DNA from: an uncultured Candidatus Saccharibacteria bacterium
GTDB lineage: Bacteria; Patescibacteriota; Saccharimonadia; Saccharimonadales; EFPC-124
DNA: 64,000 bases
Direction: 5' to 3'
NCBI GenBank assembly: GCA_964447105.1
Contig: CAYURH010000002.1
Location: 845 to 64,844 of the forward strand
In this document: positions 1 to 64,000 of the stretch, piece by piece
Layout of the letters: each line of letters opens with the position of its first letter
How positions within the stretch are numbered: the first letter of the stretch is position 1
Program-made: the position numbers and the translations under genes
The notes under the pieces: generated by a model
Databases searched by the model: none
What the model was told of the DNA's origin: nothing
The model's input: the letters and a program-made list of their open reading frames with translations, nothing else

Positions 1-107
1 GACAGCCAAACGTGAAGCAACCAGGCTGTCTACCGCCAAAAGCTCTGATCAAAAGGGCTAACTGTTGGTGTCGTACGCTAAATGTAGCGTAGGTGTGGAA
101 AACTTTA

Positions 108-136
108 TTGACCAGTCTGGGCGTTGATGCTATGCT
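108..136 (+). promoter_or_regulatory. candidate sigma70-type promoter for the 191..700 gene
   Basis: ttgacc (108-113), 17-nt spacer, tatgct (131-136); an aaggaag SD precedes the ATG at 191. Confidence 0.3.
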
Positions 137-190
137 GACGCTCAGTGATAAGGGAGAGCGTCTCCCAAAAAACACATAAGGAAGCTGTGA

Positions 191-700
191 ATGTCTGAGT
201 TACCCGAAAAACAAATAAAACGCCTCAAATCGCTCATCCAAGATGCGGAGATGAATTTGGCGGCAGCAAAAGAGCTGCTTATTAGTTTGGTAGGCGACGA
301 CGAAATGGCAACTGGCCCGCGTCAAGAAGACGTAGCCGGTAAAGTAGTCGAAGGTGTGTTTGACGGCCAGAACATGATCGGCCCCGATGGCAAAACCTAT
401 CCCGTGCCTGCCAACTATGCCAGCAAATCCAAATTGGTAGAAGGCGACATACTCAAACTAACTATCGCCGACGATGGCGGATTTATTTACAAACAGATTG
501 GACCAGTAGCGCGCCGGCAGATTATTGGCACGCTGGTGCAGCATGAAGGCGCATTTTTTGTAGAAGCTGGCGGACGCGAATACCGCGTGTTGCTCGCTAG
601 CGTGACGTATTTCAAAGCCAACTTGGGTGACCAAATCAGCATTATCGTACCCGAAGACAATCGCGAAGCCGAATGGGCAGCGATCGAAGCAGCTTTGTAG
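191..700 (+). CDS. hypothetical protein, 169 aa, N-terminal helical segment, family not recognised
   Basis: clean ORF with an SD-like aaggaag just upstream; the overlapping minus-strand ORFs lack an SD and look non-protein-like. Confidence 0.7.
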   Translation: MSELPEKQIKRLKSLIQDAEMNLAAAKELLISLVGDDEMATGPRQEDVAGKVVEGVFDGQNMIGPDGKTYPVPANYASKSKLVEGDILKLTIADDGGFIYKQIGPVARRQIIGTLVQHEGAFFVEAGGREYRVLLASVTYFKANLGDQISIIVPEDNREAEWAAIEAAL

Positions 701-739
701 ATCAACATTATTTGCATAAAATATCTTGCCAGAAATAGC

Positions 740-1198
740 ACTTTCTGGTATGATTCGAATTACAGAAGCCTCGCATGCAAGGGGAAGAGCGAACGAGATT
801 CGCAAGAATCAAAGTCGCTTTGTGCGTTTGGCTTCAGGAGTAGAAGTAGTCGTACGACCGCAAGTCGCACCGCCGTAAACCTTCCTCCATCCGGTGGGGC
901 CTTCGGGCCCCACCACCTACACCTTTTTGCCTACTAAGCCCTCGGATCTCCGAGGTTGTTTTATTTTCACACTGTTGCACAAAAGGTCGTTATCTGATAC
1001 CGTCAAAATTACAGGGGCATGTGGACCGCGAAAGCAGCCCCACATAGGGTTTCGCGCACCCTCGGGCTCGCTTGGTCACGCGCACCCCGTAGAAACAGCG
1101 ATCTGATAGACGGGACTTCCGTAGATCGCTAATTCCTTAACGGACGTTTCCCCCGTCCGCCCATGGTGAGGGCTCCGGCCCTCACCATTCTACTTTTT
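740..1198 (+). ncRNA. untranslated hairpin-dense region; candidate structured small RNA(s), identity unresolved (SRP RNA would be expected here from ffs-dnaX-ybaB-recR synteny)
   Basis: no credible ORF; three plus-strand stem-loops each followed by a T-run (893-928, 940-967, 1163-1198); catgtggaccgcgaaagcagcc (about 1018-1039) loosely resembles the SRP domain IV core but I could not fold a proper GNRA helix. Confidence 0.3.
1163..1198 (+). terminator. rho-independent terminator
   Basis: 11-bp stem atggtgagggc/gccctcaccat, loop tccg, then tctacttttt. Confidence 0.6.
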
Positions 1199-1306
1199 AG
1201 AGCCAAAATTTGGTTCTTTATATGCCCATTGGCCCACCCAAATAATAGTTTTCATGTACGGTCAATGTGGCGCTGGTGAGACGAGCAGCATATACTAGAC
1301 TTACGC

Positions 1307-2788
1307 ATGGGACAGGCATTATATCGCAAGTATCGCTCGCGCGCTTTTGGGGAGGTGATCGGGCAAGAACACATTACAGACACGCTACAGCGAGCGCTGA
1401 AGGCGGGGCGGATTAATCATGCCTATTTGTTGACTGGCCCGCACGGCGTAGGCAAAACAAGTATTGCGCGCATTTTGGCATTCATGATCAATGAATTGCC
1501 ATATAGCGACACACCACACCTCGATATTATCGAAATCGATGCCGCTAGCAATCGCCGCATCGACGATATCCGCGATTTGCGCGAAAAAGTACACATTGCC
1601 CCGGTCAGCGCCAAATACAAAGTGTATATCATCGACGAAGTACATATGCTCACTGGTGAAAGTTTTAATGCGCTGCTTAAAACGCTAGAAGAGCCACCTA
1701 GTCATGTGGTATTTATTTTGGCTACCACCGAAGTGCACAAACTACCAGCCACTATCATCAGTCGCACGCAACGCTTTACATTCAAACCAGCCGAGCGCAC
1801 TAAAATCGCAGCGCACTTACGCGATATTGCCAGCAAAGAAGACATTAAAATCACCAACGAAGCATTGGATTTAATTGCCGAACACAGCGAAGGTAGTTTT
1901 CGCGACAGTGTCAGTTTGCTCGACCAATTAGTGCACACATCGGCTGGCGAAATTACTGCCCAGGACGTATCACACACACTCGGTTTAGCGCCGCAAGCCG
2001 CCATCGACGCTTTAGCAAGCGCGCTCAGCAACAAGAGTACGCAAGATGCACTGACAGCCGTGCGCCACGCTCAAGAAACCATGACCAACACAGCCACTGT
2101 AGTGTCGCAATTGGCGCGACGCCTCAACGACATCGCACCCAAGCAGCACGAGCTCTACACACTCATCAACCAACTGGTAGATGTACCACGAGCCTATATG
2201 CCTGATCTCAAATTTATGTCCACTATCATGACATATGTTGGCGACGACACTTCAGCCAAATCAGCCGAGCACAAAGACAAAGAATCAAAACACGTACAAC
2301 CCCTGGCCGCCGCGCCAACATTCACCGCCAGCACACCCATAGCCGAAGTCAAAGCCGTACAGAAACAAAAAGCCATCGAAAAAACACAGGCCGACACCCC
2401 ACCACCAAAGCCCGCCACGCCTGATCCGGTAGCCGAAATCCCTTTGACCGGCTTCGATCTCACCCAATGGGCCGCCGTGCTCAGCGCTGTCAAAAAAGCC
2501 AGCCCGCCGCTCTACAGTGTAGCCAAACAAGCCATGCCTGTTTTCGACGAGCCCAATAATACATTGGTGCTGAAATTTAAATACCAACTACATGGCAAAA
2601 AATTAGATGATGTCAAACAAAAGGCCCACCTGAGCACCATTCTGCAAGGCGTACTCGGCGCCACGCCAGTGATCAAAATCGACATCGACAAAACCGCTCA
2701 AGCCCCCAATGTGGCCGTGGATGCAGCTGTTTCTTCAGTTGCTGCTATCATGGGTGGAGGAGAAGTAGTGGATGCCGAAGCAATCTGA
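1307..2788 (+). CDS. dnaX: DNA polymerase III subunit gamma/tau
   Basis: AAA+ clamp-loader motifs: Walker A GPHGVGKTS, DEVH box (IIDEVHML), SRTQRF sensor; low-complexity Pro/Ala-rich C-terminal linker. Confidence 0.95.
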   Translation: MGQALYRKYRSRAFGEVIGQEHITDTLQRALKAGRINHAYLLTGPHGVGKTSIARILAFMINELPYSDTPHLDIIEIDAASNRRIDDIRDLREKVHIAPVSAKYKVYIIDEVHMLTGESFNALLKTLEEPPSHVVFILATTEVHKLPATIISRTQRFTFKPAERTKIAAHLRDIASKEDIKITNEALDLIAEHSEGSFRDSVSLLDQLVHTSAGEITAQDVSHTLGLAPQAAIDALASALSNKSTQDALTAVRHAQETMTNTATVVSQLARRLNDIAPKQHELYTLINQLVDVPRAYMPDLKFMSTIMTYVGDDTSAKSAEHKDKESKHVQPLAAAPTFTASTPIAEVKAVQKQKAIEKTQADTPPPKPATPDPVAEIPLTGFDLTQWAAVLSAVKKASPPLYSVAKQAMPVFDEPNNTLVLKFKYQLHGKKLDDVKQKAHLSTILQGVLGATPVIKIDIDKTAQAPNVAVDAAVSSVAAIMGGGEVVDAEAI

Positions 2789-4166
2789 CAAACCAACTGC
2801 CGACAAAAAGCCGCGCGACCCCAAACTACCCGAAGGTAAAATCCCACCCCAAAACCTCGATGCCGAGGTGAGTATATTGGGTGCAGTACTGATTGATGAT
2901 GATGTGCTCACACGGGTGAGCGACAAACTAGCTGATGATGATTTCTACGACCATCGCCACGAATTGATCTTTGGCGCTATGCTGCGCCTTTATGAACGCC
3001 ATAAACCTGTCGATTTACTGACGCTTACCGACGAACTGAAGAAAAAAGACGAACTGGCCGATGCCGGTGGAGCCGAGTATATCACCGAGCTCAGCAACCA
3101 AGTGCCCACCGCCGCCCACGCCGAGCATTACGCCGATATCATTGCCCAAAACGCCATGCGCCGCCGGCTGATTGCCGCGTCGGCTCGCATAGCCGAACTG
3201 GGATTCGATGAAGCCAAAAACGTAGACGAACTACTTGAAAACGCCGAAGCGCATCTATTCACCGTCTCCGACAAAAGCTTGCGCCAAGACTTGACCAGCC
3301 TGGAGCAGATCCTAACCGAAAGCTTCGACCGCATGGAAGAGCTGCATCGCGACAAATCCAAAATCCGCGGCGTCAAAACCGGTTATCGCGATATGGATAA
3401 TTTGCTGGCAGGCTTCCAGCGCTCCGACCTCATTGTCTTGGCCGCCCGTCCAGCCATGGGTAAGTCCACATTTGCACTGAACATTGCACACAACATTGCT
3501 GTGCAAGAAAAACAGGCCGTGCTGGTATTTAGCCTCGAGATGAGCAAAGAGCAGCTGGTCGACCGTATGCTGGCCGACGAAGCAGGCGTAGACGCCTGGA
3601 ATATTCGTACCGGCAACCTGAGTGATGATGATTTCGAACGCTTATCCAACGCCATGGGCGTACTCGCTGAAGCGCCGATATTTATCGATGACACCCCCGG
3701 CGTGAGCGTGCTCGAAATGCGCACCAAAGCCCGCCGCGCCGCCCACGAACACCCGCTGGGCATGATTGTGGTGGACTATTTGCAGCTTATGAGCGGCAGC
3801 GGCAAAGGCTACGGCGACAACCGCGTGCAAGAAATTTCTGAGATCTCACGTGGCCTCAAACTTGTGGCTCGCGAACTCAACGTACCAGTGCTCGCTCTGT
3901 CGCAGCTCAGTCGTTCGGTCGAAAACCGTAATCCGCCACATCCGCAACTGAGTGACTTACGCGAATCTGGTTCCATTGAGCAAGATGCCGACATTGTGAT
4001 GTTCCTGTACCGCGAAGATTACTACAACCCCGAAACCGATCGCACTCACGTCACGGACGTCATGGTCAAAAAACATCGTAACGGCCCCACGGGCAATGTG
4101 GAATTATATTTCCACCCGGAACGGCTCAAATTCTTGTCGCTCGACAAAAAACGAAACGAAGCATAA
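2772..4166 (+). CDS. dnaB: replicative DNA helicase DnaB
   Basis: Walker A ARPAMGKSTF, VVDYLQLM, LSQLSRSVE, ESGSIEQDAD; overlaps the dnaX stop by 17 nt. Confidence 0.95.
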   Translation: MPKQSDKPTADKKPRDPKLPEGKIPPQNLDAEVSILGAVLIDDDVLTRVSDKLADDDFYDHRHELIFGAMLRLYERHKPVDLLTLTDELKKKDELADAGGAEYITELSNQVPTAAHAEHYADIIAQNAMRRRLIAASARIAELGFDEAKNVDELLENAEAHLFTVSDKSLRQDLTSLEQILTESFDRMEELHRDKSKIRGVKTGYRDMDNLLAGFQRSDLIVLAARPAMGKSTFALNIAHNIAVQEKQAVLVFSLEMSKEQLVDRMLADEAGVDAWNIRTGNLSDDDFERLSNAMGVLAEAPIFIDDTPGVSVLEMRTKARRAAHEHPLGMIVVDYLQLMSGSGKGYGDNRVQEISEISRGLKLVARELNVPVLALSQLSRSVENRNPPHPQLSDLRESGSIEQDADIVMFLYREDYYNPETDRTHVTDVMVKKHRNGPTGNVELYFHPERLKFLSLDKKRNEA

Positions 4167-4195
4167 GCCCACATGCGGTATACTACATATAACAT

Positions 4196-5665
4196 ATGAT
4201 GATCCGGCCAATTTCAGAGTGGACACTGTACAAATGGCGATTTGGGCTGGCGTATACGCTAGTAGTATTGCTTGGTGTTGGTTTGCTCACCCTGGTGTGG
4301 GATACGGTGCCGCCCGGTATGAGCGCCAGTGAAACGCAGAGCATCATTACGTCGCACGCACTGTCACTGCAGGAATTACCAACAAATATCATCGACCTGC
4401 CGTATCATCTGCTCCAAAAAGCAAGTGTATGGTGGTTTGGTGTATCGCCCATGGGTGTGCGGCTGCCGTCGCTCATATTTGGTGTGTTGGCGGCTATCTG
4501 CCTCGCCTTGCTACTGCGCCGCTGGTTCCGACACAACATGGCGGTGCTAACGGCAGTGTTGGCTATCAATACAGCGTGGTTTTTGAGCGTGGCGCGTCTC
4601 GGCACGCCCGCGGTCATGATTGTATTTTGGACGAGTTTGATTCTGCTCGCCGCCACCTACATTTCCCAGCAGACACCGCACTGGAAATGGTGGAAAGTAG
4701 CCTTTGCATTCGCCGTAGCGCTTTCGCTCTACACGCCTTTTATGGTGTATTTGTTTGCGGCAGCTATCATTGCCTCCACGCTGCAACCACATTTGCGTTA
4801 TCTCATCAACGAAGGCAGCAAATACCATATCACTCTTGGAACATTTCTGTTTTTGCTCGTGCTTGCGCCGCTGGCGTGGGGGATATACAAAGAGCCATCG
4901 CAGATTGCTGCGCTGTTAGCCGTGCCGTTGCAATTACCAGGGCCGCTTGATTTTGGTAAAAACTTGTTGCAAGCTGCAAGCAACCTCGCGAATCCGTACG
5001 CGCCGCATATTGGCGAAAACGTATTGCCACTCCTCAGCCTGCCCATGGTGGCGTTGCTACTGGCCGGCGCCGTGCGACTGCTGCGCCATTCGTACGCGGT
5101 GCGTTCATATGTATTGCTTATCTGGGCCGCGTTGCTGGTGCCGATTGTAGGGTTTAATCCCACACAGCTCACTGTGCTACTGGTGCCGGCGGTGCTAGTG
5201 ATGGCGATAGGTTTGGATTTGCTGATTCGCTATTGGTACCGGTTATTCCCGCGCAACCCGTATGCACGATTTTTTGGCATCTTGCCGCTGAGCGCACTGG
5301 TTGTCGCTGTGGTGAGCCTCAACTACAATCACTATTTCTACGGCATGCTCTACAGCCCTGACGCCACACAAGCATTTAATCGTGATCCATTTTTGGCGCA
5401 AAGCCAAGTTGCAAACACCAAAGGTTCTGCTGACCTCAACCTAGTCGTGGCCCCCAAAGACGCGCCGATCTATCAAATTGTGACCGAAAAGCGCCCCCAC
5501 ACCAAAATCGTTGATCCTACCATGGCCGACACCACCACCGGCGACTGGCTGATTGCCGAAGATCAACTGTCGAGCGTGGGTGCCAAACCCACTGATCAAG
5601 CCGATAAACTATTGGTGACCGATACCGCCCAAAACGCCCTGCGCTTCCGCCTGTACGACCGCTGA
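4196..5665 (+). CDS. polytopic membrane protein, probable GT-C (ArnT/PMT-like) glycosyltransferase
   Basis: more than 10 predicted TM helices over about 380 aa followed by a soluble C-terminal domain; the architecture and loop pattern resemble GT39/GT83 enzymes. Confidence 0.6.
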   Translation: MMIRPISEWTLYKWRFGLAYTLVVLLGVGLLTLVWDTVPPGMSASETQSIITSHALSLQELPTNIIDLPYHLLQKASVWWFGVSPMGVRLPSLIFGVLAAICLALLLRRWFRHNMAVLTAVLAINTAWFLSVARLGTPAVMIVFWTSLILLAATYISQQTPHWKWWKVAFAFAVALSLYTPFMVYLFAAAIIASTLQPHLRYLINEGSKYHITLGTFLFLLVLAPLAWGIYKEPSQIAALLAVPLQLPGPLDFGKNLLQAASNLANPYAPHIGENVLPLLSLPMVALLLAGAVRLLRHSYAVRSYVLLIWAALLVPIVGFNPTQLTVLLVPAVLVMAIGLDLLIRYWYRLFPRNPYARFFGILPLSALVVAVVSLNYNHYFYGMLYSPDATQAFNRDPFLAQSQVANTKGSADLNLVVAPKDAPIYQIVTEKRPHTKIVDPTMADTTTGDWLIAEDQLSSVGAKPTDQADKLLVTDTAQNALRFRLYDR

Positions 5666-5702
5666 TCGGTAAGATATAATTGAGAAACAAGGAGATTTAC
5701 CC

Positions 5703-5990
5703 ATGCTTAATCAAGCCAAAATGCTGATGAAAATCAAGAAAGCCCAGAAAGAACTCGCCAACGAGATTATCGAAATCGAAGCCGGCGACGGTGCTGTGCT
5801 AGTGCGCATCACTGGTGAACAAAAAATCAAAAAGATCCAGATCGACCCCGAACGCGTAGACCTAGACGATATCGCCGAGCTAGAACGCTGGATCGAGAGC
5901 GCCATCAAAGAAGCTATTTCTCGCTCGCAACAAGTCGCGGCCGAAAAAATGAAGCCGCTCATGGGCAGCTTGGGTAGCCTCGGGCTCTAG
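5703..5990 (+). CDS. ybaB: YbaB/EbfC family nucleoid-associated protein
   Basis: 95 aa with typical family sequence (KAQKELANE...IEAGDGAV...I..ID) and a position directly before recR. Confidence 0.85.
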   Translation: MLNQAKMLMKIKKAQKELANEIIEIEAGDGAVLVRITGEQKIKKIQIDPERVDLDDIAELERWIESAIKEAISRSQQVAAEKMKPLMGSLGSLGL

Positions 5991-5995
5991 GTGCT

Positions 5996-6607
5996 ATGGC
6001 GAGCATTTTGCCCCATGCCTTGCTGCATTTGATTGACGAGCTGGGGAATTTGCCGGGTGTTGGTCCGCGCACGGCCGAACGCTATGCGTATGATTTGCTG
6101 CGGCGCGATCCGTCGGTGGGCAACAAATTAGCTACCGCCATCGCGCACCTGCACGCCAATGTAGCCTATTGCCCCAAAACATTTGCCCTCATCGAAAAAG
6201 GGCAGGAATTATCACCACTCTACACCGACCCTGATCGCGACAAAACCGTCGTCGCAGTTGTCGAGGAGCCGCTCGATGTGGTGGCTCTGGAGCGCACCGC
6301 GCTGTTCAAAGGTACATATCATGTACTCGGCGGTGTGATCTCGCCCATAGATGACATTGGACCCGAGCAATTGCACATCCCCGAACTACTGCAGCGCATT
6401 CAAGACGACGGGGTGAAAGAAATCATTTTGGCGACCAACGCCAGCGTGGAAGGGGAGTCAACGGCGCTCTACCTGCAGCGTCAGATTGGCGACCAACCCA
6501 ACGTAAAGATTACCCGCTTGGCGCGCGGTTTGCCCGTAGGCGTGGATCTAGAATATGCCGATCAGATCACGCTGAGTCACGCGCTTGAGGGTCGGCAAAA
6601 TATCTAG
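5996..6607 (+). CDS. recR: recombination protein RecR
   Basis: HhH LPGVGPRTAERYA and Toprim ILATNASVEGESTALY; the zinc-finger segment is degenerate (see findings). Confidence 0.9.
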   Translation: MASILPHALLHLIDELGNLPGVGPRTAERYAYDLLRRDPSVGNKLATAIAHLHANVAYCPKTFALIEKGQELSPLYTDPDRDKTVVAVVEEPLDVVALERTALFKGTYHVLGGVISPIDDIGPEQLHIPELLQRIQDDGVKEIILATNASVEGESTALYLQRQIGDQPNVKITRLARGLPVGVDLEYADQITLSHALEGRQNI

Positions 6608-6628
6608 CCGCTCACCTCTCAGTAAATA

Positions 6629-6657
6629 TTGCTATTTTATTGTACTTATGCTATAAT
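6629..6657 (+). promoter_or_regulatory. candidate promoter with extended -10
   Basis: ttgcta (6629-6634), 17-nt spacer, tg-c-tataat (6649-6657). Confidence 0.45.
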
Positions 6658-6693
6658 CTCAAAGTCCAGCAAACCGAGCCCTAAGGAGCTCCG

Positions 6694-6825
6694 ATGTTTG
6701 GAAAGATGCCGTGGTTGTTCCCCGCCGTTCTAGCGATCATCGCGATCATCGCATTCACCACGCTTGTCTACAGCACGGTGCATGGTCGCTTCGATCTGGT
6801 GAACAACTCCATCAGCGGTCGCTAA
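6694..6825 (+). CDS. 43-aa single-TM micro-protein (below the ORF-track cutoff)
   Basis: aaggag SD at 6683-6688; ATG 6694; MFGKMPWLFPAVLAIIAIIAFTTLVYSTVHGRFDLVNNSISGR; own promoter upstream and a stem-loop downstream. Confidence 0.45.
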   Translation: MFGKMPWLFPAVLAIIAIIAFTTLVYSTVHGRFDLVNNSISGR

Positions 6826-6877
6826 CGCGACCAAGGATAGGGGTGTCACATCGACGTGCACCCCTATCCAAGAAATC

Positions 6878-6886
6878 TGTTACAAT
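6878..6886 (+). promoter_or_regulatory. extended -10 element (tg-t-tacaat) ending 7 nt before the ATG at 6894
   Basis: tgttacaat at 6878-6886 and no SD before 6894, which implies a leaderless or near-leaderless transcript. Confidence 0.35.
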
Positions 6887-6893
6887 ATAACAG

Positions 6894-7898
6894 ATGTTTC
6901 AAAAAGCCAATGACCTTATCCAATCTGCCCAACATATTATGATTATGCAGGGCGAAAACCCCGACGGCGATAGCCTGGGCAGTGCTATGGCGCTGGAAGC
7001 AATACTGAGCGATGCAGGCAAAAAAGTATCGCTGTACTGCGCGATCAACATTCCAGAATACTTGCGCTTTATCAACGGCTGGGACAGAGTATCCGACGAC
7101 TTGCCGAGTGGTTTTGATCTGACAATTATCGTGGATACCGCCAGCCAAGCGCTGCTCGAAAAAGCGTTGAACCCAGCAAACCTGGCCCAAGTAAAATCTC
7201 ACCCCGTGATCGTACTCGATCACCACGCTACAGCCGCCAATCTCCCTATGGAGCATGTGATTGTAAGCGACCCCGAATCTGTGGCGACAGGCGAGCTGAT
7301 TTATCGTATGGCCGCCGCACTTCAATGGCCTTTGCCGCTCGACGCCTGCGAAAATCTGACGATCTCGATCCTGGCCGATTCGCTTGGCTTAGTCACCGAA
7401 GGCACCACCGCCCGCACTATTCACACCATAGGCGAATTGGTGGAGCGCGGCGTCAAATTGAGCGATATCGACGCGCGTCGGCGTACATTTATGAAAAAAT
7501 CGCCACGGATTTTGGCATACAAAGGTGCATTGCTGCAACGAATTGAATATTTTCTGGATGGCCAACTGGCACTGGTTCATATCCCATGGGAAGAAATTCA
7601 TGAATATAGTCACGAATTCAACCCTTCGATTTTGGTCCTGGACGAAATGCGCCTGGTAACCGGCGTACGATTGGCGATTGCCATCAAAACATACCCCGAC
7701 GGACGCCTGACGGGCAAGATTCGTTGTAACCCCGAAGCCAAGATCGGTGACAAGGTGGCTGGACACTTCGGCGGCGGCGGACACCCGTATTCAGCAGGAT
7801 TTAAAATCTTTGACAAAGACTACGAAGCGGTGAAGGCAGAGCTGGTGGGAGCAGTGGATGGTGCGCTGCAGCAGTACGATTCATCTGGTAAAAGCTAG
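6894..7898 (+). CDS. DHH/DHHA1 family phosphoesterase (NrnA-like oligoribonuclease / pAp phosphatase)
   Basis: DGDSLGS, DHH motif (VLDHHAT) and DHHA1 motif GGGGHPYSAG. Confidence 0.85.
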   Translation: MFQKANDLIQSAQHIMIMQGENPDGDSLGSAMALEAILSDAGKKVSLYCAINIPEYLRFINGWDRVSDDLPSGFDLTIIVDTASQALLEKALNPANLAQVKSHPVIVLDHHATAANLPMEHVIVSDPESVATGELIYRMAAALQWPLPLDACENLTISILADSLGLVTEGTTARTIHTIGELVERGVKLSDIDARRRTFMKKSPRILAYKGALLQRIEYFLDGQLALVHIPWEEIHEYSHEFNPSILVLDEMRLVTGVRLAIAIKTYPDGRLTGKIRCNPEAKIGDKVAGHFGGGGHPYSAGFKIFDKDYEAVKAELVGAVDGALQQYDSSGKS

Positions 7899-7900
7899 GA

Positions 7901-8028
7901 GGCCAAGCAGTTGAGGCGCACGAGTAAGCGCTTCACGCGGGATTTGACCCGGGCGAACTCTTTAGGAAAAGAGTCGACCGGGTCAAATCGCCGGTTACGC
8001 GACACTCGATTGCCTCAACTGCTTGGCC
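7901..8028. repeat. 128-nt nested inverted repeat (rod-like hairpin)
   Basis: perfect 17-bp arms ggccaagcagttgaggc (7901-7917) / gcctcaactgcttggcc (8012-8028); inner 12-bp arms 7941-7952 / 7978-7989; apical 7-bp stem actcttt/aaagagt. Confidence 0.7.
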
Positions 8029-8067
8029 ACCCACCCCTTTCGCGCTACACTCTATACAAGGAACAAT

Positions 8068-9471
8068 ATGCAACTGTACAACACGCTCACTCGTAAGCTC
8101 GAAGCATTTACACCACAAACACCACCAGAGGTGAGTTTGTACACCTGCGGCCCAACTGTATATGACTACCAGCACATTGGCAACTACAGCGCTTACGTGC
8201 GGTGGGACACGCTCGTGCGGGCATTGCGCGAAAGCGGCTACGCCGTGGATTGGGTAATGAATATTACCGATGTGGGCCATTTGGTGAGCGACGCCGATGA
8301 AGGTGAGGACAAACTAGAAAAAGGCGCACGCCGAGAAGGCAAAACCGCCTGGGACGTTGCCGCATTTTATATGGATGATTTTATGATGGGCCTCAAAGCG
8401 CTCAACACACTGCCACCTACACATGTCGTTCGCGCTACCGACCACATTGCCGAGCAGGTCGAGCTTGTGAAAGTATTGGAACGTAAAGGCTATACATACA
8501 TCATCGACGACGGCGTATATTTTGACACAAGCAAATTCACCGGCTATGGCGCGCTGGCGCGCTTGGACATCAAAAACTTGCAGGCGGGCGCACGTGTTGA
8601 GCTGAATGCACAAAAACGCAATCCCACCGACTTTGCCCTCTGGAAATTCACCCCCGCCGGCCAAAAGCGCGACATGGAATGGGATAGCCCTTGGGGCGCG
8701 GGATTCCCAGGCTGGCACATCGAATGTTCAGCCATGGCTATGCGTTACCTCGGCGCTACACTCGACATTCACACCGGCGGCATCGACCACATACCCGTGC
8801 ACCATATCAACGAAATTGCGCAGTCCGAAGCTGCCACAGGCAAGCAGTTTGCCCACTACTGGCTACACTGCAACCACTTGATGGTAGAAGGATCCAAAAT
8901 CTCCAAAAGTTTGGGCAATGGAATTCTACTGCACGCACTCGACAAACAGGGCTTTAGTGGACTCGACGTCCGCATGCTATTGCTGCAGAGTCACTACCGC
9001 ACGCAAGCCAATTTCACTATGAACGGATTGGCTGCAGCCAGACAGCGCCGTCTATCACTGCAGGCTTTTGCAGATTTACGATTCCAGTTAGTAGACGGTG
9101 GGGAATTAAACGAATCAAGTTTGGTACAGACGCAGCGAGTTATCCTGGAAGAATTGCAAGAGGACTTGCACACGCCCGAAGCACTCGCGGCGCTCAGCGA
9201 CGTGGCTACTGCCGCCCTTACTGGTTTGGTAGACGTGAGCGCCAAGCAGGCGTTCGACGATTTCTTGGCATTTCTTGACCGCACGCTCGGCCTCAACCTG
9301 ACCGCCAGCCATGACATTAGCGATACTCAGCAAAAGTTAATTGCAGTACGCGATCAAGCGCGTGCCGAAAAAGATTTTGCGCGTGCCGATGAAGCTCGCG
9401 ACACATTAGCCGCCGACCATATCGAGCTCCGCGACACACCGCTCGGCACGGTGTGGAATCGGACTATCTAA
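8068..9471 (+). CDS. cysS: cysteine--tRNA ligase
   Basis: class I signatures HIGN and KISKS; start placed at MQLYNTLTRK (family-typical N-terminus) rather than the track start at 8023. Confidence 0.95.
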   Translation: MQLYNTLTRKLEAFTPQTPPEVSLYTCGPTVYDYQHIGNYSAYVRWDTLVRALRESGYAVDWVMNITDVGHLVSDADEGEDKLEKGARREGKTAWDVAAFYMDDFMMGLKALNTLPPTHVVRATDHIAEQVELVKVLERKGYTYIIDDGVYFDTSKFTGYGALARLDIKNLQAGARVELNAQKRNPTDFALWKFTPAGQKRDMEWDSPWGAGFPGWHIECSAMAMRYLGATLDIHTGGIDHIPVHHINEIAQSEAATGKQFAHYWLHCNHLMVEGSKISKSLGNGILLHALDKQGFSGLDVRMLLLQSHYRTQANFTMNGLAAARQRRLSLQAFADLRFQLVDGGELNESSLVQTQRVILEELQEDLHTPEALAALSDVATAALTGLVDVSAKQAFDDFLAFLDRTLGLNLTASHDISDTQQKLIAVRDQARAEKDFARADEARDTLAADHIELRDTPLGTVWNRTI

Positions 9472-10631
9472 GCTTTTTCGACTGACTTGATGAACTTGAA
9501 GATACCGCTGCGTTTGGGTTCTTTGCGAGCTTTACGATGCTCCAGGTAGTCAAGCACTAATACGCGCAAGCAACCAGCAATGGGGATGGCCACAATGCCA
9601 CCAGCAATGCCAAATAGGCCAATACCAATAATCACAGCCGCCAACACACTGAGCGCGCTCAGCGCCACAGTACGCGCTTGCACCAAGGGCTGGATAAAAT
9701 TGTTTTCGACTTGCTGATAGACAAAGAAATACACCAAAAAACTAAGCGCAGCTACCCAATCACTGAGTAGAAGCACCAGCGTGACAATAATAGCACCAAT
9801 GGTCGCGCCAATCACTGGCACCAAATCCGACAAGAAAATCACGCCCGCCAGCGGCACTACAGCATTGGTGGGTACTTGGAATACAGTGCTCAGGATAATC
9901 AACACCACCACACTCGCCAACGTCGCGATACCCGCCACCAACACTTGTCCACTCACATAGCTACTGACCACACGGCGCATTTTGGCCATGAGATTTTGGT
10001 GACGAGCAAGTTTCTCGGGGTCATCATAGAGACTCCATAGGCGCTGTTGCCATTTGGGGCCTTCCACCAGCATAAGGAAACTCAATACCAGCGTAGTGAT
10101 AAGTGTGACAAAACCACCAAAAATCGAAGTGATCCCGCCCACAATGGACGAACCAATACCACCAGCTATCCCTACTGCTTGGTTTTGTCCGGCCTCCACA
10201 ATATTATTGAGTTCGTCTTGCAGGTTATACGTCTTCACAAAATCGCTAATTGGCCCACGCTTTTCGCTCAAATCGCGAATGTAGTCGGGGATAGCAGAGA
10301 TAAACCGAGACGTTTGATCGATAGTAGGCGGCAGCGCCACATACAAAAACACGCCAACGATCGCCAGCACGACGAGATATGCGATTAGCGTGGCGCCCAC
10401 GCGACTCTGCCCTGGCAAGCGGCGTGCGATAGCCCCCACCGGCGTACTGAGCGCAATCGCCAGCAAGAACGCTACCAGTATGAGGGTGAGCGCCGCTTCT
10501 AGTTTCATAATCAGCAAACCAGCGCCAATAAATCCTGTGATAATGAGAAGGAGGCGAACAAATGTCTTTGTTTCGATATCAATCTTAATCTTCATGGCGT
10601 TCATTATGACGACATTATCCCTAGTACACAA
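9468..10631 (-). CDS. AI-2E family transporter (PerM/UPF0118-like permease)
   Basis: about 8 TM helices with family-typical layout; start uncertain (Met at residues 1, 10 and 13); the stop overlaps the cysS stop by 4 nt, convergently. Confidence 0.8.
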   Translation of the reverse strand: MCTRDNVVIMNAMKIKIDIETKTFVRLLLIITGFIGAGLLIMKLEAALTLILVAFLLAIALSTPVGAIARRLPGQSRVGATLIAYLVVLAIVGVFLYVALPPTIDQTSRFISAIPDYIRDLSEKRGPISDFVKTYNLQDELNNIVEAGQNQAVGIAGGIGSSIVGGITSIFGGFVTLITTLVLSFLMLVEGPKWQQRLWSLYDDPEKLARHQNLMAKMRRVVSSYVSGQVLVAGIATLASVVVLIILSTVFQVPTNAVVPLAGVIFLSDLVPVIGATIGAIIVTLVLLLSDWVAALSFLVYFFVYQQVENNFIQPLVQARTVALSALSVLAAVIIGIGLFGIAGGIVAIPIAGCLRVLVLDYLEHRKARKEPKRSGIFKFIKSVEKA

Positions 10632-10643
10632 GGGATAAGCACA

Positions 10644-11375
10644 TTACGCTTGGTCGATGTGCTTGAAATCGCTGGCGAGCAATCGGTCAAATGGCTTCCA
10701 AATCACCAGTGCTTTTTTGTGAGTGAGTGTCGCCAGTTTGGCCAGAATCAGCAACAGCAGGCTGAGGCCGGTGCACAAAAACGCCGCCACAATATGCAGG
10801 ACGACATTCTGTCCGTAATCGATAATCAGGATATACGACAGCGTGATGCAAAACAGCACCAACAACACAAACCATTCGTGGCTAAACACCGTGGCTTGCA
10901 ACAGTACCGATAGTTGTCCGCGGTTTTGCTGGTTGGCTACCAGCACGTCGCGAATTTTCTTTACTTGATCGGCGTCTTTGCCTTTGTAGTCAATGCAGTA
11001 GCGCAGCAGTTTCTCGTATTCCGCTTCACCCTGCGCGGGCTTGTGACTGCGCGCTGACGCACGTAAATAGTCGCGAGCACTGTCTTTGATGTGATGCTTC
11101 GTTTCCGCCGATAGGTCGTGCGCCAAAATAGCGATATTAAAAAACGTGATGGCTTCGTTGCGAATCGCTTTGGCAAGCTCATCGATACGCGTTTTCTGCC
11201 CAGCGAGAATTGGCCCCAAGTAAAAGGCCAGGAGGAACGAGTTGACAGAAAACAGTGTTAGCGGCCCGCCATCTAGTTTTTGCTTGGGCATCAGCGACAA
11301 AACGGTGATAAACAGCAAAAAGAAAATTGGATAATAATATGTCAGACGAATTTTCGACAAAAAGAATTTTTTCAT
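10644..11375 (-). CDS. hypothetical membrane protein (2 N-terminal and 2 C-terminal TM helices around a helical soluble core)
   Basis: long ORF with coherent hydrophobic segments; family not recognised. Confidence 0.7.
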   Translation of the reverse strand: MKKFFLSKIRLTYYYPIFFLLFITVLSLMPKQKLDGGPLTLFSVNSFLLAFYLGPILAGQKTRIDELAKAIRNEAITFFNIAILAHDLSAETKHHIKDSARDYLRASARSHKPAQGEAEYEKLLRYCIDYKGKDADQVKKIRDVLVANQQNRGQLSVLLQATVFSHEWFVLLVLFCITLSYILIIDYGQNVVLHIVAAFLCTGLSLLLLILAKLATLTHKKALVIWKPFDRLLASDFKHIDQA

Positions 11376-11411
11376 GTCATGAGCATAGCAACCGGCCGGT
11401 GGCTTGCCAAG

Positions 11412-12590
11412 CTACATAGCGCGAAAATCGCGCAACTCATCTGGCAAAAAACCATCACCGTGTTGGAAGTTGGCTCGCCATTTGTAGCCGCGATTATACC
11501 CAAGGTCTTTCATGAGCTTGGTCGGTGCGTTGCGCAGATGCAGCGGCACAGACGCTTCGGGAAAATCACGTGCCGCCTGCTTGGCTTTGCCCATAGCATC
11601 TGCTAACTGGCGCGATTTTTCGGCTTTGGCCAGCGCCGCAGCGCAGTGGAACAAATTATACTGGCACTCCGGCAAACCAATTCGTTCGACGGCCTGAAAT
11701 GTGGCCACGGCCATACCCAGCGCGCCATTGCCAGCCAAGCCAATGTCTTCGGAGGCAAATATCACCATTCGCCGGGCGATAAATTTAGGGTCCTCGCCAG
11801 CCTGAATCATACGTGCCAAATAATACAGCGTCGCGTTCACATCGCTCCCGCGCATGCTTTTTATAAACGCGCTGATCACGTTGTAGTGCATTTCGCCGGT
11901 TTTGTCATAACCCGGCAGACGGCGCTGAGCAGCAGTTTGCACCACATCTTTGGTGATTGTTTTCTTGCCGGCCAGTTGCATGGCCAGTTCGAGTGTGCCC
12001 AAAGCTATGCGCGCATCGCCGCCAGATAGTTCGGCGATCATATCCAAACTCTCGAGCGACAGACGCTTAGCGGCGATCTTCTCAGCTCGCGCAGCCCGCT
12101 GCACTATGTCGATAATATCTGGCTTGGCCAGCGGTTCTAGCACCACCACACGGCTACGCGACAGCAGCGGAGTAATGACTTCAAAACTAGGGTTCTCAGT
12201 AGTGGCGCCAATCAGTGTAATGAGTCCACTTTCAACATGTGGCAAAAAAGCGTCTTGCTGGGCTTTGTTAAAACGATGGATTTCGTCCACGAATAGCACC
12301 GTGGCGACACCACTTTCTTGATTATGCCGGGCGCGCTCTACCACTTGCATGACGTCGGCCTTTTTGGCTGTTACGGCGCTGATTTCTACAAAATCAGCCT
12401 TCATTTCGCGGGCGATTATCCGCGCCAACGTGGTTTTGCCGCTGCCTGGCGGGCCCCAAAACAGTAGCGAAAACGGCCGCTTTTGGGCGACCAGTTGTCG
12501 TAGTATCTTGCCTTCTGCAACCAAGTGCGGCTGGCCTACAACATCATCGAGTGTCTGTGGCCGCATGCGTTCAGCCAAAGGTTGTTGCAT
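11412..12590 (-). CDS. rarA: replication-associated recombination protein A (MgsA/RarA AAA+ ATPase)
   Basis: Walker A GPPGSGKTT, Walker B LFVDEIHRFNK, conserved MgsA C-terminal domain (YDxxGExHYNxISAFxKSxRGSD). Confidence 0.9.
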   Translation of the reverse strand: MQQPLAERMRPQTLDDVVGQPHLVAEGKILRQLVAQKRPFSLLFWGPPGSGKTTLARIIAREMKADFVEISAVTAKKADVMQVVERARHNQESGVATVLFVDEIHRFNKAQQDAFLPHVESGLITLIGATTENPSFEVITPLLSRSRVVVLEPLAKPDIIDIVQRAARAEKIAAKRLSLESLDMIAELSGGDARIALGTLELAMQLAGKKTITKDVVQTAAQRRLPGYDKTGEMHYNVISAFIKSMRGSDVNATLYYLARMIQAGEDPKFIARRMVIFASEDIGLAGNGALGMAVATFQAVERIGLPECQYNLFHCAAALAKAEKSRQLADAMGKAKQAARDFPEASVPLHLRNAPTKLMKDLGYNRGYKWRANFQHGDGFLPDELRDFRAM

Positions 12591-12663
12591 GTATTTATTA
12601 TACCCAACTATTGTAAATTACGTAAAACCATTGTATCGTACATATTACAACCACCTCAACTGA

Positions 12664-13008
12664 TTGGACAGTGGTATGTCGCAAGTTTTGCTGAGAACCG
12701 GAGAATTGGTCGACGAAGATACCGCTCTCAGTGTGATGGGGACGCTGGAGGGACTGGCCGCCAGACACCCCAAGGCTCTACGGGCGGCGCTGAGCGCCTG
12801 CTTGGACCCGGCGTCCCAGATGGACCGTGAGCAGGGAGCGATTCTACACAGTCGCCGCCTGCTGACACACTGGGATTACGCCGACGGCAGCTACCTGTTC
12901 TCCGACGACACGCGTCAGGTCATCCTGGCGGCACTGGAATCCGACGACGAAGGGGGAGTGACGCTCAACCTCGACCCCTACGCCCCAGATGACCAGCAGC
13001 CGGAGTGA
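12664..13008 (+). CDS. hypothetical acidic protein, about 110 aa (high-GC island A)
   Basis: only long ORF in a GC-rich segment, followed by a strong stem-loop; start ambiguous (TTG 12664 or ATG 12676). Confidence 0.55.
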   Translation: MDSGMSQVLLRTGELVDEDTALSVMGTLEGLAARHPKALRAALSACLDPASQMDREQGAILHSRRLLTHWDYADGSYLFSDDTRQVILAALESDDEGGVTLNLDPYAPDDQQPE

Positions 13009-13013
13009 CGATA

Positions 13014-13048
13014 CGCCCCGGGCGCAGCACGCGCCCGGGGCATCTTTT
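13014..13048. terminator. bidirectional stem-loop terminator between convergent genes
   Basis: 11-bp GC stem gccccgggcgc/gcgcccggggc followed by atctttta. Confidence 0.65.
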
Positions 13049-14258
13049 ATTTAGAGACAAATGTCAGCGCGTTGCCACGTTTGCCGCCACGGCCAGTACG
13101 GCCGATGCGGTGCACGTAGTCTTCGTAGCTATTGGGCTGGTCGAAGTTAATCACATGGCTGACGTTAGGAATATCCAAACCGCGAGCGGCTACGTCGGTA
13201 GCCACCAGTACTTGCAGCTTGTTTTTCTTGAATTCATCTAGCACGCGTTGGCGCTGGCCCTGCGATTTGTTGCCATGAATGGCACCAGCGGTAAAACCGC
13301 TTTTCGCTAGGCTGTCAGCCAGACGCTGCACACCCCATTTAGTTTCGCCAAACACGATCACTTTGTCGAAGTCGGGTTGGCGCAATAGGTCTTCGAGCAA
13401 CTCAACTTTGTGTTCTTTGGAAGCCGCACGTACAATGTTTTGTTCTACGTGGTCACTGGTTTCGCCGGTGCGCACCGATACTTTAAGAGGATTGTTCAAA
13501 ATGCCGTCTAGCAGGTGTTGAATGTCGGGTGTGATAGTTGCGCTAAAACACAGCGACTGGCGCTCGGTTGGTAATTTTTCGAGCAAAAAGCGGATATCGC
13601 GTATAAAACCCATGTCGAGCATGCGGTCAGCTTCGTCGAGCACCAACACATTGGCATTGCCTAGGCGCAGTTCACCCTGGTTTACCAAATCTTTCAGGCG
13701 GCCAGGGGTACCGATGACCATATGTGGGCCACGTTTGATCTGTTGGATCTGCGGACGAATGTTGACACCACCCACACACAATGCGCTGTAGAGTTGCATG
13801 CCTTTGCTAAATCCACGAAACGCTTCGTCGATTTGTTGAGCCAACTCGCGAGTCGGCGCTACAATCAATGCGCGCACACTCTCAGGATCTTGGCTAAGGC
13901 GCTGCAACAGGGGCAGCAAGAAAGCAGCGGTTTTGCCCGTACCGGTGTTGGCAAGGCCAATCAAGTCGCGGCCAGCCAAAATGGGCAAGATAGATGCATC
14001 TTGCACGGGGGTAGGATCGACGTAACCACTATTGACCACGTTGCGCTGCAGCGTAGGGCTAAAGTTAAAATCAGCAAATGAATGCTCGGGTACAAACGCC
14101 ACTTCTTCTTGAGCCGGCTTGGCTTGGTTGACGAAGCGGGTAGGGTCAATATATTGCGCGCCTCGTTTACGAACGGGGTTGCTTTGGGCAGTGCGCGGGG
14201 CGTTACGACGGCCACCAAACTGACTGCGGCGTCGCGTGCGAAAAGAGTTTTGATACAT
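13047..14258 (-). CDS. DEAD-box ATP-dependent RNA helicase
   Basis: Q-motif, ANTGTGKT, DEAD (VLDEADRM), SAT, HRIGRTGRGG. Confidence 0.92.
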   Translation of the reverse strand: MYQNSFRTRRRSQFGGRRNAPRTAQSNPVRKRGAQYIDPTRFVNQAKPAQEEVAFVPEHSFADFNFSPTLQRNVVNSGYVDPTPVQDASILPILAGRDLIGLANTGTGKTAAFLLPLLQRLSQDPESVRALIVAPTRELAQQIDEAFRGFSKGMQLYSALCVGGVNIRPQIQQIKRGPHMVIGTPGRLKDLVNQGELRLGNANVLVLDEADRMLDMGFIRDIRFLLEKLPTERQSLCFSATITPDIQHLLDGILNNPLKVSVRTGETSDHVEQNIVRAASKEHKVELLEDLLRQPDFDKVIVFGETKWGVQRLADSLAKSGFTAGAIHGNKSQGQRQRVLDEFKKNKLQVLVATDVAARGLDIPNVSHVINFDQPNSYEDYVHRIGRTGRGGKRGNALTFVSK

Positions 14259-14472
14259 GAATACCTTTCTTATGTCCTACGGTTCGCTAAAATTGGGATG
14301 AACAGCGAGAACTCGTAAAACCTCGGTATTCATCAGTAGGTTGTAAATACGATAACACAGAAGCGAAAAATATACAATACTTATGCTCCGCCCGTGTCAG
14401 CGTTTACTCAGTGACCATTACCATTTTCGTACATGTCATGGCATACTGGATGCATACGATTATAAATAAGGA

Positions 14473-15333
14473 ATGTATATGGACAATAATCCCCCTGGAC
14501 AACCACAATTCACGCCACCCGCGCCGGCACCATCGCCATTTGGCCCAGCGCCGGCACAGCAGCCTATGCAGCCCATGGCACCACCGCCTATGGCGAGTAA
14601 GCCAAAATCGAGAAAAGGTATCATCATTGCCATCTCTGCCATCATCGCCATTTTGACCATCGCCAGCGGCGGTTTCTGGTGGTGGATGACGCAAGCACAA
14701 AATGACTTCGCCAAAGCCAGCACCGCTTACGTGCAAAAAGCCAAAGACGCCTATGAATTTTATCGCGATAGCGGCAATCCATCATCCAAATCAACTGAGA
14801 TTTTGAAGAAATTCGACGACGCTATTGCCGCCAAACCTGCCGCACCTAGCCTGCTCGTGTTTGGTTCGTCCAGCATCGTTCAGCACAACAACCAGGTGTC
14901 CACAAGCCTAGCGAGCGTGCGTGATTCGTTTAACGTATACCATTCGTTCAAAGCTTATGGCGACTCTGTGGTAGAGATTGCCGGAAAAGCCTATGTATAC
15001 GTGTCCACCATCGAGGAATTGCGTACGGCCAAAACGGCATTTAACACGGCGGCCGCAGATTTACGCAAACTAGACATACCCAAAACTGCCGAAAAATTCA
15101 ACGAAGATCTGGCCAAGATATATGATCTCATGGCTACCGACATAGACGCAGCGCTCAAAGCCTACGATGCCGGCAACGAAACCAGCTACACTCAGGCAAT
15201 CAACAAACTCGCCACTGACGTGCAAAAAGCCAGCAGCAAGAACGTTGCCAACGACCTAAACGACATGTACGACGCCGCTTACAAAACACTTACCAAAAAC
15301 TACGACGACTTGGCCACTGTACTGGGTGAATAG
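14473..15333 (+). CDS. hypothetical membrane-anchored protein (Pro-rich N-terminus, one TM, helical ectodomain)
   Basis: ORF with a TM segment IIIAISAIIAILTIASGGFWWW; no family recognised. Confidence 0.7.
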   Translation: MYMDNNPPGQPQFTPPAPAPSPFGPAPAQQPMQPMAPPPMASKPKSRKGIIIAISAIIAILTIASGGFWWWMTQAQNDFAKASTAYVQKAKDAYEFYRDSGNPSSKSTEILKKFDDAIAAKPAAPSLLVFGSSSIVQHNNQVSTSLASVRDSFNVYHSFKAYGDSVVEIAGKAYVYVSTIEELRTAKTAFNTAAADLRKLDIPKTAEKFNEDLAKIYDLMATDIDAALKAYDAGNETSYTQAINKLATDVQKASSKNVANDLNDMYDAAYKTLTKNYDDLATVLGE

Positions 15334-15401
15334 CCCATATCCACCCCTGTAACACTCTGTTTGTTATACTGTCTACACGCCTACATGAGAGAGGAGTGGC
15401 G

Positions 15402-15992
15402 ATGACGCCGCTCGAAATCACCTGCCGCGCTCGGGGTCCCGGTGGCACAGACCTGGACAAAGTAACCCTGGCCACGGTGCGGCTTACCTATGCCGGCCAT
15501 GCTCAGGTGTACTGCCATTTTGAGTGCGCCACGCGAGAAATCGCGGAGAGGCTAGCGAAAATTTGGGCTAATTCGCCACCTCTCTACTTGATTCCGCTCG
15601 ATACTCCGACGGCTGCACCGTTGGTACGCGCAACTCAACTGAGCATACTGCCGGGATTCGAGTTGATACTCCAAAATATCGACTCAATCCTGGACAAGCT
15701 CGGCGTCCGCGACCCCTGGGTCTGGCAGTTCGCAACCGCAAGCGGGAGCAAGTTCCCCGTGACGATCAGCGGCAAGCGCGACCAACTGGTAGTGCCCTGG
15801 GCGGACGAGCCGGACCTCGAAGTCCTCAAGGCCGAGCTGCGTCGGCTCGGTATCACCCCTCAGCACGGCGTGACGTTCGAAAAAGAGGAAGGCAAACCGC
15901 CGGCCGTCTACGTCGTGTTGACCCATCACTGCCAACAGACATGGTGGTACTACATAGAGGTGGTGGGGGGCATCGTCGCCAGGTTCAAGTAG
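15402..15992 (+). CDS. hypothetical protein, 196 aa (high-GC island B)
   Basis: SD gagaggag 5 nt before ATG 15402; extended -10 tgttatact at 15362-15370; stem-loop immediately after the stop. Confidence 0.65.
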   Translation: MTPLEITCRARGPGGTDLDKVTLATVRLTYAGHAQVYCHFECATREIAERLAKIWANSPPLYLIPLDTPTAAPLVRATQLSILPGFELILQNIDSILDKLGVRDPWVWQFATASGSKFPVTISGKRDQLVVPWADEPDLEVLKAELRRLGITPQHGVTFEKEEGKPPAVYVVLTHHCQQTWWYYIEVVGGIVARFK

Positions 15993-15993
15993 G

Positions 15994-16027
15994 TTTTGCG
16001 CGGCCGGTCCTGGCTGGCCGCGCAAAA
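15994..16027 (+). terminator. stem-loop terminator
   Basis: 12-bp stem ttttgcgcggcc/ggccgcgcaaaa. Confidence 0.55.
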
Positions 16028-16305
16028 TCGCATCAAACCTCAAAATTACAAGACTGTCCAATCTGACCCAGCTTGATATACTGTGAATAGTCATGTGTGT
16101 GCTGGTGGCGCACCCACCTTCTTACATGCAGACCTTTATAAAATAGACCGGCCCTATGGTCGGTATTTTGCGCCAAAAGCACCAACCCTTTTGGCTACAT
16201 TAGCCTTCTGGTAGTGATAGCGGTGAACGGCCCGCACGTCGCGTACCCGGAATGCTCCTGTTATAAAACCCGTTCCTATACAAGCGGTAAACAGGAGGGC
16301 TCACC

Positions 16306-16560
16306 ATGAGTCGCAAAACAACAGTAAATGAGGCGATCAACATTAGCGCCTGGTACTTTACTCGCCAACTGACCACATACCCACGCCGTATGGAGTGGGG
16401 TGGCGCCAGTTACACTTTCCGCGATGGGCTGCAGTACTGCATCACCAAAGCCGGCGAAGTAACGCGCATATTTGACATGACGGACGGCCATCAGAGCTTC
16501 CGCCTAAAATGCGCTGGCGAATCCGACTGGACATTGGTGGCAATCACCGAGCACGCATAA
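16306..16560 (+). CDS. hypothetical protein, 84 aa
   Basis: SD aggagg 8 nt upstream; terminator at 16574-16606. Confidence 0.65.
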   Translation: MSRKTTVNEAINISAWYFTRQLTTYPRRMEWGGASYTFRDGLQYCITKAGEVTRIFDMTDGHQSFRLKCAGESDWTLVAITEHA

Positions 16561-16573
16561 GCGTCCAGGGTAG

Positions 16574-16606
16574 AATAACCGCACTGATTGCGGTTATTTT
16601 ATTTTG
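16574..16606 (+). terminator. rho-independent terminator
   Basis: 10-bp stem aataaccgca/tgcggttatt followed by ttatttt. Confidence 0.6.
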
Positions 16607-16640
16607 TGCAATACTGATGACATAGCGGGAGGGACAGCAC

Positions 16641-17156
16641 GTGCAGAAATACGGCATGCTCAGCATTATCGTTGGTGGTTTGGTAGGAGTTGGTATTATA
16701 GTGACCGTGGTGCTCAATCATGTCCAGCCAGCGCAACCCACCCCCACCAAAGACGATCAGCTATCATCGCAAACGCCCAAAACAGCGCAGAGCTCCGACA
16801 CTCCCGAAGACCTCACCTTTACCGGTGCCGTGAGTGGCCACATGACCAACGGCCGCACCGGTGACACATATACATGCGAGCCTACTACCACCGGGCCCAT
16901 TGTTGGCAATGTCGGGGGTAGCGACTACGCATTTAGTTACCGAGCCGAGACTGCCAAAGGAGCAGGCAGTTACCGCGCATACGCACAGATCAGCCCAGTC
17001 GGCGACAAGAGCGTCGTGTACGCTTCGGACAACATATTCATCACTATCAACCCCGACCGGCGCTCGGGTGTGGTGGAAGGGCAGTTACACAACCTAAAAG
17101 ACGTACTGCAAACGGTGACGGTCAGCGGTACATGGAATTGTCCGCCTGATTTTTAG
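16641..17156 (+). CDS. hypothetical secreted or anchored protein, 171 aa (GTG start)
   Basis: SD gggaggga upstream of the GTG; N-terminal TM/signal LSIIVGGLVGVGIIVTVVL. Confidence 0.65.
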   Translation: MQKYGMLSIIVGGLVGVGIIVTVVLNHVQPAQPTPTKDDQLSSQTPKTAQSSDTPEDLTFTGAVSGHMTNGRTGDTYTCEPTTTGPIVGNVGGSDYAFSYRAETAKGAGSYRAYAQISPVGDKSVVYASDNIFITINPDRRSGVVEGQLHNLKDVLQTVTVSGTWNCPPDF

Positions 17157-17158
17157 AG

Positions 17159-17187
17159 TTGAATTTATAGCATTTTTATGTTATAAT
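17159..17187 (+). promoter_or_regulatory. near-consensus promoter with extended -10
   Basis: ttgaat (17159-17164), 17-nt spacer containing tg, tataat (17182-17187). Confidence 0.5.
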
Positions 17188-17263
17188 ATTTTAAGTAATC
17201 CCCTTGGGCTTTGGCCCTTCGGGGAAAACGCCCTTTCCAGCGAATAACAGAGGTGAACTCGTA

Positions 17264-18118
17264 ATGACGCGTAACCGCTGGCATGTGCTCATCGCCATCC
17301 TGATAGCCATCACGATCGCAATCGCCGGATGGGCTTTCGGACAGAGTCTGCGCACCAAGCCGCAGGCCCAGGCCATTCCGTCGCCCAGTGTGGCAGCCCG
17401 GGTCGGCCCGAGCGCCGAGACGTCTCCATCCCCGCTGCCGTCGGTCGAACCGTCGCCGTCCGAGACGCCCGAACCCAGCATCAGCCCGAGTCCGTCGGCA
17501 TCGCCGTCGCCCAGTGCGACCCCGGTGTTCGATTTCTCGGGCGTGCCGTTCGACGCCGCGCAGACCTACGTGGTCGAGCGCACCAGCGGCAAGAGCAAGC
17601 AGCGGATCGGCATCGCCGTCGGTTCGCCGTCGCCGCACATGCAGATGGACGGGATGGGCACGATGTGCCTGGACCGCGCCACCAGCATGGTGCCGATCTA
17701 CATCAGCACCATCAGCACCGGGCCGACCATCCAGTGGCCGGTGCTGCGTGCGTCGGTGCTCACGCCCACCGCGCTGAGTTTCAAGCCCTCGATGGCGTGG
17801 AAGAACGACAGTGGCTACATGGGCTACTGCTCGAACTTCGACCCCGGCATCGGCGCCAATGCGGCTCCGAACGCCCCCACCCGCACGCACTACACCATCT
17901 ACGGAACCACGGCCGACACACAGGTCGTGCGGGCCGCGATGGCCGCGATGGGCGGGGTCGACATGCCGGCGCTCTACCTGCGCCTGGACGACTCGAACTA
18001 CAAGATCCTCCAGACCACCACCGACGTCGCCACCAACACTGGCGGTCAGGTGTACATCCGGCTGGGTCTGTACGACAAGTCGCCGTGCCAGGCGTTCAGC
18101 GGCCTCAAATGCCGCTGA
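17264..18118 (+). CDS. hypothetical membrane-anchored protein with a Pro/Ser-rich linker (high-GC island C)
   Basis: SD agaggtga before ATG 17264; TM VLIAILIAITIAIAGWAF; linker SPSPLPSVEPSPSETPEPSISPSPSASPSPS; terminator at 18147; chosen over four overlapping ORFs in other frames. Confidence 0.65.
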   Translation: MTRNRWHVLIAILIAITIAIAGWAFGQSLRTKPQAQAIPSPSVAARVGPSAETSPSPLPSVEPSPSETPEPSISPSPSASPSPSATPVFDFSGVPFDAAQTYVVERTSGKSKQRIGIAVGSPSPHMQMDGMGTMCLDRATSMVPIYISTISTGPTIQWPVLRASVLTPTALSFKPSMAWKNDSGYMGYCSNFDPGIGANAAPNAPTRTHYTIYGTTADTQVVRAAMAAMGGVDMPALYLRLDDSNYKILQTTTDVATNTGGQVYIRLGLYDKSPCQAFSGLKCR

Positions 18119-18146
18119 ACCTGAAGCACACAAGGAAAGGGATTTA

Positions 18147-18179
18147 CGCCGCACCGGCTCCGGTGCGGCGTTTCCTTTT
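18147..18179 (+). terminator. rho-independent terminator
   Basis: 10-bp stem cgccgcaccg/cggtgcggcg followed by tttcctttt. Confidence 0.65.
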
Positions 18180-18189
18180 GTATTTATAG

Positions 18190-19950
18190 ATGCACAACTT
18201 ATTAACCATGTTGTACAATAGGCTCATGCTTAATGATACGCCGCCACGGCGCGTTGCTGGGGTAGGTCAGAGATCCACGTGGGATAACCTGGCTCACAGT
18301 GGTTTTACAGTTAGAGATGCCAACTACGGGTTGGTGTATACATTAAATATCTATGGGTTGCTTGGCATGCTTTCACTTGGCGTGTTTGGCGTCCTGCACA
18401 TTCTGGTCGAGCATAACCCACTAGTGGGATACACCGAAATCGCCGGGGCCTTGGGGCTTTTCCTCACCCTTGTGGGTGTGCGATTTACGAAAAATATCGT
18501 ACTGGGGCGCAATAGCTTTCTGCTCATCCTGCTTATTATGCTGATGGTCATGCTGGTAAGCGGCGGCACTGCTGGCACGGGCATATTTTGGTTTTTCATG
18601 TTCCCAGTGAGCGCTTTTTTGCTGACCAACAAAACACAGGGGTGGCTATGGATGAGCGCGTTGATCGCATCGATAATAGCGCTCGCTATACTACAGGCTT
18701 TGGATATGGGCGACCTGGCGTATGATGCGCTCACGATACGCCAGCTCGTTATCACGCTGATTATTGTGACGTTTGGCATATATTCATATCAATTGTCGCG
18801 CGAGCGATTGCAGCGCCAAACCGACCAAAGCCAGTACGCACTCAAAGAAGAAAAAACGCGCGCAGACACCATACTCGACAACATCGACATAGGGGTGGTA
18901 GCTATCGACACCACAGGCAAACTAATCGTAATCAACCAAGCCGCAGCCGAAATGCTGGGATGGCAGTCCAACGCTGTCATGGGTAAACTATTTACCGATG
19001 TCATGCCGCTTATCGACCACGAGGGGCGCGTGATCCCACTCGAAGATCGCCCACTTCACCAAGCGTTGAGTGGAAAGCGTACCGAGGCTACGCTGTCATA
19101 CAAACGCCACGACGGCAGCATATTCCCTGTGACTATGGTGTGTCGGCCGATTGTCGTAAATGGGCAAACCATAGGCGCTATCTGCGCATTCCGCGACGTC
19201 ACACAAGAGCAGGCAATCGATCATGCCAAAACCGAATTTGTTACCCTCGCGTCTCACCAACTACGCACACCACTGGCAGCTATTTCTTGGTACGGGGAAA
19301 TGCTCATCAACGGCGACGCTGGTAAGCTTACCGAAGATCAATCAACCTACGTACAACAAATTTATCAAAGCACGCAACGCTCGACCGCCATGGTAGAGGC
19401 TATGCTCACTGCATCTTCACTCGAGCTAGGTAACGTAAGCGTCAAACCAGAACCTACCGACATCGCCACTGTGCTTCACCAGGGTTTGCATGCGCTACTG
19501 GGCTCAGTTGGCGCAGGCAAAAAAATCAACATTGTGGAAGAGTACGACAAAACGCTGCAGCCCGTCCCACTTGACCTCAAGCTCACCCGCACCATCTTCC
19601 AAAACCTTATTGCTAACGCCATCAAATATACCCCCGAAGGCGGCACAGTTACACTCCGCGCCACGGCCAGCAACCAAGTATTACACACGGGCAGCGCCGG
19701 CAGCGTACTCATAGAAATCACCGACACCGGCTACGGTATCCCCAAGCGCGAACAGGCCAAAGTATTTAGTAGATTATTTCGCGCGGATAATGTGAAGAAA
19801 AAAGACACAGACGGCACTGGCTTAGGCTTATTTATCGTCAAGACGGCCCTGGAATACACTGGCGGCAGCGTGTCCTTTGTATCGAACGAAGGCAAAGGCA
19901 CTACCTTCTCGGTATACCTACCTGTCGAAGGTATGCGGAGACACTTCTGA
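18190..19950 (+). CDS. sensor histidine kinase (6-TM input, PAS, HisKA, HATPase_c)
   Basis: H-box SHQLRTPL; N, G1 and G2 boxes (NAIKYTP, DTGYGIP, GTGLGL); exact start uncertain. Confidence 0.9.
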   Translation: MHNLLTMLYNRLMLNDTPPRRVAGVGQRSTWDNLAHSGFTVRDANYGLVYTLNIYGLLGMLSLGVFGVLHILVEHNPLVGYTEIAGALGLFLTLVGVRFTKNIVLGRNSFLLILLIMLMVMLVSGGTAGTGIFWFFMFPVSAFLLTNKTQGWLWMSALIASIIALAILQALDMGDLAYDALTIRQLVITLIIVTFGIYSYQLSRERLQRQTDQSQYALKEEKTRADTILDNIDIGVVAIDTTGKLIVINQAAAEMLGWQSNAVMGKLFTDVMPLIDHEGRVIPLEDRPLHQALSGKRTEATLSYKRHDGSIFPVTMVCRPIVVNGQTIGAICAFRDVTQEQAIDHAKTEFVTLASHQLRTPLAAISWYGEMLINGDAGKLTEDQSTYVQQIYQSTQRSTAMVEAMLTASSLELGNVSVKPEPTDIATVLHQGLHALLGSVGAGKKINIVEEYDKTLQPVPLDLKLTRTIFQNLIANAIKYTPEGGTVTLRATASNQVLHTGSAGSVLIEITDTGYGIPKREQAKVFSRLFRADNVKKKDTDGTGLGLFIVKTALEYTGGSVSFVSNEGKGTTFSVYLPVEGMRRHF

Positions 19951-21815
19951 TGCGTGTGACGTTGCGTGTGCGAATTGTAATCACTTTTTTGGTGGTAACG
20001 GCCATAGTGGGTGGCGTTAGTTACTACCAAATTGCCTCAGTGAACACTATCAACAACACGTTTTTGGATCTTATCGATAACGACTTTGCACAAATTGACG
20101 CGCTCGAAAAAATCAAAATCTCGCTGGCCCGCATCGAAAACAAAGTCCAGCAACCCAATGCCAAAACCGAAGCTCTCGAGCTCACCAACGACATACAAGA
20201 TCACATTAAACTCCTGCGTGACCACTCGAGCACAGGACAGACAGCGGCTGTCGATCCAGTAACTGTTAACCAAATCAACGCCACCCTCGACGATGTCGTA
20301 AGACGCATCGATGACTTGTATGCCGTGACCGCCGCCACACAACTTTCAGCGCGACAAGCAGAGCTCACCAAGAGCCGAGCCCAACTCACCACCTTAGTCG
20401 ATGCCGCGCTCGATGAAGCTACCAAACGAGTCGCGCTTGAAAACGGCGAAGCTACAGCTATAGTCAACCAAACCGTCAACACCACGCGCCTCACAGCCAT
20501 ATTGGCAGCACTAACGGCGATATTGCTGGGCTTAATTGTTGCAGCTAGCATCTCACGCCGAGTAAAAAAACTTGGCCAGGCCGCACAGGCAATTGCCAAC
20601 GGTGATTTTTCGGAAACGATTACTATTGGCACCACTGACGAAATTGGCGATCTAGCACGAGCGTTTAATCAAATGTCAGCCCGACTGCGTGAATCCTATC
20701 GTCGCCTTGCCGTAGAAGCGCAACGCGACAGCGCCATGATGCAAAACATGGGCGAAGGTCTCATTGCCATCGACGACCAAGGCAATATAGTACTACTCAA
20801 CCACGTGGCCGCCACGCTGCTCGAAATTGACTCCAACGATGACGTGGGCGGTGCAAGCATCTACAACACCTTTCGCATCCTCGATCACGACAACAATGTC
20901 ATGCCCCCCGAACAAACACCCATGTATGCAGCGCTCGCACATGCCGCCAAAGTAAGCGACGTATTTAGTTTGCCACGCAAAGATGGCCGCAAAATTTTGG
21001 CCAACGTCAACGCCAGCCCGATCATTCTCGACCAAAAAGTGGTGGGTGCCGTGCTGGTGCTCCGTGACGTCACCAAAGAACGCGAAGTAGACCGCATGAA
21101 GACGGAGTTTATATCACTAGCTTCGCACCAGTTGCGGACACCGCTCAGCGCGATCAAATGGTTTAGTGAAATGCTCGCCTCAGGCGACGCCGGCAAACTA
21201 GGGGACGAACAAGCAGACTTTGTAAAAAATATTTCGGACTCGACCGAGCGTATGATCCAGTTGGTCAACGCACTGCTGAACATTTCGCGCATTGAATCCG
21301 GCCGTATTATGGTGACACCACAACCCACCGACCTGAAGGATCTGGTGTCGGGTATCGTCAATGACCTAAAAGGTAAAACGGCCGAAAAACAACAATCACT
21401 CGTCATCAGCGTCCATCAAGACTTGCCCAAAATCAGTCTCGACCCACGACTGATCGGCCAGGTATACCTGAATTTGCTTACCAACGCCATCAAATACACC
21501 CCGAAGGGTGGCGAAATATCAGTATTCATCTCCAAAAAAGATGACATGGCTATATCTCAAGTCTCCGACAACGGCTACGGCATCCCCAAAGAGCAGCAAG
21601 GCCGTGTGTTCCAGAAATTCTTCCGTGCCAGCAACGCGGTGCAAGTAGAAACGGATGGTACCGGCTTGGGACTGTATCTTATCAAATCCATTATCGAATC
21701 GTCCGGCGGCCAAATTTGGTTCGAGAGTGCAGAAGGTAAAGGTACGACATTTTGGTTTAGCATCCCTCTGAGTGGCATGAAAGCTAAAAAAGGCGAAGTA
21801 ACACTGGACATGTAA
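19950..21815 (+). CDS. sensor histidine kinase (2-TM periplasmic helical sensor, HAMP, PAS, HisKA, HATPase_c)
   Basis: H-box SHQLRTPL, NAIKYTP, DNGYGIP, GTGLGL; the start overlaps the upstream stop by 1 nt (tgATG). Confidence 0.9.
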   Translation: MRVTLRVRIVITFLVVTAIVGGVSYYQIASVNTINNTFLDLIDNDFAQIDALEKIKISLARIENKVQQPNAKTEALELTNDIQDHIKLLRDHSSTGQTAAVDPVTVNQINATLDDVVRRIDDLYAVTAATQLSARQAELTKSRAQLTTLVDAALDEATKRVALENGEATAIVNQTVNTTRLTAILAALTAILLGLIVAASISRRVKKLGQAAQAIANGDFSETITIGTTDEIGDLARAFNQMSARLRESYRRLAVEAQRDSAMMQNMGEGLIAIDDQGNIVLLNHVAATLLEIDSNDDVGGASIYNTFRILDHDNNVMPPEQTPMYAALAHAAKVSDVFSLPRKDGRKILANVNASPIILDQKVVGAVLVLRDVTKEREVDRMKTEFISLASHQLRTPLSAIKWFSEMLASGDAGKLGDEQADFVKNISDSTERMIQLVNALLNISRIESGRIMVTPQPTDLKDLVSGIVNDLKGKTAEKQQSLVISVHQDLPKISLDPRLIGQVYLNLLTNAIKYTPKGGEISVFISKKDDMAISQVSDNGYGIPKEQQGRVFQKFFRASNAVQVETDGTGLGLYLIKSIIESSGGQIWFESAEGKGTTFWFSIPLSGMKAKKGEVTLDM

Positions 21816-21899
21816 CGAGAGAGATGCTGTGAAACAGTTCATGAACATAATAAGAAAGGAACTTAGCTCGCCTAAGTAAACGCGTGCTAAAATAAAGCT

Positions 21900-22355
21900 A
21901 TGTCAAAAGCCAACCCCACAATCATGGTAGTCGAAGATGAGACCCTGCTTCTGCAGGCTATCACCAAAAAACTCAAACTTTCAGACATGGACGTGCTGTC
22001 GTGTTCCAGCGGCCAACAAGCAATTGATTATCTCAACAGCCTCGACGAACTACCCGATGCCGTGTGGCTGGACTACTACCTAAAAGACATGAACGGTCTT
22101 GCCTTCATGCAGCAGCTCAAAACCAATCCTAAGTGGTCTAACATTCCCGTGCTAGTGGTAAGCAACTCTGCCAGCCCTGACAAAGTACACAACATGCTCG
22201 GTTTGGGCGCACGCAAATATATATTAAAGGCCGAATACCGCCTCGATGAAATCATCGAAATCATCCACAGTTTCATAGAAGATGCCCAGGGTAGCGACGG
22301 GTCACATGGCGACGGCACCAACCCGGGCGTCCCGAATAACCAAAAGACGGAGTAG
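21900..22355 (+). CDS. stand-alone response-regulator receiver protein (CheY-like, no output domain)
   Basis: VEDE acidic pocket, phospho-acceptor context WLDYYL, conserved Ser/Thr (VVSN) and Lys (KYILK). Confidence 0.85.
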   Translation: MSKANPTIMVVEDETLLLQAITKKLKLSDMDVLSCSSGQQAIDYLNSLDELPDAVWLDYYLKDMNGLAFMQQLKTNPKWSNIPVLVVSNSASPDKVHNMLGLGARKYILKAEYRLDEIIEIIHSFIEDAQGSDGSHGDGTNPGVPNNQKTE

Positions 22356-22359
22356 AAGC

Positions 22360-22725
22360 ATGGCCGACACACCCAAAACAGTACTGATTGTCGAAGACGA
22401 GAAACCGCTTTCCCACGCCCTTGCGCTCAAGCTGCAACACGAAGGCATGACGGTGACTATTGCCAACAATGGTCAGGAATGCCTCGATCTGATCACCAGC
22501 AAAAACTTTGATGTCGTGCTACTCGACCTGATGATGCCCATCATGAACGGCTTCCAGGTACTCGAAGAGTTGCAAAAACGCCCACAAAAACCAGTTGTCT
22601 TTGTGCTATCCAACCTAAGCCAGCACGAAGACGAACAGCGCTCACTCAGCTTGGGTGCCCGTAAATTCTTTATCAAATCTGACACACCACTCACAACCAT
22701 TGTTGAAGAGGTGAAAGCCACGTAG
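22360..22725 (+). CDS. stand-alone response-regulator receiver protein (CheY-like, no output domain)
   Basis: start at MADTPKTVLIVEDE with a ggag SD; LLDLMMP acceptor context; VLSN and KFFIK. Confidence 0.85.
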   Translation: MADTPKTVLIVEDEKPLSHALALKLQHEGMTVTIANNGQECLDLITSKNFDVVLLDLMMPIMNGFQVLEELQKRPQKPVVFVLSNLSQHEDEQRSLSLGARKFFIKSDTPLTTIVEEVKAT

Positions 22726-22747
22726 GTTTACAGGAATAGGGTGGGGC

Positions 22748-24397
22748 ATGTATCCAAGTATCGATAAAATCAAAGCGATTCTGCTACAAGGTAGCTACTT
22801 GTCGGAAGCCGACAGTCAAGCTGCCGAGGCTGCGTCCAAAGACAGTGCTGAATACGTTGATTTTTTGATACGCCAAGAACTGCTCACCAAACAATTGCTC
22901 GGTCAAGCCCTGGCTGAAGGCTACAAAGTACCGTACGCCGATTTAAGTGCGCACCCGATCGGCAAAGACGAAGTAGCTCGCATACCAGAACAAGTAGCTC
23001 GCGCTAATCGCGCCGTATTCGTAAAAGAATCCGACAAAATTGCAGCCGTAGCTACCGACACGCCAGACAAAGTAGACATAAATGCACTCCAGGCATTATT
23101 CCCCAATCAAAAAGTTCGCTTGGCGTATGCTCTGCCCGAATTTATCGACGCCAGCCTCACGCTCTATGAGCAACCACTAGCCACCAAGTTTACGCAGATT
23201 ATTGGCGCGGGGCAGGGCATTGCACCAGCTATTGTAGATGCGATTTTGCGCGATGCACTGACGTATCGTGCGTCTGACATTCACTTTGAACCAGAAGCGA
23301 CCGAAGTAATCGTGCGATTCCGTGTAGACGGCAACTTGCGCGAAGCCGGCCGACTGCCCAAAGAATATTACGAAAACATCCTCAACCGCATCAAAGTCGA
23401 AAGCGGCATGCGCATCGACGAACACTTCTCGGCGCAAGACGGCGCTATCCAGCGTATTGTCGACAACAATCATATCGACCTACGCGCCTCACTCGTGCCC
23501 ACTGTGCAGGGCGAAAAAGTGGTGATGCGTGTGCTTGGCGCCTACGTGCAAGGCTATAGCTTGGCCGACATCGGCCTCAACGACGAACATCGCAAAATGC
23601 TCGAAACATACGCCGCCAAACCATTTGGCATGATCCTTACTGTAGGTCCCACCGGTTCTGGCAAAACCACCACACTGTATTCGCTCATCAAAATGTTGAA
23701 TAAACCCAATGTCAACATCACCAGCATCGAAGACCCCGTGGAATACAAAATCGCCGGCATCAACCAAATCCAAGTGCGCGAGCAAACCAACATGACATTC
23801 GCCAAAGGGCTGCGCTCTATTGTGCGCCAAGACCCCGACATCATACTGGTGGGTGAAATTCGCGACGAAGAAACCGCCGAAATCTCGGTGAACGCCGCGC
23901 TCACCGGCCACTTGCTCCTGAGCACATTCCACGCCAACGACGCCGCCACGGCCATACCGCGCTTGGCCGACATGGGTATTGAGCCATTCCTGTTGGCATC
24001 CACGCTAGAGGTCATCATCGCCCAACGGTTGGTTCGTCGTATCTGCACCCACTGTCGCTACAGCCTACCTACCATTGACGCGCTCAAAGACGTAAAAGGC
24101 GCCGCCAACATCGCTCACTATTTCACTGGCACCGACACACTCTACGCTGGCAAAGGCTGCAATGTCTGCGCCAACACGGGGTACACCGGCCGCTTGGCGC
24201 TGTTTGAATTTATCGAAATGACCCCCGAAATGCAGGACTTAGTCGCCAAATCCCAGACCACCCGCGACATCGAAGCTTTGGCGCGCAAACAAGGGAGCCT
24301 GCCTATGTTCGAAGATGGCATACTCAAAATAAAAAGCGGCCTAACCACCATGACTGAAGTGATGCGTGTGGTGCAGCCGCCCCGCGCCAAGGGGTAG
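22748..24397 (+). CDS. pilB: type IV pilus assembly ATPase (GspE/PilB family)
   Basis: Walker A GPTGSGKTT, Asp box, Walker B, His box (TGHLLLSTFH), tetracysteine CxxC...CxxC. Confidence 0.92.
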   Translation: MYPSIDKIKAILLQGSYLSEADSQAAEAASKDSAEYVDFLIRQELLTKQLLGQALAEGYKVPYADLSAHPIGKDEVARIPEQVARANRAVFVKESDKIAAVATDTPDKVDINALQALFPNQKVRLAYALPEFIDASLTLYEQPLATKFTQIIGAGQGIAPAIVDAILRDALTYRASDIHFEPEATEVIVRFRVDGNLREAGRLPKEYYENILNRIKVESGMRIDEHFSAQDGAIQRIVDNNHIDLRASLVPTVQGEKVVMRVLGAYVQGYSLADIGLNDEHRKMLETYAAKPFGMILTVGPTGSGKTTTLYSLIKMLNKPNVNITSIEDPVEYKIAGINQIQVREQTNMTFAKGLRSIVRQDPDIILVGEIRDEETAEISVNAALTGHLLLSTFHANDAATAIPRLADMGIEPFLLASTLEVIIAQRLVRRICTHCRYSLPTIDALKDVKGAANIAHYFTGTDTLYAGKGCNVCANTGYTGRLALFEFIEMTPEMQDLVAKSQTTRDIEALARKQGSLPMFEDGILKIKSGLTTMTEVMRVVQPPRAKG

Positions 24398-24400
24398 GGT

Positions 24401-25492
24401 ATGGCCAAAAAAAGCCAAAAACTCGACCAAGCCAAACACTACCACGTACGCGCCAAAGATCGTGAATATTTTACATCCAACCTCGCACTCTTGCTCAAAG
24501 CCTCTGTGGCAGTGGGGGACGGCCTGCAATCGCTCCGCGACGCTACCAAATCGCGCCCATTGCGACTGGCCATCGAACAAATGCAGCGCGATATCGATGA
24601 AGGCATGCCCCTATGGAAAGCGCTAGAGCGCAGTCGTATTGTATCCAACCAAACACTTGCGCTCGTCCACCTTGGGGAAGAATCGGGCAACTTGGCCGAA
24701 AACCTGCACGTCGCCGCCCTGCAAGAAGAAAAGCAGCATATGTTCCGCGCCAAAGTGCGCTCGGCACTGTTGTACCCAGTGTTTGTGCTATCGCTCACGG
24801 TGATTGTGGGGTTGGGCGTGGCGTGGTTCCTGTTGCCGCGTATGGCCGAAACATTTACGCATCTGGGTGTGGCGTTGCCGCTGATCTCGGTGATATTTAT
24901 CAATTTTGGATTGTTTCTGCAAAGCGACGGATGGTGGGCAGTCCCCGTGGCGATAGGTATCATTGGCGTGCTGGGCTATATTTTGTTTGCCGCACCCAAA
25001 ACCAAAGGGATCGGTCAGCAACTACTGTTCCACGTGCCAGGTGTATCGAGGTTGTTGCATGAGATAGAGATTGCCCGATTCGGATATTTGTTTGGCACAT
25101 TGCTCGATGCTGGGCTGAACGTGACGGACGCTTTGAGACTATTGCATGACGCCACGAGCTCGGCGGCCTACCAAAAATTCTACCTGCATTTAGCGAGCGG
25201 TCTGGAAGAAGGTTATAGCTTCCGCGTCAGCTTGCCAGCCTACAAAAACGCCGCCAAACTCATACCGCCCGCCGTGCAGCAAATGGTGATTGCCGGGGAG
25301 CGGTCGGGCGCCCTGCCTGAAACATTGCAAAACGTGGGCGAAATCTACGAAGAAAAAGCCGACATTTCCACGCAAAACCTCGAAGCCATATTAGAACCGA
25401 TACTCCTCGTGATCGTCTGGCTAGGTGTGTTGGGCGTCGCAGTCGCCGTGATTTTGCCGATCTATAGCTTGGTTGGCGGGCTGGGGACGTAG
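24401..25492 (+). CDS. pilC: type IV pilus platform protein (GspF/PilC family)
   Basis: duplicated GspF-type repeat with 3 TM segments; 3 nt after pilB. Confidence 0.9.
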   Translation: MAKKSQKLDQAKHYHVRAKDREYFTSNLALLLKASVAVGDGLQSLRDATKSRPLRLAIEQMQRDIDEGMPLWKALERSRIVSNQTLALVHLGEESGNLAENLHVAALQEEKQHMFRAKVRSALLYPVFVLSLTVIVGLGVAWFLLPRMAETFTHLGVALPLISVIFINFGLFLQSDGWWAVPVAIGIIGVLGYILFAAPKTKGIGQQLLFHVPGVSRLLHEIEIARFGYLFGTLLDAGLNVTDALRLLHDATSSAAYQKFYLHLASGLEEGYSFRVSLPAYKNAAKLIPPAVQQMVIAGERSGALPETLQNVGEIYEEKADISTQNLEAILEPILLVIVWLGVLGVAVAVILPIYSLVGGLGT

Positions 25493-25496
25493 CATC

Positions 25497-25934
25497 ATGC
25501 AGCGCCAGCGCGGCTTTAGCTTGGTGGAGATGCTTTTGTCGGTAAGTATCATTGCCATGCTTGTGGGCATCACGGCGCCACTCTACGTGGGGTTTGTGGC
25601 GCGCAATGATTTGGACATAGCCGCGCAAAATGCAGCCGGCGCATTGCGCCGCGCCCAGACGTTTGCCCGTGGCCAAAACGGTGACAGCCAGTGGGGCGTC
25701 GCCATTGCATCAAGCCAAATCGTACTCTACAAAGGCACCAGCTACGCCGCCCGCGACACCACATATGACGAAGCTATAAGTATCCCCAGCAGTATTACCC
25801 CCAGCGGGCTAACCGAAGTTAATTTCGCCAAACTCAGCGCCACGCCCAGCACTACTGGCAGCATTACTCTTACCTCGACTACAACTAAAGTAAGAACGGT
25901 GACTATCAATGCCAAGGGCATGGTCGACTATTAA
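25497..25934 (+). CDS. minor pilin / pseudopilin (prepilin-type N-terminal domain)
   Basis: MQRQRG|FSLVEMLLSVSIIAML: class III signal peptide with Gly-1 and Glu+5. Confidence 0.75.
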   Translation: MQRQRGFSLVEMLLSVSIIAMLVGITAPLYVGFVARNDLDIAAQNAAGALRRAQTFARGQNGDSQWGVAIASSQIVLYKGTSYAARDTTYDEAISIPSSITPSGLTEVNFAKLSATPSTTGSITLTSTTTKVRTVTINAKGMVDY

Positions 25935-27606
25935 CCGTCAGGCTGGGTTTTCGCCCGTCGAGATACTGCTCGCAGCCACCGTATTTGGCATGCTGGTTAC
26001 TGCGCTCATGGGTGCGATTATTTTTGCCAGATCATCTACGGCCACAGCCGGCGAACGTGAACGAGCCAACATGATTGCCGAAGAAGGCTTGGAAGCCGTG
26101 CGTAACATCCGCGATAGCTCGTTTAGCAGCGTCACAGGCACGTTTGGTTTGGCCAAAGCGGGCAATATTTGGACTATATCCGGCACGTCCGACACCACGG
26201 GCATCTTTACCCGCCAAATAGTAGTGACGGCGGTTGATAGCGTACGCAAAAACATCGTCGTTACCGTTACCTGGCCGCAAGCCGCACTCACCAACCAGGT
26301 AGTGGTAACTGGCCGTTACACCAACTGGCAAGCATCGATCGCACCGACAGTGACCCCTGGCCCCATCATGATGGCTTATTCCAAAACCACCACTATACCG
26401 TATTACCGCATCTGGAATAGCACTACCTCTACGTGGGGCGCTGAGGCAGCGGCACAAACTGTGGTAGGCAACATCAACTACATCGTGCTCAAAAGCTCTC
26501 GCACGCGCAACGAAGCTATCATGGGCGTCCAGACATCCACTGGCGCTATCTACATCCAGACTTGGAACGGCACAACGTGGAGTAACCTAACACAGGTGGG
26601 CACCGGCACCACCACTACGCGCAGTTTCGACCTGGCTTACCAGAAAAACAGCGACAATGCACTTATCGTGTACAGCCCTACGTCGAGCTCGGCCGATTTT
26701 GCATATCGCACATGGAATGGCACGACGCTCAGTAGTGCAACCACCATCACTGATCCGCCCAGCACGGGCGTTATCAACTGGATAGAAATGAAACAAAACC
26801 CACTCAGCGCGAGCAACGACATCGCCATGATGATGATGGACGCGAGCACCGCTGTGTACGGTATGATCTGGACCGGAAGCGGCTGGAACAATATGGGTGT
26901 CACGGGCGTCTGGGATTCCACCGGTACTGCCGCCGCCAAAAAAGGCATCGATGTCGACTACGAGCAGCTCACTGGTCGCGCCATGTTCCTATGGGGCGAT
27001 TCGACCGCCACTGACCAGTATTACCGCATCTGGGATGGTGCCACATTGGCGGCGGCTACACTGCTCGACATCCCGGCCGAAGGTGGCGCATCAGAGTGGG
27101 TGCAGTTGGCGGCACGGCCGAATTCTAACGAAATCATGCTAGGCGTACAAGACTCCGCCACCAACCTAAACACGCGTAAATGGTCGGGGAGCGCATGGGA
27201 CACGGCAACGCAACACGCCGAGCACGATGCTTCGCTCGAAAACGCGCTATCGCGCAACTTTGACATTGTATGGGAGACGGCTACTGCCAACGCCGGCAAG
27301 GCCTGGCTGCTTTGGGGCGATGGCGCTACGGTCACTCAGCGACAGTGGTCGGGTACAGCTTGGGGGACGGCCACCGTGATGAGCGGTAGTGACGACACAT
27401 CATTTATCCGATTGCGTGCCGACGCAGCGTCAGGCGCGGTGTTCGCCGGTATTTACCAAAACATCACCTCTGCGGCTGGTGCTCGAGATATTGGTGAACG
27501 CCACCTCACAGGAGGCGGCGCCACGTGGACCGCCAAAACGGTCATGTGGGCCGGCTCGACAACCGCTGAACCGGTAACATTTAAGATAGATATTGCCACG
27601 CCATGA
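25909..27606 (+). CDS. large pilin-like protein: prepilin N-terminus, pilin-fold domain and 7-8 repeats of about 50 aa (predicted beta-propeller)
   Basis: leader ...NRQAG|FSPVEILLAATVFGML; Trp-centred repeats at residues 169, 219, 269, 321, 375, 425 and 480. Confidence 0.75.
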   Translation: MPRAWSTINRQAGFSPVEILLAATVFGMLVTALMGAIIFARSSTATAGERERANMIAEEGLEAVRNIRDSSFSSVTGTFGLAKAGNIWTISGTSDTTGIFTRQIVVTAVDSVRKNIVVTVTWPQAALTNQVVVTGRYTNWQASIAPTVTPGPIMMAYSKTTTIPYYRIWNSTTSTWGAEAAAQTVVGNINYIVLKSSRTRNEAIMGVQTSTGAIYIQTWNGTTWSNLTQVGTGTTTTRSFDLAYQKNSDNALIVYSPTSSSADFAYRTWNGTTLSSATTITDPPSTGVINWIEMKQNPLSASNDIAMMMMDASTAVYGMIWTGSGWNNMGVTGVWDSTGTAAAKKGIDVDYEQLTGRAMFLWGDSTATDQYYRIWDGATLAAATLLDIPAEGGASEWVQLAARPNSNEIMLGVQDSATNLNTRKWSGSAWDTATQHAEHDASLENALSRNFDIVWETATANAGKAWLLWGDGATVTQRQWSGTAWGTATVMSGSDDTSFIRLRADAASGAVFAGIYQNITSAAGARDIGERHLTGGGATWTAKTVMWAGSTTAEPVTFKIDIATP

Positions 27607-28124
27607 ACAGCCCTGTAGCCCACACCCACCAAAGCGGTTTCACACTCATCGAGTTGCTCATGTACACACTCATTGTAGGCACACTGCTCACAGGCATAAG
27701 CGTCTTCTTCGGCATGGCCGCTGACGCGCGTATCAAAAACCAAAGCGTCGCCGAAGTCGACCAACAGGGGTTGTTTGCTATGGAGTACATGACCGGCACT
27801 ATCCGCAACGCCAGTAGTATTACATCGCCAGCGCTGGGTGCGAGTGGCGCCAGCCTTACGTTAGTGGTACCTACCGGGTCTCTGAGCCCTACCATTTTTG
27901 ACCTAAGCAGCAACGTCCTCCGCGTCAAAGAAGGCGCAGCCGCAGTGGTGCCACTCACCAGTGGTGACGTGCAGATCACCAGCCTGACATTCAACAATTT
28001 GTCGCGTAGCAGCACGCTAGAGGTGGTGCAGATTATTATGACAATCGCCCACACCAATACTGCCGGTCGCAACGAATATGATTATCAAAAAACATTCACC
28101 ACATCGGTAACATTACGGCAATGA
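27603..28124 (+). CDS. minor pilin / pseudopilin (prepilin-type N-terminal domain)
   Basis: ...HTHQSG|FTLIELLMYTLIVG; the start overlaps the upstream stop (ATGA). Confidence 0.75.
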   Translation: MNSPVAHTHQSGFTLIELLMYTLIVGTLLTGISVFFGMAADARIKNQSVAEVDQQGLFAMEYMTGTIRNASSITSPALGASGASLTLVVPTGSLSPTIFDLSSNVLRVKEGAAAVVPLTSGDVQITSLTFNNLSRSSTLEVVQIIMTIAHTNTAGRNEYDYQKTFTTSVTLRQ

Positions 28125-28516
28125 TAGGGTATAGAAACGATTCCGGTTACGTGGCGCTTCTCTCAGTTCTGATTGTCGGCGCTGTGGCGCTGGCGATAGG
28201 CGTGGCTATGCTGGTGAGCGGCACCGACAGCCAACGTGAAGTATTGGTCGCCCAGCAGAGCACACAAGCGCGGAACTTAGCAACCGCCTGTGGCGAAGAG
28301 GGCCTGCAACAAATTCACGACAACACTGCTTTCACCGGCACCAACAACATAACGCTCGGTCAAGGTACGTGTACATACACCGTTGCCAACACCGGCGCAT
28401 CGACACGCACGGTTGATGCCACAGGTACAGTAAATGGTGTTGTAAGACGCATAAAAATCTATGTTACAATTAACGTATCAAGCTTAAGTATTACATCCTG
28501 GCAAGATGTACTCTAA
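28121..28516 (+). CDS. minor pilin-like protein (PilX/GspK-type hydrophobic N-terminal helix)
   Basis: N-terminal GYVALLSVLIVGAVALAIG; ATGA overlap with the upstream gene; no canonical G|FxxxE. Confidence 0.55.
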   Translation: MIGYRNDSGYVALLSVLIVGAVALAIGVAMLVSGTDSQREVLVAQQSTQARNLATACGEEGLQQIHDNTAFTGTNNITLGQGTCTYTVANTGASTRTVDATGTVNGVVRRIKIYVTINVSSLSITSWQDVL

Positions 28517-28544
28517 GTGTTAATACTAAATAAAGGGTGAGCAT

Positions 28545-29009
28545 ATGCAATTAGCACAAAATATTAAAAAACAAGCGGGCTTCACACTACTCGAAGTCCT
28601 ATTAGTGGTAGCAATCATAGCTATCTTGGCGGGCATCGTAATCATTGCCATCAATCCTACCAAGCAATTAGGCGACTCACGCAACTCTCAACGGTCGGCG
28701 GATGTGACGACCATACTGAATGCGATCTACCAATATTCACTCGACAACAACGGTACCCTCCCTGGCAGCATCACTACCACAGCAACTGAGATCTGTGCCA
28801 CCGGCGCCCCAAGTTGCACCAGCTTGATCGACCTCACCGTGCTAACCACGGCTGAAAAATATCTCACATCGGTTCCCAAAGACCCACAGTGCAGTAGCGT
28901 CTGCGCCACCAACGGTACAGGTTACAAAGTTTTGAAGACCGCCAATAGCCGCATTACCGTAAACGCACCATACGCCGAGCAAAGCAAAACAATTTCAGTA
29001 ACCCGCTAA
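28545..29009 (+). CDS. pilA: type IV major pilin (copy 1)
   Basis: [12 protein letters not shown]|[20 protein letters not shown]; 4 conserved Cys; SD aagggtgag. Confidence 0.85.
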
Positions 29010-29024
29010 ACAAGGGCCTCTTCT

Positions 29025-29186
29025 ATGGCAACTCGCAAAAAAACTGCGACGAAATCACGGGGCCGCACAAAGACCCTCCTATCCTCAGAGACACCGCTCG
29101 CGCGAACACTCACATACATCTTCACACTCCTCTGTTTTGTGTTCCTGGCTCTGGCATACATCAATTACATGATGCCTGGCATGTAG
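29025..29186 (+). CDS. possible 53-aa tail-anchored micro-protein (below the ORF-track cutoff)
   Basis: basic N-terminus MATRKKTATKSRGRTK plus a TM YIFTLLCFVFLALAYI; weak SD only. Confidence 0.3.
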   Translation: MATRKKTATKSRGRTKTLLSSETPLARTLTYIFTLLCFVFLALAYINYMMPGM

Positions 29187-29226
29187 CTAGACACCCGCAG
29201 CTAGGTCTGGTAGCCTAAAAGGCAAC

Positions 29227-30312
29227 ATGAAGAAGCGCATCGGGATTCTCAACAGCGGCGGCGACTGCGCCGGGCTCAATGCCGTAATATCGAGCATCGT
29301 CAAAACTGGCATGCCTATGGGGTATGAATTCATCGGGTTCGAGCGGGGCTGGGAAGGCCTACTCGACCCGATGACGTATATCGACCTCACTCCCGAACGC
29401 ATTCGCGGCATTTCTCACCTGGGCGGTACTTTTTTGCGCACCGCCAACAAAGGGCGCTTCGCAGGCAAAGTAGGCTCCGGCGACATGAGCCGCATCGACC
29501 CCGACATCTTGGCCATGGCCAAACGCAATGCCGATTCGTTGGGGTTGAGCGGTCTTATCGTTATAGGCGGCGATGGCACGCTAAGCGCCGCCACGCAGTT
29601 AGCTGATTACGGGTTACGACTCGTGGGCGTGCCCAAAACCATCGACAACGATCTAGGTGCTACCGACAAAACGTTCGGTTTTTCGACCGCAGTCCAGGTA
29701 GCGGTGGACGCGCTCGACAAAATCCACACAACAGCCACATCACACGACCGTACATTTTTTGTGGAATGCATGGGGCGGCATGCGGGTTGGATTTCGTTGT
29801 TTGCCGGATTTGCGGCCAGCGCTAATGCCGTGCTCCTACCAGAATTCGACATTGACCTGGATGATTTTGTGGATTATCTTTTGCTGCGACGCCATGCCGG
29901 TAAAACATCGTCCATCGTAGTGGTGGCCGAGGGTATCAGCTTGCCCAATAAAGGCGTCAGCCAAAAACGCGGTGCAAATTCTAGCGAAATTATATTAGGT
30001 GGCGCCAGCGAACAACTCATGTACGCTATCGAAGAAAAAGCCCCGGGCGAGCTCGAAATGCGCAATGTTGTGCTGGGTCATACGCAGCGCGGTGGCAGCC
30101 CAGTGGCCCAAGACCGCATATTGGCCAAACGTTACGGCGTGGAGGCTATGCTCGCTTATGATCGCGGTGAATCCAATGTAATGGTAGCCAGCCGCAATAA
30201 TCAAATGATCACTGTGCCCATTATGGAAGCAGTGGGTCAGCTCAAACTCGTGACTCGCGACACATTAGAGTACCAAGCTGCACGACGCACTGGTATGTAT
30301 CTCAACGGCTAG
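29227..30312 (+). CDS. pfkA: 6-phosphofructokinase
   Basis: GGDCAGLN, GGDGT, PKTIDNDL, ECMGRHAGW, GHTQRGG. Confidence 0.92.
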   Translation: MKKRIGILNSGGDCAGLNAVISSIVKTGMPMGYEFIGFERGWEGLLDPMTYIDLTPERIRGISHLGGTFLRTANKGRFAGKVGSGDMSRIDPDILAMAKRNADSLGLSGLIVIGGDGTLSAATQLADYGLRLVGVPKTIDNDLGATDKTFGFSTAVQVAVDALDKIHTTATSHDRTFFVECMGRHAGWISLFAGFAASANAVLLPEFDIDLDDFVDYLLLRRHAGKTSSIVVVAEGISLPNKGVSQKRGANSSEIILGGASEQLMYAIEEKAPGELEMRNVVLGHTQRGGSPVAQDRILAKRYGVEAMLAYDRGESNVMVASRNNQMITVPIMEAVGQLKLVTRDTLEYQAARRTGMYLNG

Positions 30313-30500
30313 TAGGCTTCTTCGGCCGGCCAGCTAGTGGATACAAAATTCCGCGCACTTTTCATATCGCACCCCATATGCCGGCCATAGAGTTTTACAC
30401 ACATGTAACCATTTTTTGCTTGCCCACCATCCCGCTTATGCTACAATTAGTGCATAAACTTAACAATCGCTTCACTGTAGGCGTTTAAAAGGGCTGGGAC

Positions 30501-30974
30501 ATGCAACTTCTCAAAAAAGTACATTCTTCACAGAAAGGCTTCACACTACTCGAAGTTCTGTTAGTGGTAGCGATCATAGCTATTTTGGCAGGTATTGTGA
30601 TTATCGCTATCAATCCTACTAAGCAGTTGGGTGATTCGCGAAACTCACAGCGTTCGGCTGATGTGACGACCATATTGAATGCTGTGTATCAGTATTCGCT
30701 CGACAATAATGGTTCGCTACCGAGCACCATCACCGCAAGCGCTACCGAAATTTGTAACACAACAGGCGCCGGCTGCGCATCGCCGACAGCTATCGACTTG
30801 GGCGTGCTGACGACCAGCGAAAAATACCTAACGTCGATTCCAAAAGACCCTCAGTGCCCGAGTGTCTGCATTGCTAACGGCGCCGGATACATGATTGTTA
30901 AAACTACCAACAACCGCGTGACCGTGAGTGCGCCAGATGCCGAACAAGGCAAAACTATTTCAGTAACTCGATAA
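30501..30974 (+). CDS. pilA: type IV major pilin (copy 2, paralog of 28545..29009)
   Basis: ...SSQKG|[20 protein letters not shown]; about 63 N-terminal residues nearly identical to copy 1; same 4 Cys. Confidence 0.85.
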
Positions 30975-30981
30975 CGCAATC

Positions 30982-31022
30982 ACACCAGAGCGAACAACAT
31001 GGTCGCTCTGGTGTTTTGTTTT
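30982..31022 (+). terminator. rho-independent terminator
   Basis: 12-bp stem acaccagagcga/tcgctctggtgt followed by tttgtttt. Confidence 0.65.
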
Positions 31023-31171
31023 AGCAAAATCTTAAAGAATATTAATTTTGTTAACATTTGCTAAAAAATGCAAGTAGCGATATATTGAGACCACGCCCAC
31101 AGGTCATCAAAAATCATCAGATCACTGACGATTATGTTGGTGTTTTTTTATACTCAAAAGGAGGAGTCGCG

Positions 31172-32995
31172 ATGTGCGGTATAGCAGGATTTATCGATTG
31201 GCAAGGTACCGAAGGTGCTGCGCCAATTATCAAAAAAATGACACAGACTCTCGCGCGTCGCGGGCCCGATGGCGCCGACACGTGGGTAGGGTCGTATGCC
31301 GCGTTCGGCCACCGCCGCCTGTCTATCATCGACCTGGCGGGCGGCGCACAGCCCATGGTAGTGCTGGGCAAAAACGGCAAGCCACTCACACTCACATACA
31401 ATGGGGAATTGTACAATTACCTCGATGTGCGCCGTAAGCTACGTTCGCGCGGGCACCAGTTTGTCACCAATTCTGATACCGAAGTTATCTTGCGTGCGTA
31501 TGACGAATGGGGGATCGATTGTGTGCATCACTTCACCGGTATATTCGCGTTCGGGCTGTGGGACGACGCCAAGCGTCAGTTGTTTATGGCCCGCGATCAG
31601 CTGGGTGTAAAGCCACTATATTACTACCAGACACCACGCGGCATCGTATTTGGTAGTGAAGAAAAAGCCCTCCTCACACACCCTGACGTACCGGCGGCAC
31701 TAGACCACACAGGCCTCGCCGAGCTGTTTTGCATGGTACCCATGACCAACCCGGATGGTGCGATATTCAAAGGCATGGGCCAGCTGCGACCCGGTCACCG
31801 GATGGTGGTAAACCAAAACAGCATGCGTAAATCGTGCTACTGGAAACTCGAAGCCGTGCCGCACACTGACAATGAAGCCACTACTGTGCAAAAACTACGC
31901 GAGCTGTTTGAAAAATCCATTGAGGGGCAGCTCATGTCTGATGTACCACTGGGCGCCATCCTATCTGGCGGCGTTGACTCTAGTGCTGTGGCTGCGGTGG
32001 CTGCCAAATTTTACCGCGATCAAGGCAAACAACTACCCACTTTCGATATCGACTATGATTCTGCAAACACCAGCTACGCGGCATCCGCACTGCATGTCGA
32101 CCGCGACGCGCCGTGGGCAAAAAAGGTAGCCGAATTTATCGGCACCAATCACTCCACGCACTTTGTGGCCGTGCCCGATTTGTACGAAGCACAACAAACG
32201 GTGCTAGACGCATGGGGCCGGCCTACGTATTCGCCCGTAAATGTGTCGCTCCACCTCCTCTTTAAATATATCCGCTCCACCGGTGTACGCGTAGTGCTAG
32301 GTGGCGAAGGTGCCGACGAAGCAGTGGCCGGCTACCGCTGGTGGCGCGACCCAGAAGACGTGGATTACGATGGCTATCCCTGGCATCGCACCTACCGCGA
32401 AGCCAGCTACCTGTTGCGACCCGAACAACGCAAGCTGATCAACCCAGCAGCATACATCCGCGATAGTTACACGGCAGCCGTAGCTGAAATCCCGGTGCTG
32501 GAAGGTGAGGACAAGCATGAGACTCGCATGCGCCGCATATCATGGCTCACGTATATGTATTACCTCAATTTCCTCCTTCACAGGGTCGACCGCATGAGTA
32601 TGGCCGCGGGCGTAGAAGCGCGCGTGCCATTCTGCGACCATCACTTCACCCAATACGCCTGGAATATTCCATGGGATATGAAAAACACCGGCGGTATGGA
32701 AAAGGGCATCTTACGCAAAGCCGTCGAAGACCTATTGCCGCACGACGTAGCCTGGCGCCGCAAAAGCGGGTACCCCGTAGCGCAAATGGAAGAATACCAG
32801 CAAGCCATCTGGAATAGCATGCGGTTTTTGCTCACACGCGACGAGCCTCTGTGGAGCATAGTGGATCGCAAAGCGGTGCAGCGCATAATCGACGAAGAAG
32901 AGGGCAACATCGCCGAATGGACATGGCTCAACCACATCTCGTATCTGCTCGAAATGAATACGTGGTGGAAACAGTGGGATATCAAACTTCAATAG
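31172..32995 (+). CDS. asnB: asparagine synthase (glutamine-hydrolysing) family amidotransferase
   Basis: start at MCGIAGF (catalytic Cys2) with SD aaaggagga; PP-loop SGGVDSS. Confidence 0.88.
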   Translation: MCGIAGFIDWQGTEGAAPIIKKMTQTLARRGPDGADTWVGSYAAFGHRRLSIIDLAGGAQPMVVLGKNGKPLTLTYNGELYNYLDVRRKLRSRGHQFVTNSDTEVILRAYDEWGIDCVHHFTGIFAFGLWDDAKRQLFMARDQLGVKPLYYYQTPRGIVFGSEEKALLTHPDVPAALDHTGLAELFCMVPMTNPDGAIFKGMGQLRPGHRMVVNQNSMRKSCYWKLEAVPHTDNEATTVQKLRELFEKSIEGQLMSDVPLGAILSGGVDSSAVAAVAAKFYRDQGKQLPTFDIDYDSANTSYAASALHVDRDAPWAKKVAEFIGTNHSTHFVAVPDLYEAQQTVLDAWGRPTYSPVNVSLHLLFKYIRSTGVRVVLGGEGADEAVAGYRWWRDPEDVDYDGYPWHRTYREASYLLRPEQRKLINPAAYIRDSYTAAVAEIPVLEGEDKHETRMRRISWLTYMYYLNFLLHRVDRMSMAAGVEARVPFCDHHFTQYAWNIPWDMKNTGGMEKGILRKAVEDLLPHDVAWRRKSGYPVAQMEEYQQAIWNSMRFLLTRDEPLWSIVDRKAVQRIIDEEEGNIAEWTWLNHISYLLEMNTWWKQWDIKLQ

Positions 32996-33108
32996 ACTCC
33001 TATTCGCTCACCAAACTTTCAAATCGTGCTCTGCCGTCAATTTGTTAAACATACTTTCAGGCCAACCCACATCATGGTACTATTACGTGAGCAAAATAAT
33101 TACTAGAC

Positions 33109-34227
33109 ATGGCATTAAGTAAGAATAAGCACGATCCAATGAAGATTATACTATGCTGCAGGGAATGGGGGGGTAGTACCGGTAGATATGCGCGTACATT
33201 GGTAAATTACTTGCAAGATTTAGACAATACAAATGAATACGTCGTGCTTCTTTCGCCTGACGATTATGACACGTGGTTACCGCAAAATAAAAACTTCACA
33301 AAAATGCTTTGCCCTTATAAAGACTATTCTTTTAGCGAACAAACTGGTCTAAAAAAAATGCTAGATGCCATGAAACCCGATTTGGTGCACTTTACAATGA
33401 CTCAACAACCAATCTTCTTTCAGGGTAAAACTGTGACCACTATGCACGATCTAACAATATTGAGGTTTGACAACCCATCAAAAAATAAAATAATATACAC
33501 CTTTAAGAAGATAATCTACAGATTCGTTTGTTATGCAGTGGCAAAAAAATCAGTTCGCATTATTACACCTACATCTTATGTTAAGACCGATATCGCTACG
33601 TGCACAGGAGTAAAAGAATCAAAAATTAAGGTCATTTCTGAGGGAGCAAGTTTTATTAGCAACCCGGCACGCAGCATTGACGACCTACGAAATAAAAATT
33701 TTATCATGTATGTCGGTAGGCCAAATCCGCACAAAAACCTTGAAAATCTAATTCGGGCTTTCGCCGTTATAGTTAAGACTTATCCCAACCTACATCTTGT
33801 ACTTGCGGGTAGCAAGGATCAATTGTATGAAAGGCTTGAAAAAAAGTACGAGCATGTCGTACCAAACATCTACTTTACTGGTTATATATCAGACAGTAGA
33901 CTTCGTTGGCTTTATGAAAACTGTGAAGCATACATATTCCCATCCCTTAGCGAAGGATTTGGCCTGCCCGGCCTCGAAGCCATGAGTCATGGTGCGCCGG
34001 TGATTAGTAGCTCGGCAACATGCCTGCCAGAAGTCTACGGCGATGCAGCTATATACTTTGACCCCCACGACACCGATGACATAAGCAACAAAATTATTAC
34101 CGTGTTGTCGAACCAGAAATTACGAAACCTTTTGGTTAAGCGAGGAAAGAAGAGAGCCAAAATGTACTCCTGGAAGCATATGGCTATAGAAACATTAAGC
34201 GTATATAAATCAGCGCTAGAAAGATAA
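33109..34227 (+). CDS. glycosyltransferase family 4 (GT-B)
   Basis: C-terminal EGFGLPGLEAMSHGAPVISS motif; low-GC segment. Confidence 0.85.
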   Translation: MALSKNKHDPMKIILCCREWGGSTGRYARTLVNYLQDLDNTNEYVVLLSPDDYDTWLPQNKNFTKMLCPYKDYSFSEQTGLKKMLDAMKPDLVHFTMTQQPIFFQGKTVTTMHDLTILRFDNPSKNKIIYTFKKIIYRFVCYAVAKKSVRIITPTSYVKTDIATCTGVKESKIKVISEGASFISNPARSIDDLRNKNFIMYVGRPNPHKNLENLIRAFAVIVKTYPNLHLVLAGSKDQLYERLEKKYEHVVPNIYFTGYISDSRLRWLYENCEAYIFPSLSEGFGLPGLEAMSHGAPVISSSATCLPEVYGDAAIYFDPHDTDDISNKIITVLSNQKLRNLLVKRGKKRAKMYSWKHMAIETLSVYKSALER

Positions 34228-34239
34228 TCCAACACAAAA

Positions 34240-34938
34240 ATGAAGAAAGCGCTAGTAACGGGAGGCTCCCGGGGTATAGGATTACAAATAGTCAGGAGGC
34301 TTTTGGCCAGAGGTTGCGCTGTCGTTGTACTTGCTCGTAGCAACCAGACAATCCCCAAAGACATTCTTGAAAAAGTTGAGTTCGTTAGTTTTGATTTGAA
34401 CCAAGTGTCTGATATCGGCGAGGTCGTAGACAATATTGGTAACGTCGACATTTTAATCAATAATGCGGCCATTTTAAACTCATTACCGTTTGATGAATAT
34501 GATCCTCTGCTGCGCGATAGATTGATTAATATTAACATCGCAGCACCTGTAGAGCTGATTACAACCTATTCTAAGTTCATGATCAAAAATGGTGGTGGCC
34601 GCATAATCAACATTTCATCTATCGCTGGGATTATTGGACAATCTGATATTTGGTATGCGATCTCCAAAGCAGCTATAATCAATGCCACTAAATCATTCTC
34701 AAAACTAATCGGACCGCATGGTATTACGATAAACGCAATCGCACCCGGGCCCGTCGCAACAGAAATGTTCTCGTTAATACCTCCTGATCGGCAGAAAAAA
34801 GTACTAGACAGAACCATCTCGGGTACCCCAGCTAGCATCAATGACATAGCACGTGTCGTAGAATGGCTGTCATTGGACGCCCCAAGTCACTTGAACGGCA
34901 TTTGTATAGACATGACTAATGGGGCGACGCTAAGATAA
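34240..34938 (+). CDS. SDR family oxidoreductase
   Basis: TGGSRGIG dinucleotide motif, NNAA, catalytic YAISK. Confidence 0.85.
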   Translation: MKKALVTGGSRGIGLQIVRRLLARGCAVVVLARSNQTIPKDILEKVEFVSFDLNQVSDIGEVVDNIGNVDILINNAAILNSLPFDEYDPLLRDRLININIAAPVELITTYSKFMIKNGGGRIINISSIAGIIGQSDIWYAISKAAIINATKSFSKLIGPHGITINAIAPGPVATEMFSLIPPDRQKKVLDRTISGTPASINDIARVVEWLSLDAPSHLNGICIDMTNGATLR

Positions 34939-34940
34939 CT

Positions 34941-35657
34941 ATGAATGCAATAATTCTTGTTGGTGGGGAAGGGGTTAGGTTGCGACCGTATACCGAAAAT
35001 ACTCCTAAGCCGATGCTAAAAGTTGGGGGCAAGCCAATTATTCATTGGCTCGTCCAACAACTTGATAAGGCCGGAGTAAACGAAATAGTTTTAATGGAAA
35101 ACTACTTGTCACACATCATTAAAGAATATTTTGATTCCTCGGTAGACATACACGCGAACATCATACATCTCACCGATAAACACTCCCATAGAGGCACCTC
35201 GGACCTTATTAAGGATGCATCAAAGTCACTAAGCCATCATGGCGAGGATATCATCATTATGGCCGGGGACACTCTGATAGATATGGATTATAGTGACTTT
35301 ACAAACTACCACACAGATGGTGGGGCGCTTATAACAATCGCTGCTAGGCGCGAAAAACTGCCTCATGGAATATTTGAATGTAACGACGACAATAAAGTAA
35401 TTCACGTTCGCGAGAAGCCATCGGTGATAATACCGACGGCTACTATGATAATCAATAGTAGTGTCGTCAAGAACGTAGACAAAAATGGCGACTTTTTCTT
35501 TAACATAGTGCCTTATATTGAATCATCGGGCGCAATCTTTGAAGTCGACGCAGAGCGGGTCATCCACATATCTGAACGACGGGACGATTTATTACTAGCA
35601 AATGAGCGTTGGCTGAAGATTCGGCAGCAAGAACACTTCAAGAGGAAGCTACAATAA
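34941..35657 (+). CDS. sugar-phosphate nucleotidyltransferase family protein
   Basis: N-terminal ILVGGEGVRLRPYT (GxGxRL signature). Confidence 0.75.
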   Translation: MNAIILVGGEGVRLRPYTENTPKPMLKVGGKPIIHWLVQQLDKAGVNEIVLMENYLSHIIKEYFDSSVDIHANIIHLTDKHSHRGTSDLIKDASKSLSHHGEDIIIMAGDTLIDMDYSDFTNYHTDGGALITIAARREKLPHGIFECNDDNKVIHVREKPSVIIPTATMIINSSVVKNVDKNGDFFFNIVPYIESSGAIFEVDAERVIHISERRDDLLLANERWLKIRQQEHFKRKLQ

Positions 35658-36899
35658 GCTAGCAGCTACTTGCTCGGCCGCGCGCCGACCGCTTTCGATA
35701 GCGCCATGCACTGTAGCGTAATTACCACTCGTCACAGTAGCCTCGCCGGCAAAAAACAGGTTGCCCAGGGGGCGAGCAAACACAGCGCGCTCCTCATTGC
35801 TCACGCCTACCGGGTGATTACTATAGGCGCCACGAATATATGGGTTGGTATCCCAACGTACCAGTAGTTGGTTTTTCAACTCTGATGAAATATCACGACC
35901 AATAATAGTACCGAGGTCACGCAGTGTTTTATGCAGCAGTGTCGTGTCATCCATAGCCACGATGGCGTCATGACGTGAGCCGCCCGCATAGCCCACCAAC
36001 ACTTTAGGGTTACTCGCGCTTTGCCACCAGCAGCTGACCGTTTGTAGTGATTCGTTTTCGCCATCAGACACATGGAACAGATGCTCAACGAGCGAACCAG
36101 TGTGGAATTCTAGCAAATACTTTACCACGCGGCCCATGCCAATGCGATTGATGGCCTGCGTCACATCGCGCGGCAGGGCAGGCACAAACCGCACGCCGTG
36201 GTGTTGCAACACGCCGATCGACACCGTGACGACCACTCGTTTGGCGCGCAATACGTCACCATTTTGGAGCGTCACTTTGGCCTGTGCCTCGCTGGTGTCT
36301 ATGGCCTCCACCACAGCCGACGTGCGGATGGCCGCACCGCTGGCCAAAAAATCCACCAACTGTCGATATCCGTGGGTGATGACATAATTCCCGCCATTGT
36401 GCTCAGTGAGTCGGCACATAGCGGTGTAGGCACCGCTATCCAATGATTCGGCGTCGCCAGCTTCATAGTCACCGGCGCTGAATTTGAGCAGTTTTACTAC
36501 GTCGTCGGTAGCGTCGCCTCGTAGTTCATCGATGAGCGCTGCAATTGACACGCCGGGGCGACCATTGGCCTCGACACGCTCTTTTAATGACGCGTACTGT
36601 TCATGTTCGGCCGCACTAATTTGATGACCATCTTTTTGCACCAGTTTCCAAAACCCGCCACGCGGCTCAGCCACAATGGTGGCCTGGCGCAGATAATCCC
36701 ATGTGACTATGTTTTTACCATGCACAAATTCGGCACCCAATTCCACAGGGTCGCCAAACTGCGTGCCGGTCTTTACGCGACCACCCACGTAATCTTGCGC
36801 TTCGACAATCAGGACACTGGTAAAGCCTTTTTGAGCTAATTCGTGCGCAGCGGTAAGTCCGGCCATGCCAGCGCCGACAATGATTACGTCGTATGTCAC
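35649..36899 (-). CDS. FAD-dependent amine oxidase family oxidoreductase
   Basis: VIIVGAGMAGLTAAHEL dinucleotide fold; C-terminal FFAGEAT flavin amine-oxidase signature. Confidence 0.8.
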   Translation of the reverse strand: MTYDVIIVGAGMAGLTAAHELAQKGFTSVLIVEAQDYVGGRVKTGTQFGDPVELGAEFVHGKNIVTWDYLRQATIVAEPRGGFWKLVQKDGHQISAAEHEQYASLKERVEANGRPGVSIAALIDELRGDATDDVVKLLKFSAGDYEAGDAESLDSGAYTAMCRLTEHNGGNYVITHGYRQLVDFLASGAAIRTSAVVEAIDTSEAQAKVTLQNGDVLRAKRVVVTVSIGVLQHHGVRFVPALPRDVTQAINRIGMGRVVKYLLEFHTGSLVEHLFHVSDGENESLQTVSCWWQSASNPKVLVGYAGGSRHDAIVAMDDTTLLHKTLRDLGTIIGRDISSELKNQLLVRWDTNPYIRGAYSNHPVGVSNEERAVFARPLGNLFFAGEATVTSGNYATVHGAIESGRRAAEQVAASLL

Positions 36900-37447
36900 G
36901 CTTTGTCTACCTCTTGCATAATGGCGTAGATTTTTTGCACAGTACGCACTATGCGGATGGTTATTTGTTTATATGTTGGCGTGCCAGCAATTTTGCTCAA
37001 ATTACTTTTGCCAATGTTGCTTGTTTCGGACGACCAAAACAAAACACCGGGGCGGTAATGCACTTCGTCTACGGCGGCTCTGGGCGCAAACTGAGCAACA
37101 ATAGTAGGCGTATCAATTTCGTGGCGCAAAAAGATCACATTGCATCTCAGCGTGTTAGCCCCGGCCCAACTTGCGGGCAGGTGAGCAATAAGATCGTGCA
37201 TTTCGGGCAAGCTGCGCACCACCACAGAAATAGTATACGAAAATGTAGTGTGCAGCGCTTTTTCGATAATCGCTTCAATATCGCGCGCGTTGGCGTGGGC
37301 GGTTTTAAAAATCACATTGCCGCTATTTATATATGTGCGCACATGCTCGAAGCCAAGTGCTTCAAAACATGTTTTCAACTCAGCCATACTCACCGGCGTA
37401 TTACCGCCCACATTAATCCCGCGCAGCAGTGCAACGTATGTTTGCAT
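36896..37447 (-). CDS. DUF1697 domain protein
   Basis: N-terminal YVALLRGINVGGN typical of DUF1697; 4-nt overlap with the downstream oxidase gene. Confidence 0.8.
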   Translation of the reverse strand: MQTYVALLRGINVGGNTPVSMAELKTCFEALGFEHVRTYINSGNVIFKTAHANARDIEAIIEKALHTTFSYTISVVVRSLPEMHDLIAHLPASWAGANTLRCNVIFLRHEIDTPTIVAQFAPRAAVDEVHYRPGVLFWSSETSNIGKSNLSKIAGTPTYKQITIRIVRTVQKIYAIMQEVDKA

Positions 37448-37724
37448 GCATTTATAATATCAAAATAAAAAGGGCGCGATTCTGATGAACCAACGCCCGT
37501 GTTTGTCCAAGCCGTGTCGCCACGCCTGGCACGGGGTCGTGCGGGTGGTGCGGTACAGATGGGAGCAAGCGAAAGCTGGAAACAATTCCAGCGACCGGCG
37601 CAAAGGCCGGTAAGCAACCAGGGTGATACATTTTCTCATCTTCCATCTTGTAGCTAGCGCTAAGCGCCTGGCAACTTCAGTTTACTTTCCCAACCTCCTT
37701 TCTCACATCACCAAACGTTGCCGT

Positions 37725-38243
37725 TTAGCGCAGAGAACGCCAGTCTCGATACACAACCTCCAGGCCGTTCAAGTTGTTGCTTGTCTTGACCGAAATAGCA
37801 TCGGCCACGACGTGCTTCACAAACTCGGGGTCACTGTGCGGAAGGTCAGCCTGCACTGCATCGGCATCCTTGCGCCAGTAATTCGGCATCAGGTGAATGT
37901 CGATAGAACGACCGAAGTAGTACGCCAGAGTGCCAAACCATGCCACCTCTTCGGAGGACAGTTTGAGCGCTTTGGTCGCAGCTTCGAATCGCTCGGACTG
38001 CAGGTTGTAGTAAACATCGCCGCCGTTCTGGAGCAGGAGCGACCACACCGTACTGATGTACGCTGCGTACGCCTTGGGCCCAACAACCAGAACAACATCC
38101 AGATCGTTCCCGTTACCCTCGCGGGCGACGGAACCGAACACAGCTACCTCTTGTACCGCCTTCCAGTTCACCATGGCGGTGAGCAGGGGAGCGGCCTTCT
38201 CGGCGACACTTTCGGTGCGCAGAGCGAGAGCGGTAGTAGACAT
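37725..38243 (-). CDS. Pol-beta-fold nucleotidyltransferase domain protein, 172 aa (high-GC island D)
   Basis: FGSVAREGNGNDLDVVLVV matches the GS-x(n)-DxD minimal NTase signature; SD gaaggga; consensus promoter upstream. Confidence 0.7.
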   Translation of the reverse strand: MSTTALALRTESVAEKAAPLLTAMVNWKAVQEVAVFGSVAREGNGNDLDVVLVVGPKAYAAYISTVWSLLLQNGGDVYYNLQSERFEAATKALKLSSEEVAWFGTLAYYFGRSIDIHLMPNYWRKDADAVQADLPHSDPEFVKHVVADAISVKTSNNLNGLEVVYRDWRSLR

Positions 38244-38295
38244 GATGTATCCCTTCAGGGTTCGCCACCAAGGCGGTCCTCGGTGGATTGGTTTA

Positions 38296-38324
38296 ATTAT
38301 ATCATTATATAAACGCTATGTCAA
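38296..38324 (-). promoter_or_regulatory. perfect-consensus sigma70 promoter (minus strand)
   Basis: the minus strand reads ttgaca, a 17-nt spacer, then tataat. Confidence 0.6.
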
Positions 38325-38336
38325 GTATTTAAATAG

Positions 38337-38365
38337 TTGACATGTTAGCATAGTTATTATAGAAT
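38337..38365 (+). promoter_or_regulatory. near-consensus sigma70 promoter (plus strand)
   Basis: ttgaca (38337-38342), 17-nt spacer, tagaat (38360-38365). Confidence 0.55.
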
Positions 38366-38468
38366 ATACATTACTATCTACCGGCACCTGGCCGGGGGTG
38401 TGCGAGGCACCGCCTCATTTAACATAGGACCGACAACTGGGGCGGCTGCCCCGGAAGGAGAGTGCTCA

Positions 38469-39542
38469 ATGACTTTCGTTGGCGCTCCGAACAACCAGTC
38501 CGATCGTAACTTCGTCATGCATGAGCTCGTGCCCCTCCTTCTGGAGGCCGCGGCGCCGTACATGGCTAACGCCGACACCGCCTTGCTCACGCGAGTGCGA
38601 TCGAGCGAGTTTGTGTTCGTAGGAGCCGACGCCCGCTTCAAGAGCTTCCAGCCCTGGGCTGAGTGGCTCACGGAGCGAGCGCGGGCCTACCAGCCCGAGC
38701 TCAACGTTCACGGCTACGATGTGGCCTGGGCGCCGCTTGCCAGCGCCACCGAGCAGTTCGGCCACTGGCTGCAAACGCTCATGTTCGACCTGGGGTTGGG
38801 CTATGAGCCCGACCGCTACTCCGAGGCACTGCACACGCTGCGGCGCGCCGCAGCCGACGAAGGAACGTCGCTGCTGGTCGTGGCATTTCTGAGCGCCCTG
38901 AGGGGTACCGACGAAATGCCCGGCATCATGGCAGCGATGCACGCCTACGCCGACAGCCTGGGCGTCCCCGACTGGCGCGTGGCAGTACCACCGACGACCG
39001 ATCACTTCCACCAGCGGCGCTTCATGGCGACGTTGACGGGCAGTGGCGGTGCCGGCACGGTGGTGTTCGTATACGCGACCGGTACCAGCGCATCACGCTT
39101 GGTCTGGCGGGTTTATGCCGACGAGAGTGGGCGTGAATACCTGGGGCAGTTGGCATCGAAAGCCTGCGAAGGCTGGCGTGCCGAAAGCAACCCCGAAAGG
39201 ACGCTCGGCGCCCTCCACGCGGTGCCCGACGACCTGATCGGCACCACGACCGCAGGTCAGCAGCAGCCCCGAGTCACCAACGTGCGCGACATCACGACGC
39301 CGTGCGACGCGGCATCCTACCGGACGCTGCTGAGCTGCGTGCGTTCATTCGTGGGTTCGAAGTACGCCGACGGACACCTGGAGACCGGCGAGGCCTGGAA
39401 CCAGGCTGTCGTCATGCCCCAGCGCATGACCGGCATCCACGTCACCCGAACCGACCTGCACCGCGCCCTGCGCGAAGTCGGGTGGGTTCAGGACTCGACG
39501 AGCGGCATGTGGTACTACAGCGAACCCAAGTACACGCCATAG
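38469..39542 (+). CDS. hypothetical protein, 357 aa (high-GC island D)
   Basis: SD ggaaggagag before ATG 38469 (preferred over the track GTG at 38400); no motif recognised. Confidence 0.65.
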   Translation: MTFVGAPNNQSDRNFVMHELVPLLLEAAAPYMANADTALLTRVRSSEFVFVGADARFKSFQPWAEWLTERARAYQPELNVHGYDVAWAPLASATEQFGHWLQTLMFDLGLGYEPDRYSEALHTLRRAAADEGTSLLVVAFLSALRGTDEMPGIMAAMHAYADSLGVPDWRVAVPPTTDHFHQRRFMATLTGSGGAGTVVFVYATGTSASRLVWRVYADESGREYLGQLASKACEGWRAESNPERTLGALHAVPDDLIGTTTAGQQQPRVTNVRDITTPCDAASYRTLLSCVRSFVGSKYADGHLETGEAWNQAVVMPQRMTGIHVTRTDLHRALREVGWVQDSTSGMWYYSEPKYTP

Positions 39543-39648
39543 TACAAAAGCAGTACCCTCACCAGAAATGGTTGGGGGTGCTGCCTCAACCCGAACTCTT
39601 ACATAGTGAGGTTTCAGGTTGAGCCTAAACACACGGCGATTTATATAT

Positions 39649-40611
39649 CTACAATCTGATCAATTCTTCAAGCCACGGCACCGGCTGATTTACCCGCTGC
39701 CACCACAAATCTTCCCAGATGTAATGCACGGCGAGCTGCTGGTACGGCGCGTACAGCGCAAACCGTTTTTTAAGTTCTTCCACCGAGACGGGGGTGTCGG
39801 GGTCACGATCAAAAAACAATTTAGAATAAATTTTCTGTTCCCACGGTGAAATATGATCAAAAAAATCATAGCGATGAAAGATATCAAAAAGCAGATACCA
39901 CACTGTCGCCGGGCCCACGCCGTAGATCGCCAGCAACGCGTCTTTTTGCTCCACCATGTCATGCACGCGCAGCGCCTGTTCGTCGACGCCGGTTGCAGCA
40001 AAATATTCATCTAACCGCTTGATAGTTTTGGCGCGGTAGCCCAGTTTGATCGCCCGTAAATCTTCTTCGGACACGTTTTGCAACGCGCCTGGCTGCCAAA
40101 AGCACCACAACGTTTTACCGTCAAATTCCACTTGTGTGCCGCAACGCTCAAATAGCGCCTGCAGCATCTGCACCGACCGTTTGACTGTAGTGTTTTGCAA
40201 CATCACCCCAATAATCAGATAGTCATATAGTGACCCGGCATGGCCTGGCCGCATACCGCGCCAGCGGGTGATGATGGGGCCGAGCAAATCGTCGTACGCA
40301 AATTTCTGATAAAAATCAGTCAAATCCAAATCCATGTTGTAGCGATAACGAATCTCTGCCTCAAGCGCATCGATGTCCTTGACCGGCTGATTAGCATAAA
40401 TCATCACCGTAACACTCGGTTTGTCTACTGTGCCGGCAGACGCAAATTTTAGCCCCAAACACTGCCCGCGCCATTGCCATGTCTGCCAACGCACGCCCGG
40501 CTGCCATTCGTTATCTTGCGACGCAAAATGGTCGGGTTTGTGAAACGTAGCATCAAACGCAAACGGTGCACGCGGGGTGAGTGTGAGGCTGGAAACTTGA
40601 GCAAGTGTCAT
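39649..40611 (-). CDS. HhH-GPD superfamily DNA glycosylase (AlkA-like)
   Basis: helix-hairpin-helix LLAIYGVGPATVWYLL with a downstream Asp region; N-terminal AlkA-like domain. Confidence 0.75.
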   Translation of the reverse strand: MTLAQVSSLTLTPRAPFAFDATFHKPDHFASQDNEWQPGVRWQTWQWRGQCLGLKFASAGTVDKPSVTVMIYANQPVKDIDALEAEIRYRYNMDLDLTDFYQKFAYDDLLGPIITRWRGMRPGHAGSLYDYLIIGVMLQNTTVKRSVQMLQALFERCGTQVEFDGKTLWCFWQPGALQNVSEEDLRAIKLGYRAKTIKRLDEYFAATGVDEQALRVHDMVEQKDALLAIYGVGPATVWYLLFDIFHRYDFFDHISPWEQKIYSKLFFDRDPDTPVSVEELKKRFALYAPYQQLAVHYIWEDLWWQRVNQPVPWLEELIRL

Positions 40612-40739
40612 CTGAACTCCGGTTTGTTCTATATGATAATTTTAGCAAGATTTTCTACCTCGCACACACACAAACTGCGTTTGACAATGCTCTCGCGCCG
40701 CAGCAAAATGAAGGTAATTGCTTATGTTCAGCTTAAAAC

Positions 40740-41861
40740 ATGACGAAAGCTAAGATTAAAGAATTCTTTTCAAACAACAGACAGCGCAATAATCTGATTA
40801 TCGCCGCTGGCTTTGCCGTATTGCTGGTGGGCGTACTGATGTTCGCCACACTCACTATGGCTGGCGGTTTTTTTGCGGCGACCGAACCAGAAAACGGCAC
40901 ACGCACAGGCAACGCGCAGTTAGTGGCAGACGGCAGCGCATCAGGCGGATCGGCCGTCCAGTTTACGGCGCCTGCAGCACCACCGCCCCCGCCGTCAAAC
41001 GGTTGCGCGAGCAACGTCAGCGGATCATCGCCAGCATGCACGCTGCTGCCGCCCGCACCATTGCCAGCGGGCAAGCACTGGAACGTCAGTTTTTCCGAAG
41101 AATTTAATGGCAGTGACTACGACCACAGCAAACTTACACCATGTTTCGACTGGAATTATGGCGGTTGCACCAGCTCATTCAACCAAGGACGCGAGCATTA
41201 CGATCCGTCGCAAGTAGTAGTAGGTAGTGGCACCGCCAAACTAATTGCCGCGCCGTTGTCGCCAGCATATGCATCAACTGCATGCCAGACCAACTCATGC
41301 ACGTACAAAGCCGGTCTACTTTCGACAGCACGACCAAACGCCGGCAACGGATCGGATTATACATATAAGTTTACCTATGGTTATATAGAATCTAGTTTTA
41401 AATTTCCAGCTACACAAGGATTCTTTACCGCATTTTGGATGCTACCGGCGAACCCAAGCTACGACTATGGCACCGAGATCGACATCCTAGAAGTACTGGG
41501 CAACGACCCCAAAAGCATGTTTATGCACTACCACTACGGGACAGATCGCACCACATCATATTCTCCCAACAATGACTCGCTACTATACAACGGTGCTTGC
41601 GCCGTCAAAGACTACTCGCAAAACTTTGTACGCATGGGTGTAGACTGGCAGCCCGACCACATCGCCTGGTATATCGACGGTGTGAAGTGCGGCCAGTTTA
41701 GCAACGCCAGCCAGATAGAATCCGGCCCTATGCAGCTTATCCTGCACATGATGGTGGACAACAACTGGCAGCGATCCTGGGGTGTTGGCCTGAAAGAATC
41801 CGACGCCAACCTGACTCGTCAACTCGAAGTTGATTACATCCGTGTATATCAACTGCAGTAA
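40740..41861 (+). CDS. secreted glycoside hydrolase family 16 (beta-glucanase-like) with a signal anchor, shared N-module and poly-Pro linker
   Basis: GH16 catalytic motif EIDILE (GTEIDILEVLG); N-terminal TM; FFAATEPENGT...ASGGSAVQF; PPPPPS. Confidence 0.8.
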   Translation: MTKAKIKEFFSNNRQRNNLIIAAGFAVLLVGVLMFATLTMAGGFFAATEPENGTRTGNAQLVADGSASGGSAVQFTAPAAPPPPPSNGCASNVSGSSPACTLLPPAPLPAGKHWNVSFSEEFNGSDYDHSKLTPCFDWNYGGCTSSFNQGREHYDPSQVVVGSGTAKLIAAPLSPAYASTACQTNSCTYKAGLLSTARPNAGNGSDYTYKFTYGYIESSFKFPATQGFFTAFWMLPANPSYDYGTEIDILEVLGNDPKSMFMHYHYGTDRTTSYSPNNDSLLYNGACAVKDYSQNFVRMGVDWQPDHIAWYIDGVKCGQFSNASQIESGPMQLILHMMVDNNWQRSWGVGLKESDANLTRQLEVDYIRVYQLQ

Positions 41862-41896
41862 GGTTTAGCATCTGCCACTAACCAGCGCCTCGCCAA

Positions 41897-41932
41897 GGCC
41901 AACTGCGCCGGCACACCCCGACGCAGTTGGCC
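41897..41932 (+). terminator. stem-loop terminator
   Basis: 11-bp stem ggccaactgcg/cgcagttggcc. Confidence 0.55.
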
Positions 41933-41967
41933 GCCCCAATCTTATTTCGTTAATTACCCCAGTAACC

Positions 41968-41996
41968 TTGCTTGCTCAAGCATAACCACCTATACT
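41968..41996 (+). promoter_or_regulatory. candidate sigma70 promoter
   Basis: ttgctt (41968-41973), 17-nt spacer, tatact (41991-41996). Confidence 0.45.
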
Positions 41997-42023
41997 AATC
42001 AAAGACTGAGGGGTTAATACGCA

Positions 42024-43250
42024 TTGGCGCAAAACACACAAACAACACATAGTCCCCCCAACAAATTTGCCATATTATGGCGATCTTCGTGGGCTTTTAA
42101 AATTGGGCTCGTTGCATGTGCGCTTATTATCATTTCGGCTGTGTCATTTTGGGCGGTAAATTCGCTCACCACCCAACAACCAAACCTCCCAGAGACACCG
42201 GCCACCTCTACCAACAATCCACTGCAACCACCTACCGGTTTTTCAACCCCCGACGAATCACAATCAGACAGCCAACCACCGGCAGCCACCACGCCCGGCA
42301 CTTCCCCAAAATCAACCACCGGATCCTCCGGGAACAGCTCCACGGGCAACAGTTCGGGGTCAAACAACAACTCGGGTGGGGGAGGCAGTAATGGGCCGTC
42401 GTGCGCAGCCGGCACCCACGTCGTAGGTGGTAGTGACGCCACAGGTGGTTGTTGGCCCGGCCCCAACAACACAGGCATACCCGCTGGCACCGTACTCAGT
42501 GCTTACGGCGGGCCATGCACCATCACCACCGACAACACAGTGATTGACGGCAAGACTGTTAACTGCGACATGTCCATTCAAGCGAGCAATGTGACTATCA
42601 AAAACAGCAAGGTCAATGGCAGTCTCATCGTTGATCTGGATTTGCCAGGTTCCAGCTCGTGGTCACTTACTCTTGTAGATTCAGAAGTCGATGGGGGACA
42701 ACAGCAAATATCGGCTGTGGGCTGGGGTAACTTAACAGTACTCCGCGCCAATATTCACGGTGGCCAAGCCGCTATCCAATGTGAAGAAAATAGCTCATCA
42801 TGCTATATCCAAGACTCTTACCTGCACGGCCAATACATCCCAGATGATCAGCCCTGGCACTTGGGCGGGTTCCTGAGTGATGGCGGCCAAAACATGACGT
42901 TCAAGCACAATTTCATCATCTGCGATCATGCCGTAAACTCGGTCAACGAAGGCTGTACCGGCGACCTCAACCTCATACCAAACTTTGCATCTATCACCAA
43001 CGTACTCATCGAACACAACTTGTTTGGCGCCAACATCGGATCGTCCTACTGCACGTATGGCGGCGAAAAATCAACGTCGCCTACACCTCATTCCGACCAC
43101 ATCATCTATAAAGACAATATTTTCCAGCGCGGCACCAACAACTTGTGCGCCGCATTTGGCCCAGTGACTAATTTTGACATCAACCAACCCGGCAACCAAT
43201 GGATCAATAACCGCTGGGCCGATGGCGGCGTAGTAGACCCAGCCAACTAA
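42024..43250 (+). CDS. secreted Cys-rich protein with a predicted right-handed beta-helix domain (paralog 1), TTG start
   Basis: signal anchor, Ser/Thr/Pro/Gly linker, then short repeats of the type NVTIKNSKVNG, LVDSEVDGG, LRANIHGG, IEHNLFGAN, YKDNIFQRG; paralogous to 46221 and 53369. Confidence 0.7.
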   Translation: MAQNTQTTHSPPNKFAILWRSSWAFKIGLVACALIIISAVSFWAVNSLTTQQPNLPETPATSTNNPLQPPTGFSTPDESQSDSQPPAATTPGTSPKSTTGSSGNSSTGNSSGSNNNSGGGGSNGPSCAAGTHVVGGSDATGGCWPGPNNTGIPAGTVLSAYGGPCTITTDNTVIDGKTVNCDMSIQASNVTIKNSKVNGSLIVDLDLPGSSSWSLTLVDSEVDGGQQQISAVGWGNLTVLRANIHGGQAAIQCEENSSSCYIQDSYLHGQYIPDDQPWHLGGFLSDGGQNMTFKHNFIICDHAVNSVNEGCTGDLNLIPNFASITNVLIEHNLFGANIGSSYCTYGGEKSTSPTPHSDHIIYKDNIFQRGTNNLCAAFGPVTNFDINQPGNQWINNRWADGGVVDPAN

Positions 43251-43945
43251 GCTCTAAACAACCATGTGACAGCCGTATTGGCAACGGCCGCAACTTCTTT
43301 GATCTCGATGCCACACATTGTCCATAGCTGACTGCCCGGAGCGCTCATGCCGATTGTCTGACTGCCAGCCGTAGACGCTGTTTGATACGCGTGATATTGC
43401 ACGCTATTCGTGTTGATGTGACCGTCGCCCAAACCATCTTCAGTCGCACTTGATAGATAGGCACGCGATGTGGGGTCTTGGCTGGCCAGATCTACGCTCG
43501 CCCAGGTCACGATAGAATTATTTGCTGTGCTCGTAAGTGTAGCCGATGGCGCACCGCTGCCGCTAATAGTACTGTTTGTTGCCGGCGACGTATCTACCTG
43601 CGCACCCGACCAACGTTCTACCACCATAGTGTGGAAACAACTGGCGCCTGGCGCCGACAGCGTCACGGTCATAGAGCCGGGCGATCCCGATACAACCGAG
43701 GTAAAAATAGTCACGTAGCCGTTAAACCCGCCGGGCTGCGCGGTGGCTTTGCGAGAATAGGAGAGGCTACCGCCGCTCGGTGTACCACTTGGCGTACCGG
43801 TATCCCAGGTAGTGGCTTTTACGACAAGCAACTCGCCATTACTTGGCGTAAAAGATGCCGTGCTCAGCGTAGAAGTGTCGCCAGACTGGCTTGAGGATAC
43901 AAAGTAACTATTGACAAGAGTAGGTATGGCGCTGCCTTTGGTAGA
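43247..43945 (-). pseudogene. open frame of 232 codons lacking a canonical start in its first 38 codons (possibly a 5'-truncated gene; the track model starts at TTG 43831)
   Basis: in-frame stop at 43946-43948; no ATG/GTG/TTG until 43831; the peptide continues smoothly across that point (...SFTPSNGELLVVKATTW...). Confidence 0.35.
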
Positions 43946-44061
43946 TTAGGATCTTCAGATTGAATTAATTATAACATAATTAACCTTATTAAGCAATACC
44001 AATATGCACTAGCCTCGAGGGGCTATTGACCGCACCGAGTAACTATAGATATTCTGTGTAT

Positions 44062-44922
44062 ATGCCGCATACGCTTATCGCCAACACCAAAAATCGCACC
44101 AACGTTATCATTGCCGCCACCGTAGCATTCATGATTATTGCTGTAGGCGTTACTCTAGTGGTAAGTAAGGCTTCGGGCTTTTTTGCCGCCAACGAACCAG
44201 AACTGGGCACACTCGCCGGCAATGCGAGCCAAGTAACTATAGCCGGGGCATCAGGCGGTAAAGCCTTGCAATTCAACGCCCCTGCGACTCCGCCGCCACC
44301 GCCACCACCCAGTGGCCCGCAAGCTATCAAAATCATGCCACTCGGCGACTCAATCACCCAAGGCGGTGTCGGCGGCGACCCCAATACGATCAATGGCTAC
44401 CGCTTGCAACTATGGAACGACCTGAAGTCCGACTACACCATCGACTACGTTGGCACCTGGCAAAACGGAAATTCGCAACTGCCAGACAAAGACCTAAACG
44501 GTTTTAGTGGCAATTGCATCATGATCAACCCATGCAACGGCGACCCGTCGCTTTACTCCAGAACTGCCAACTGGGTGAGCACCGAAAACCCAGACCTAGT
44601 CATTATGCAGGGTGGTGGAAATGACTTTTCCGATCCCAGCACCACCGAAACCAAGGTCGAAACATACATGGAAAGCTGGATACAACTGGTGTTTGCCACC
44701 AAACCGAGCGTCAAGATCATTGTAGCTGGACCGCCGCAATGGTATCCGGGCTACGACACCGCACTGGCAAATTATGTCAGCGCGCAACGCGCCGCCGGCA
44801 AACCAATCCGCTACATATCGATCGCCACCTACGGCACGGTAGATGGCACACACCCTTCGGTTGCCGGCTATGCAGACTGGGGCGACGCTTTGGCTACAAA
44901 GGTACGGGAATTGTTCCCGTAG
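44062..44922 (+). CDS. secreted SGNH/GDSL hydrolase with a signal anchor, shared N-module and poly-Pro linker
   Basis: block I LGDSITQGG, block III GGGNDF, block V DGTHP; FFAANEPELGT...ASGGKALQF; PPPPPPPPS. Confidence 0.8.
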   Translation: MPHTLIANTKNRTNVIIAATVAFMIIAVGVTLVVSKASGFFAANEPELGTLAGNASQVTIAGASGGKALQFNAPATPPPPPPPSGPQAIKIMPLGDSITQGGVGGDPNTINGYRLQLWNDLKSDYTIDYVGTWQNGNSQLPDKDLNGFSGNCIMINPCNGDPSLYSRTANWVSTENPDLVIMQGGGNDFSDPSTTETKVETYMESWIQLVFATKPSVKIIVAGPPQWYPGYDTALANYVSAQRAAGKPIRYISIATYGTVDGTHPSVAGYADWGDALATKVRELFP

Positions 44923-45005
44923 TGTCATTTGGAATATTCATTGACGATTTATGCACGCCACCACGCTAGACTTGATATAGTAAACACAGGTAATAAAATA
45001 ACTAT

Positions 45006-46091
45006 ATGAAGACAGCTCGCTGGATCCTCACTTTAATCGTTATCGTAGCCATTGTTGCACCCGCAATGGTATTTCGGTTTTTACCAACGCCCGACAACCT
45101 GCCGACTGACGCTCAAGAATATCGGATCGCCACTACCGCAGTAGTTTTGTTTGCCTGGCTACATATTGGTTCAGTTTTGCTTTTCCTTGCGGGCCTACAA
45201 GGATTCAAAGAGGAATTCAGAAGGGCATATAAAGCCATCTGTCTGGGGCTAGCACTGTACGGCATCAGCCTATTGCAGTTTCCGATTATCGCAGCATTAA
45301 ATTTATGGCAAAGTGCATGGTCGACCAACGGGGGCAAAGCGATACCGCTTATTGCCGCAAATATCATGCTCTTTATTGGCTTGCGTCTATTCGCAAAACA
45401 GCTAAATATACAGAGCTGGACACAGTCTTTTTGGCTTCTTGCAATTGCGCCCGTGGCAGCTGCACTATTTAGCCTACTAGCAGAAGACGCACGGCGGCTA
45501 GAATTTGTAGCCGACGTCCTTTGCCTTGGTCTTGCGGTTATCTGTGCACCTTTGGTGTGGCAGATATTGCGCGCAACGGGTAAAGCTTACAAAAACTCAC
45601 TCCGTTGGTTGGCTATTGTGCTAACGGTCAATATTGTTGCCCAGTTTCTGCCGCCGCTCATTATTGCGCTTAGAGCCACGGAGGGTGCCTACATAACATT
45701 GCCTTTTGCGATAGCCGGGATAGTAAGTGTCGTTGCCGGGTATAGCTTCACCAAGATCGGCATATCTTTGACCATGGAGGAGTCATCGGAAGCAGGCAAT
45801 GCAAAAGCACTTAACCTGCTCATATATCTGGCTTCTCTGGCTTCAAGTCCAAAAGCTATTGACCCCATCATGGACAATGTCCGTTTTATTACGGCTCGAT
45901 CCTCGGTGGATGCGCCGCTTTCGGAAAACGATCAGAAGCAGCTGGTTGTTGTCTATAATCGTCTAATAGCCTACTTGATCAATCAAGACCCGTTACGAGT
46001 GTACGACAAGCCCTTGCTTGACAGAAAAATCCGCAAAAAATTTCAGCACACCGATCCCGCTGAAGCAGTTTTTTGGAACAGTATCGCCTAG
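45006..46091 (+). CDS. polytopic membrane protein MP1 (8 TM, then a C-terminal soluble helical module)
   Basis: paralog of 47431 and 56127, with the soluble module at the opposite end. Confidence 0.75.
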   Translation: MKTARWILTLIVIVAIVAPAMVFRFLPTPDNLPTDAQEYRIATTAVVLFAWLHIGSVLLFLAGLQGFKEEFRRAYKAICLGLALYGISLLQFPIIAALNLWQSAWSTNGGKAIPLIAANIMLFIGLRLFAKQLNIQSWTQSFWLLAIAPVAAALFSLLAEDARRLEFVADVLCLGLAVICAPLVWQILRATGKAYKNSLRWLAIVLTVNIVAQFLPPLIIALRATEGAYITLPFAIAGIVSVVAGYSFTKIGISLTMEESSEAGNAKALNLLIYLASLASSPKAIDPIMDNVRFITARSSVDAPLSENDQKQLVVVYNRLIAYLINQDPLRVYDKPLLDRKIRKKFQHTDPAEAVFWNSIA

Positions 46092-46220
46092 GTTTATCTA
46101 ATGTCTGCGCCGCACCTTCTGGTATGTCATGCTTGTAATAGTGAAAGGCACGAGGATCATTGACTCCTTGCGCGGATTGCCGCACTATAAGCATAAAGGT
46201 AAACGAGCGCATATTTTGCT

Positions 46221-47426
46221 ATGGTACATAAAAATAAATTGCAAAGCGAATCCAGGCAGGGAAAGATAGCTACATTTTGGCGTGCATCCAAAGTAAATAA
46301 GCTGGCAGCATTTGGCATAGTATTTATTGTCGCCGTGATAGGTGTGGCTGTGGCATTCGTAAGCGCATCGGGCTTTTTTGCGGCCAACGAGCCGGAGCAG
46401 GGCACTCGCACGGCGAACGCCCAGTTGGTTACTGACGCCAGCGCATCTGGCGGTCAAGCCATTCAATTTACCGCACCAACCGCGCCTCCGCCTCCGCCAC
46501 CAACAGGTAGCTGTGCAGTAAGCACATCGCACGTGCCCGATGGCCCAGACGGTATGGGTGGGTGCTGGCCAGGGCCAAGCAACACCGGGCCCAATGCAGC
46601 CGAATCGACCATGGCTACCTATACCGGCTCGTGCAATATCACGACCACGAATGCTGTCATTGACTCCAAAGTTATTAACTGTTCGCCGCTGGTCGTCAGT
46701 GCCCCTGGTCTGGTGGTCAAAAACTCATATCTCAAAGGTGGCGTAGGTCGCGGCGACGACACCATACCATTCACCATCCAAGACTCACTGCTCGACAACA
46801 ACACGTCTACCGGATACGCCTGCGGCGACCCCAACAACACCACAACTGATTGTGGCGTTACCGGTAGCAACTTTACCATTTTGCGTACAGAGATCATGCA
46901 CACCAATCGTGCAGCATATTGCCAAGACAACTGCACCATCAAAGATAGTTACTTCCACGGTACAAACCTGCAGCCGATTGCTTCCAACCTGGCGCACGCA
47001 TCATCGGTACGCAACGAGCAAAATCTCACGCTCAATCACAACACTATAGCCTGCGACTATACCGGACCATTTCCCAATGGTGAAATTGGTTGTTCGGCCG
47101 ACATGTCAGGATACCCTGACTTTACGCCGATTAGAAACGACACGATTATCAAAAACTTGTTCATGTCTAACAATGCGGGTATTGCATTTTGTGCGTACGG
47201 TGGCGGCACAGCTGGCAAGCCTTTTAGTAGTGATCCCACCAACGCCACTAACATAGTATTCGAAAACAACATCTTTCAGCGCGGCGCAAATGGCAAGTGT
47301 GGCGCAAATGGCCCCATAACTGATTACATAAATGGTCGCAGCGGCAATTCATGGTGCAACAACAAATACGACAATGGCACCCTGATCAATTCCACTTGGA
47401 CCTGCCTGAATAAAACATCGATATAG
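46221..47426 (+). CDS. secreted Cys-rich beta-helix-like protein (paralog 2) with the shared N-module
   Basis: FFAANEPEQGT...ASGGQAIQF, PPPPPPT, then CAVSTSHVPDGPDGMGGCWPGPSNTG aligned with paralogs 1 and 3. Confidence 0.75.
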   Translation: MVHKNKLQSESRQGKIATFWRASKVNKLAAFGIVFIVAVIGVAVAFVSASGFFAANEPEQGTRTANAQLVTDASASGGQAIQFTAPTAPPPPPPTGSCAVSTSHVPDGPDGMGGCWPGPSNTGPNAAESTMATYTGSCNITTTNAVIDSKVINCSPLVVSAPGLVVKNSYLKGGVGRGDDTIPFTIQDSLLDNNTSTGYACGDPNNTTTDCGVTGSNFTILRTEIMHTNRAAYCQDNCTIKDSYFHGTNLQPIASNLAHASSVRNEQNLTLNHNTIACDYTGPFPNGEIGCSADMSGYPDFTPIRNDTIIKNLFMSNNAGIAFCAYGGGTAGKPFSSDPTNATNIVFENNIFQRGANGKCGANGPITDYINGRSGNSWCNNKYDNGTLINSTWTCLNKTSI

Positions 47427-47430
47427 GCCT

Positions 47431-48522
47431 ATGCAGCCCCAAGCAGCCACCAAACAGCTCCCCGTAAGTCAGCAGGACAACCAGCTCATTGCACGGATTG
47501 TTCAGTTAGCCAAACTAGGTTCCGACCCCAATGCCATCGACCCTTTGCTCGACGTACTGCGCACCACGACGGCCACGCGCGAAGAGGGAGCGCCCCTGCA
47601 GAGCCAAGATCGCACCCGCTTGCAAGGTATTGAGAAAAAACTCCGCGCCTATTTAGTCACACAGGACCCGCTGCGACGTTTTACGCCCGAGAGCTTGGAG
47701 GCTTATCTGCAAGTCGACAGTCAACCGGTAACGGTGGGTATCAACCGTGATTTAATCACCACCCTGGTTGCGGCAGTATGCATGCCACTACTGGCGTTGG
47801 CGTTGCCGTTGTTTTCGGCTTTCCCTTTACAAAAAAGTCTTTTGTTAACCATCCCATTATTTTTGGTAGTATTACATATTGACATTGCGTGGCTCTACAT
47901 TTCGGCGCTAACCCATTTTAAACCAGAGTTTAAACGTGCTTTCTTTTTTGTATGCGTAGGTATTTTACTATTCAGCGTGGCGTTTTCGCACTATGTCCTT
48001 ATTGAATTATTAGAACTGGGTCAGGCCGAGTTATTCCGCTATGGCGGGCTGACTCTGCTCGATGCCAGCTGTTATTTCTTTATGTATATTGGGCTCCGGC
48101 AATACGCACAGTTGCTTGGTATTAAAAGTTTTGCTGTGTCGTGGCCAAAGGTAACGTTAATTGCGCTTGGGCTCAGTCTGGTGGCAATTGTAATTCCACA
48201 CACTGGCCAGCGGCCGTTCGAACCATATTTTGACGTAAGCTTGATTGGCATATGGTTGTTTAGTATGTTCTTGGCGCTCAATGCAGTGGTATCAAGCCAA
48301 ATCGTCAAAAGCGTTACGCCAGCCTACGCCAGATCGCTTCGCTGGCTGCGGATTTATTTTATTGCGGCCTGGATAGGGTCGCTGGGTTCGGCGTTTGGCC
48401 TGCCAATTGTTGGGCAGCTGAACGGTGGATTTTTATATGTTCTGATTGCCATTTTAGGCATCATACCGCAGTTATTGCTGCTGTACACGGGTTATTTGTT
48501 TAAAAAAGAAACTAGTACGTAA
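47431..48522 (+). CDS. polytopic membrane protein MP2 (N-terminal soluble helical module, then 8 TM)
   Basis: starts 4 nt after the beta-helix 2 stop; module ...IDPLLDVLRTTTA...YLVTQDPLRRF. Confidence 0.75.
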   Translation: MQPQAATKQLPVSQQDNQLIARIVQLAKLGSDPNAIDPLLDVLRTTTATREEGAPLQSQDRTRLQGIEKKLRAYLVTQDPLRRFTPESLEAYLQVDSQPVTVGINRDLITTLVAAVCMPLLALALPLFSAFPLQKSLLLTIPLFLVVLHIDIAWLYISALTHFKPEFKRAFFFVCVGILLFSVAFSHYVLIELLELGQAELFRYGGLTLLDASCYFFMYIGLRQYAQLLGIKSFAVSWPKVTLIALGLSLVAIVIPHTGQRPFEPYFDVSLIGIWLFSMFLALNAVVSSQIVKSVTPAYARSLRWLRIYFIAAWIGSLGSAFGLPIVGQLNGGFLYVLIAILGIIPQLLLLYTGYLFKKETST

Positions 48523-48535
48523 TAATGTTACTTCT

Positions 48536-48569
48536 GGTGACGGACGGCGCACCCGCGCCGCCCGTCACC
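48536..48569. terminator. bidirectional GC-rich stem-loop between convergent genes
   Basis: 15-bp stem ggtgacggacggcgc/gcgccgcccgtcacc with one mismatch. Confidence 0.6.
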
Positions 48570-48576
48570 TCGCCGG

Positions 48577-49206
48577 TTAGTTGTAGTAGAGCATCCTGCG
48601 AGCGCAGTCGACGACCCCTTGGAGCAAGTGGAAGTCGTCCGGCTGGCGAACGGCGTACGGGCCGCCGATGTTTGCAGTGAGCCATTGTTCAATGTCGTTC
48701 ACGTGCGTCCAGCGTACATCCAGCACCTTGCCCGGTTCCAGCTTGAACCGGCTCAGTTCGATTTCGGGCAGGTACAGACCGAAGTTGACGCTCAGTGTAC
48801 GGTCCGGCCAGCCATCTTCGGTGGTCTGATCAGTGCGGGTGATCCCGAACATGTGGCACCGCGAGCTGAACAGCATGTCTGGCGGTAGGGCGAAGCCCAG
48901 CTCTTCGTCGAACTCACGGACGAGCGCGCGCCAAGCTTGCTGGACGATGTCCCAGTTGGCCGGGTTTGTGCGTTCTTCGTCGGTGAGAGCCGAGATGTGC
49001 CCGGCCACACCCAACACGTCCCACACGTTGCGCATCAGTTTGACATCGGGACCGCGAAACTGCGTGAGCACCTCGGCACGGTCATTGAAGATCGCACCGT
49101 GAGTACAGATGTGCCACAAACCTCGCGCGTGCACTTCCGACTTGGGCAACGTCTGGCCCGTCGGTACACCTTTCTCGGTACAGACGTCGATCATTTCCTC
49201 GGCCAC
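48577..49206 (-). CDS. Nudix-superfamily hydrolase (high-GC island E), GTG start
   Basis: REFDEELG core of the Nudix box with atypical upstream spacing; SD aggagg 6 nt before the GTG. Confidence 0.7.
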   Translation of the reverse strand: MAEEMIDVCTEKGVPTGQTLPKSEVHARGLWHICTHGAIFNDRAEVLTQFRGPDVKLMRNVWDVLGVAGHISALTDEERTNPANWDIVQQAWRALVREFDEELGFALPPDMLFSSRCHMFGITRTDQTTEDGWPDRTLSVNFGLYLPEIELSRFKLEPGKVLDVRWTHVNDIEQWLTANIGGPYAVRQPDDFHLLQGVVDCARRMLYYN

Positions 49207-49245
49207 CGCATACCTCCTAGGGATGGCGGCTGTGCTCCAACATGA

Positions 49246-49280
49246 TTGTAAAACTAATTTTAGTAAAATCAGTTTTACAA
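49246..49280. promoter_or_regulatory. 35-bp near-perfect palindrome, candidate operator
   Basis: ttgtaaaactaatttta-g-taaaatcagttttacaa: 17-nt arms with one mismatch, centred between the divergent starts 49206 and 49323. Confidence 0.55.
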
Positions 49281-49322
49281 AAATAGATTTTACATGTTTT
49301 GTGGTAAAAAACGAAGTACAAT

Positions 49323-49988
49323 ATGTTCATGCATCGTTTGCAAAAATACATTTTGGACAGATTGCGCCTACAGCAACCGCAAAGTTACAGCGACATGTTA
49401 CCCGCAGATGTCGTAAGCAGCCATTTCCAATACCATCTGAAATCACTGCAAAATCAAGGATTAATTCGCAAAGAATCGCGCGGCCAATACAGCCTCACCA
49501 CCGCCGGCCAAGCCGCAGTAGAATACATGTCAATGGACCGCGACACCCCAGCACGCATGCCCAAGGTAGTAACCTACACACTCCTCACACACGGCGACCA
49601 CCTGTTACTACTGCGCAAGCAAAAAGAGCCATACCGGGGATTGCTGGAACCGGTAGCCGGCAAAATCCACGTCGGCGAGAACGCGTCAACTGCCGCTCAG
49701 CGTGAGGTGTATGAAAAATTTGGACTCCACGTTCCTACGCCACAGTTACGCGGCACGGCCGACATACTTATCACCAAAGACGGTGAGCCACTCACACATA
49801 TGACCGCGTATGCGCACACTATAGAATTATCAGACCTGCCCAACCCCATGCCCCAAAATATGGTGATGGTCGCCGCCGATAAAATTACTAAGCAAAATGA
49901 CTTTGTGCCAGGCGCACTACAGCTGATTCAAGCTCTTTTGCAAAAAACTGACGAACCATTTGTTTTAGATATCAAAGCGAAAGCCTAG
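49323..49988 (+). CDS. winged-helix DNA-binding domain fused to a Nudix domain with a degenerate catalytic box
   Basis: N-terminal wHTH pattern (SSHFQYHLKSLQNQGLIRK...GQYSLT); Nudix box GKIHVGENASTAAQREVYEKFGL in which the second Glu of the EE pair is Lys. Confidence 0.75.
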   Translation: MFMHRLQKYILDRLRLQQPQSYSDMLPADVVSSHFQYHLKSLQNQGLIRKESRGQYSLTTAGQAAVEYMSMDRDTPARMPKVVTYTLLTHGDHLLLLRKQKEPYRGLLEPVAGKIHVGENASTAAQREVYEKFGLHVPTPQLRGTADILITKDGEPLTHMTAYAHTIELSDLPNPMPQNMVMVAADKITKQNDFVPGALQLIQALLQKTDEPFVLDIKAKA

Positions 49989-50151
49989 CGGTTAGAATAT
50001 CCCAACCGCCAGTTGTATCTAGATTACAATTGTAATGATAAGAAACGCGGAGTAATTTCTGCGACTGCACCATATTCCCGATACAACATCTGGTAGCACA
50101 AAATGGGTGGAGCCCCCGGGCGGGGCGAGCCACACCCGGGGACAGAGTAGG

Positions 50152-50607
50152 TCAGACGGTCTGAAGCGACACCACGCAGTAGCGGATGTGGTCTTCGAAA
50201 TCCGACGTGTGGATGAACCGCCGCGGCGGTTGGCCGGGCACCGGCGGCAGCAGGTGGGCTGTGAGCAGGGCCTCAGCGCTGCCCGGACGGATGGTATGCG
50301 GCTGGGCGTCCCGCTCCACGTCGGGAACGAGCTTCTCCATCACGTCGTGCGGGCCGCCATTGATGTTGAGGTCGTTGCTGGTCAGCACGTACCGCTTGCC
50401 GCCGCGAGCGACGACCCGCCGGAATAGCCGGACGACTCGGTCGGCGCGCCGCCTGTCACAGCGCACGCCCGCTTCGTTCGACTCACGCATGATGGCGGCG
50501 ATGACGTCGTCGTACGTCGGCACGGCTGGCGACGCCGATGTCGTCACCGCCGGTGCCGATGTCGTCTCGTCGGCGGCCTTCCGCCGACTCAGGACTGTAG
50601 CTGTCAC
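50152..50607 (-). CDS. hypothetical protein, 151 aa (high-GC island F), GTG start
   Basis: SD taggaggg 8 nt before the GTG; GC-rich stem-loop after the stop; overlapping ORFs in other frames rejected. Confidence 0.55.
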   Translation of the reverse strand: MTATVLSRRKAADETTSAPAVTTSASPAVPTYDDVIAAIMRESNEAGVRCDRRRADRVVRLFRRVVARGGKRYVLTSNDLNINGGPHDVMEKLVPDVERDAQPHTIRPGSAEALLTAHLLPPVPGQPPRRFIHTSDFEDHIRYCVVSLQTV

Positions 50608-50726
50608 TGCACAAGCCCTCCTACTCGTCCGACCTTCTGTCAGTCGGATCTATCTCTACTATACATCGTAAACTTAAGCGACATCAAAAATATGAATCCC
50701 GCCATCAACCTTTGTGCGGCTTGGAG

Positions 50727-51233
50727 CTACTCGTTGTTGCCGAGTTTGTATGTGCGGTAGGTTTGGCTGTCTCCCTGATCGCCAGCGTCTTTGAGTAGCC
50801 AAACATGAGAGACGTGGTGGGTTTGCCCTTCAAATACACCCGCTTCTACCACCGTGGCGCCTGCCCAGGTGACCGTCATATGAGGATAATAATTGTGGTC
50901 CTCGCGTTCGGGATATTTCGATTTGATTGCGTCACCCATATATCGGATAAATGCCTGATGAAAAGCAGCTACGGCATCGCGCGGTGACACCTCAATAACT
51001 TCTACTGGCATGTTTTCTGGTTTGAGACGCTCGCCAAAATGAATTGCAAATGGCGCCTGCAATCGGCAAAAATCATGGATCATCGCCAGACCATCTTTTT
51101 CTATAATCCCTTCAAACGCAAACCGTCGTTTGAGCGCCACCTGCGGGTACCAACCGTTAGCCCCTTGGTACACAAACTCACCCTCTTTGGGTTGACGATC
51201 GAAAAAGGCAACGATTTGATAGGGATAGTGCAT
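50727..51233 (-). CDS. hypothetical protein, 168 aa (possibly 2H-phosphoesterase-like; only one HxT motif seen, PHMTV)
   Basis: clean ORF; weak family hint only. Confidence 0.65.
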   Translation of the reverse strand: MHYPYQIVAFFDRQPKEGEFVYQGANGWYPQVALKRRFAFEGIIEKDGLAMIHDFCRLQAPFAIHFGERLKPENMPVEVIEVSPRDAVAAFHQAFIRYMGDAIKSKYPEREDHNYYPHMTVTWAGATVVEAGVFEGQTHHVSHVWLLKDAGDQGDSQTYRTYKLGNNE

Positions 51234-51253
51234 AACCTCATTATAATAGAACT

Positions 51254-51607
51254 ATGAGTACCAACAATCACATCGATCTCGTAGAATTTCCCGCTTCGTC
51301 GGCTGACGAGGTGCAAAAAGTTACCGCGTTTTTTGTCGCAGTTTTTGACTGGCAATTCAAAAAATGGGGCGACGACTACAGCGACACTCACGATAGTGGA
51401 GTAACTGCCGGTGTAAACGGCAATGAATCCAAAGAACAAACCGCACCACTGGCAGTGATCTACAGCACCGACCTGGAGGGCACCCGCGACAAGATTGTGG
51501 CTGCCGGCGGCAAGATCACCTATCCCATCAACTCGTTTCCAGGTGGACGGCGGTTTGCTTTTACCGACCCAGTCGGCAACGAACTCGCCGTATGGTCGGA
51601 TAAATAG
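51254..51607 (+). CDS. VOC (glyoxalase/bleomycin-resistance fold) family protein
   Basis: 117 aa with a family-typical C-terminus GGRRFAFTDPVGNELAVWS. Confidence 0.8.
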   Translation: MSTNNHIDLVEFPASSADEVQKVTAFFVAVFDWQFKKWGDDYSDTHDSGVTAGVNGNESKEQTAPLAVIYSTDLEGTRDKIVAAGGKITYPINSFPGGRRFAFTDPVGNELAVWSDK

Positions 51608-51630
51608 GGACTGCAGAACAGTAATTACAA

Positions 51631-53304
51631 TTACATCGAGGCTTGACGGCGGATCCTGCGCACGATCAGCCAAATCATCATCACCACAAAGGCCAACACA
51701 AGGAGCAACCACCACCAGTTAAATAGTGGATTCACTGTGGTGCTGTTATCAACTGGCTGAGTTTCGGGTTGCTGCTCGGTGGGGGTAGTGGGGCTGCTGT
51801 CGCTTTCGGCGGGTGGGGGAGTGGTGGTGTCGGGAGCTGGCTCGAGAGGCGGCGCGATGTCTTCGTCGGTGGTTGTGGAGTTGCTAGTTGTGTGATGCGT
51901 CGTGACCGTTTTGCCAGGTGAGGCAGGTGGGGGAGTGGAGCCACCACCACTATCAACAGGTGGCGCTGGCGGTTCTGTGATACTCAGCGTATATGCTTTC
52001 GACGTAGTCAGCAAAAGATCCCGAGCGCTAATGGTGATGTTGAAATCGCCAGATTCGGTGGGCGTACCGCTGAGCAGCCCACTAGATGTATTGAGAGTAA
52101 TGCCAGCCGGCAATGTACCCGAAGCCAATGCGTAGGTGACTGGACCGTGCGGATCGGTCGTCACGATAGCTTTGCTGTATGACGTATCAACTTCACTGCT
52201 GGGGAGCGATGTTGTGCTGATAGTCAAATAATTAAATCCTCGCAGCTGCGGCAAGCTGTTGGCCGCCGTCTGCCAAATTGTCGAGAAATTCCAACTATTC
52301 AGTGGCGCTTGGCTCGAAGTGTTGATGTACGAGGACTTGCTCGCCACACTTCCACCACCGGTCACCGTACCAAATTCTAGACCAATACGCGACGATTCTC
52401 CCGTGTCCCCAGTACTCCAGTATGAATTGGTGACTGAAGCCGTGCCATCAAGCTGGGCCAAGATGCCACCGTGAGGGTTGCTGCCGTGAGTAATACTGCC
52501 CACCGCTACGGCGTTGCTAAGTGTACCGCCACCGTTGAGAAAGCCGCCGATACCGCCTACATACATATCGGTCACTACCGGGCCAACATTCAACAGATTG
52601 CTCATGGTGCTAAAGAAAGAATAGGCGAAAATTCCACTTGCTTCTTGGGCGCCGCCGTTAGCCGTGAGGGCTACCGTGTTTATGACGTCGCTCACTGTTG
52701 AGCCGCTCGCTGTGTTGATAACACCTATAGTGCCGGCGGCCAATTCGTTGGCTGTCACTGTACCGTCGGTAATAACTTTGGAGATTGTGCCACTGTCGCC
52801 CAAATAACCAAGCAGTCCACCAACATTTTGGTTGCCGGTCACCGTGCCGTGGGCCTGTACATTGGTAATGGTAATGCCGTCTAGTTCACCACCAAGCGTG
52901 CCTACAGAGTTATGGCCGGTGATATTAAAATCTTTGAGTCGCACATTCGTGATAGTGCCGCCCTGCGTAAATCCAAAAATACCTATGTTGTCTGATCCTG
53001 GTCGATTGATATACAGGCCACTAATAGTATGACCTTGGCCATCCAAATCTGGTGCATAGCCAAACCCACCGATGGGGGCAAACCCGGCGCCGCTATTCCA
53101 AGTAGTGGTGTCACTGCAGTCAATGTCGGCCGTCAGCCGCCACGTTGTACCACTGGTCATGTTTTGCAGTTCGGTACACGTAGATATGTTTACTACCGCC
53201 GCATTAGCCCGGTGGGTCACCAACAGGGGTACGGCGATCAAGCCCACGGCAATCGCGAGTAACGTCAGGCGTTTTCTCAATCGTCTCCAGGAAGATTTCA
53301 TCAT
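51631..53304 (-). CDS. cell-surface adhesin-like protein (signal peptide, GLUG-type beta-helix region, Ig-like He_PIG domain, Pro/Thr stalk, C-terminal TM anchor)
   Basis: LTADIDCS...FAPIGG...LDGQGHTISGL...IGIFG and GGLLGYL/VGGIGGFL GLUG-like motifs; GTLPAGITLNTSSGLLSGTPTESG; C-terminus WWWLLLVLAFVVMMIWLIVRRIRR. Confidence 0.8.
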   Translation of the reverse strand: MMKSSWRRLRKRLTLLAIAVGLIAVPLLVTHRANAAVVNISTCTELQNMTSGTTWRLTADIDCSDTTTWNSGAGFAPIGGFGYAPDLDGQGHTISGLYINRPGSDNIGIFGFTQGGTITNVRLKDFNITGHNSVGTLGGELDGITITNVQAHGTVTGNQNVGGLLGYLGDSGTISKVITDGTVTANELAAGTIGVINTASGSTVSDVINTVALTANGGAQEASGIFAYSFFSTMSNLLNVGPVVTDMYVGGIGGFLNGGGTLSNAVAVGSITHGSNPHGGILAQLDGTASVTNSYWSTGDTGESSRIGLEFGTVTGGGSVASKSSYINTSSQAPLNSWNFSTIWQTAANSLPQLRGFNYLTISTTSLPSSEVDTSYSKAIVTTDPHGPVTYALASGTLPAGITLNTSSGLLSGTPTESGDFNITISARDLLLTTSKAYTLSITEPPAPPVDSGGGSTPPPASPGKTVTTHHTTSNSTTTDEDIAPPLEPAPDTTTPPPAESDSSPTTPTEQQPETQPVDNSTTVNPLFNWWWLLLVLAFVVMMIWLIVRRIRRQASM

Positions 53305-53368
53305 TTTTGTCTTACTTTGTATTTATAATATACTACTGCGCTTGTGCTTACTAGTGCAATGTTTTGCT

Positions 53369-54583
53369 CTACAAACACTCGTCAGCAGCGGTGCAGGTGA
53401 TAATTGCACCGTCGTCATATCGGTTGTTGTTCCCCCAGACATTGCCAGTATTGGTAAACTTGAAAGCGTTGATCGGCCCGTATGCGGCACATTTGCGGTT
53501 CGTTCCGCGCTGGAACACGTTGTCTTGATACACGATACGCGTGGCGCCATTTTCTGGCGCCTGGCCGCCGTAGCTACAAAACGAAGCCCCGGTGTTGGCA
53601 CCCAACAGGTTTCTATATATGTACGCACCTGGGATTGGCCCGTAGTGTGCAATCATGTTGATATCGCCAGTGCAACCACCACCGTCTTTGTTGACTACAG
53701 CGTCACAAATAATTGAACTGTGCTCTATATCGAAGCAAACGCCGCTCATACCACCACTACCAGTGCCCGTGCAAGGCACTTGTTCGCCAAAGTGAGCGAT
53801 GCCGCCCAAGTGAGTTTCGCCGGTCGAAGACTGCCATTGGTCGTGAACCCACGAGTCCTTCATGGAACAATGCGATGAGTGTTCCTGGCATTCCATGGCG
53901 TTGTGGCCGCCGTGAATATTTGCCCGCAAGACGTTCATATTGCCGTTATAGAGGGCTGGAAGATCGCCAGCAGTGGCCGCGACTTCAGAGTCAGTCAGAT
54001 TAAGCGACCAATTGAGGCCAATCAGTATATTGTTAACCTTAGTGTCCGTGTCGACGATAATGCGACCATTGATCTTGCTTCGGGTAATCGTCACGTTTGC
54101 AGCCTGAATCTCAAGCTCGCAGTTGATTGTCTTGGCATCAATAGTGGTATTAGGTGTAGTTATTGTGCAACTCCCCGTGTACGCCGTCAGTACCGTTCCA
54201 GCTGGCACGCCAGTATTGTGGGCGCCGGGCCAACAACCACCAAAACCGTCGGGGCCGTCAGGAACATGCTGCGTACTCACCGCGCACGTACCCGTGCCAC
54301 CGCCACCACCAGATGGTGGGGGAGGGGTTGGCGCATTAAACTGGATGGCCTGTCCGCCAGAAGCAGTGCCGTCAGTTATAACATGAGCGTTGGTAGCAAC
54401 AGTGCCGGACTCGGGCTCATTACTGGCAAAGAACCCTGAAGCTTTCGTAAGGATTATCACCAGCCCAGCTGTGAGCACAATCATTGTCACGCTCACGGCT
54501 ATGAGTTTATTGGTTCGTGAGCTACGCCACATCGAAGTTAACTTTGACGACGAGTTCATAGAAGTGCCTCTTTTGCGTTTCAT
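53369..54583 (-). CDS. secreted Cys-rich beta-helix-like protein (paralog 3) with the shared N-module
   Basis: FFASNEPESGT...ASGGQAIQF, PPPPSGGGGG, then CAVSTQHVPDGPDGFGGCWPGAHNTG. Confidence 0.75.
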   Translation of the reverse strand: MKRKRGTSMNSSSKLTSMWRSSRTNKLIAVSVTMIVLTAGLVIILTKASGFFASNEPESGTVATNAHVITDGTASGGQAIQFNAPTPPPPSGGGGGTGTCAVSTQHVPDGPDGFGGCWPGAHNTGVPAGTVLTAYTGSCTITTPNTTIDAKTINCELEIQAANVTITRSKINGRIIVDTDTKVNNILIGLNWSLNLTDSEVAATAGDLPALYNGNMNVLRANIHGGHNAMECQEHSSHCSMKDSWVHDQWQSSTGETHLGGIAHFGEQVPCTGTGSGGMSGVCFDIEHSSIICDAVVNKDGGGCTGDINMIAHYGPIPGAYIYRNLLGANTGASFCSYGGQAPENGATRIVYQDNVFQRGTNRKCAAYGPINAFKFTNTGNVWGNNNRYDDGAIITCTAADECL

Positions 54584-54650
54584 GTAGTGATTTTATTCGT
54601 ACTTATGCTTATAGTGATGCATGAAACCTGGCGTGTCAACATAGCCTAAT

Positions 54651-55505
54651 CTAATATCGAGTAAGTTTAAACGATACCTTATATACCATGGCGCGCACTT
54701 TATCGCCGATTTCTTGCAGCGCATAGTTGAGTTTGGGGTCGCGCTCGCCCACAATGATGTAGCCGCGTACGTGTGCATCGGGCTTACTTAGTTTTTGGCG
54801 CACCCAACCCATGTAACGCAACACTTGGCCAATTACTTCGTCGTTTTTGCGACCTTTTTTGAGTTCGATCACCACAAAACCGCCTTTTTCGTCCTGCGCC
54901 AACAGATCGATATAGCCAACTTCTTCGGTATAATATTGCTTGCCACTGTTGCCGTTTTCATCGACATAGAGCGATAGCTTTTCGCCAAAATCAATCTTTT
55001 GCCAATTTTCTACTATAAATTCCTCGAGGTGCTTTTCGAGCGCATAGTTCATTTCTTCTTCGGCGACTTCTTCTGGGGAATTCAGTACATCAGGTTCGAA
55101 ACCCATGATGACATTGTAGTCACGCTCAGAAATCTTGCTGGATCCGCCCTGAGCTGGCACCCAACTGATGCTGCCGTAGGCTTTGCGCGGTTTAGGTTCG
55201 TCAAATACCGCTATGTCTTCTAGGTCTATGCGCAATGTGGTGGGGTCGAGAAATAGGTTCTGTGATTCTGGCAAATTTTCATAGGCGCCAGTTTTGAGCG
55301 TAGCGGCTCCGACAAACACTTGATTATTCATGCCGGTTAGATAGAAGAGTACTTTGTCGCCAGGCTGGATCGCCTTGCGATTAGGGGTGTGTAGGCCAAA
55401 ACCCCAGCAACTTCGCTCTTTCACTAAATACGTAAAAACTTCATGCGCCTTGCGCTGCTTGCCGTAAACAGACAGATCTGAGACTTGAAAAACATAATAT
55501 GCCAT
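54651..55505 (-). CDS. EVE (PUA-like) domain fused to a PD-(D/E)xK (NucS/DUF91-like) nuclease domain
   Basis: N-terminus CWGFG...NRKAIQPGDKVLFYLTG...FVGAATL; C-terminus GYIDLLAQDEKGGFVVIELKKG...QVLRYMGW. Confidence 0.75.
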   Translation of the reverse strand: MAYYVFQVSDLSVYGKQRKAHEVFTYLVKERSCWGFGLHTPNRKAIQPGDKVLFYLTGMNNQVFVGAATLKTGAYENLPESQNLFLDPTTLRIDLEDIAVFDEPKPRKAYGSISWVPAQGGSSKISERDYNVIMGFEPDVLNSPEEVAEEEMNYALEKHLEEFIVENWQKIDFGEKLSLYVDENGNSGKQYYTEEVGYIDLLAQDEKGGFVVIELKKGRKNDEVIGQVLRYMGWVRQKLSKPDAHVRGYIIVGERDPKLNYALQEIGDKVRAMVYKVSFKLTRY

Positions 55506-55583
55506 ATGCCGATGGTAGCATAGCCAGATTCGGTCCTACGCCACATTACTGTGACATAATGGATATATAAACAGGGGAGTGCT

Positions 55584-56078
55584 ATGCAAAAAATCACACC
55601 ATGCCTATGGTTTGACATGAACGCCGAAGAAGCTATGAACTACTATGTGAGCGTGTTCAAAAATTCTAAAATCATCAACATCGACCGCTACCCTGATGAA
55701 TCGCTCGACGAACACTTCAAAGGCATGAGCGGCAAAGTGATCAATGGCGAATTCGAACTTGATGGCACGCGTTTTATCTGCCTCGACGGTGGCCCGACAT
55801 TTAAAATGAACGAAGCCGTATCATTCATGGTGACTTGCCAAGATCAAGAAGAAGTGGACTATTACTGGAGTAAGCTCTCGGCCGTACCCGAAAGCGAACA
55901 GTGTGGCTGGTGCAAAGACAAATTTGGCATGAGCTGGCAAATCATCCCCACTCGCTTAGGCGAATTGCTCAACGACCCCGACAAAGCCAAAGCCAATCGT
56001 GCTATGCAAGCTATGATGCAAATGCACAAAATCGATATAGCCGAATTAGAAAAAGCTTCCGAAGGCAAATCCGCCTAA
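55584..56078 (+). CDS. VOC family protein (PhnB / 3-demethylubiquinone-9 3-methyltransferase-like domain)
   Basis: MQKITPCLWFD..AEEA..YY.S.FKNSKI and QCGWCKDKFGMSWQI are family-typical. Confidence 0.85.
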   Translation: MQKITPCLWFDMNAEEAMNYYVSVFKNSKIINIDRYPDESLDEHFKGMSGKVINGEFELDGTRFICLDGGPTFKMNEAVSFMVTCQDQEEVDYYWSKLSAVPESEQCGWCKDKFGMSWQIIPTRLGELLNDPDKAKANRAMQAMMQMHKIDIAELEKASEGKSA

Positions 56079-56126
56079 GCGAGATATTAACTTTGTAATT
56101 AAAAGCCTGAGCAGTACTATTTAGGT

Positions 56127-57182
56127 ATGGCCGACAAACAACAAACACTCGTCAGCAACATCGTCTATCTTACGTCGCTCGTTTCTGACATTCAGCATAT
56201 AGACCCCTGGCTTGATCGCATGCGCGCCATCACTGCGCAGCATAATTCCGGCCAACTCTCGCCGCAAGACGAACAAACACTCTTGGGGCTCCAGTCACAA
56301 CTAAAAGACTACCTGATCCACACTGATCCGTTCCGCAGATTCGACCCGGATGTACTAGAGCAAAAAATGTACGAAAATCTGCAGGGGAGTAGGTATTTCA
56401 ATCGCCTGCGCATCACAATCGGCTTTATTATTGGGCTGGCCATAGGCTTGGGCGCTGGTATTTTAATGGTAAGTCGCATGAGCGGTATGCAAGTACTGCC
56501 GCAATTGCCATATTTGGTTGGCTTCGGTACATTGTGCCTCGGTGCTATATTTTTGTTGGCTCAGGCAGCTCAAACATTTAACCATCAGCTGCGCCAAGTG
56601 TACTATCTGCTCTGTCTTGCAGTTGTATTGACGGCTGCGTTGGCTATTCAGTTTTCCCTCTACCCAGTGATAGGCGATTCGTGGTGGATGAAGTCGTGGG
56701 CTTTTAGCGCGCTCTACGCTGGTATCGGCCTGTTCTTTTATCTCGCGTTTCGGACGCTCGCTACGCAGTTGGGCTTAGGCTCTGCCTTTACGCGTATCAA
56801 AATCATTCTCGCCGTCCTGGCAGCGGCAGTTGGATTGAGTGTATTGGCACCTCATGCTACTACCGATCTGCCCGAACTAGTATACGATGCGTCAGTACTG
56901 GGCCTCGTGGTCATGATGGCTTTTTCGGCCATTAGCGTGATATTAGGACAAAAAGTAGTAAAGCGCGTAGGCGCTCTCTACACAAAAGCTATCTGGTGTC
57001 TCATCATTGCCGCAATCGTTGGAGCGGTAGATGGGCTCAATCTGTTGATCATCAGGTTGGTCTGGTTGGGAACCAACCAAGCCCCGCTATTTTTCAGCAT
57101 CAGCTCTATGGTACTCGCCGCTTGTGTGGGCGGGCTGCTGCTCTATTCATCATACGTATTCAACAAAACGAGTCGCCACTAA
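56127..57182 (+). CDS. polytopic membrane protein MP3 (N-terminal soluble helical module, then 8 TM)
   Basis: module ...IDPWLDRMRAITA...YLIHTDPFRRF; TM block aligns with MP1 and MP2. Confidence 0.75.
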   Translation: MADKQQTLVSNIVYLTSLVSDIQHIDPWLDRMRAITAQHNSGQLSPQDEQTLLGLQSQLKDYLIHTDPFRRFDPDVLEQKMYENLQGSRYFNRLRITIGFIIGLAIGLGAGILMVSRMSGMQVLPQLPYLVGFGTLCLGAIFLLAQAAQTFNHQLRQVYYLLCLAVVLTAALAIQFSLYPVIGDSWWMKSWAFSALYAGIGLFFYLAFRTLATQLGLGSAFTRIKIILAVLAAAVGLSVLAPHATTDLPELVYDASVLGLVVMMAFSAISVILGQKVVKRVGALYTKAIWCLIIAAIVGAVDGLNLLIIRLVWLGTNQAPLFFSISSMVLAACVGGLLLYSSYVFNKTSRH

Positions 57183-58042
57183 CGCTTAGGTTGAGTGTGT
57201 GGCGTGTTCAATAGTTTTACCATTGCCAAGTACGAAACAAAAACCATAGTAAACAAACTGACAACTGCGGCCGTTTCATAAATAAAACGCTTATCCCATA
57301 CGTAGCCGGCAGCGTCTACGACACCACCAGCACTTGCCACCACATAGGCGAGGGCAAACGAAAGCCCGGTTGCCCCATATATCATAATAGGCGTCGCCCA
57401 GAATACCTTGCCTGCACGTTGCTCTAGCCGCCCACCAGATACACGAAGATACAGCGCAAAGATTTGATAGAACAGATAGACTGTCAGGAACCAACCCAAA
57501 TAATTAGTGAGTGGCACACCGTTGAACCCGCCACCGGTTTCCCATATCCAGTAGTGCTTGATGGTCGAATTGATCGGGTCCATGGCCACATCCCACATCA
57601 CCATAGCAAACGCAGCCGTGAGCGGCACAAAAAGAGTACGCACAAGCAAACGTGCCTGCGAGCCGATGGCATCGAGTATTATATTCGCGAGTATCCAGGC
57701 CAAATAGCCATAGGCAAAGTAGGCAATACCAATGACGAACGGCACCTGGAACAAAAACGGCAGGCCGCCCTGACTATAGTGATAATCGCCAAAAGGAAAA
57801 CCTGTCGAGATACTCAGGTTTTCCATCACATTACTCACTACCTGTGAGATGACAAAAAATATCGCTATACCTTTGAAACCATATAGCTTAGTGCCGTGCC
57901 AGATGACAAAAATAACCAACAATATTGTCTGCAGGGGACCAAGTATTTGCGATGGCCCCGTATCACTACCCAGCAGTCCGGTCACAAGTGCAAGCCCACT
58001 ACACAGAGCTGCAAGAGCTAGGAGTATTATGTTATCTTTCAT
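57179..58042 (-). CDS. polytopic membrane protein (possibly DUF422 / carotenoid-biosynthesis-protein family)
   Basis: start moved to MKDNIILLAL (19 nt after the upstream gene); about 8 TM; GFPFGDYHY loop motif; the family call is tentative. Confidence 0.65.
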   Translation of the reverse strand: MKDNIILLALAALCSGLALVTGLLGSDTGPSQILGPLQTILLVIFVIWHGTKLYGFKGIAIFFVISQVVSNVMENLSISTGFPFGDYHYSQGGLPFLFQVPFVIGIAYFAYGYLAWILANIILDAIGSQARLLVRTLFVPLTAAFAMVMWDVAMDPINSTIKHYWIWETGGGFNGVPLTNYLGWFLTVYLFYQIFALYLRVSGGRLEQRAGKVFWATPIMIYGATGLSFALAYVVASAGGVVDAAGYVWDKRFIYETAAVVSLFTMVFVSYLAMVKLLNTPHTQPKR

Positions 58043-58061
58043 CAGCGACTTTGCCCCGTGG

Positions 58062-58496
58062 CTACTTAGCTGGTTTTCGCACCGAACGCATATTGACCTG
58101 CCAGACAAGAATCGGCACAAGGACGGCACCAATGGCAAACGTAAACCCTCTCAGCGCTTCAAACGAAAAACTTTTTTGGAAATCGGCTTTGTTGTCGCCA
58201 GGCGCCGCCCAAACGGTCACCGTATCGCCCACTTCGTGCGAACGCGCCGAATCCTCTACCGTATATTGCTGTCCCCCCGTTGCGTCCACCGTATAGGTTG
58301 CGCCGCTGCCACCGCCAGGTGATGTCTGATTTTTGGCAGAGATCACACCCGTGTATTCCTGAGACTGCAGGCTTCGTTGCGTGGCCCCAATGCCATCCAT
58401 CAAGCCAAACGTAAACAGCAAGACAAGTATGATGATCCCCACCACTTTAAACGGCATACTTATTTGTAGCGGGTTATTATTTGGTGTTTTGCTCAT
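58062..58496 (-). CDS. membrane protein with two TM helices flanking a small beta-rich domain
   Basis: TM VVGIIILVLLFTFGL and FTFAIGAVLVPILVW; family not established. Confidence 0.65.
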   Translation of the reverse strand: MSKTPNNNPLQISMPFKVVGIIILVLLFTFGLMDGIGATQRSLQSQEYTGVISAKNQTSPGGGSGATYTVDATGGQQYTVEDSARSHEVGDTVTVWAAPGDNKADFQKSFSFEALRGFTFAIGAVLVPILVWQVNMRSVRKPAK

Positions 58497-58640
58497 AGTA
58501 ACCTTTCGTTTTAAGCATAAGCATTTATAGGTTTACTATACCAGATGCAATATACTGTATGAATACATATAATGTCAGTTGAAGCGCCCGGCCGCCGCCC
58601 CTGGTCAGGGCGGCGGCGCGGGACACCTTACACGGTCAGA

Positions 58641-59399
58641 TCACGACAGGCTGATGAGCGGGTAGCCCTTCATCTCCTCGATCTGCTTGCTACCCACGTA
58701 GCGCAGCCCGGTCCAGTCGGCCGGGTCCTTGAGCAGGACGAAGCCGTCGCGGCCCTTCATGATGGCCAGGCCGCCGGGGAAAGGCTGCGCATCGGTCGAC
58801 GAGGTGACCAGAATGCCGCTTGTGCTAGTCGGTTCAGCCACCCAGATGTTCTCGGCGGGTACGTACCGGATCTGGCCCACCGCGAAATCCTGCGGCAAGC
58901 CCAGGACGGCTCGTGCCTCCGGGCTGGAGTCGAACTTGCTGATCTTGGCGGCACACGTGCCGCCGTAGAGCGGCTCGCTCTCCTCGGCCGGCTCGAAGCC
59001 CGGTCGGGTGATCATGGTGTAGCTGCCCAGGGCCGTACGCTTGATGGCGATGTTCGGCGACACGACGTCGCCGACCTTGCGACCGGTCTCGGGCCACCAC
59101 GGCGTGCCCTCCACCAAGCAGTAGCCGCCCTTGGGCAGGTGCTTGAGGTAGGGGAACGACTGGAGCCCGGTGACGACGAAACCCGTCTCGCCGACACCCA
59201 AAGTGCCGATGTCCTGCGAACGGCCGACACCGTCCTTATCCAGGAAGGTGGGGTAGTCCGCGACCACCGACTGCGTCGAGGTGGGAGCCGGGATCGACGG
59301 CGGCGGGTTGGTCTTGTTGCCGTTGGTGCTGCAGGCCGCCGCAATGGTGGCGATCAGAGTGGCGACGGCGGCGGCCCGCACGGTGCGAGGAATGCGCAT
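58641..59399 (-). CDS. putative lipoprotein, 252 aa (high-GC island G)
   Basis: signal peptide with a lipobox-like LIATIAAAC|S, Pro-rich linker and a GC-rich stem-loop after the stop; the antisense 306-aa ORF is rejected. Confidence 0.65.
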   Translation of the reverse strand: MRIPRTVRAAAVATLIATIAAACSTNGNKTNPPPSIPAPTSTQSVVADYPTFLDKDGVGRSQDIGTLGVGETGFVVTGLQSFPYLKHLPKGGYCLVEGTPWWPETGRKVGDVVSPNIAIKRTALGSYTMITRPGFEPAEESEPLYGGTCAAKISKFDSSPEARAVLGLPQDFAVGQIRYVPAENIWVAEPTSTSGILVTSSTDAQPFPGGLAIMKGRDGFVLLKDPADWTGLRYVGSKQIEEMKGYPLISLS

Positions 59400-59542
59400 G
59401 ACGACCTTTCCAGATGTGTAAGGTGTTGCCGTACGGCTATTGGAGCCGCACGGATAATCGCCCTCGGAAGGGCAATATCCAGATTACAATAATATATTTA
59501 TGTATTTATGTCAACTTTACCGTTACTGCTACAATACTACTT

Positions 59543-59902
59543 ATGGACCCACACAACCGAATCCCTACTATGGCCTTCGCCAGAGTGTACCCACTCTACA
59601 TTGCTAAAGTTGAGCGCAAAGGCCGCACCCGTGCCGAAGTCGACACCGTGATCTGCTGGCTCACTGGCTATAGCCAGCATGCACTACAAGCCCAAATAGA
59701 CAAGCAGGTGGATTTCCAAACATTTTTTGCCGAAGCGCCGCAACTCAACCCCGCACGCACCCAAATCACCGGCATGATTTGCGGTGTGCGCGTGCAAGAC
59801 ATTACCGACCCATTGGTGCAAAACGCGCGATATCTGGACAAATTGATCGACGAGCTGGCCCACGGCAAGTCTATGGAAAAAATCTTGCGGGGAACCGTAT
59901 AG
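59543..59902 (+). CDS. DUF2200 domain protein
   Basis: [32 protein letters not shown]...[10 protein letters not shown]...[20 protein letters not shown] matches the family consensus as I recall it. Confidence 0.85.
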
Positions 59903-59946
59903 ATATACGCGCTGCCATACGTATTATTGCTAATGGCTAGCACATA

Positions 59947-59955
59947 TGGTATAAT
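59947..59955 (+). promoter_or_regulatory. extended -10 element upstream of typA
   Basis: tg-g-tataat at 59947-59955; aagggg SD before ATG 59985. Confidence 0.4.
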
Positions 59956-59984
59956 TGCCGTACTAGCCCAAAGGGGTATTTTTT

Positions 59985-61820
59985 ATGAATCAAGATCCCA
60001 CCAAAATTCGCAACATCGCTATTATCGCCCACGTTGACCACGGCAAAACCACACTGGTCGACGGTTTATTGAAGCAGTCCAAAACATTCCGCGACAACCA
60101 AGCGGAAATGAGCCAAGACCTTATCATGGATAGCGGCGACCAAGAGCGCGAACGCGGCATTACCATCACCGCCAAAGTGACAGCAGTGCAGCACGGTGAT
60201 TATCGTATCAACATCATCGACACACCCGGTCACGCCGATTTTAGTGGTGAAGTGGAGCGCACACTCAATATGGCCGACGGCTGCATACTCATCGTTGACG
60301 CCCAAGAAGGCCCCATGCCCCAGACCAAATTCGTGTTGGGCAAAGCGCTGGCTGCCGGGCTCAAACCAATTGTCATTATCAACAAAATCGATAAACCAGC
60401 GTCGCGCATACCAGAAGTCGAAAACGAACTGGCCGACCTATTCCTAGAACTCGCCGTGCACGAAGACCAGCTACATTACCCCGTGTATTACGCCAACGGC
60501 CGAGCCGGCAAAGCCTGGACGCAGCCTCCAACCACCCCCGATGACGATGGCGATCTGGAGCCTATGTTCCAAGCTATCATCACCCACGTGCCAGCACCGC
60601 AAATCGAGGCCGACAAACCATTTCAGATGCTTGTCACTGCGCTAGGATGGGATAGTTTCAAAGGTAAATACGCCATCGGTCGCATCACTCGCGGCCAAGT
60701 AAAAGCCGGCGACCAAGTAAGTTTGTGCAAAAAAGACGGTTCCATCGCTCGAGCCAAAATCGACACCGTATTTATGAGCCACGGCGTGAGTAAATTTGAA
60801 GTACCACTCGGTCTTGCCGGGGACATCGTGCAACTCACCGGCGTGAGCGACGCGCAAATCGGCGAAACAATTGCCGACGCGAACAACCCCGAAGCACTGC
60901 CCGTCATGGAAGTCGAAGCGCCCACCCTCCAGATCTATCTTGGCCCCAACACCAGCCCGTACAAAGGCCAAGAAGGTGAATTCAACACCAGCCGCCAGAT
61001 CAGCGAGCGCCTGCAAAAAGAGCTCGAAACCAACATCGGCTTGCGCGTCGAAGACCAAGGCATCGGCTTTTTGGTATCGGGCCGCGGGGAACTGCACCTC
61101 AGCGTCCTTATAGAATCAATGCGCCGCGAAGGCTACGAATTTGAAGTGGGGCGCCCACAGGTCGTAACCCATCTAGAAAACGGCGTCACCATGGAACCAC
61201 TCGAAGAAGTCATTATCGAAGTCCCATCCGAACACGTGGGCACTGTGCAAATGGAGCTCGGCGCCCGACGCGCCGCGCTCAAAGAGCAATTTGCCAGCCC
61301 CAAAGGCGTGACCAAACTGGTATACACCATGCCGACTCGCGCTCTACTAGGTATGCGCAACATCTTGCTCACCAACACCAAAGGCACGCTCATCATGAAC
61401 TCACTGAGCGTCGGCTCGCAACCAGTCGGAGCAGCGCTGCCGCAATTACGCAAAGGTGTGTTAATTGCCTACGAAGCTGGCATCACCACACCATATGCGC
61501 TGCAAACCGCCGAAGAACGTGGCACCGTGTTTGTAAACCCAGCCGAACGAGTGTACGCCGGACAGGTTGTAGGACTCAACAAACGTGGCGAAGATTTGGA
61601 AATCAATGTCTGCAAAGCCAAACACCTGACCAACATGCGCAGTAGCAGCAGCGACGGCGTAGTACAGCTGACACCAGCCACTATATTCAGCCTAGAAGAG
61701 TGCCTGGACTTTATCGAAAACGATGAACTGCTCGAAGTCACACCCAAAAGCCTACGCCTGCGCAAAAAAGAGCTCGACGCCAACAAGCGCAAGCAGCACA
61801 CCAAAACGCTGAGTCGCTAG
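59985..61820 (+). CDS. typA: translational GTPase TypA/BipA
   Basis: G1 AHVDHGKTT, G3 DTPGHADF, G4 NKID; BipA-type C-terminal domain. Confidence 0.95.
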   Translation: MNQDPTKIRNIAIIAHVDHGKTTLVDGLLKQSKTFRDNQAEMSQDLIMDSGDQERERGITITAKVTAVQHGDYRINIIDTPGHADFSGEVERTLNMADGCILIVDAQEGPMPQTKFVLGKALAAGLKPIVIINKIDKPASRIPEVENELADLFLELAVHEDQLHYPVYYANGRAGKAWTQPPTTPDDDGDLEPMFQAIITHVPAPQIEADKPFQMLVTALGWDSFKGKYAIGRITRGQVKAGDQVSLCKKDGSIARAKIDTVFMSHGVSKFEVPLGLAGDIVQLTGVSDAQIGETIADANNPEALPVMEVEAPTLQIYLGPNTSPYKGQEGEFNTSRQISERLQKELETNIGLRVEDQGIGFLVSGRGELHLSVLIESMRREGYEFEVGRPQVVTHLENGVTMEPLEEVIIEVPSEHVGTVQMELGARRAALKEQFASPKGVTKLVYTMPTRALLGMRNILLTNTKGTLIMNSLSVGSQPVGAALPQLRKGVLIAYEAGITTPYALQTAEERGTVFVNPAERVYAGQVVGLNKRGEDLEINVCKAKHLTNMRSSSSDGVVQLTPATIFSLEECLDFIENDELLEVTPKSLRLRKKELDANKRKQHTKTLSR

Positions 61821-61836
61821 ACCCACAGAATCTATA

Positions 61837-62034
61837 TTATGACTTGCCGTTTAAATATTTGCCTGCCACACTCAGTGCAAACGAAGGCAAAATAACAAAA
61901 ACCGTCGCGAGCAAAAGCCTCGACAATATGCTATCGTCTTTGGGCTGAATAATGACAACCAAAACGCCCAAAACGCCAAACACCATAGATGCACCGATGA
62001 AAATTCGCGTCGCTATTTTTTGCATTTGTTGCAT
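61837..62034 (-). CDS. small 2-TM membrane protein, 65 aa
   Basis: two hydrophobic helices; no family recognised. Confidence 0.5.
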   Translation of the reverse strand: MQQMQKIATRIFIGASMVFGVLGVLVVIIQPKDDSILSRLLLATVFVILPSFALSVAGKYLNGKS

Positions 62035-62086
62035 GAATTCAGTATAGCAGACTGGTTTGTGCGGATCGTCGGGCTATATATTAATC

Positions 62087-62554
62087 TTAATTCAACGCGG
62101 CAACTGCACTATTTAGGAGTGTCGCGAAACTAACCCACACAACGTAGGGGAACAGCAAATACGCCGCCGTTTTATTGATCGGCCAGAATATTCGTATAGT
62201 CGCGACAATACTCGCCAGAAGCGCCACGATAATCACCACGCCCGCCCATGGTGCGTGCAAGCCAAAAAACACCACAGACCACAGCACGTTGAGCGCAAGC
62301 TGCACGCCAAACACCACAAACGCCGACTTCTTGGATTTTTTGTAGCGCGCTACCCACACCAGATACAAACTGAGGCCCATGAGCAGATACAGCACTGTCC
62401 ACACTGGTCCAAACAACCAGTTAGGCGGGCTGAAAAACGGCTTGTCGAGCGTGGCGTACCATGTGGTGATATTCGGAATTGTAGCCGCGCTTCCCATCGC
62501 AGCGGCGACAAAAGGTACCAGCACCGACGTCACACATTTAATAATCTTAAGCAT
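62087..62554 (-). CDS. tspO: TspO/MBR family tryptophan-rich sensory protein
   Basis: start at MLKIIK; WYATLDKPFFSPPNWLFGPVWTVLY signature; 5 TM. Confidence 0.85.
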   Translation of the reverse strand: MLKIIKCVTSVLVPFVAAAMGSAATIPNITTWYATLDKPFFSPPNWLFGPVWTVLYLLMGLSLYLVWVARYKKSKKSAFVVFGVQLALNVLWSVVFFGLHAPWAGVVIIVALLASIVATIRIFWPINKTAAYLLFPYVVWVSFATLLNSAVAALN

Positions 62555-62623
62555 AATAGCTACAGTATAACAGAAGCCGGCACTCCCGCCCGTCGCGGCA
62601 GTCACAAGGCTTCGCTACGTGCG

Positions 62624-63052
62624 TTACGATTTGGCCTGCAAAATAGAAAAGCGGTTGCCTTCGGTGTCCATTGCCGAAATCCATAGGCCAACACCGGGGA
62701 TCATTTGCGGCTCCATAGTGTGTTCGCCTTTTTCGTTCATACCGCCCAAAATTTTACCGCCAGCAGCTTGCACGTCCTTCATGGCAGCTTGCACATCGTC
62801 GACCGAAATCACTACCGATGGGGCCTGGCTTACAGGATCATCAGTTTTTTGGTAAAAGCCGCCGTTGATTGCGCCTTTGGTGAGCACCATGCCGTTTTCG
62901 TCGGTTTCGGCAGTGTGCGCCACTACATAGTTGCCCATGTCGGGCCCCATAGGCTGCGTCTTCCAGCCAAAAGTGGTTTCGTAAAATTTAACCATTCGAG
63001 CTTTGTCGTTGTAACCCATTTCGAAATGAACAACAGGGTTGAGTTTGGCCAT
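62624..63052 (-). CDS. VOC (glyoxalase fold) family protein
   Basis: start at MAKLNPVVHFE with SD aaggagg; family-typical sequence. Confidence 0.8.
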   Translation of the reverse strand: MAKLNPVVHFEMGYNDKARMVKFYETTFGWKTQPMGPDMGNYVVAHTAETDENGMVLTKGAINGGFYQKTDDPVSQAPSVVISVDDVQAAMKDVQAAGGKILGGMNEKGEHTMEPQMIPGVGLWISAMDTEGNRFSILQAKS

Positions 63053-63096
63053 TGTGCCTCCTTGGTTGATATCTATCCCTATTATACGCCTAGCGG

Positions 63097-63468
63097 CTAT
63101 TTGTACTGGCACAGTTCGATAGACGTGCCATCTGGCGACAGTAAGTGGACAAATCGTAGAGTGTCATCTTGGGCCAGAGGCATAGCCACGGTAAACCCAT
63201 GGTTCAACAACATTTTAGTGTCTTCTTCTAAAGAATCGCTTTCGAACGCCATGTGGCCTTCGACAATCTTTACGTGGGGATGGCTGGGGTCGGCAAACTG
63301 CCACAATTCAACACCGGTGCCCTGCTGATCTTCCATTAAAACCACTTCGGATTTTAGGCTGACGCTTTGGAATCGCTCGACTTCTTTCATACCCAATGCT
63401 TCATAGGCAGCCATGGAGTTCGCCAAATCTTTTGCGGTCACTGCTACATGTAAAAAGCGTTTTATCAT
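63097..63468 (-). CDS. VOC (glyoxalase fold) family protein
   Basis: 123 aa with FLHVAVTAKDL...AYEALG at the N-terminus and an HMAFE metal-ligand context. Confidence 0.75.
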   Translation of the reverse strand: MIKRFLHVAVTAKDLANSMAAYEALGMKEVERFQSVSLKSEVVLMEDQQGTGVELWQFADPSHPHVKIVEGHMAFESDSLEEDTKMLLNHGFTVAMPLAQDDTLRFVHLLSPDGTSIELCQYK

Positions 63469-63527
63469 AATGAATAAGTATAGCAGGGGCGGGTAAATAG
63501 GCCATGCAGCAGCCTAGTCATCGTAAC

Positions 63528-63923
63528 TCACAACTTACTAGTATCGGAACCGCCCTCAACCTCCACCGTAAACCCACCATACGCCATGCGCGTCATATCG
63601 GTAGGCATGGGGTCGGTGGGCGGCATCATGTCGCTCATTTCGGCCATGACTGCAGCGTTCACCTGGTCGCGGTGTTCTTTGGATTTAAAAATAATGAACG
63701 AAAACCACACATCTTCGCCGTCTTTTGCCCCGGCCATGTCGTTAAACGGGCGTGTCGATTCGTCGCCCATTTGCTGTGGCTTCAGGTCGTTGGCCCGACA
63801 TTCGTAGTAGGCAAGGGCGCCATGCTTCATCCACGCGTCGCGACCCATGGTAGCCATTTTTTTGTATTCGTCGGCTTTGTCTGCTGGGACTACCAGTATG
63901 AAACCGTCTACGTATTTATCCAT
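63528..63923 (-). CDS. DUF1428 domain protein
   Basis: MDKYVDGFILVVPADKADEYKKMA...WMKHGALAYYEC is typical of DUF1428/YbaA-like proteins. Confidence 0.8.
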   Translation of the reverse strand: MDKYVDGFILVVPADKADEYKKMATMGRDAWMKHGALAYYECRANDLKPQQMGDESTRPFNDMAGAKDGEDVWFSFIIFKSKEHRDQVNAAVMAEMSDMMPPTDPMPTDMTRMAYGGFTVEVEGGSDTSKL

Positions 63924-64000
63924 GGTTTGTCTCCTCTAATGTATGTGTAAATATTATTTTAGCATTAGAGCATAGGGGCGCGCGACAATGGGGGTGGGGG

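Follow-up and report, generated by a model that had tools for sequence, protein, structure and literature searches.

A minor pilin with a predicted eight-bladed propeller in the core type IV pilus operon of a Candidatus Saccharibacteria bacterium

The core pilus operon on a 64,000-nucleotide stretch of DNA from an uncultured Candidatus Saccharibacteria bacterium (the window) encodes a 565-aa protein in which a pilin module is followed by a predicted eight-bladed propeller. We consider it fairly probable that this protein is a modular type IV minor pilin whose propeller, placed at the tip, acts as a multivalent and likely lectin-like grip on a conserved partner or on an envelope component that many cells share. 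How CPR/Patescibacteria find and hold their hosts is poorly understood, although among their surface machines type IV pili are the best conserved. Previously, one propeller pilin had been linked to host binding, namely PilX2, which is of the RCC1 type and belongs to an accessory pilus of oral Saccharibacteria. The gene described here represents a second propeller family, unrelated to that of PilX2, which lies within the core pilus operon and is common to several CPR phyla.

Pilin module and propeller of the 565-aa protein

The gene and the parts of its N-terminal module are located as follows:

25909..27606, + strand: propeller pilin gene, 565 aa, pilin module plus predicted eight-bladed propeller (ORF translation and AF2 model)
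25909..25947, + strand: class III (prepilin) leader, residues 1-13, the last being Gly13 (read from the sequence)
25948..26106, + strand: alpha1 helix, residues 14-66 (predicted helix 16-66 by DSSP of the AF2 model), its N-terminal half hydrophobic and including mature Glu5
26107..26343, + strand: pilin beta-sheet head, residues 67-145 (predicted AF2 strands within 77-138)

The leader reads MPRAWSTINRQAG followed by FSPVE, with a predicted cleavage between G and FSPVE. The site itself, NRQAG followed by FSPVEILLAATVFGMLVTALMGAII, leads into about 20 hydrophobic residues, as expected of a pilin. Among 62 homologues, Gly-1 is retained in 60, Phe+1 in 59 and Glu+5 in 61 (G13, F14, S15 and E18 are each kept in 58-61), which gives a shared pattern of G followed by FSxVE. 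The prepilin leader that the initial annotation had read at this position is therefore present and conserved, with a sub-threshold score for the Pfam N_methyl model (PF07963, 12.5 bits against a cut-off of 21.2). Likewise, the NCBIfam model TIGR02532 was not reported for the 565-aa protein, yet it was reported for three neighbouring pilins. The residue at +3 is Pro, where Leu or Thr is usual.

The full-length AF2 model (pLDDT 86.7, pTM 0.73) combines the long alpha1 helix with an antiparallel beta-sheet, the predicted architecture of a type IV pilin, and agrees with the earlier suggestion of a pilin-like domain of about 140 aa. When the pilin module was modelled separately, a pLDDT of 83.9 was obtained and Foldseek returned no significant PDB match (EpsI at rank 10, E=0.4). 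The NCBIfam match to PilV (E=0.012) is far under its cut-off. A linker of about 10 residues (approximately 141-152; pLDDT 61 at 141-150 in the AF2 model) connects the module to the propeller. Homologues of 716-732 aa were considered as fusions with the upstream pilin, but they were found to carry an insertion of about 155 aa within the pilin module instead.

A small pilin module joined through a short linker to a bulkier one is, as far as the model goes, the layout of the modular type IV pilins. In S. sanguinis these are PilB, which bears a vWA module, and PilC, whose module is a lectin, and modular pilins are expected to present such adhesive modules at the pilus tip (Raynaud et al. 2021, PMC8179133). 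The window protein differs in that its predicted module is an unannotated eight-bladed propeller. Many modular pilins have been overlooked, their modules having no database signature (PMC8179133), and the window protein would escape the InterPro-based census of Raynaud et al. because its N_methyl segment and its module both fall below signature thresholds.

The 32 strands of the AF2 model over residues 154-563 group, in our reading, into eight blades of four strands each, with the C-terminal strand closing the ring. A head of 7-8 blades had been proposed for the repeats at 26371-27588, which correspond to residues 155-560. A propeller is predicted with confidence for the C-terminal 416 aa, and because DSSP gives 32 strands the predicted number settles at eight, the eighth blade being degenerate in sequence. 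The Trp residues listed for the repeats (169, 219, 269, 321, 375, 425 and 480) are exactly where they had been placed, and all seven repeat strings quoted with them were found. The eight repeats are about 52 aa long and share the motif W-x-G-x-x-W. The pattern W[NSDT][GS][TSA] occurs 8 times, whereas in 20,000 shuffled versions of the protein it averages 0.48 occurrences and never exceeds 4. The predicted blades are as follows:

26356..26469, + strand: blade 1, strands B-D, residues 150-187, YYRIW169-N-S-TTSTW176
26470..26622, + strand: blade 2, residues 188-238, W219-N-G-T-T-W224
26623..26769, + strand: blade 3, residues 239-287, FDLAY ... YRTW269-N-G
26770..26943, + strand: blade 4, residues 288-345, W321-T-G-S-G-W326
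26944..27087, + strand: blade 5, residues 346-393, IDVDYE ... YRIW375-D-G
27088..27255, + strand: blade 6, residues 394-449, W425-S-G-S-A-W430, then the conserved H436-x-E-H439 ... E444
27256..27399, + strand: blade 7, residues 450-497, FDIVWE ... W480-S-G-T-A-W485
27400..27582, + strand: blade 8, residues 498-558, degenerate in sequence, with W540 retained but the first motif Trp missing
27583..27603, + strand: C-terminal strand, residues 559-565, K-I-D-I-A-T-P (DSSP strand 560-563)

Homology between the blades was assessed in a non-circular manner by building an HMM for each single blade from the 62 homologues and scoring it on the remaining blades. Blades 3 and 5 matched each other at approximately 30 bits, the pairs 2/6 and 4/6 at 10.9-20.7 bits depending on the direction, and the pair 2/4 at 10.7-15.6 bits, while the degenerate blade 8 showed no cross-match to the other blades with these models. 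Two blade types alternate and make up four two-blade units. Across 58 diverse blades, as well as across 55 diverse whole domains, W-x-G and the second Trp show little or no variation. The C-terminal strand resembles strand A (F-D-[LIV]-A-Y) of the odd-numbered blades, and its D561 is found in at least 90% of the homologues. Judged from the DSSP strings and the logic of the sequence, this strand would complete blade 1 as a 'velcro' closure.

Genomic context and comparison with known pilus systems

The genes surrounding the propeller pilin gene are the following:

18190..22725, + strand: two PAS histidine kinases and two receiver-only response regulators, directly upstream of the pilus operon
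22748..24397, + strand: PilB-type assembly ATPase (T2SSE and MshEN domains)
24401..25492, + strand: PilC-type platform protein (T2SSF twice)
25473..25934, + strand: minor pilin 1 of four, 153 aa, with weak GspH/FimU-like matches
27603..28124, + strand: minor pilin 3 of four, 173 aa, with a canonical GFTLIE leader
28121..28516, + strand: fourth minor pilin-like protein, 131 aa, without Glu5 (…SGYVALLSVLIVG…), weak GspK match
28545..29009, + strand: probable major pilin, 154 aa, best NCBIfam match GspG, sub-threshold

Between PilB-PilC and the major pilin lie four minor-pilin-like genes, of which the propeller pilin gene comes second. It shares 26 nt with the pilin gene before it and 4 nt (ATGA) with the one after it. 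Four consecutive minor-pilin genes, the last of them without Glu5, fit the order of the GspH-I-J-K / FimU-PilV-W-X set, although the matches of the pilin module to PilV (NCBIfam) and EpsI (Foldseek) are too weak to identify the propeller pilin as the GspI/PilV member. The arrangement PilB, PilC, pilin, propeller pilin, pilin, pilin and major pilin was found in at least five CPR lineages, which by locus label are Saccharibacteria, Woesebacteria, Moraniibacteriota, Daviesbacteria and Amesbacteria, and in other CPR phyla, too, the kinase and regulator genes keep synteny with the pilus operon. Within the 64-kb window, no genes for a prepilin peptidase (peptidase A24), PilT or PilM were found, and an Rfam scan of the window gave no match.

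PilX2 of Nanosynbacter lyticus TM7x is a minor pilin with a C-terminal beta-propeller, described as heptabladed, whose model has been likened to PLL-type lectins (Grossman et al., bioRxiv 2024 / ISME J 2025; PMC11623550, PMC12206443). Deletion of pilX2 halves host binding, while filament extrusion continues (PMC11623550, PMC12206443). Using a published primer sequence, we found a TM7x-type pilX2 locus in metagenomes (contig L026). The PilX2-type protein encoded there has 576 aa and is thus close in size to the window protein, and both are minor pilins of Saccharibacteria with a propeller. However, the propeller of the TM7x-type PilX2 matches Pfam RCC1 (8e-45) and RCC1_2 (3e-39), whereas no RCC1 was found in the window protein, and the hhalign comparison of the two gave a probability of 1.8%, confined to the N-terminal helix. 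Orthology was therefore rejected. PilX2 also has no Glu5 (GYSLVLIV) and is encoded in a pilin-only locus of an accessory thin pilus, while the window protein has Glu5 and its gene adjoins PilB-PilC. The large pilin PilX1 of the essential pilus locus one of TM7x carries a jelly-roll-like domain, not a propeller (Grossman et al., PMC11623550, PMC12206443), and the PilB, PilC and five pilins of the window are like that locus in outline only.

A functional analogy to the PilY1 tip adhesin had also been drawn in the initial annotation. The PilY1/PilC adhesins of Pseudomonas and Neisseria hold a propeller at the tip through a minor-pilin complex and serve both in adhesion and in the control of pilus dynamics (PMC8179133, PMC11623550). 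PilY1 is, however, a non-pilin protein that is associated non-covalently, whereas the window protein is itself a pilin. No Pfam match to the PilY1 family was obtained at E up to 1, and no PilY1 chain appeared in the PDB profile search or among the top 50 fold matches. Since no relationship was detectable (Pfam, PDB profile search), the analogy is one of function only.

Fold matches and distribution of the propeller family

The best Foldseek PDB matches to the AF2 model are the propeller lectins PLL, PLL2/3/5, PHL and BP39L (E from 1.6e-8), followed by AAL, AFL, AOL and RSL and then by sialidases and sortilin. For PLL/PHL/BP39L together with AAL/AFL/RSL, E ranges from 1.6e-8 to about 1e-6 and TM normalised to the target from 0.5 to 0.69. 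Lectins of the PLL/PHL and AAL/RSL types are built of four-stranded 'W-motif' blades of about 50 aa with paired Trp residues, and the window protein has two conserved Trp residues per blade. The predicted number of blades differs, being eight in the window protein but seven in PLL/PHL/BP39L and six in AAL/AFL/RSL, and the propeller lectins are soluble non-pilin proteins while the window protein is a pilin. Eight-bladed PQQ enzymes possess a Trp-docking girdle in which Trp is structural, and by analogy the conserved Trp residues of the propeller could be structural as well. Every fucose site of PHL is situated between blades, with two Trp residues taking part (PMC5584973).

The likeness to lectins is one of structure only. 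A phmmer search of all PDB sequences with the single protein gave nothing significant, and neither did searches with the family profile or with the single-blade profile of 58 blades. None of the three retrieved a lectin chain at E up to 10, and homology to the known propeller lectins or to PilY1 was rejected at the level of sequence. Similarly, assignment to a Pfam or NCBIfam family was not upheld, the best match being the Rax2 propeller (E=0.01), under its cut-off. The domain family delineated by our analysis is large, with 1,498 or more clusters at 50% identity, and currently has neither a Pfam nor an NCBIfam model. Proteins of this family are labelled 'hypothetical' or 'PilV' in the databases.

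Outside the CPR, proteins of about 640 aa from Betaproteobacteria, Nitrospirota and Deltaproteobacteria carry the propeller fused to PilX_N/MshP-like N-termini. Their genes are the last in minor-pilin clusters that adjoin PilN and secretin genes, and their propellers are 38-48% identical among themselves and 25-62% identical to the propeller of the window. These proteins differ from the window protein, which has Glu5, in that their N-terminal module is PilX/GspK-like and without Glu5 and their host is a secretin-bearing diderm. The source databases leave them unnamed or list them as 'hypothetical'. The propeller is also found in archaeal proteins with class III signal peptides, beside CBM96, Laminin_G_3, fn3 and Big_13 domains, in giant non-pilin surface proteins with up to 15-16 copies, and in orphan genes outside any pilus operon (loci L008, L009 and L018). 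A possible, if rather speculative, generalisation is that the W-x-G-x-x-W eight-bladed propeller is an undescribed, signature-less extracellular binding domain that serves type IV filaments as a shared 'grip', in ultrasmall prokaryotes that depend on a host and also outside them. Independent fusions would have placed it on PilV-position pilins in the CPR, on PilX/MshP-like pilins in diderms and on the pilin-type signal peptides of archaea, and its copies would have multiplied in giant surface proteins. It would recognise one widely shared envelope component, hence its slower evolution than that of the pilus motor.

Conservation of the propeller and its proposed role

The column entropy in 62 Saccharimonadales homologues is 0.72 for the propeller, compared with 0.93 for alpha1 and 1.41 for the pilin beta-sheet, and only two short variable patches, at residues 256-262 and 486-492, were detected in the propeller of these homologues. 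At cross-phylum loci, which were fetched with two propeller peptides as probes and are therefore a sample biased to well-conserved propellers, the propeller is 55-63% identical across CPR phyla, while the values are 43-54% for PilB, 28-46% for PilC and 24-62% for the other pilins. Conservation of the propeller exceeds that of the PilB ATPase at six of the seven loci and is approximately equal at the seventh. Slow evolution and few variable patches speak for a conserved ligand or partner. The pattern of conservation suggests a single common one, and the ligand, once known, would bear on many uncultured lineages together.

On our preferred reading, a prepilin peptidase would cleave the propeller pilin after Gly13, and the cleaved protein would join the three other minor pilins in an assembly-priming complex that comes to lie at the pilus tip. 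Placement at the tip or distal cap is favoured because a 45-kDa head would be unpackable in the shaft and because the fourth, GspK-like pilin has just 131 aa. There the propeller would serve as a multivalent ligand-binding head, most likely as a lectin via the paired Trp residues of each blade, and would give the pilus a hold on the envelope of another cell. The propeller pilin is probably the gripping tip of the pilus. As the propeller evolves more slowly than the rest of the operon at the loci retrieved, we would expect its ligand to be an envelope component found in many organisms, or a partner that is itself conserved, and not a receptor peculiar to one host.

A different, unlikely explanation is that the propeller is a structural cap or assembly-priming factor that contacts mainly the pilus's own parts (minor pilins and machinery) and controls initiation, the balance of extension and retraction, or mechanosensing, as for PilY1. 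Conservation above that of PilB would fit such a factor, and the near absence of variable surface patches would be expected of a protein that co-evolves with conserved partners. The overlap of the propeller gene with both adjacent pilin genes and the cross-phylum synteny of two histidine kinases and two response regulators with the operon are likewise consistent with it. However, the occurrence of the domain in orphan genes away from pilus genes argues against this explanation. So do its many copies in giant surface proteins and its proximity to domains such as CBM96, both of which are easier to reconcile with an extracellular binding module of general use than with a component specific to the pilus machine.

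The initial annotation had named the propeller a candidate host-recognition tip. We regard it as quite unlikely that its repeats vary with the host and set host range. A position at the tip is plausible, and PilX2 aids host binding in TM7x (PMC11623550). Nevertheless, no other part of the protein varies as little among the 62 Saccharimonadales homologues, and the propeller stays 55-63% identical across CPR phyla that are unlikely to share hosts, so that the sequence data argue against a host-specific recognition device.

Archaeal 'bindosome' sugar-binding proteins have a class III signal peptide and are anchored at the surface, not in a filament. An equivalent role for the window protein outside the filament, for instance in nutrient capture by an auxotrophic cell, would agree with the archaeal class III signal-peptide proteins that bear the same propeller and with the orphan copies, but it seems very improbable, given that the place of the gene as second of four minor pilins, with its overlaps and directly between PilB-PilC and the major pilin, is kept across phyla and that 61 of 62 homologues retain Glu5, a residue tied to the assembly of filaments.

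Least probable is a catalytic propeller, such as a sialidase-like glycosidase on the pilus that cuts host envelope polymers: the sialidases NanB, NanC and NEU1 are among the Foldseek matches, several acidic residues are at least 85% conserved in the diverse family (E202, D241, E245, E352, E444, D452 and E456) and blade 6 contains the H-x-E-H segment, but no glycosidase or BNR/Asp-box family was matched by the 565-aa protein at E up to 1 (Pfam), lectins outscore enzymes in the fold search, and the conserved acidic residues come back at an equivalent place in the blade (Y-E of the odd-numbered blades), pointing to a structural or repeated-site role rather than a single active centre. Of the BNR motif S-x-D-x-G-x-T-W, the propeller shares only the G-x-x-W half, and sialidases and sortilin are matches in fold only. 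The propeller as a whole is acidic, with a pI of 4.8 and 35 D+E against 25 K+R, and a function as a DNA-binding competence pilin was deemed unlikely for this reason.

Predicted structure of the propeller pilin

The interval 26371-27588, which the initial annotation had described as a pilin with a 7-8-bladed, probable propeller head, corresponds to residues 155-560 of the product of the following ORF:

25909..27606 (+), propeller pilin, 565 aa

The Trp positions (169, 219, 269, 321, 375, 425 and 480) and all strings quoted in that annotation were found in the translated ORF. The protein contains eight copies of the motif W[NSDT][GS][TSA], while 20,000 shuffles gave a mean of 0.48 and a maximum of 4, and stacking eight units of ~52 aa aligns the W motif together with the strands that precede it. 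To avoid circularity, one HMM per blade was built from 62 homologues and run against the remaining blades. Blades 3 and 5 recognized each other at ~30 bits, the pairs 2/6 and 4/6 at 10.9-20.7 bits depending on the direction, 2/4 at 10.7-15.6 bits and 6/7 at 12-14 bits; no cross-match of blade 8 to the other blades was found with these HMMs. Since two blade types alternate along the propeller, with the pattern F-D-[LIV]-x-Y-E … Y-R-x-W-x-G in odd-numbered and W-[IV]-x-L … P-x-S-N-E-I … W-x-G-x-x-W in even-numbered blades, the domain resembles a two-blade unit repeated four times.

The leader reaches only 12.5 bits against N_methyl (threshold 21.2), and Pro at +3 is the consensus in the propeller-pilin family. 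In the proposed prepilin leader, Gly-1, Phe+1 and Glu+5 are nevertheless conserved in 60, 59 and 61 of the 62 homologues, respectively.

An AlphaFold2 model with an input alignment of 62 sequences had a mean pLDDT of 86.7 (mostly >90 in the propeller) and a pTM of 0.73. DSSP on this model assigns helix 16-66 and beta-sheet 77-138 to a pilin module, which is followed by a linker of lower confidence (~141-152) and, in residues 154-563, by 28 strands of at least three residues and four short strands. We read these 32 predicted strands as eight four-stranded blades, so that the propeller is supported and the blade number can be set at eight. Because the last strand (560-563, K-I-D-I) resembles the first strand of the odd blades (F-D-L-A-Y, I-D-V-D-Y, F-D-I-V-W) and blade 1 otherwise begins with its second strand, we infer a 'velcro' ring closure in which the C-terminal strand would complete blade 1. 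The Asp of this strand is kept in at least 90% of the homologues.

Foldseek found 196 matches in the PDB with E no higher than 0.001. The top matches were the propeller lectins PLL, PLL2/3/5, PHL and BP39L (E from 1.6e-8, target-normalised TM up to 0.69), followed by the fucose lectins AAL, AFL, AOL and RSL and then by sialidases, sortilin and WD40-type proteins. The propeller had no NCBIfam match and no significant Pfam match (best, Rax2 propeller, E=0.01, under its cut-off). None of the queries used against solved structures (the protein itself, the family profile and a profile built from 58 diverse single blades) found a sequence relative, so the predicted lectin resemblance is one of fold only.

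The pilus operon and its surroundings

The genes lie in the order kinases and regulators, PilB, PilC and five pilin-like genes whose stops and starts overlap:

18190-22725 (+), two PAS histidine kinases and two receiver-only response regulators, directly upstream of PilB
Pilin-like gene 1, 153 aa, weak GspH-like matches
Pilin-like gene 2, 565 aa, propeller pilin
Pilin-like gene 3, 173 aa, pilin
Pilin-like gene 4, 131 aa, without Glu5, weak GspK match
Pilin-like gene 5, 154 aa, best NCBIfam match GspG, sub-threshold

The 154-aa protein is probably the major pilin. The genes are arranged like a core minor-pilin set (H-I-J-K) with a major pilin behind it, and the propeller pilin takes second position. 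Its pilin module may be of the PilV or GspI type, but NCBIfam PilV was matched only at E=0.012, below the cut-off, and EpsI ranked no higher than tenth (E=0.4) when the module by itself was used for a fold search. Genes for prepilin peptidase, PilT and PilM were not found within the 64-kb window. As kinase and regulator genes stay with this operon across several CPR phyla, the pilus may have a dedicated sensory input. One of the two PAS kinases contains a HAMP domain and the other a sub-threshold MASE6 match.

A phosphofructokinase gene stands between the operon and a second major-pilin-like gene farther downstream (30501-30974, +; 157 aa, GspG-like, canonical leader), a paralogue that replaces the 154-aa pilin in some related loci. 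Three ORFs in succession (361, 401 and 363 aa; 45006-48522, +) had no Pfam match at E up to 1e-4. The window also encodes two further proteins that are probably at the surface: the first (40740-41861, +) has a GH16 domain and the second, of 557 aa (51631-53304, -), a He_PIG Ig-like domain; He_PIG is listed among the extra domains of modular pilins (PMC8179133).

Distribution and conservation of the propeller

The distribution of the propeller family was wider, and its conservation stronger, than expected. There are more than 400 full-length matches to the propeller pilin, with 62-72% identity among the 120 listed, and named full-length relatives are Saccharibacteria/Saccharimonadales MAG proteins or 'PilV' (JGI annotation). 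A scan of one genome per species, probed with two propeller peptides, yielded 23 loci; these probes bias the cross-phylum loci towards well-conserved propellers. In the loci labelled Woesebacteria, Moraniibacteriota, Daviesbacteria and Amesbacteria, full-length identity is 48-53% and the order PilB, PilC, pilin, propeller pilin, pilin, pilin, major pilin is kept, often together with the kinases and regulators.

In seven cross-phylum loci, retrieved with the propeller probes, the propeller is 55-63% identical to that of the window, compared with 43-54% for PilB, 28-46% for PilC, 26-44% for the pilin module of the propeller pilin itself and 24-62% for the remaining pilins. Among the 62 Saccharimonadales homologues, mean column entropy is 0.72 in the propeller, 0.93 in alpha1 and 1.41 in the pilin beta-sheet, and the propeller has only two short variable patches (256-262 and 486-492). 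Even given the probe bias, this sequence pattern is the reverse of that expected for a host-range determinant and does not support the earlier proposal of a host-recognition tip. Given this slow rate of change, either a ligand shared by many envelopes or a conserved partner is suggested.

An orphan full-length copy of the propeller pilin gene occurs in each of three Saccharimonadales genomes (L008:7959-9659, L009:7971-9656, L018:7953-9650); neither PilB and PilC nor any minor-pilin gene lies within ~8 kb of it. Locus L016, labelled Gammaproteobacteria, contains a complete CPR-type operon in identical gene order. On the 3.9-kb contig L023, labelled Ignavibacteriaceae, there is only a propeller-family match (59% identity), which falls within an ORF of ~1,126 aa. 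Both labels could be due to mis-binning or to horizontal transfer. Seven homologues of 716-732 aa (P0071, P0081, P0085, P0090, P0096, P0100, P0109) bear, besides the propeller, an insert of ~155 aa directly after alpha1 of the pilin module (…FANLV-[insert]-…) and would be three-module pilins; the P0071 insert had no Pfam match.

A HMMER scan with residues 145-565 gave 1,498 clusters (50% identity) at E up to 0.001, 231 of them below 1e-30, in four groups of architectures:

Group 1, canonical pilins
Group 2, a large group of ~640-aa proteins with N-termini such as …QRGFLLIVAVVLI…, without Glu5
Group 3, proteins with archaeal-style class III signal peptides
Group 4, giants with up to 15-16 copies, and combinations with CBM96, Laminin_G_3, fn3 or Big_13

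Some of the ~640-aa proteins have a PilX_N match or the JGI names 'PilX' or 'MshP', and their NCBI labels include Betaproteobacteria, Nitrospirota/Nitrospiraceae, Deltaproteobacteria and Candidatus Muproteobacteria. On a betaproteobacterial contig, three small genes (two with weak N_methyl pilin matches) precede a 642-aa propeller protein, followed by a weak-PilN-match gene, a secretin gene and AAA and TPR genes; on a Nitrospiraceae contig, the propeller protein ends a cluster opened by three small genes, two with N_methyl matches. In unrelated lineages, a member of a minor-pilin cluster therefore repeatedly carries the propeller behind its pilin-type N-terminus. The archaeal-style group includes a Bathyarchaeota MAG protein and one that bears the name 'flagellin-like'. 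The giants P0123 (6719 aa), P0125 (7926 aa) and P0126 (2681 aa) contain 15, 16 and 7 propeller stretches (HMMER) behind signal-peptide-like, not pilin-like, N-termini.

Relation to published pilins and putative role

The window protein is a modular minor pilin with an uncatalogued propeller family. Display of modular pilins at the tip is an established concept, and modules without database signatures get missed (PMC8179133). The oral Saccharibacterium TM7x has two pili: an essential thick pilus with PilX1, which has a jelly-roll-like domain, and an accessory thin pilus with the minor pilin PilX2, whose 'heptabladed beta-propeller with RCC1 repeats' is similar to PLL-type lectins; host binding is halved when PilX2 is deleted (Grossman et al., PMC11623550, PMC12206443). 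TM7x-type loci were found via the published pilX2 primer sequence; in one of them (L026:1188-5170), five pilin genes of 163, 155, 275, 576 and 141 aa follow each other, in agreement with published locus three, where PilX2 lies immediately upstream of a small major pilin. The 576-aa PilX2 matches RCC1 strongly, and its profile resemblance to the window family is confined to the N-terminal helix (probability 1.8%), so that orthology with PilX2 was rejected; by sequence, the window protein is thus a second, independent propeller graft on a Saccharibacteria pilin. Unlike PilX2, it has its own PilB and PilC in the locus. Neither a PilY1 signature nor a PilY1 structure was matched (Pfam, Foldseek against the PDB, profile search of the PDB), and the likeness to PilY1 put forward initially survives as one of function only.

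Beyond what is read or predicted from sequence (leader, pilin fold, eight-bladed propeller, operon position, conservation pattern and recurrent fusion to pilin-type N-termini), we infer that the propeller pilin is cut after Gly13 and co-assembles with the three adjoining minor pilins into a priming complex, which would bring it out at the pilus tip. The propeller would form the cap, because the GspK-like member has only 131 aa. It would further bind a ligand through repeated sites: its paired Trp in each blade resemble the sugar sites of PHL and PLL, which lie between blades and use two Trp (PMC5584973). The main rival is a structural or priming/regulatory, PilY1-like role of the propeller, and the conserved Trp might be a structural girdle rather than binding sites. 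DNA binding is disfavoured, as the propeller is acidic (pI 4.8).

Blade 6 contains the segment QHAEHDASLEN (H-x-E-H … E-N; residues 436-445, window 27214-27243), which is absent from the other blades. Across 55 diverse domains (identity to the query 25-62%), conservation is 85% for H439 and 89% for E444, and the segment may be a unique metal or ligand site breaking the eightfold symmetry.

What the first reader, a model, noticed from the sequence alone, without database searches (positions are those of the whole stretch)
48577..49988. Divergent Nudix pair around a 35-bp palindrome, one gene being an inverted NrtR-like wHTH-Nudix fusion
A 35-bp element sits midway between the divergent starts, 40 nt from one and 43 nt from the other. 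It reads ttgtaaaactaatttta g taaaatcagttttacaa (49246-49280) and has 17-nt arms with a single mismatch. Additional tttac/gtaaa half-sites follow up to 49310. The plus-strand gene encodes an N-terminal winged helix plus a Nudix domain whose box is degenerate: REVYEKFG, with Lys replacing the second catalytic Glu. Known Nudix-related regulators (NrtR) also use a crippled Nudix domain as a ligand sensor, but with the opposite domain order, Nudix then wHTH (established knowledge). The minus-strand partner is a high-GC, apparently foreign Nudix hydrolase with an intact REFDEELG core. This suggests a nucleotide-metabolite-responsive switch controlling an acquired hydrolase.
Basis: partly seen in the sequence, partly recalled or inferred. 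Interest (0 to 1): 0.55.

Follow-up and report, generated by a model that had tools for sequence, protein, structure and literature searches.

The report
Saccharibacterial wHTH–Nudix regulator and its operator
A small protein of an uncultured Saccharibacterium joins a DNA-binding winged helix to a probably inactive nucleotide-hydrolase-like domain and sits next to its own conserved DNA target, which points to an undescribed family of metabolite-sensing gene switches in these reduced-genome bacteria.

Summary
A 17+1+17 nt palindrome lies at 49246-49280 and is the only one of its kind in the window. The plus-strand gene (49329-49988) is wHTH + Nudix with REVYEK.

The element is better read as an array of 16-bp operators, GTAAA-N6-TTTAC. 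One site is perfect (49263-49278), with degenerate sites 15 nt to either side. The conserved symmetry centre is 49270/71, not 49263.

A perfect GTAAA-N6-TTTAC lies within 130 nt upstream of the regulator gene in 16 of 20 related Saccharibacteria loci (protein identity 25-79%). It occurs nowhere else in 209 kb, apart from the same intergenic region of two partner-anchored loci.

The family is large: 715 cluster representatives at E<=1e-10. The Glu-to-Lys change is kept in 83% of 164 full-length members, and the recognition helix is almost invariant.

The upstream gene is always divergent, but its identity changes with the clade: IDI/YfcD-like Nudix, 2OG/PhyH oxygenases, a uridine-kinase-like operon, a desaturase.

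The high-GC partner is co-inherited with the regulator, and no donor lineage was found.

Best reading: an autoregulated one-component regulator, probably a repressor, that works like NrtR but is not a member of the NrtR family. The effector is unknown.

The parts
49329..49988 (+). Regulator gene (219 aa; an in-frame ATG at 49323 would give 221 aa). wHTH + Nudix-like domain.
   Evidence: ORF. Homologues begin MHxLQ. Pfam NUDIX 3.8e-8 plus wHTH-clan hits. AF2 pLDDT 91.8.
49335..49523 (+). Winged helix-turn-helix (residues 5-67 in 221-aa numbering). The predicted recognition helix is residues 32-44 (SSHFQYHLKSLQN).
   Evidence: AF2 secondary structure is H-H-H-E-E-H. 81 of 100 members hit DUF7347 and 34 hit HTH_45. 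Y35/H36/L37 are 94-98% conserved, Y54 100% and G60 98% over 164 sequences (219-aa numbering).
49563..49985 (+). Nudix-fold domain (residues 81-220), MutT/MTH1-like.
   Evidence: Foldseek against PDB: top hits MTH1, YmfB and MutT, probability 1.0, about 140 aligned columns, Nudix part only. Profile against PDB: 3fk9 MutT at 1e-17.
49659..49727 (+). Nudix box GKIHVGENASTAAQREVYEKFGL. The K132 codon AAA at 49716-49718 replaces the second Glu of the EE pair.
   Evidence: Read. E131 and K132 are invariant in 24 close homologues. Over 164 family members the position is K in 83% and E in 4%. EK occurs in 86 of 104 regex-matched representatives and EE in 4.
49246..49280 (.). It consists of operator site 1 plus operator site 2.
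49248..49263 (.). Operator site 1, GTAAAACTAATTTTAG (right half degenerate, one mismatch).
   Evidence: The left outer GTAAA is also present in L002, L004 and L016 but absent in L001 and L003.
49263..49278 (.). Operator site 2, GTAAAATCAGTTTTAC: a perfect GTAAA-N6-TTTAC, the conserved core. It starts 66 nt before the ATG at 49329.
   Evidence: A perfect site lies at -65 to -67 in seven related loci (L001-L004, L016-L018), as in the window (-66), and at -51 to -93 in eight others. In total 16 of 20 loci carry one, and there is none elsewhere in 209 kb apart from the same intergenic region of L021 and L022.
49278..49293 (.). Operator site 3, CAAAAATAGATTTTAC (left half degenerate). Its TTTAC at 49289-49293 mirrors the GTAAA at 49248-49252 about the centre 49270/71.
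   Evidence: Inverted repeat I1 (22-nt arms, 82% complementary). The layout TTTAC-N10-TTTAC is conserved in L001-L004, L016, L018 and L019.
49304..49308 (.). A further GTAAA half-site 15 nt beyond site 3.
   Evidence: The same position is occupied in L016 and L002.
49317..49322 (+). A -10-like hexamer TACAAT, 6 nt before the ATG at 49329. There is no Shine-Dalgarno sequence, so the regulator mRNA may be leaderless or have a very short leader (inference).
   Evidence: TAnAAT or TATAAT lies at the equivalent place in L001-L004, L016, L018, L019 and L020. The sigma-70 consensus scan did not call it.
49213..49218 (-). Shine-Dalgarno AGGAGG of the partner gene, 6 nt before the GTG at 49206.
   Evidence: Read directly (plus strand cctcct).
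48577..49206 (-). Divergent partner gene (209 aa): an IDI/YfcD-like Nudix-fold protein with REFDEELG, GC 0.60 and GC3 0.77.
   Evidence: ORF. Pfam NUDIX 21.0 bits (cut-off 21.1). AF2 pLDDT 85.9. Foldseek hits YfcD 2fkb (1.5e-10), IDI and DR0079. Composition.
48536..48569 (.). GC-rich inverted repeat GGTGACGGaCGGCGC-accc-GCGCCG-CCGTCACC between the convergent stops. It is a likely terminator and the outer edge of the high-GC segment.
   Evidence: Read. The GC step is shown. The terminator scan did not call it because there is no T-run.
49985..50012 (.). Stem-loop straddling the regulator's stop codon, which makes the regulator monocistronic.
   Evidence: Terminator-like site, 12 pairs.

Best explanation
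The plus-strand gene encodes a one-component transcription factor of an undescribed family that appears confined to Saccharibacteria.

Its N-terminal winged helix, presumably as a dimer, recognises the 16-bp palindrome GTAAA-N6-TTTAC. The half-site centres are 11 bp apart, one helical turn. In this window three such sites, 15 nt apart, fill 49248-49293, and a further half-site lies at 49304. This leaves little room between the two divergent start codons (122 nt apart, 49206 and 49329) for promoters that do not overlap the sites.

Occupancy of the sites therefore most likely represses both the regulator's own gene and the divergent IDI/YfcD-like Nudix gene.

The C-terminal MutT/MTH1-like Nudix domain keeps the fold and most of the box (G, K, E, R, E, E). 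It carries Lys in place of the second Glu of the EE pair, which in MutT, as recalled from the literature, helps bind the metal. The domain is inferred to bind, and not turn over, a phosphorylated (nucleotide-type) ligand. Ligand binding would change DNA affinity and de-repress the pair.

Shown here: the fold, the domain order, family-wide conservation of the Lys and of the recognition helix, co-conservation of operator and protein, and the invariably divergent arrangement.

Inferred: DNA binding itself, the sign of regulation, loss of catalysis, and the nature of the ligand.
For: 1. A perfect GTAAA-N6-TTTAC lies within 130 nt upstream of the regulator in 16 of 20 loci, spanning 25-79% protein identity. 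There is no other perfect site in 209 kb of window plus loci, apart from the same intergenic region in two partner-anchored loci.
2. The distance to the start codon is nearly fixed, at -65 to -67 in the window and seven related loci.
3. The predicted recognition helix is the most conserved part of the protein: Y35 and H36 98%, L37 94%, wing Y54 100%.
4. The wHTH is supported by the AF2 topology and by Pfam hits in 81 of 100 members.
5. The Nudix fold is confirmed. The box position is K in 83% and E in 4% of 164 members.
6. The upstream gene is on the opposite strand in all 20 loci, although it belongs to at least seven different protein types.
7. The array fills most of the space between the partner's Shine-Dalgarno sequence (49213-49218) and the regulator's ATG.
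8. Precedent: NrtR proteins with perturbed Nudix signatures bind ADP-ribose, lack hydrolase activity and repress from palindromic sites overlapping promoters (PMC2330246).
Against: There is no experimental data at all.
- No canonical sigma-70 promoter was found in the spacer, so promoter overlap, and hence repression rather than activation, is an inference.
- Only one residue of the Nudix signature is changed, so residual or altered catalysis cannot be excluded.
- Four of 20 loci (L005-L008) have only half-sites or a differently arranged motif.
- The target genes share no obvious pathway, so the ligand cannot be deduced.
- Two loci keep the partner but have lost the regulator (L021, L023). The partner can therefore exist without local control.
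- No dimer model and no protein-DNA model was made.
Confidence: 0.65

Rival explanations
1. Bifunctional enzyme-regulator. The protein is a working Nudix hydrolase that also binds its own promoter, in the way NadR combines an N-terminal HTH with enzymatic domains. Regulation follows substrate occupancy or turnover, not a dead sensor domain.
For: Every Nudix-box position except one is canonical: G111, K112, E117, R125, E126 and E129 are each 86-98% conserved. About 4% of members have EE. The NrtR family also contains an active member with an intact signature, NuhA (PMC2330246). The closest relatives by sequence and fold are active enzymes.
Against: The Lys is kept in 83% of a family that has diverged to about 25% identity, which indicates selection for the non-canonical residue. 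As recalled from the MutT literature, and not tested here, this Glu helps bind the essential metal. In NrtR, perturbed signatures go with loss of activity, and restoring the signature of Slr1690 raised the rate 600-fold.
Confidence: 0.15
2. One reading: an inverted NrtR that senses ADP-ribose, an NAD metabolite or Ap(n)A and was recruited to control a recently acquired foreign Nudix hydrolase.
For: Same two domain types as NrtR and a perturbed box. The partner has a GC3 of 0.77 against a window mean of 0.58, sd 0.07. Profile hits include NadM-Nudix and ADP-ribose pyrophosphatases, but below MutT/MTH1.
Against: The Nudix domain is nearest MutT/MTH1. NrtR-family chains (5bs6, 2fml, 3gz8) score 8-10 orders of magnitude worse than the top hit and match the Nudix part only. 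No NrtR-type winged helix was detected. No NAD gene lies beside any of 20 loci. The operator is GT-N12-AC, not the NrtR core GT-N7-AC. The partner is co-inherited with the regulator in at least nine other loci, has diverged in step with it, and no donor was found among 5.8 billion proteins. Other clades of the family pair the regulator with quite different genes.
Confidence: 0.08
3. The AT-rich repeat is not this protein's operator. It would be a promoter or UP-like element, a site for another factor, or an RNA hairpin in the 5' leader of the partner mRNA. The wHTH would serve another role, such as nucleic-acid targeting of a decapping-type Nudix enzyme.
For: Transcribed from the minus strand, 49240-49300 folds to -14.5 kcal/mol, z = -4.6. 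TTTACA resembles a -35 hexamer. Twelve of 100 members give weak Nudt16-like hits and seven give RNase R wHTH hits.
Against: The 35-nt hairpin is not conserved: its left arm is missing in L001 and L003. What is conserved is base identity of GTAAA and TTTAC with a free 6-nt spacer, over protein divergence down to 25% identity and with seven or more different neighbouring genes. The motif therefore tracks the regulator gene, not the neighbour. TTTACA lies 22 nt from the -10-like hexamer, which is too far for a -35. The half-sites lack the T6 of a -10. On the plus strand the fold is unremarkable (z = -1.9).
Confidence: 0.07

Closest known systems
[quoted passage not shown] 2008, PMC2330246; structures 3gz5/3gz8, 2fml)
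   Same: A Nudix-fold domain with a perturbed catalytic signature is fused to a winged helix. There is a palindromic operator in the regulator's own promoter region, local control of adjacent genes, and a predicted effector-released repressor.
   Different: The domain order is reversed (wHTH first). The winged helix is of another type (DUF7347/HTH_45-like, with no NrtR WHD hit). The Nudix domain is nearest MutT/MTH1, not ADP-ribose pyrophosphatase. The operator is GTAAA-N6-TTTAC (GT-N12-AC) rather than a 21-bp site with a GT-N7-AC core. There is no link to NAD genes. Members whose taxon could be seen are confined to Saccharibacteria. This looks like an independent fusion, not a circular permutation of NrtR.
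BtAraR, an NrtR-family regulator of arabinose utilisation (PMC4666351; PDB 5bs6/5deq)
   Same: A Nudix-like sensor domain in a transcription factor whose targets are unrelated to NAD, which shows that such sensors change ligand. It is the best-scoring NrtR-family chain against the family profile (2.7e-9, Nudix part only).
   Different: Nudix-then-wHTH order, Bacteroides, a sugar effector, and no similarity in the DNA-binding domain.
Enterobacterial NadR (as described in PMC2330246)
   Same: An N-terminal HTH is fused to enzyme-derived domains. It binds an 18-bp palindrome with a 6-nt spacer (TGTTTA-N6-TAAACA), similar in form to the site here.
   Different: NadR's other domains are NMN adenylyltransferase and ribosylnicotinamide kinase, not Nudix, and they are catalytically active. 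There is no homology.
MutT / MTH1 (NUDT1) / YmfB-type Nudix hydrolases (PDB 3fk9, 6glo, 3dku)
   Same: Closest sequence and fold relatives of the C-terminal domain. Same box except one residue.
   Different: They are stand-alone enzymes with REUXEE. Here the box is REUXEK and an N-terminal wHTH is added.
E. coli YfcD, type-1 IPP isomerase and Deinococcus DR0079 (relatives of the partner protein)
   Same: Best fold matches of the minus-strand protein (2fkb 1.5e-10, 1nfs, 2o5f). The N-terminal strand-hairpin motif and the residues H26/H32/H70 align with the IDI metal ligands H25/H32/H69 (identity of the IDI ligands from memory).
   Different: The IDI catalytic Cys67 position is Ala68 in all 12 family members. 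Unlike IDI, the protein keeps RE..EE. It has a 14-residue insert inside the Nudix box. Substrate unknown.

Membership tests
NrtR (Nudix-related transcriptional regulators) | N-terminal Nudix-like domain followed by a C-terminal wHTH | tested here: not met
   The wHTH is at residues 5-67 and the Nudix domain at 81-220. The same order holds in 100 of 100 aligned family members.
NrtR (Nudix-related transcriptional regulators) | NrtR-type winged-helix DNA-binding domain (homologous to the C-terminal part of COG4111) | tested here: not met
   A per-member Pfam scan lists DUF7347, HTH_45, Mrr_N, HTH_12 and HTH_20 but no NrtR WHD. PDB matches to NrtR chains cover only the Nudix part.
NrtR (Nudix-related transcriptional regulators) | Nudix domain most similar to ADP-ribose pyrophosphatases | tested here: not met
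   The top profile and fold hits are MutT (3fk9, 1e-17) and MTH1. ADP-ribose pyrophosphatases and NrtR chains come lower.
NrtR (Nudix-related transcriptional regulators) | Perturbed Nudix signature GX5EX7REUXEEXGU | tested here: met
   REVYEK. K is found at this position in 83% of 164 members.
NrtR (Nudix-related transcriptional regulators) | 21-bp palindromic operator with a GT-N7-AC core, upstream of NAD metabolism genes | tested here: not met
   The operator is GTAAA-N6-TTTAC. The neighbours are Nudix, 2OG/PhyH oxygenases, a PRK-like kinase and a desaturase, with no NAD genes.
NrtR (Nudix-related transcriptional regulators) | ADP-ribose releases the protein from DNA | not testable with these tools
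   Needs EMSA or ligand-binding assays.
Nudix superfamily (C-terminal domain of the regulator) | Nudix alpha/beta/alpha fold | tested here: met
   Pfam NUDIX 33.9 bits against a cut-off of 21.1. Foldseek probability 1.0 to many Nudix structures.
Nudix superfamily (C-terminal domain of the regulator) | Complete catalytic box, with both Glu residues of REUXEE | tested here: not met
   E131-K132.
Winged helix-turn-helix DNA-binding domains | Three helices followed by a beta-hairpin wing; sequence similarity to wHTH families | tested here: met
   AF2 gives H5-16, H22-25, H32-44, E48-50, E55-58. 81 of 100 members hit DUF7347 (best 5.6e-8) and 34 of 100 hit HTH_45. The query's own scores are below the Pfam cut-offs. 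A fold search of the isolated domain could not be run.
Winged helix-turn-helix DNA-binding domains | Sequence-specific DNA binding | not testable with these tools
   Supported only indirectly, by co-conservation of the motif with the gene.
Nudix superfamily, IDI/YfcD-like branch (partner protein) | Nudix fold with the N-terminal extension typical of IDI/YfcD | tested here: met
   Foldseek hits 2fkb at 1.5e-10 (TM-target 0.75-0.84) and IDI 1nfs at 4e-9. The profile hits YfcD at 3e-3.
Nudix superfamily, IDI/YfcD-like branch (partner protein) | Canonical 23-residue Nudix box | tested here: not met
   RE..EE is intact, but G69 to R97 spans 28 positions against the canonical 14. Pfam gives 21.0 bits, below the 21.1 cut-off.
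Type-1 isopentenyl-diphosphate isomerase (partner protein) | Catalytic Cys (E. coli C67) in the NSxCxHP motif | tested here: not met
   The aligned position is the invariant Ala68 in the motif VAGH. The residue numbering of IDI is from memory.

The most novel reading that the evidence does not exclude
The family is a lineage-wide sensor of the quality of the nucleotide pool. The MutT/MTH1-derived pocket would be made non-hydrolytic by the Glu-to-Lys change, with the Lys perhaps taking the place of the metal at the phosphates. It would bind an oxidised or otherwise non-canonical nucleoside di- or triphosphate. It would then de-repress a clade-specific response gene.

Many of the partners are O2- or metal-dependent enzymes (2OG/PhyH oxygenases in 7 loci, a di-iron desaturase in 1). 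Others are nucleotide-handling enzymes (IDI/YfcD-like Nudix in 9 of the 20 loci, counting the window, and a CYTH-like plus uridine-kinase-like operon in 2).

If true, this would be a transcription factor that reads nucleotide damage directly, in organisms that, from general knowledge, cannot make nucleotides de novo and take them from a host. I know of no described example.
Probability: 0.12. Interest if true: 0.75.

Novelty: new variant of a known kind. Interest (0 to 1): 0.5.

Why it matters
Saccharibacteria and other CPR bacteria have very small genomes, and from general knowledge hardly any of their transcription factors has been characterised.

Here a whole family comes with a precise, testable operator (TTTWGTAAA-N6-TTTACWAAA), a predicted sensor domain and a defined local target. 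The family has 715 cluster representatives at E<=1e-10, and nearly all of the top 150 are full-length.

It is annotated in the source databases only as 'NUDIX domain-containing protein' or 'ADP-ribose pyrophosphatase YjhB'.

It also shows that fusing a crippled Nudix domain to a winged helix probably arose a second time, independently of NrtR and in the opposite order. That strengthens the view of Nudix domains as reusable ligand sensors.

Finding the ligand would show which metabolite these host-dependent bacteria monitor.

Tried and rejected
- Promoters: the sigma-70 consensus scan found nothing in the 49207-49328 spacer. My hand attempts to pair TTTACA or TTGTAA with a -10 at 16-18 nt failed on both strands. 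The spacing to the -10-like TACAAT is 22 nt. Promoter positions are therefore left as inference.
- RNA families: an Rfam scan of 47000-52000 gave only sub-threshold microRNA noise.
- Defence and phage libraries: PADLOC and PHROGs gave only generic Nudix matches for the regulator and nothing for the partner or the high-GC ORF.
- Donor for the 'foreign' partner: a single-sequence search and a profile search returned 17 clear family members plus one marginal hit (E 8e-4); those whose source or context could be seen are of this lineage. A recent transfer is therefore rejected. An ancient one remains possible.
- Regulon in the window: there are only two 1-mismatch sites (63450, inside a coding sequence; 63947, upstream of a DUF1428 gene). 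That equals my rough hand estimate of about two expected by chance, so neither is claimed.
- Taxonomy of distant representatives: two cluster look-ups gave only one organism name.
- Literature: no paper describing an N-terminal-wHTH/C-terminal-Nudix regulator family was found. One paper on S. sobrinus NrtR describes that protein in this order (PMC12735969), which I could not verify.
- IDI function for the partner: rejected, because the catalytic Cys position is Ala.
Full report
**1. What is in the sequence.**

Two genes diverge from a 22% GC spacer.
- On the minus strand, 48577-49206 encodes 209 aa. It starts at a GTG that is preceded by AGGAGG six bases upstream.
- On the plus strand, an ORF opens at 49323. 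The 24 homologues begin MHxLQ and the database copy is 219 aa, so the likely start is 49329.

It is the only repeat of that quality in the window. None appeared in 20 Markov-1 simulations of the window, and none in 200 kb of random sequence with the spacer's composition.

**2. Finer anatomy of the element.**

The spacer holds short half-sites:
- GTAAA at 49248, 49263 and 49304;
- TTTAC at 49274 and 49289;
- a degenerate TTTAG at 49259.

These make three 16-bp units spaced 15 nt apart, each sharing its end base with the next:
- GTAAAACTAATTTTAG (one mismatch);
- GTAAAATCAGTTTTAC (perfect);
- CAAAAATAGATTTTAC (left half degenerate).

This is direct repeat D2 and inverted repeats I1-I3, also shown. 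Each unit is itself palindromic, so two neighbours automatically form a larger palindrome.

**3. Comparative evidence.**

The protein has 24 close homologues, all from Saccharimonadales-type metagenome contigs. A scan of 185,579 species genomes brought 14 loci with relatives at 25-79% identity. Thirteen are labelled Saccharibacteria or Patescibacteria. The fourteenth is a 2.2-kb contig labelled Magnetospirillaceae, probably mis-binned. Eight more loci came from exact-protein look-ups.

A perfect GTAAA-N6-TTTAC lies within 130 nt upstream of the regulator's start in 16 of 20 loci. In the window and seven related loci it begins 65-67 nt before the start codon. In all 209 kb held, the only other perfect sites are in the same regulator-partner spacer of two partner-anchored loci.

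Near relatives share the layout (GTAAA-N10-)GTAAA-N6-TTTAC-N10-TTTAC, which is symmetric about the centre of the perfect site (49270/71 here).

Distant relatives (25-31% identity; L009-L014) carry a single extended palindrome, TTTTAGTAAA-N6-TTTACTAAAA. The overall consensus is TTTWGTAAA-N6-TTTACWAAA. L005-L008 have only half-sites or a direct arrangement.

A motif that follows one gene family through this much divergence, while the flanks, the spacer and the neighbouring gene all change, is best explained as that family's own binding site.

**4. The regulator protein.**

- *Pfam.* NUDIX is found at 3.8e-8, plus several sub-threshold wHTH families. When 100 family members are scanned one by one, 99 hit NUDIX, 81 hit DUF7347 and 34 hit HTH_45.
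- *Structure.* The AlphaFold model (pLDDT 91.8) shows three helices and a two-strand wing (residues 5-58), a helix, a less confident linker (about residues 68-80), and a Nudix fold (81-220).
- *PDB by fold.* Foldseek matches only the Nudix half (MTH1, YmfB, MutT; TM normalised to the query about 0.5). No solved chain appears to cover both domains.
- *PDB by profile.* The best hits are MutT 3fk9 (1e-17) and MTH1. NrtR-family chains (5bs6, 2fml, 3gz8) are 8-10 orders of magnitude weaker and align to the Nudix part only.

**5. Size of the family and the Nudix box.**

An exhaustive HMM search of 1.84 billion cluster representatives gave 2738 hits at E<=1e-3 and 715 at E<=1e-10. Nearly all of the top 150 are full-length, about 220 aa.

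Over 164 full-length sequences the box is G111 (98%), K112 (88%), H114 (91%), E117 (86%), R125 (96%), E126 (88%), E129 (87%), then K130 (83%; Q 4%, E 4%), in 219-aa numbering.

So the Lys that replaces the second Glu of REUXEE is a selected family character. The rest of the box is canonical.

The most conserved stretch outside the box is the predicted recognition helix (E-S-N-x-F-x-Y-H-L) together with the wing Tyr. This fits the invariant half-site.

**6. Neighbours.**

The gene upstream of the regulator is on the opposite strand in all 20 loci, but its identity varies:

| Divergent gene | Loci |
|---|---|
| IDI/YfcD-like Nudix protein | window, L001-L004, L016, L017, L019 and L022 |
| PhyH or 2OG-Fe(II) oxygenase-like proteins | L005, L007, L008, L011-L014 |
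| EIERKFL-motif (CYTH-like, no Pfam hit) gene followed by a PRK/uridine-kinase-like gene | L009, L010 |
| Acyl-ACP-desaturase-like gene | L020 |
| Unknown proteins | L006, L018 |

No NAD gene appears. The conserved module is the regulator with its operator in a divergent promoter region. The controlled gene is clade-specific.

**7. The partner protein.**

REFDEELG is invariant (R97, E98, E101, E102), but 28 positions separate G69 from R97 instead of 14. The Pfam NUDIX score is 21.0, just under the 21.1 cut-off. The AlphaFold model (pLDDT 85.9) matches YfcD, type-1 IPP isomerase and DR0079. H26, H32 and H70 align with H25, H32 and H69 of E. coli IDI, but the Cys67 position is Ala, so it is not an isomerase of that type.

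Its GC3 is 0.77, against 0.58 ± 0.07 for 60 ORFs of the window. The excess is just as marked in every orthologue (0.62-0.85, against 0.44-0.62 for the adjacent regulator).

Two searches of 5.8 billion proteins found 17 clear family members plus one marginal hit at E 8e-4. Many lie on the same contigs as regulator homologues, and no outside donor was found. Partner identities (42-56%) fall in step with regulator identities (55-79%).

The composition is truly odd, but the gene is an old, co-inherited companion and not a recent import. Why its GC3 has not ameliorated is unexplained.

**8. Mechanism proposed.**

*Shown:* the fold, the domain order, conservation of the Lys and of the recognition helix, co-conservation of the motif, and the divergent arrangement.

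*Inferred:*
- A dimer binds GTAAA-N6-TTTAC, whose half-site centres are 11 bp apart.
- The array (49248-49308) fills most of the 98 nt between the partner's Shine-Dalgarno sequence (49213-49218) and the -10-like TACAAT (49317-49322), which sits 6 nt before the regulator's ATG. Binding should therefore occlude both promoters and repress.
- The Nudix-like pocket binds a phosphorylated ligand without hydrolysing it, and ligand binding lowers DNA affinity.

This is the logic established for NrtR (PMC2330246). The sign of regulation and the ligand are open. The consensus promoter scan called nothing in the spacer.

**9. Rivals.**

- An active enzyme that also represses cannot be excluded, because only one box residue differs.
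- An RNA hairpin in the partner's leader is possible in this window (minus strand, -14.5 kcal/mol, z = -4.6). It is not conserved, and it does not explain invariant bases with a free spacer.
- The NAD/ADP-ribose version has no specific support.

**10. Comparison with what is known.**

The protein works like NrtR but fails the membership tests:
- domain order;
- type of winged helix;
- nearest Nudix subfamily;
- operator;
- target genes.

No paper in the searchable library describes this architecture as a regulator family. One paper on S. sobrinus NrtR describes that protein as wHTH-then-Nudix (PMC12735969), which I could not check.

Database names are generic.

**Verdict.** This is a new variant of a known kind, a Nudix-sensor one-component regulator. 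It probably arose by an independent fusion, and so far it is seen only in Saccharibacteria. Interest is moderate, at 0.5. The principle is not new, but the family is large, unannotated and immediately testable. It also lies in a lineage where, from general knowledge, regulation is almost unknown.

Noticed in passing
window 50152-50607 (-): A 151-aa ORF immediately downstream of the regulator has GC 0.68, with GC1 0.70, GC2 0.51 and GC3 0.84, and an AGGAGG before its GTG. This is coding-like for a high-GC organism. It has no Pfam, NCBIfam, PADLOC or PHROG hit and no homologue in the related loci. The native-looking regulator is therefore flanked on both sides by high-GC genes.
   Followed up: partly
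window 38400-39542 (+), 15396-15992 (+), 12664-13008 (+): Three more ORFs have GC3 of 0.73-0.80, against a window mean of 0.58. None has a Pfam hit. The contig seems to be dotted with high-GC orphan genes. This may reflect gene flow from high-GC hosts or their phages; that origin is speculation.
   Followed up: partly
L021 1891-2067 and L023 798-1104: Two contigs carry the partner Nudix gene without the regulator. L021 keeps the operator array and the first bases of the regulator ORF (cgaagtacaaaatgatcatgcatcat in reverse), next to the same VanY/MFS/histidine-kinase neighbours as L016. This looks like a natural deletion of the regulator gene.
   Followed up: partly
window 48577-49206 (-), residues H26, H32, H70, A68: Three invariant histidines of the partner protein align with the metal ligands of E. 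coli IPP isomerase, while the catalytic Cys position is Ala and the Nudix RE..EE is retained. This combination of IDI-like and hydrolase-like features is unusual.
   Followed up: partly
all partner orthologues (window, L001-L004, L016, L017, L019): The GC3 of the partner gene stays 0.15-0.30 above that of the adjacent regulator in every lineage, even though the proteins have diverged to 37-59% identity to the window's partner. Persistent non-amelioration is unexplained.
   Followed up: partly
L019 3716-3961 (-): A WhiB-like gene (81 aa, GC 0.63, Pfam Whib) lies directly downstream of the regulator on a 132-kb contig that carries the Saccharimonadales-type regulator-partner pair. As far as I know, WhiB proteins are otherwise typical of Actinobacteria and their phages.
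   Followed up: no
window 63947-63962: GTAAATATTATTTTAG has the same one-mismatch form as operator site 1. It lies about 24 nt upstream of the minus-strand DUF1428 gene (63528-63923). It is within chance expectation (about two such sites per window), so it is not claimed as a target.
   Followed up: partly
window 45006-46091 / 47431-48522 and 46221-47426 / 53369-54583 (-): There are two pairs of paralogues just upstream of the finding. One pair is multi-pass membrane proteins (27-41% identity in two segments). The other is secreted or anchored 401/404-aa proteins (37% identity). Neither has a significant Pfam hit.
   Followed up: no
window 49317-49328 and the equivalent positions in L001-L004, L016, L018-L020: A -10-like TAnAAT or TATAAT sits 5-8 nt before the regulator's ATG, and no Shine-Dalgarno sequence is visible. 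The regulator mRNA may be leaderless, in contrast to the partner's strong AGGAGG.
   Followed up: partly
L003 (DATLJN010000036.1, 2216 bp): This contig is labelled Magnetospirillaceae but carries the Saccharimonadales regulator-partner pair with the same operator. It is probably mis-binned.
   Followed up: no
PMC12735969 (S. sobrinus NrtR paper): The text describes SsNrtR as N-terminal wHTH plus C-terminal Nudix, and says the domains are 'inverted' in the S. suis protein. This contradicts the usual description of NrtR. It may be an error, or a real second case of this order.
   Followed up: no
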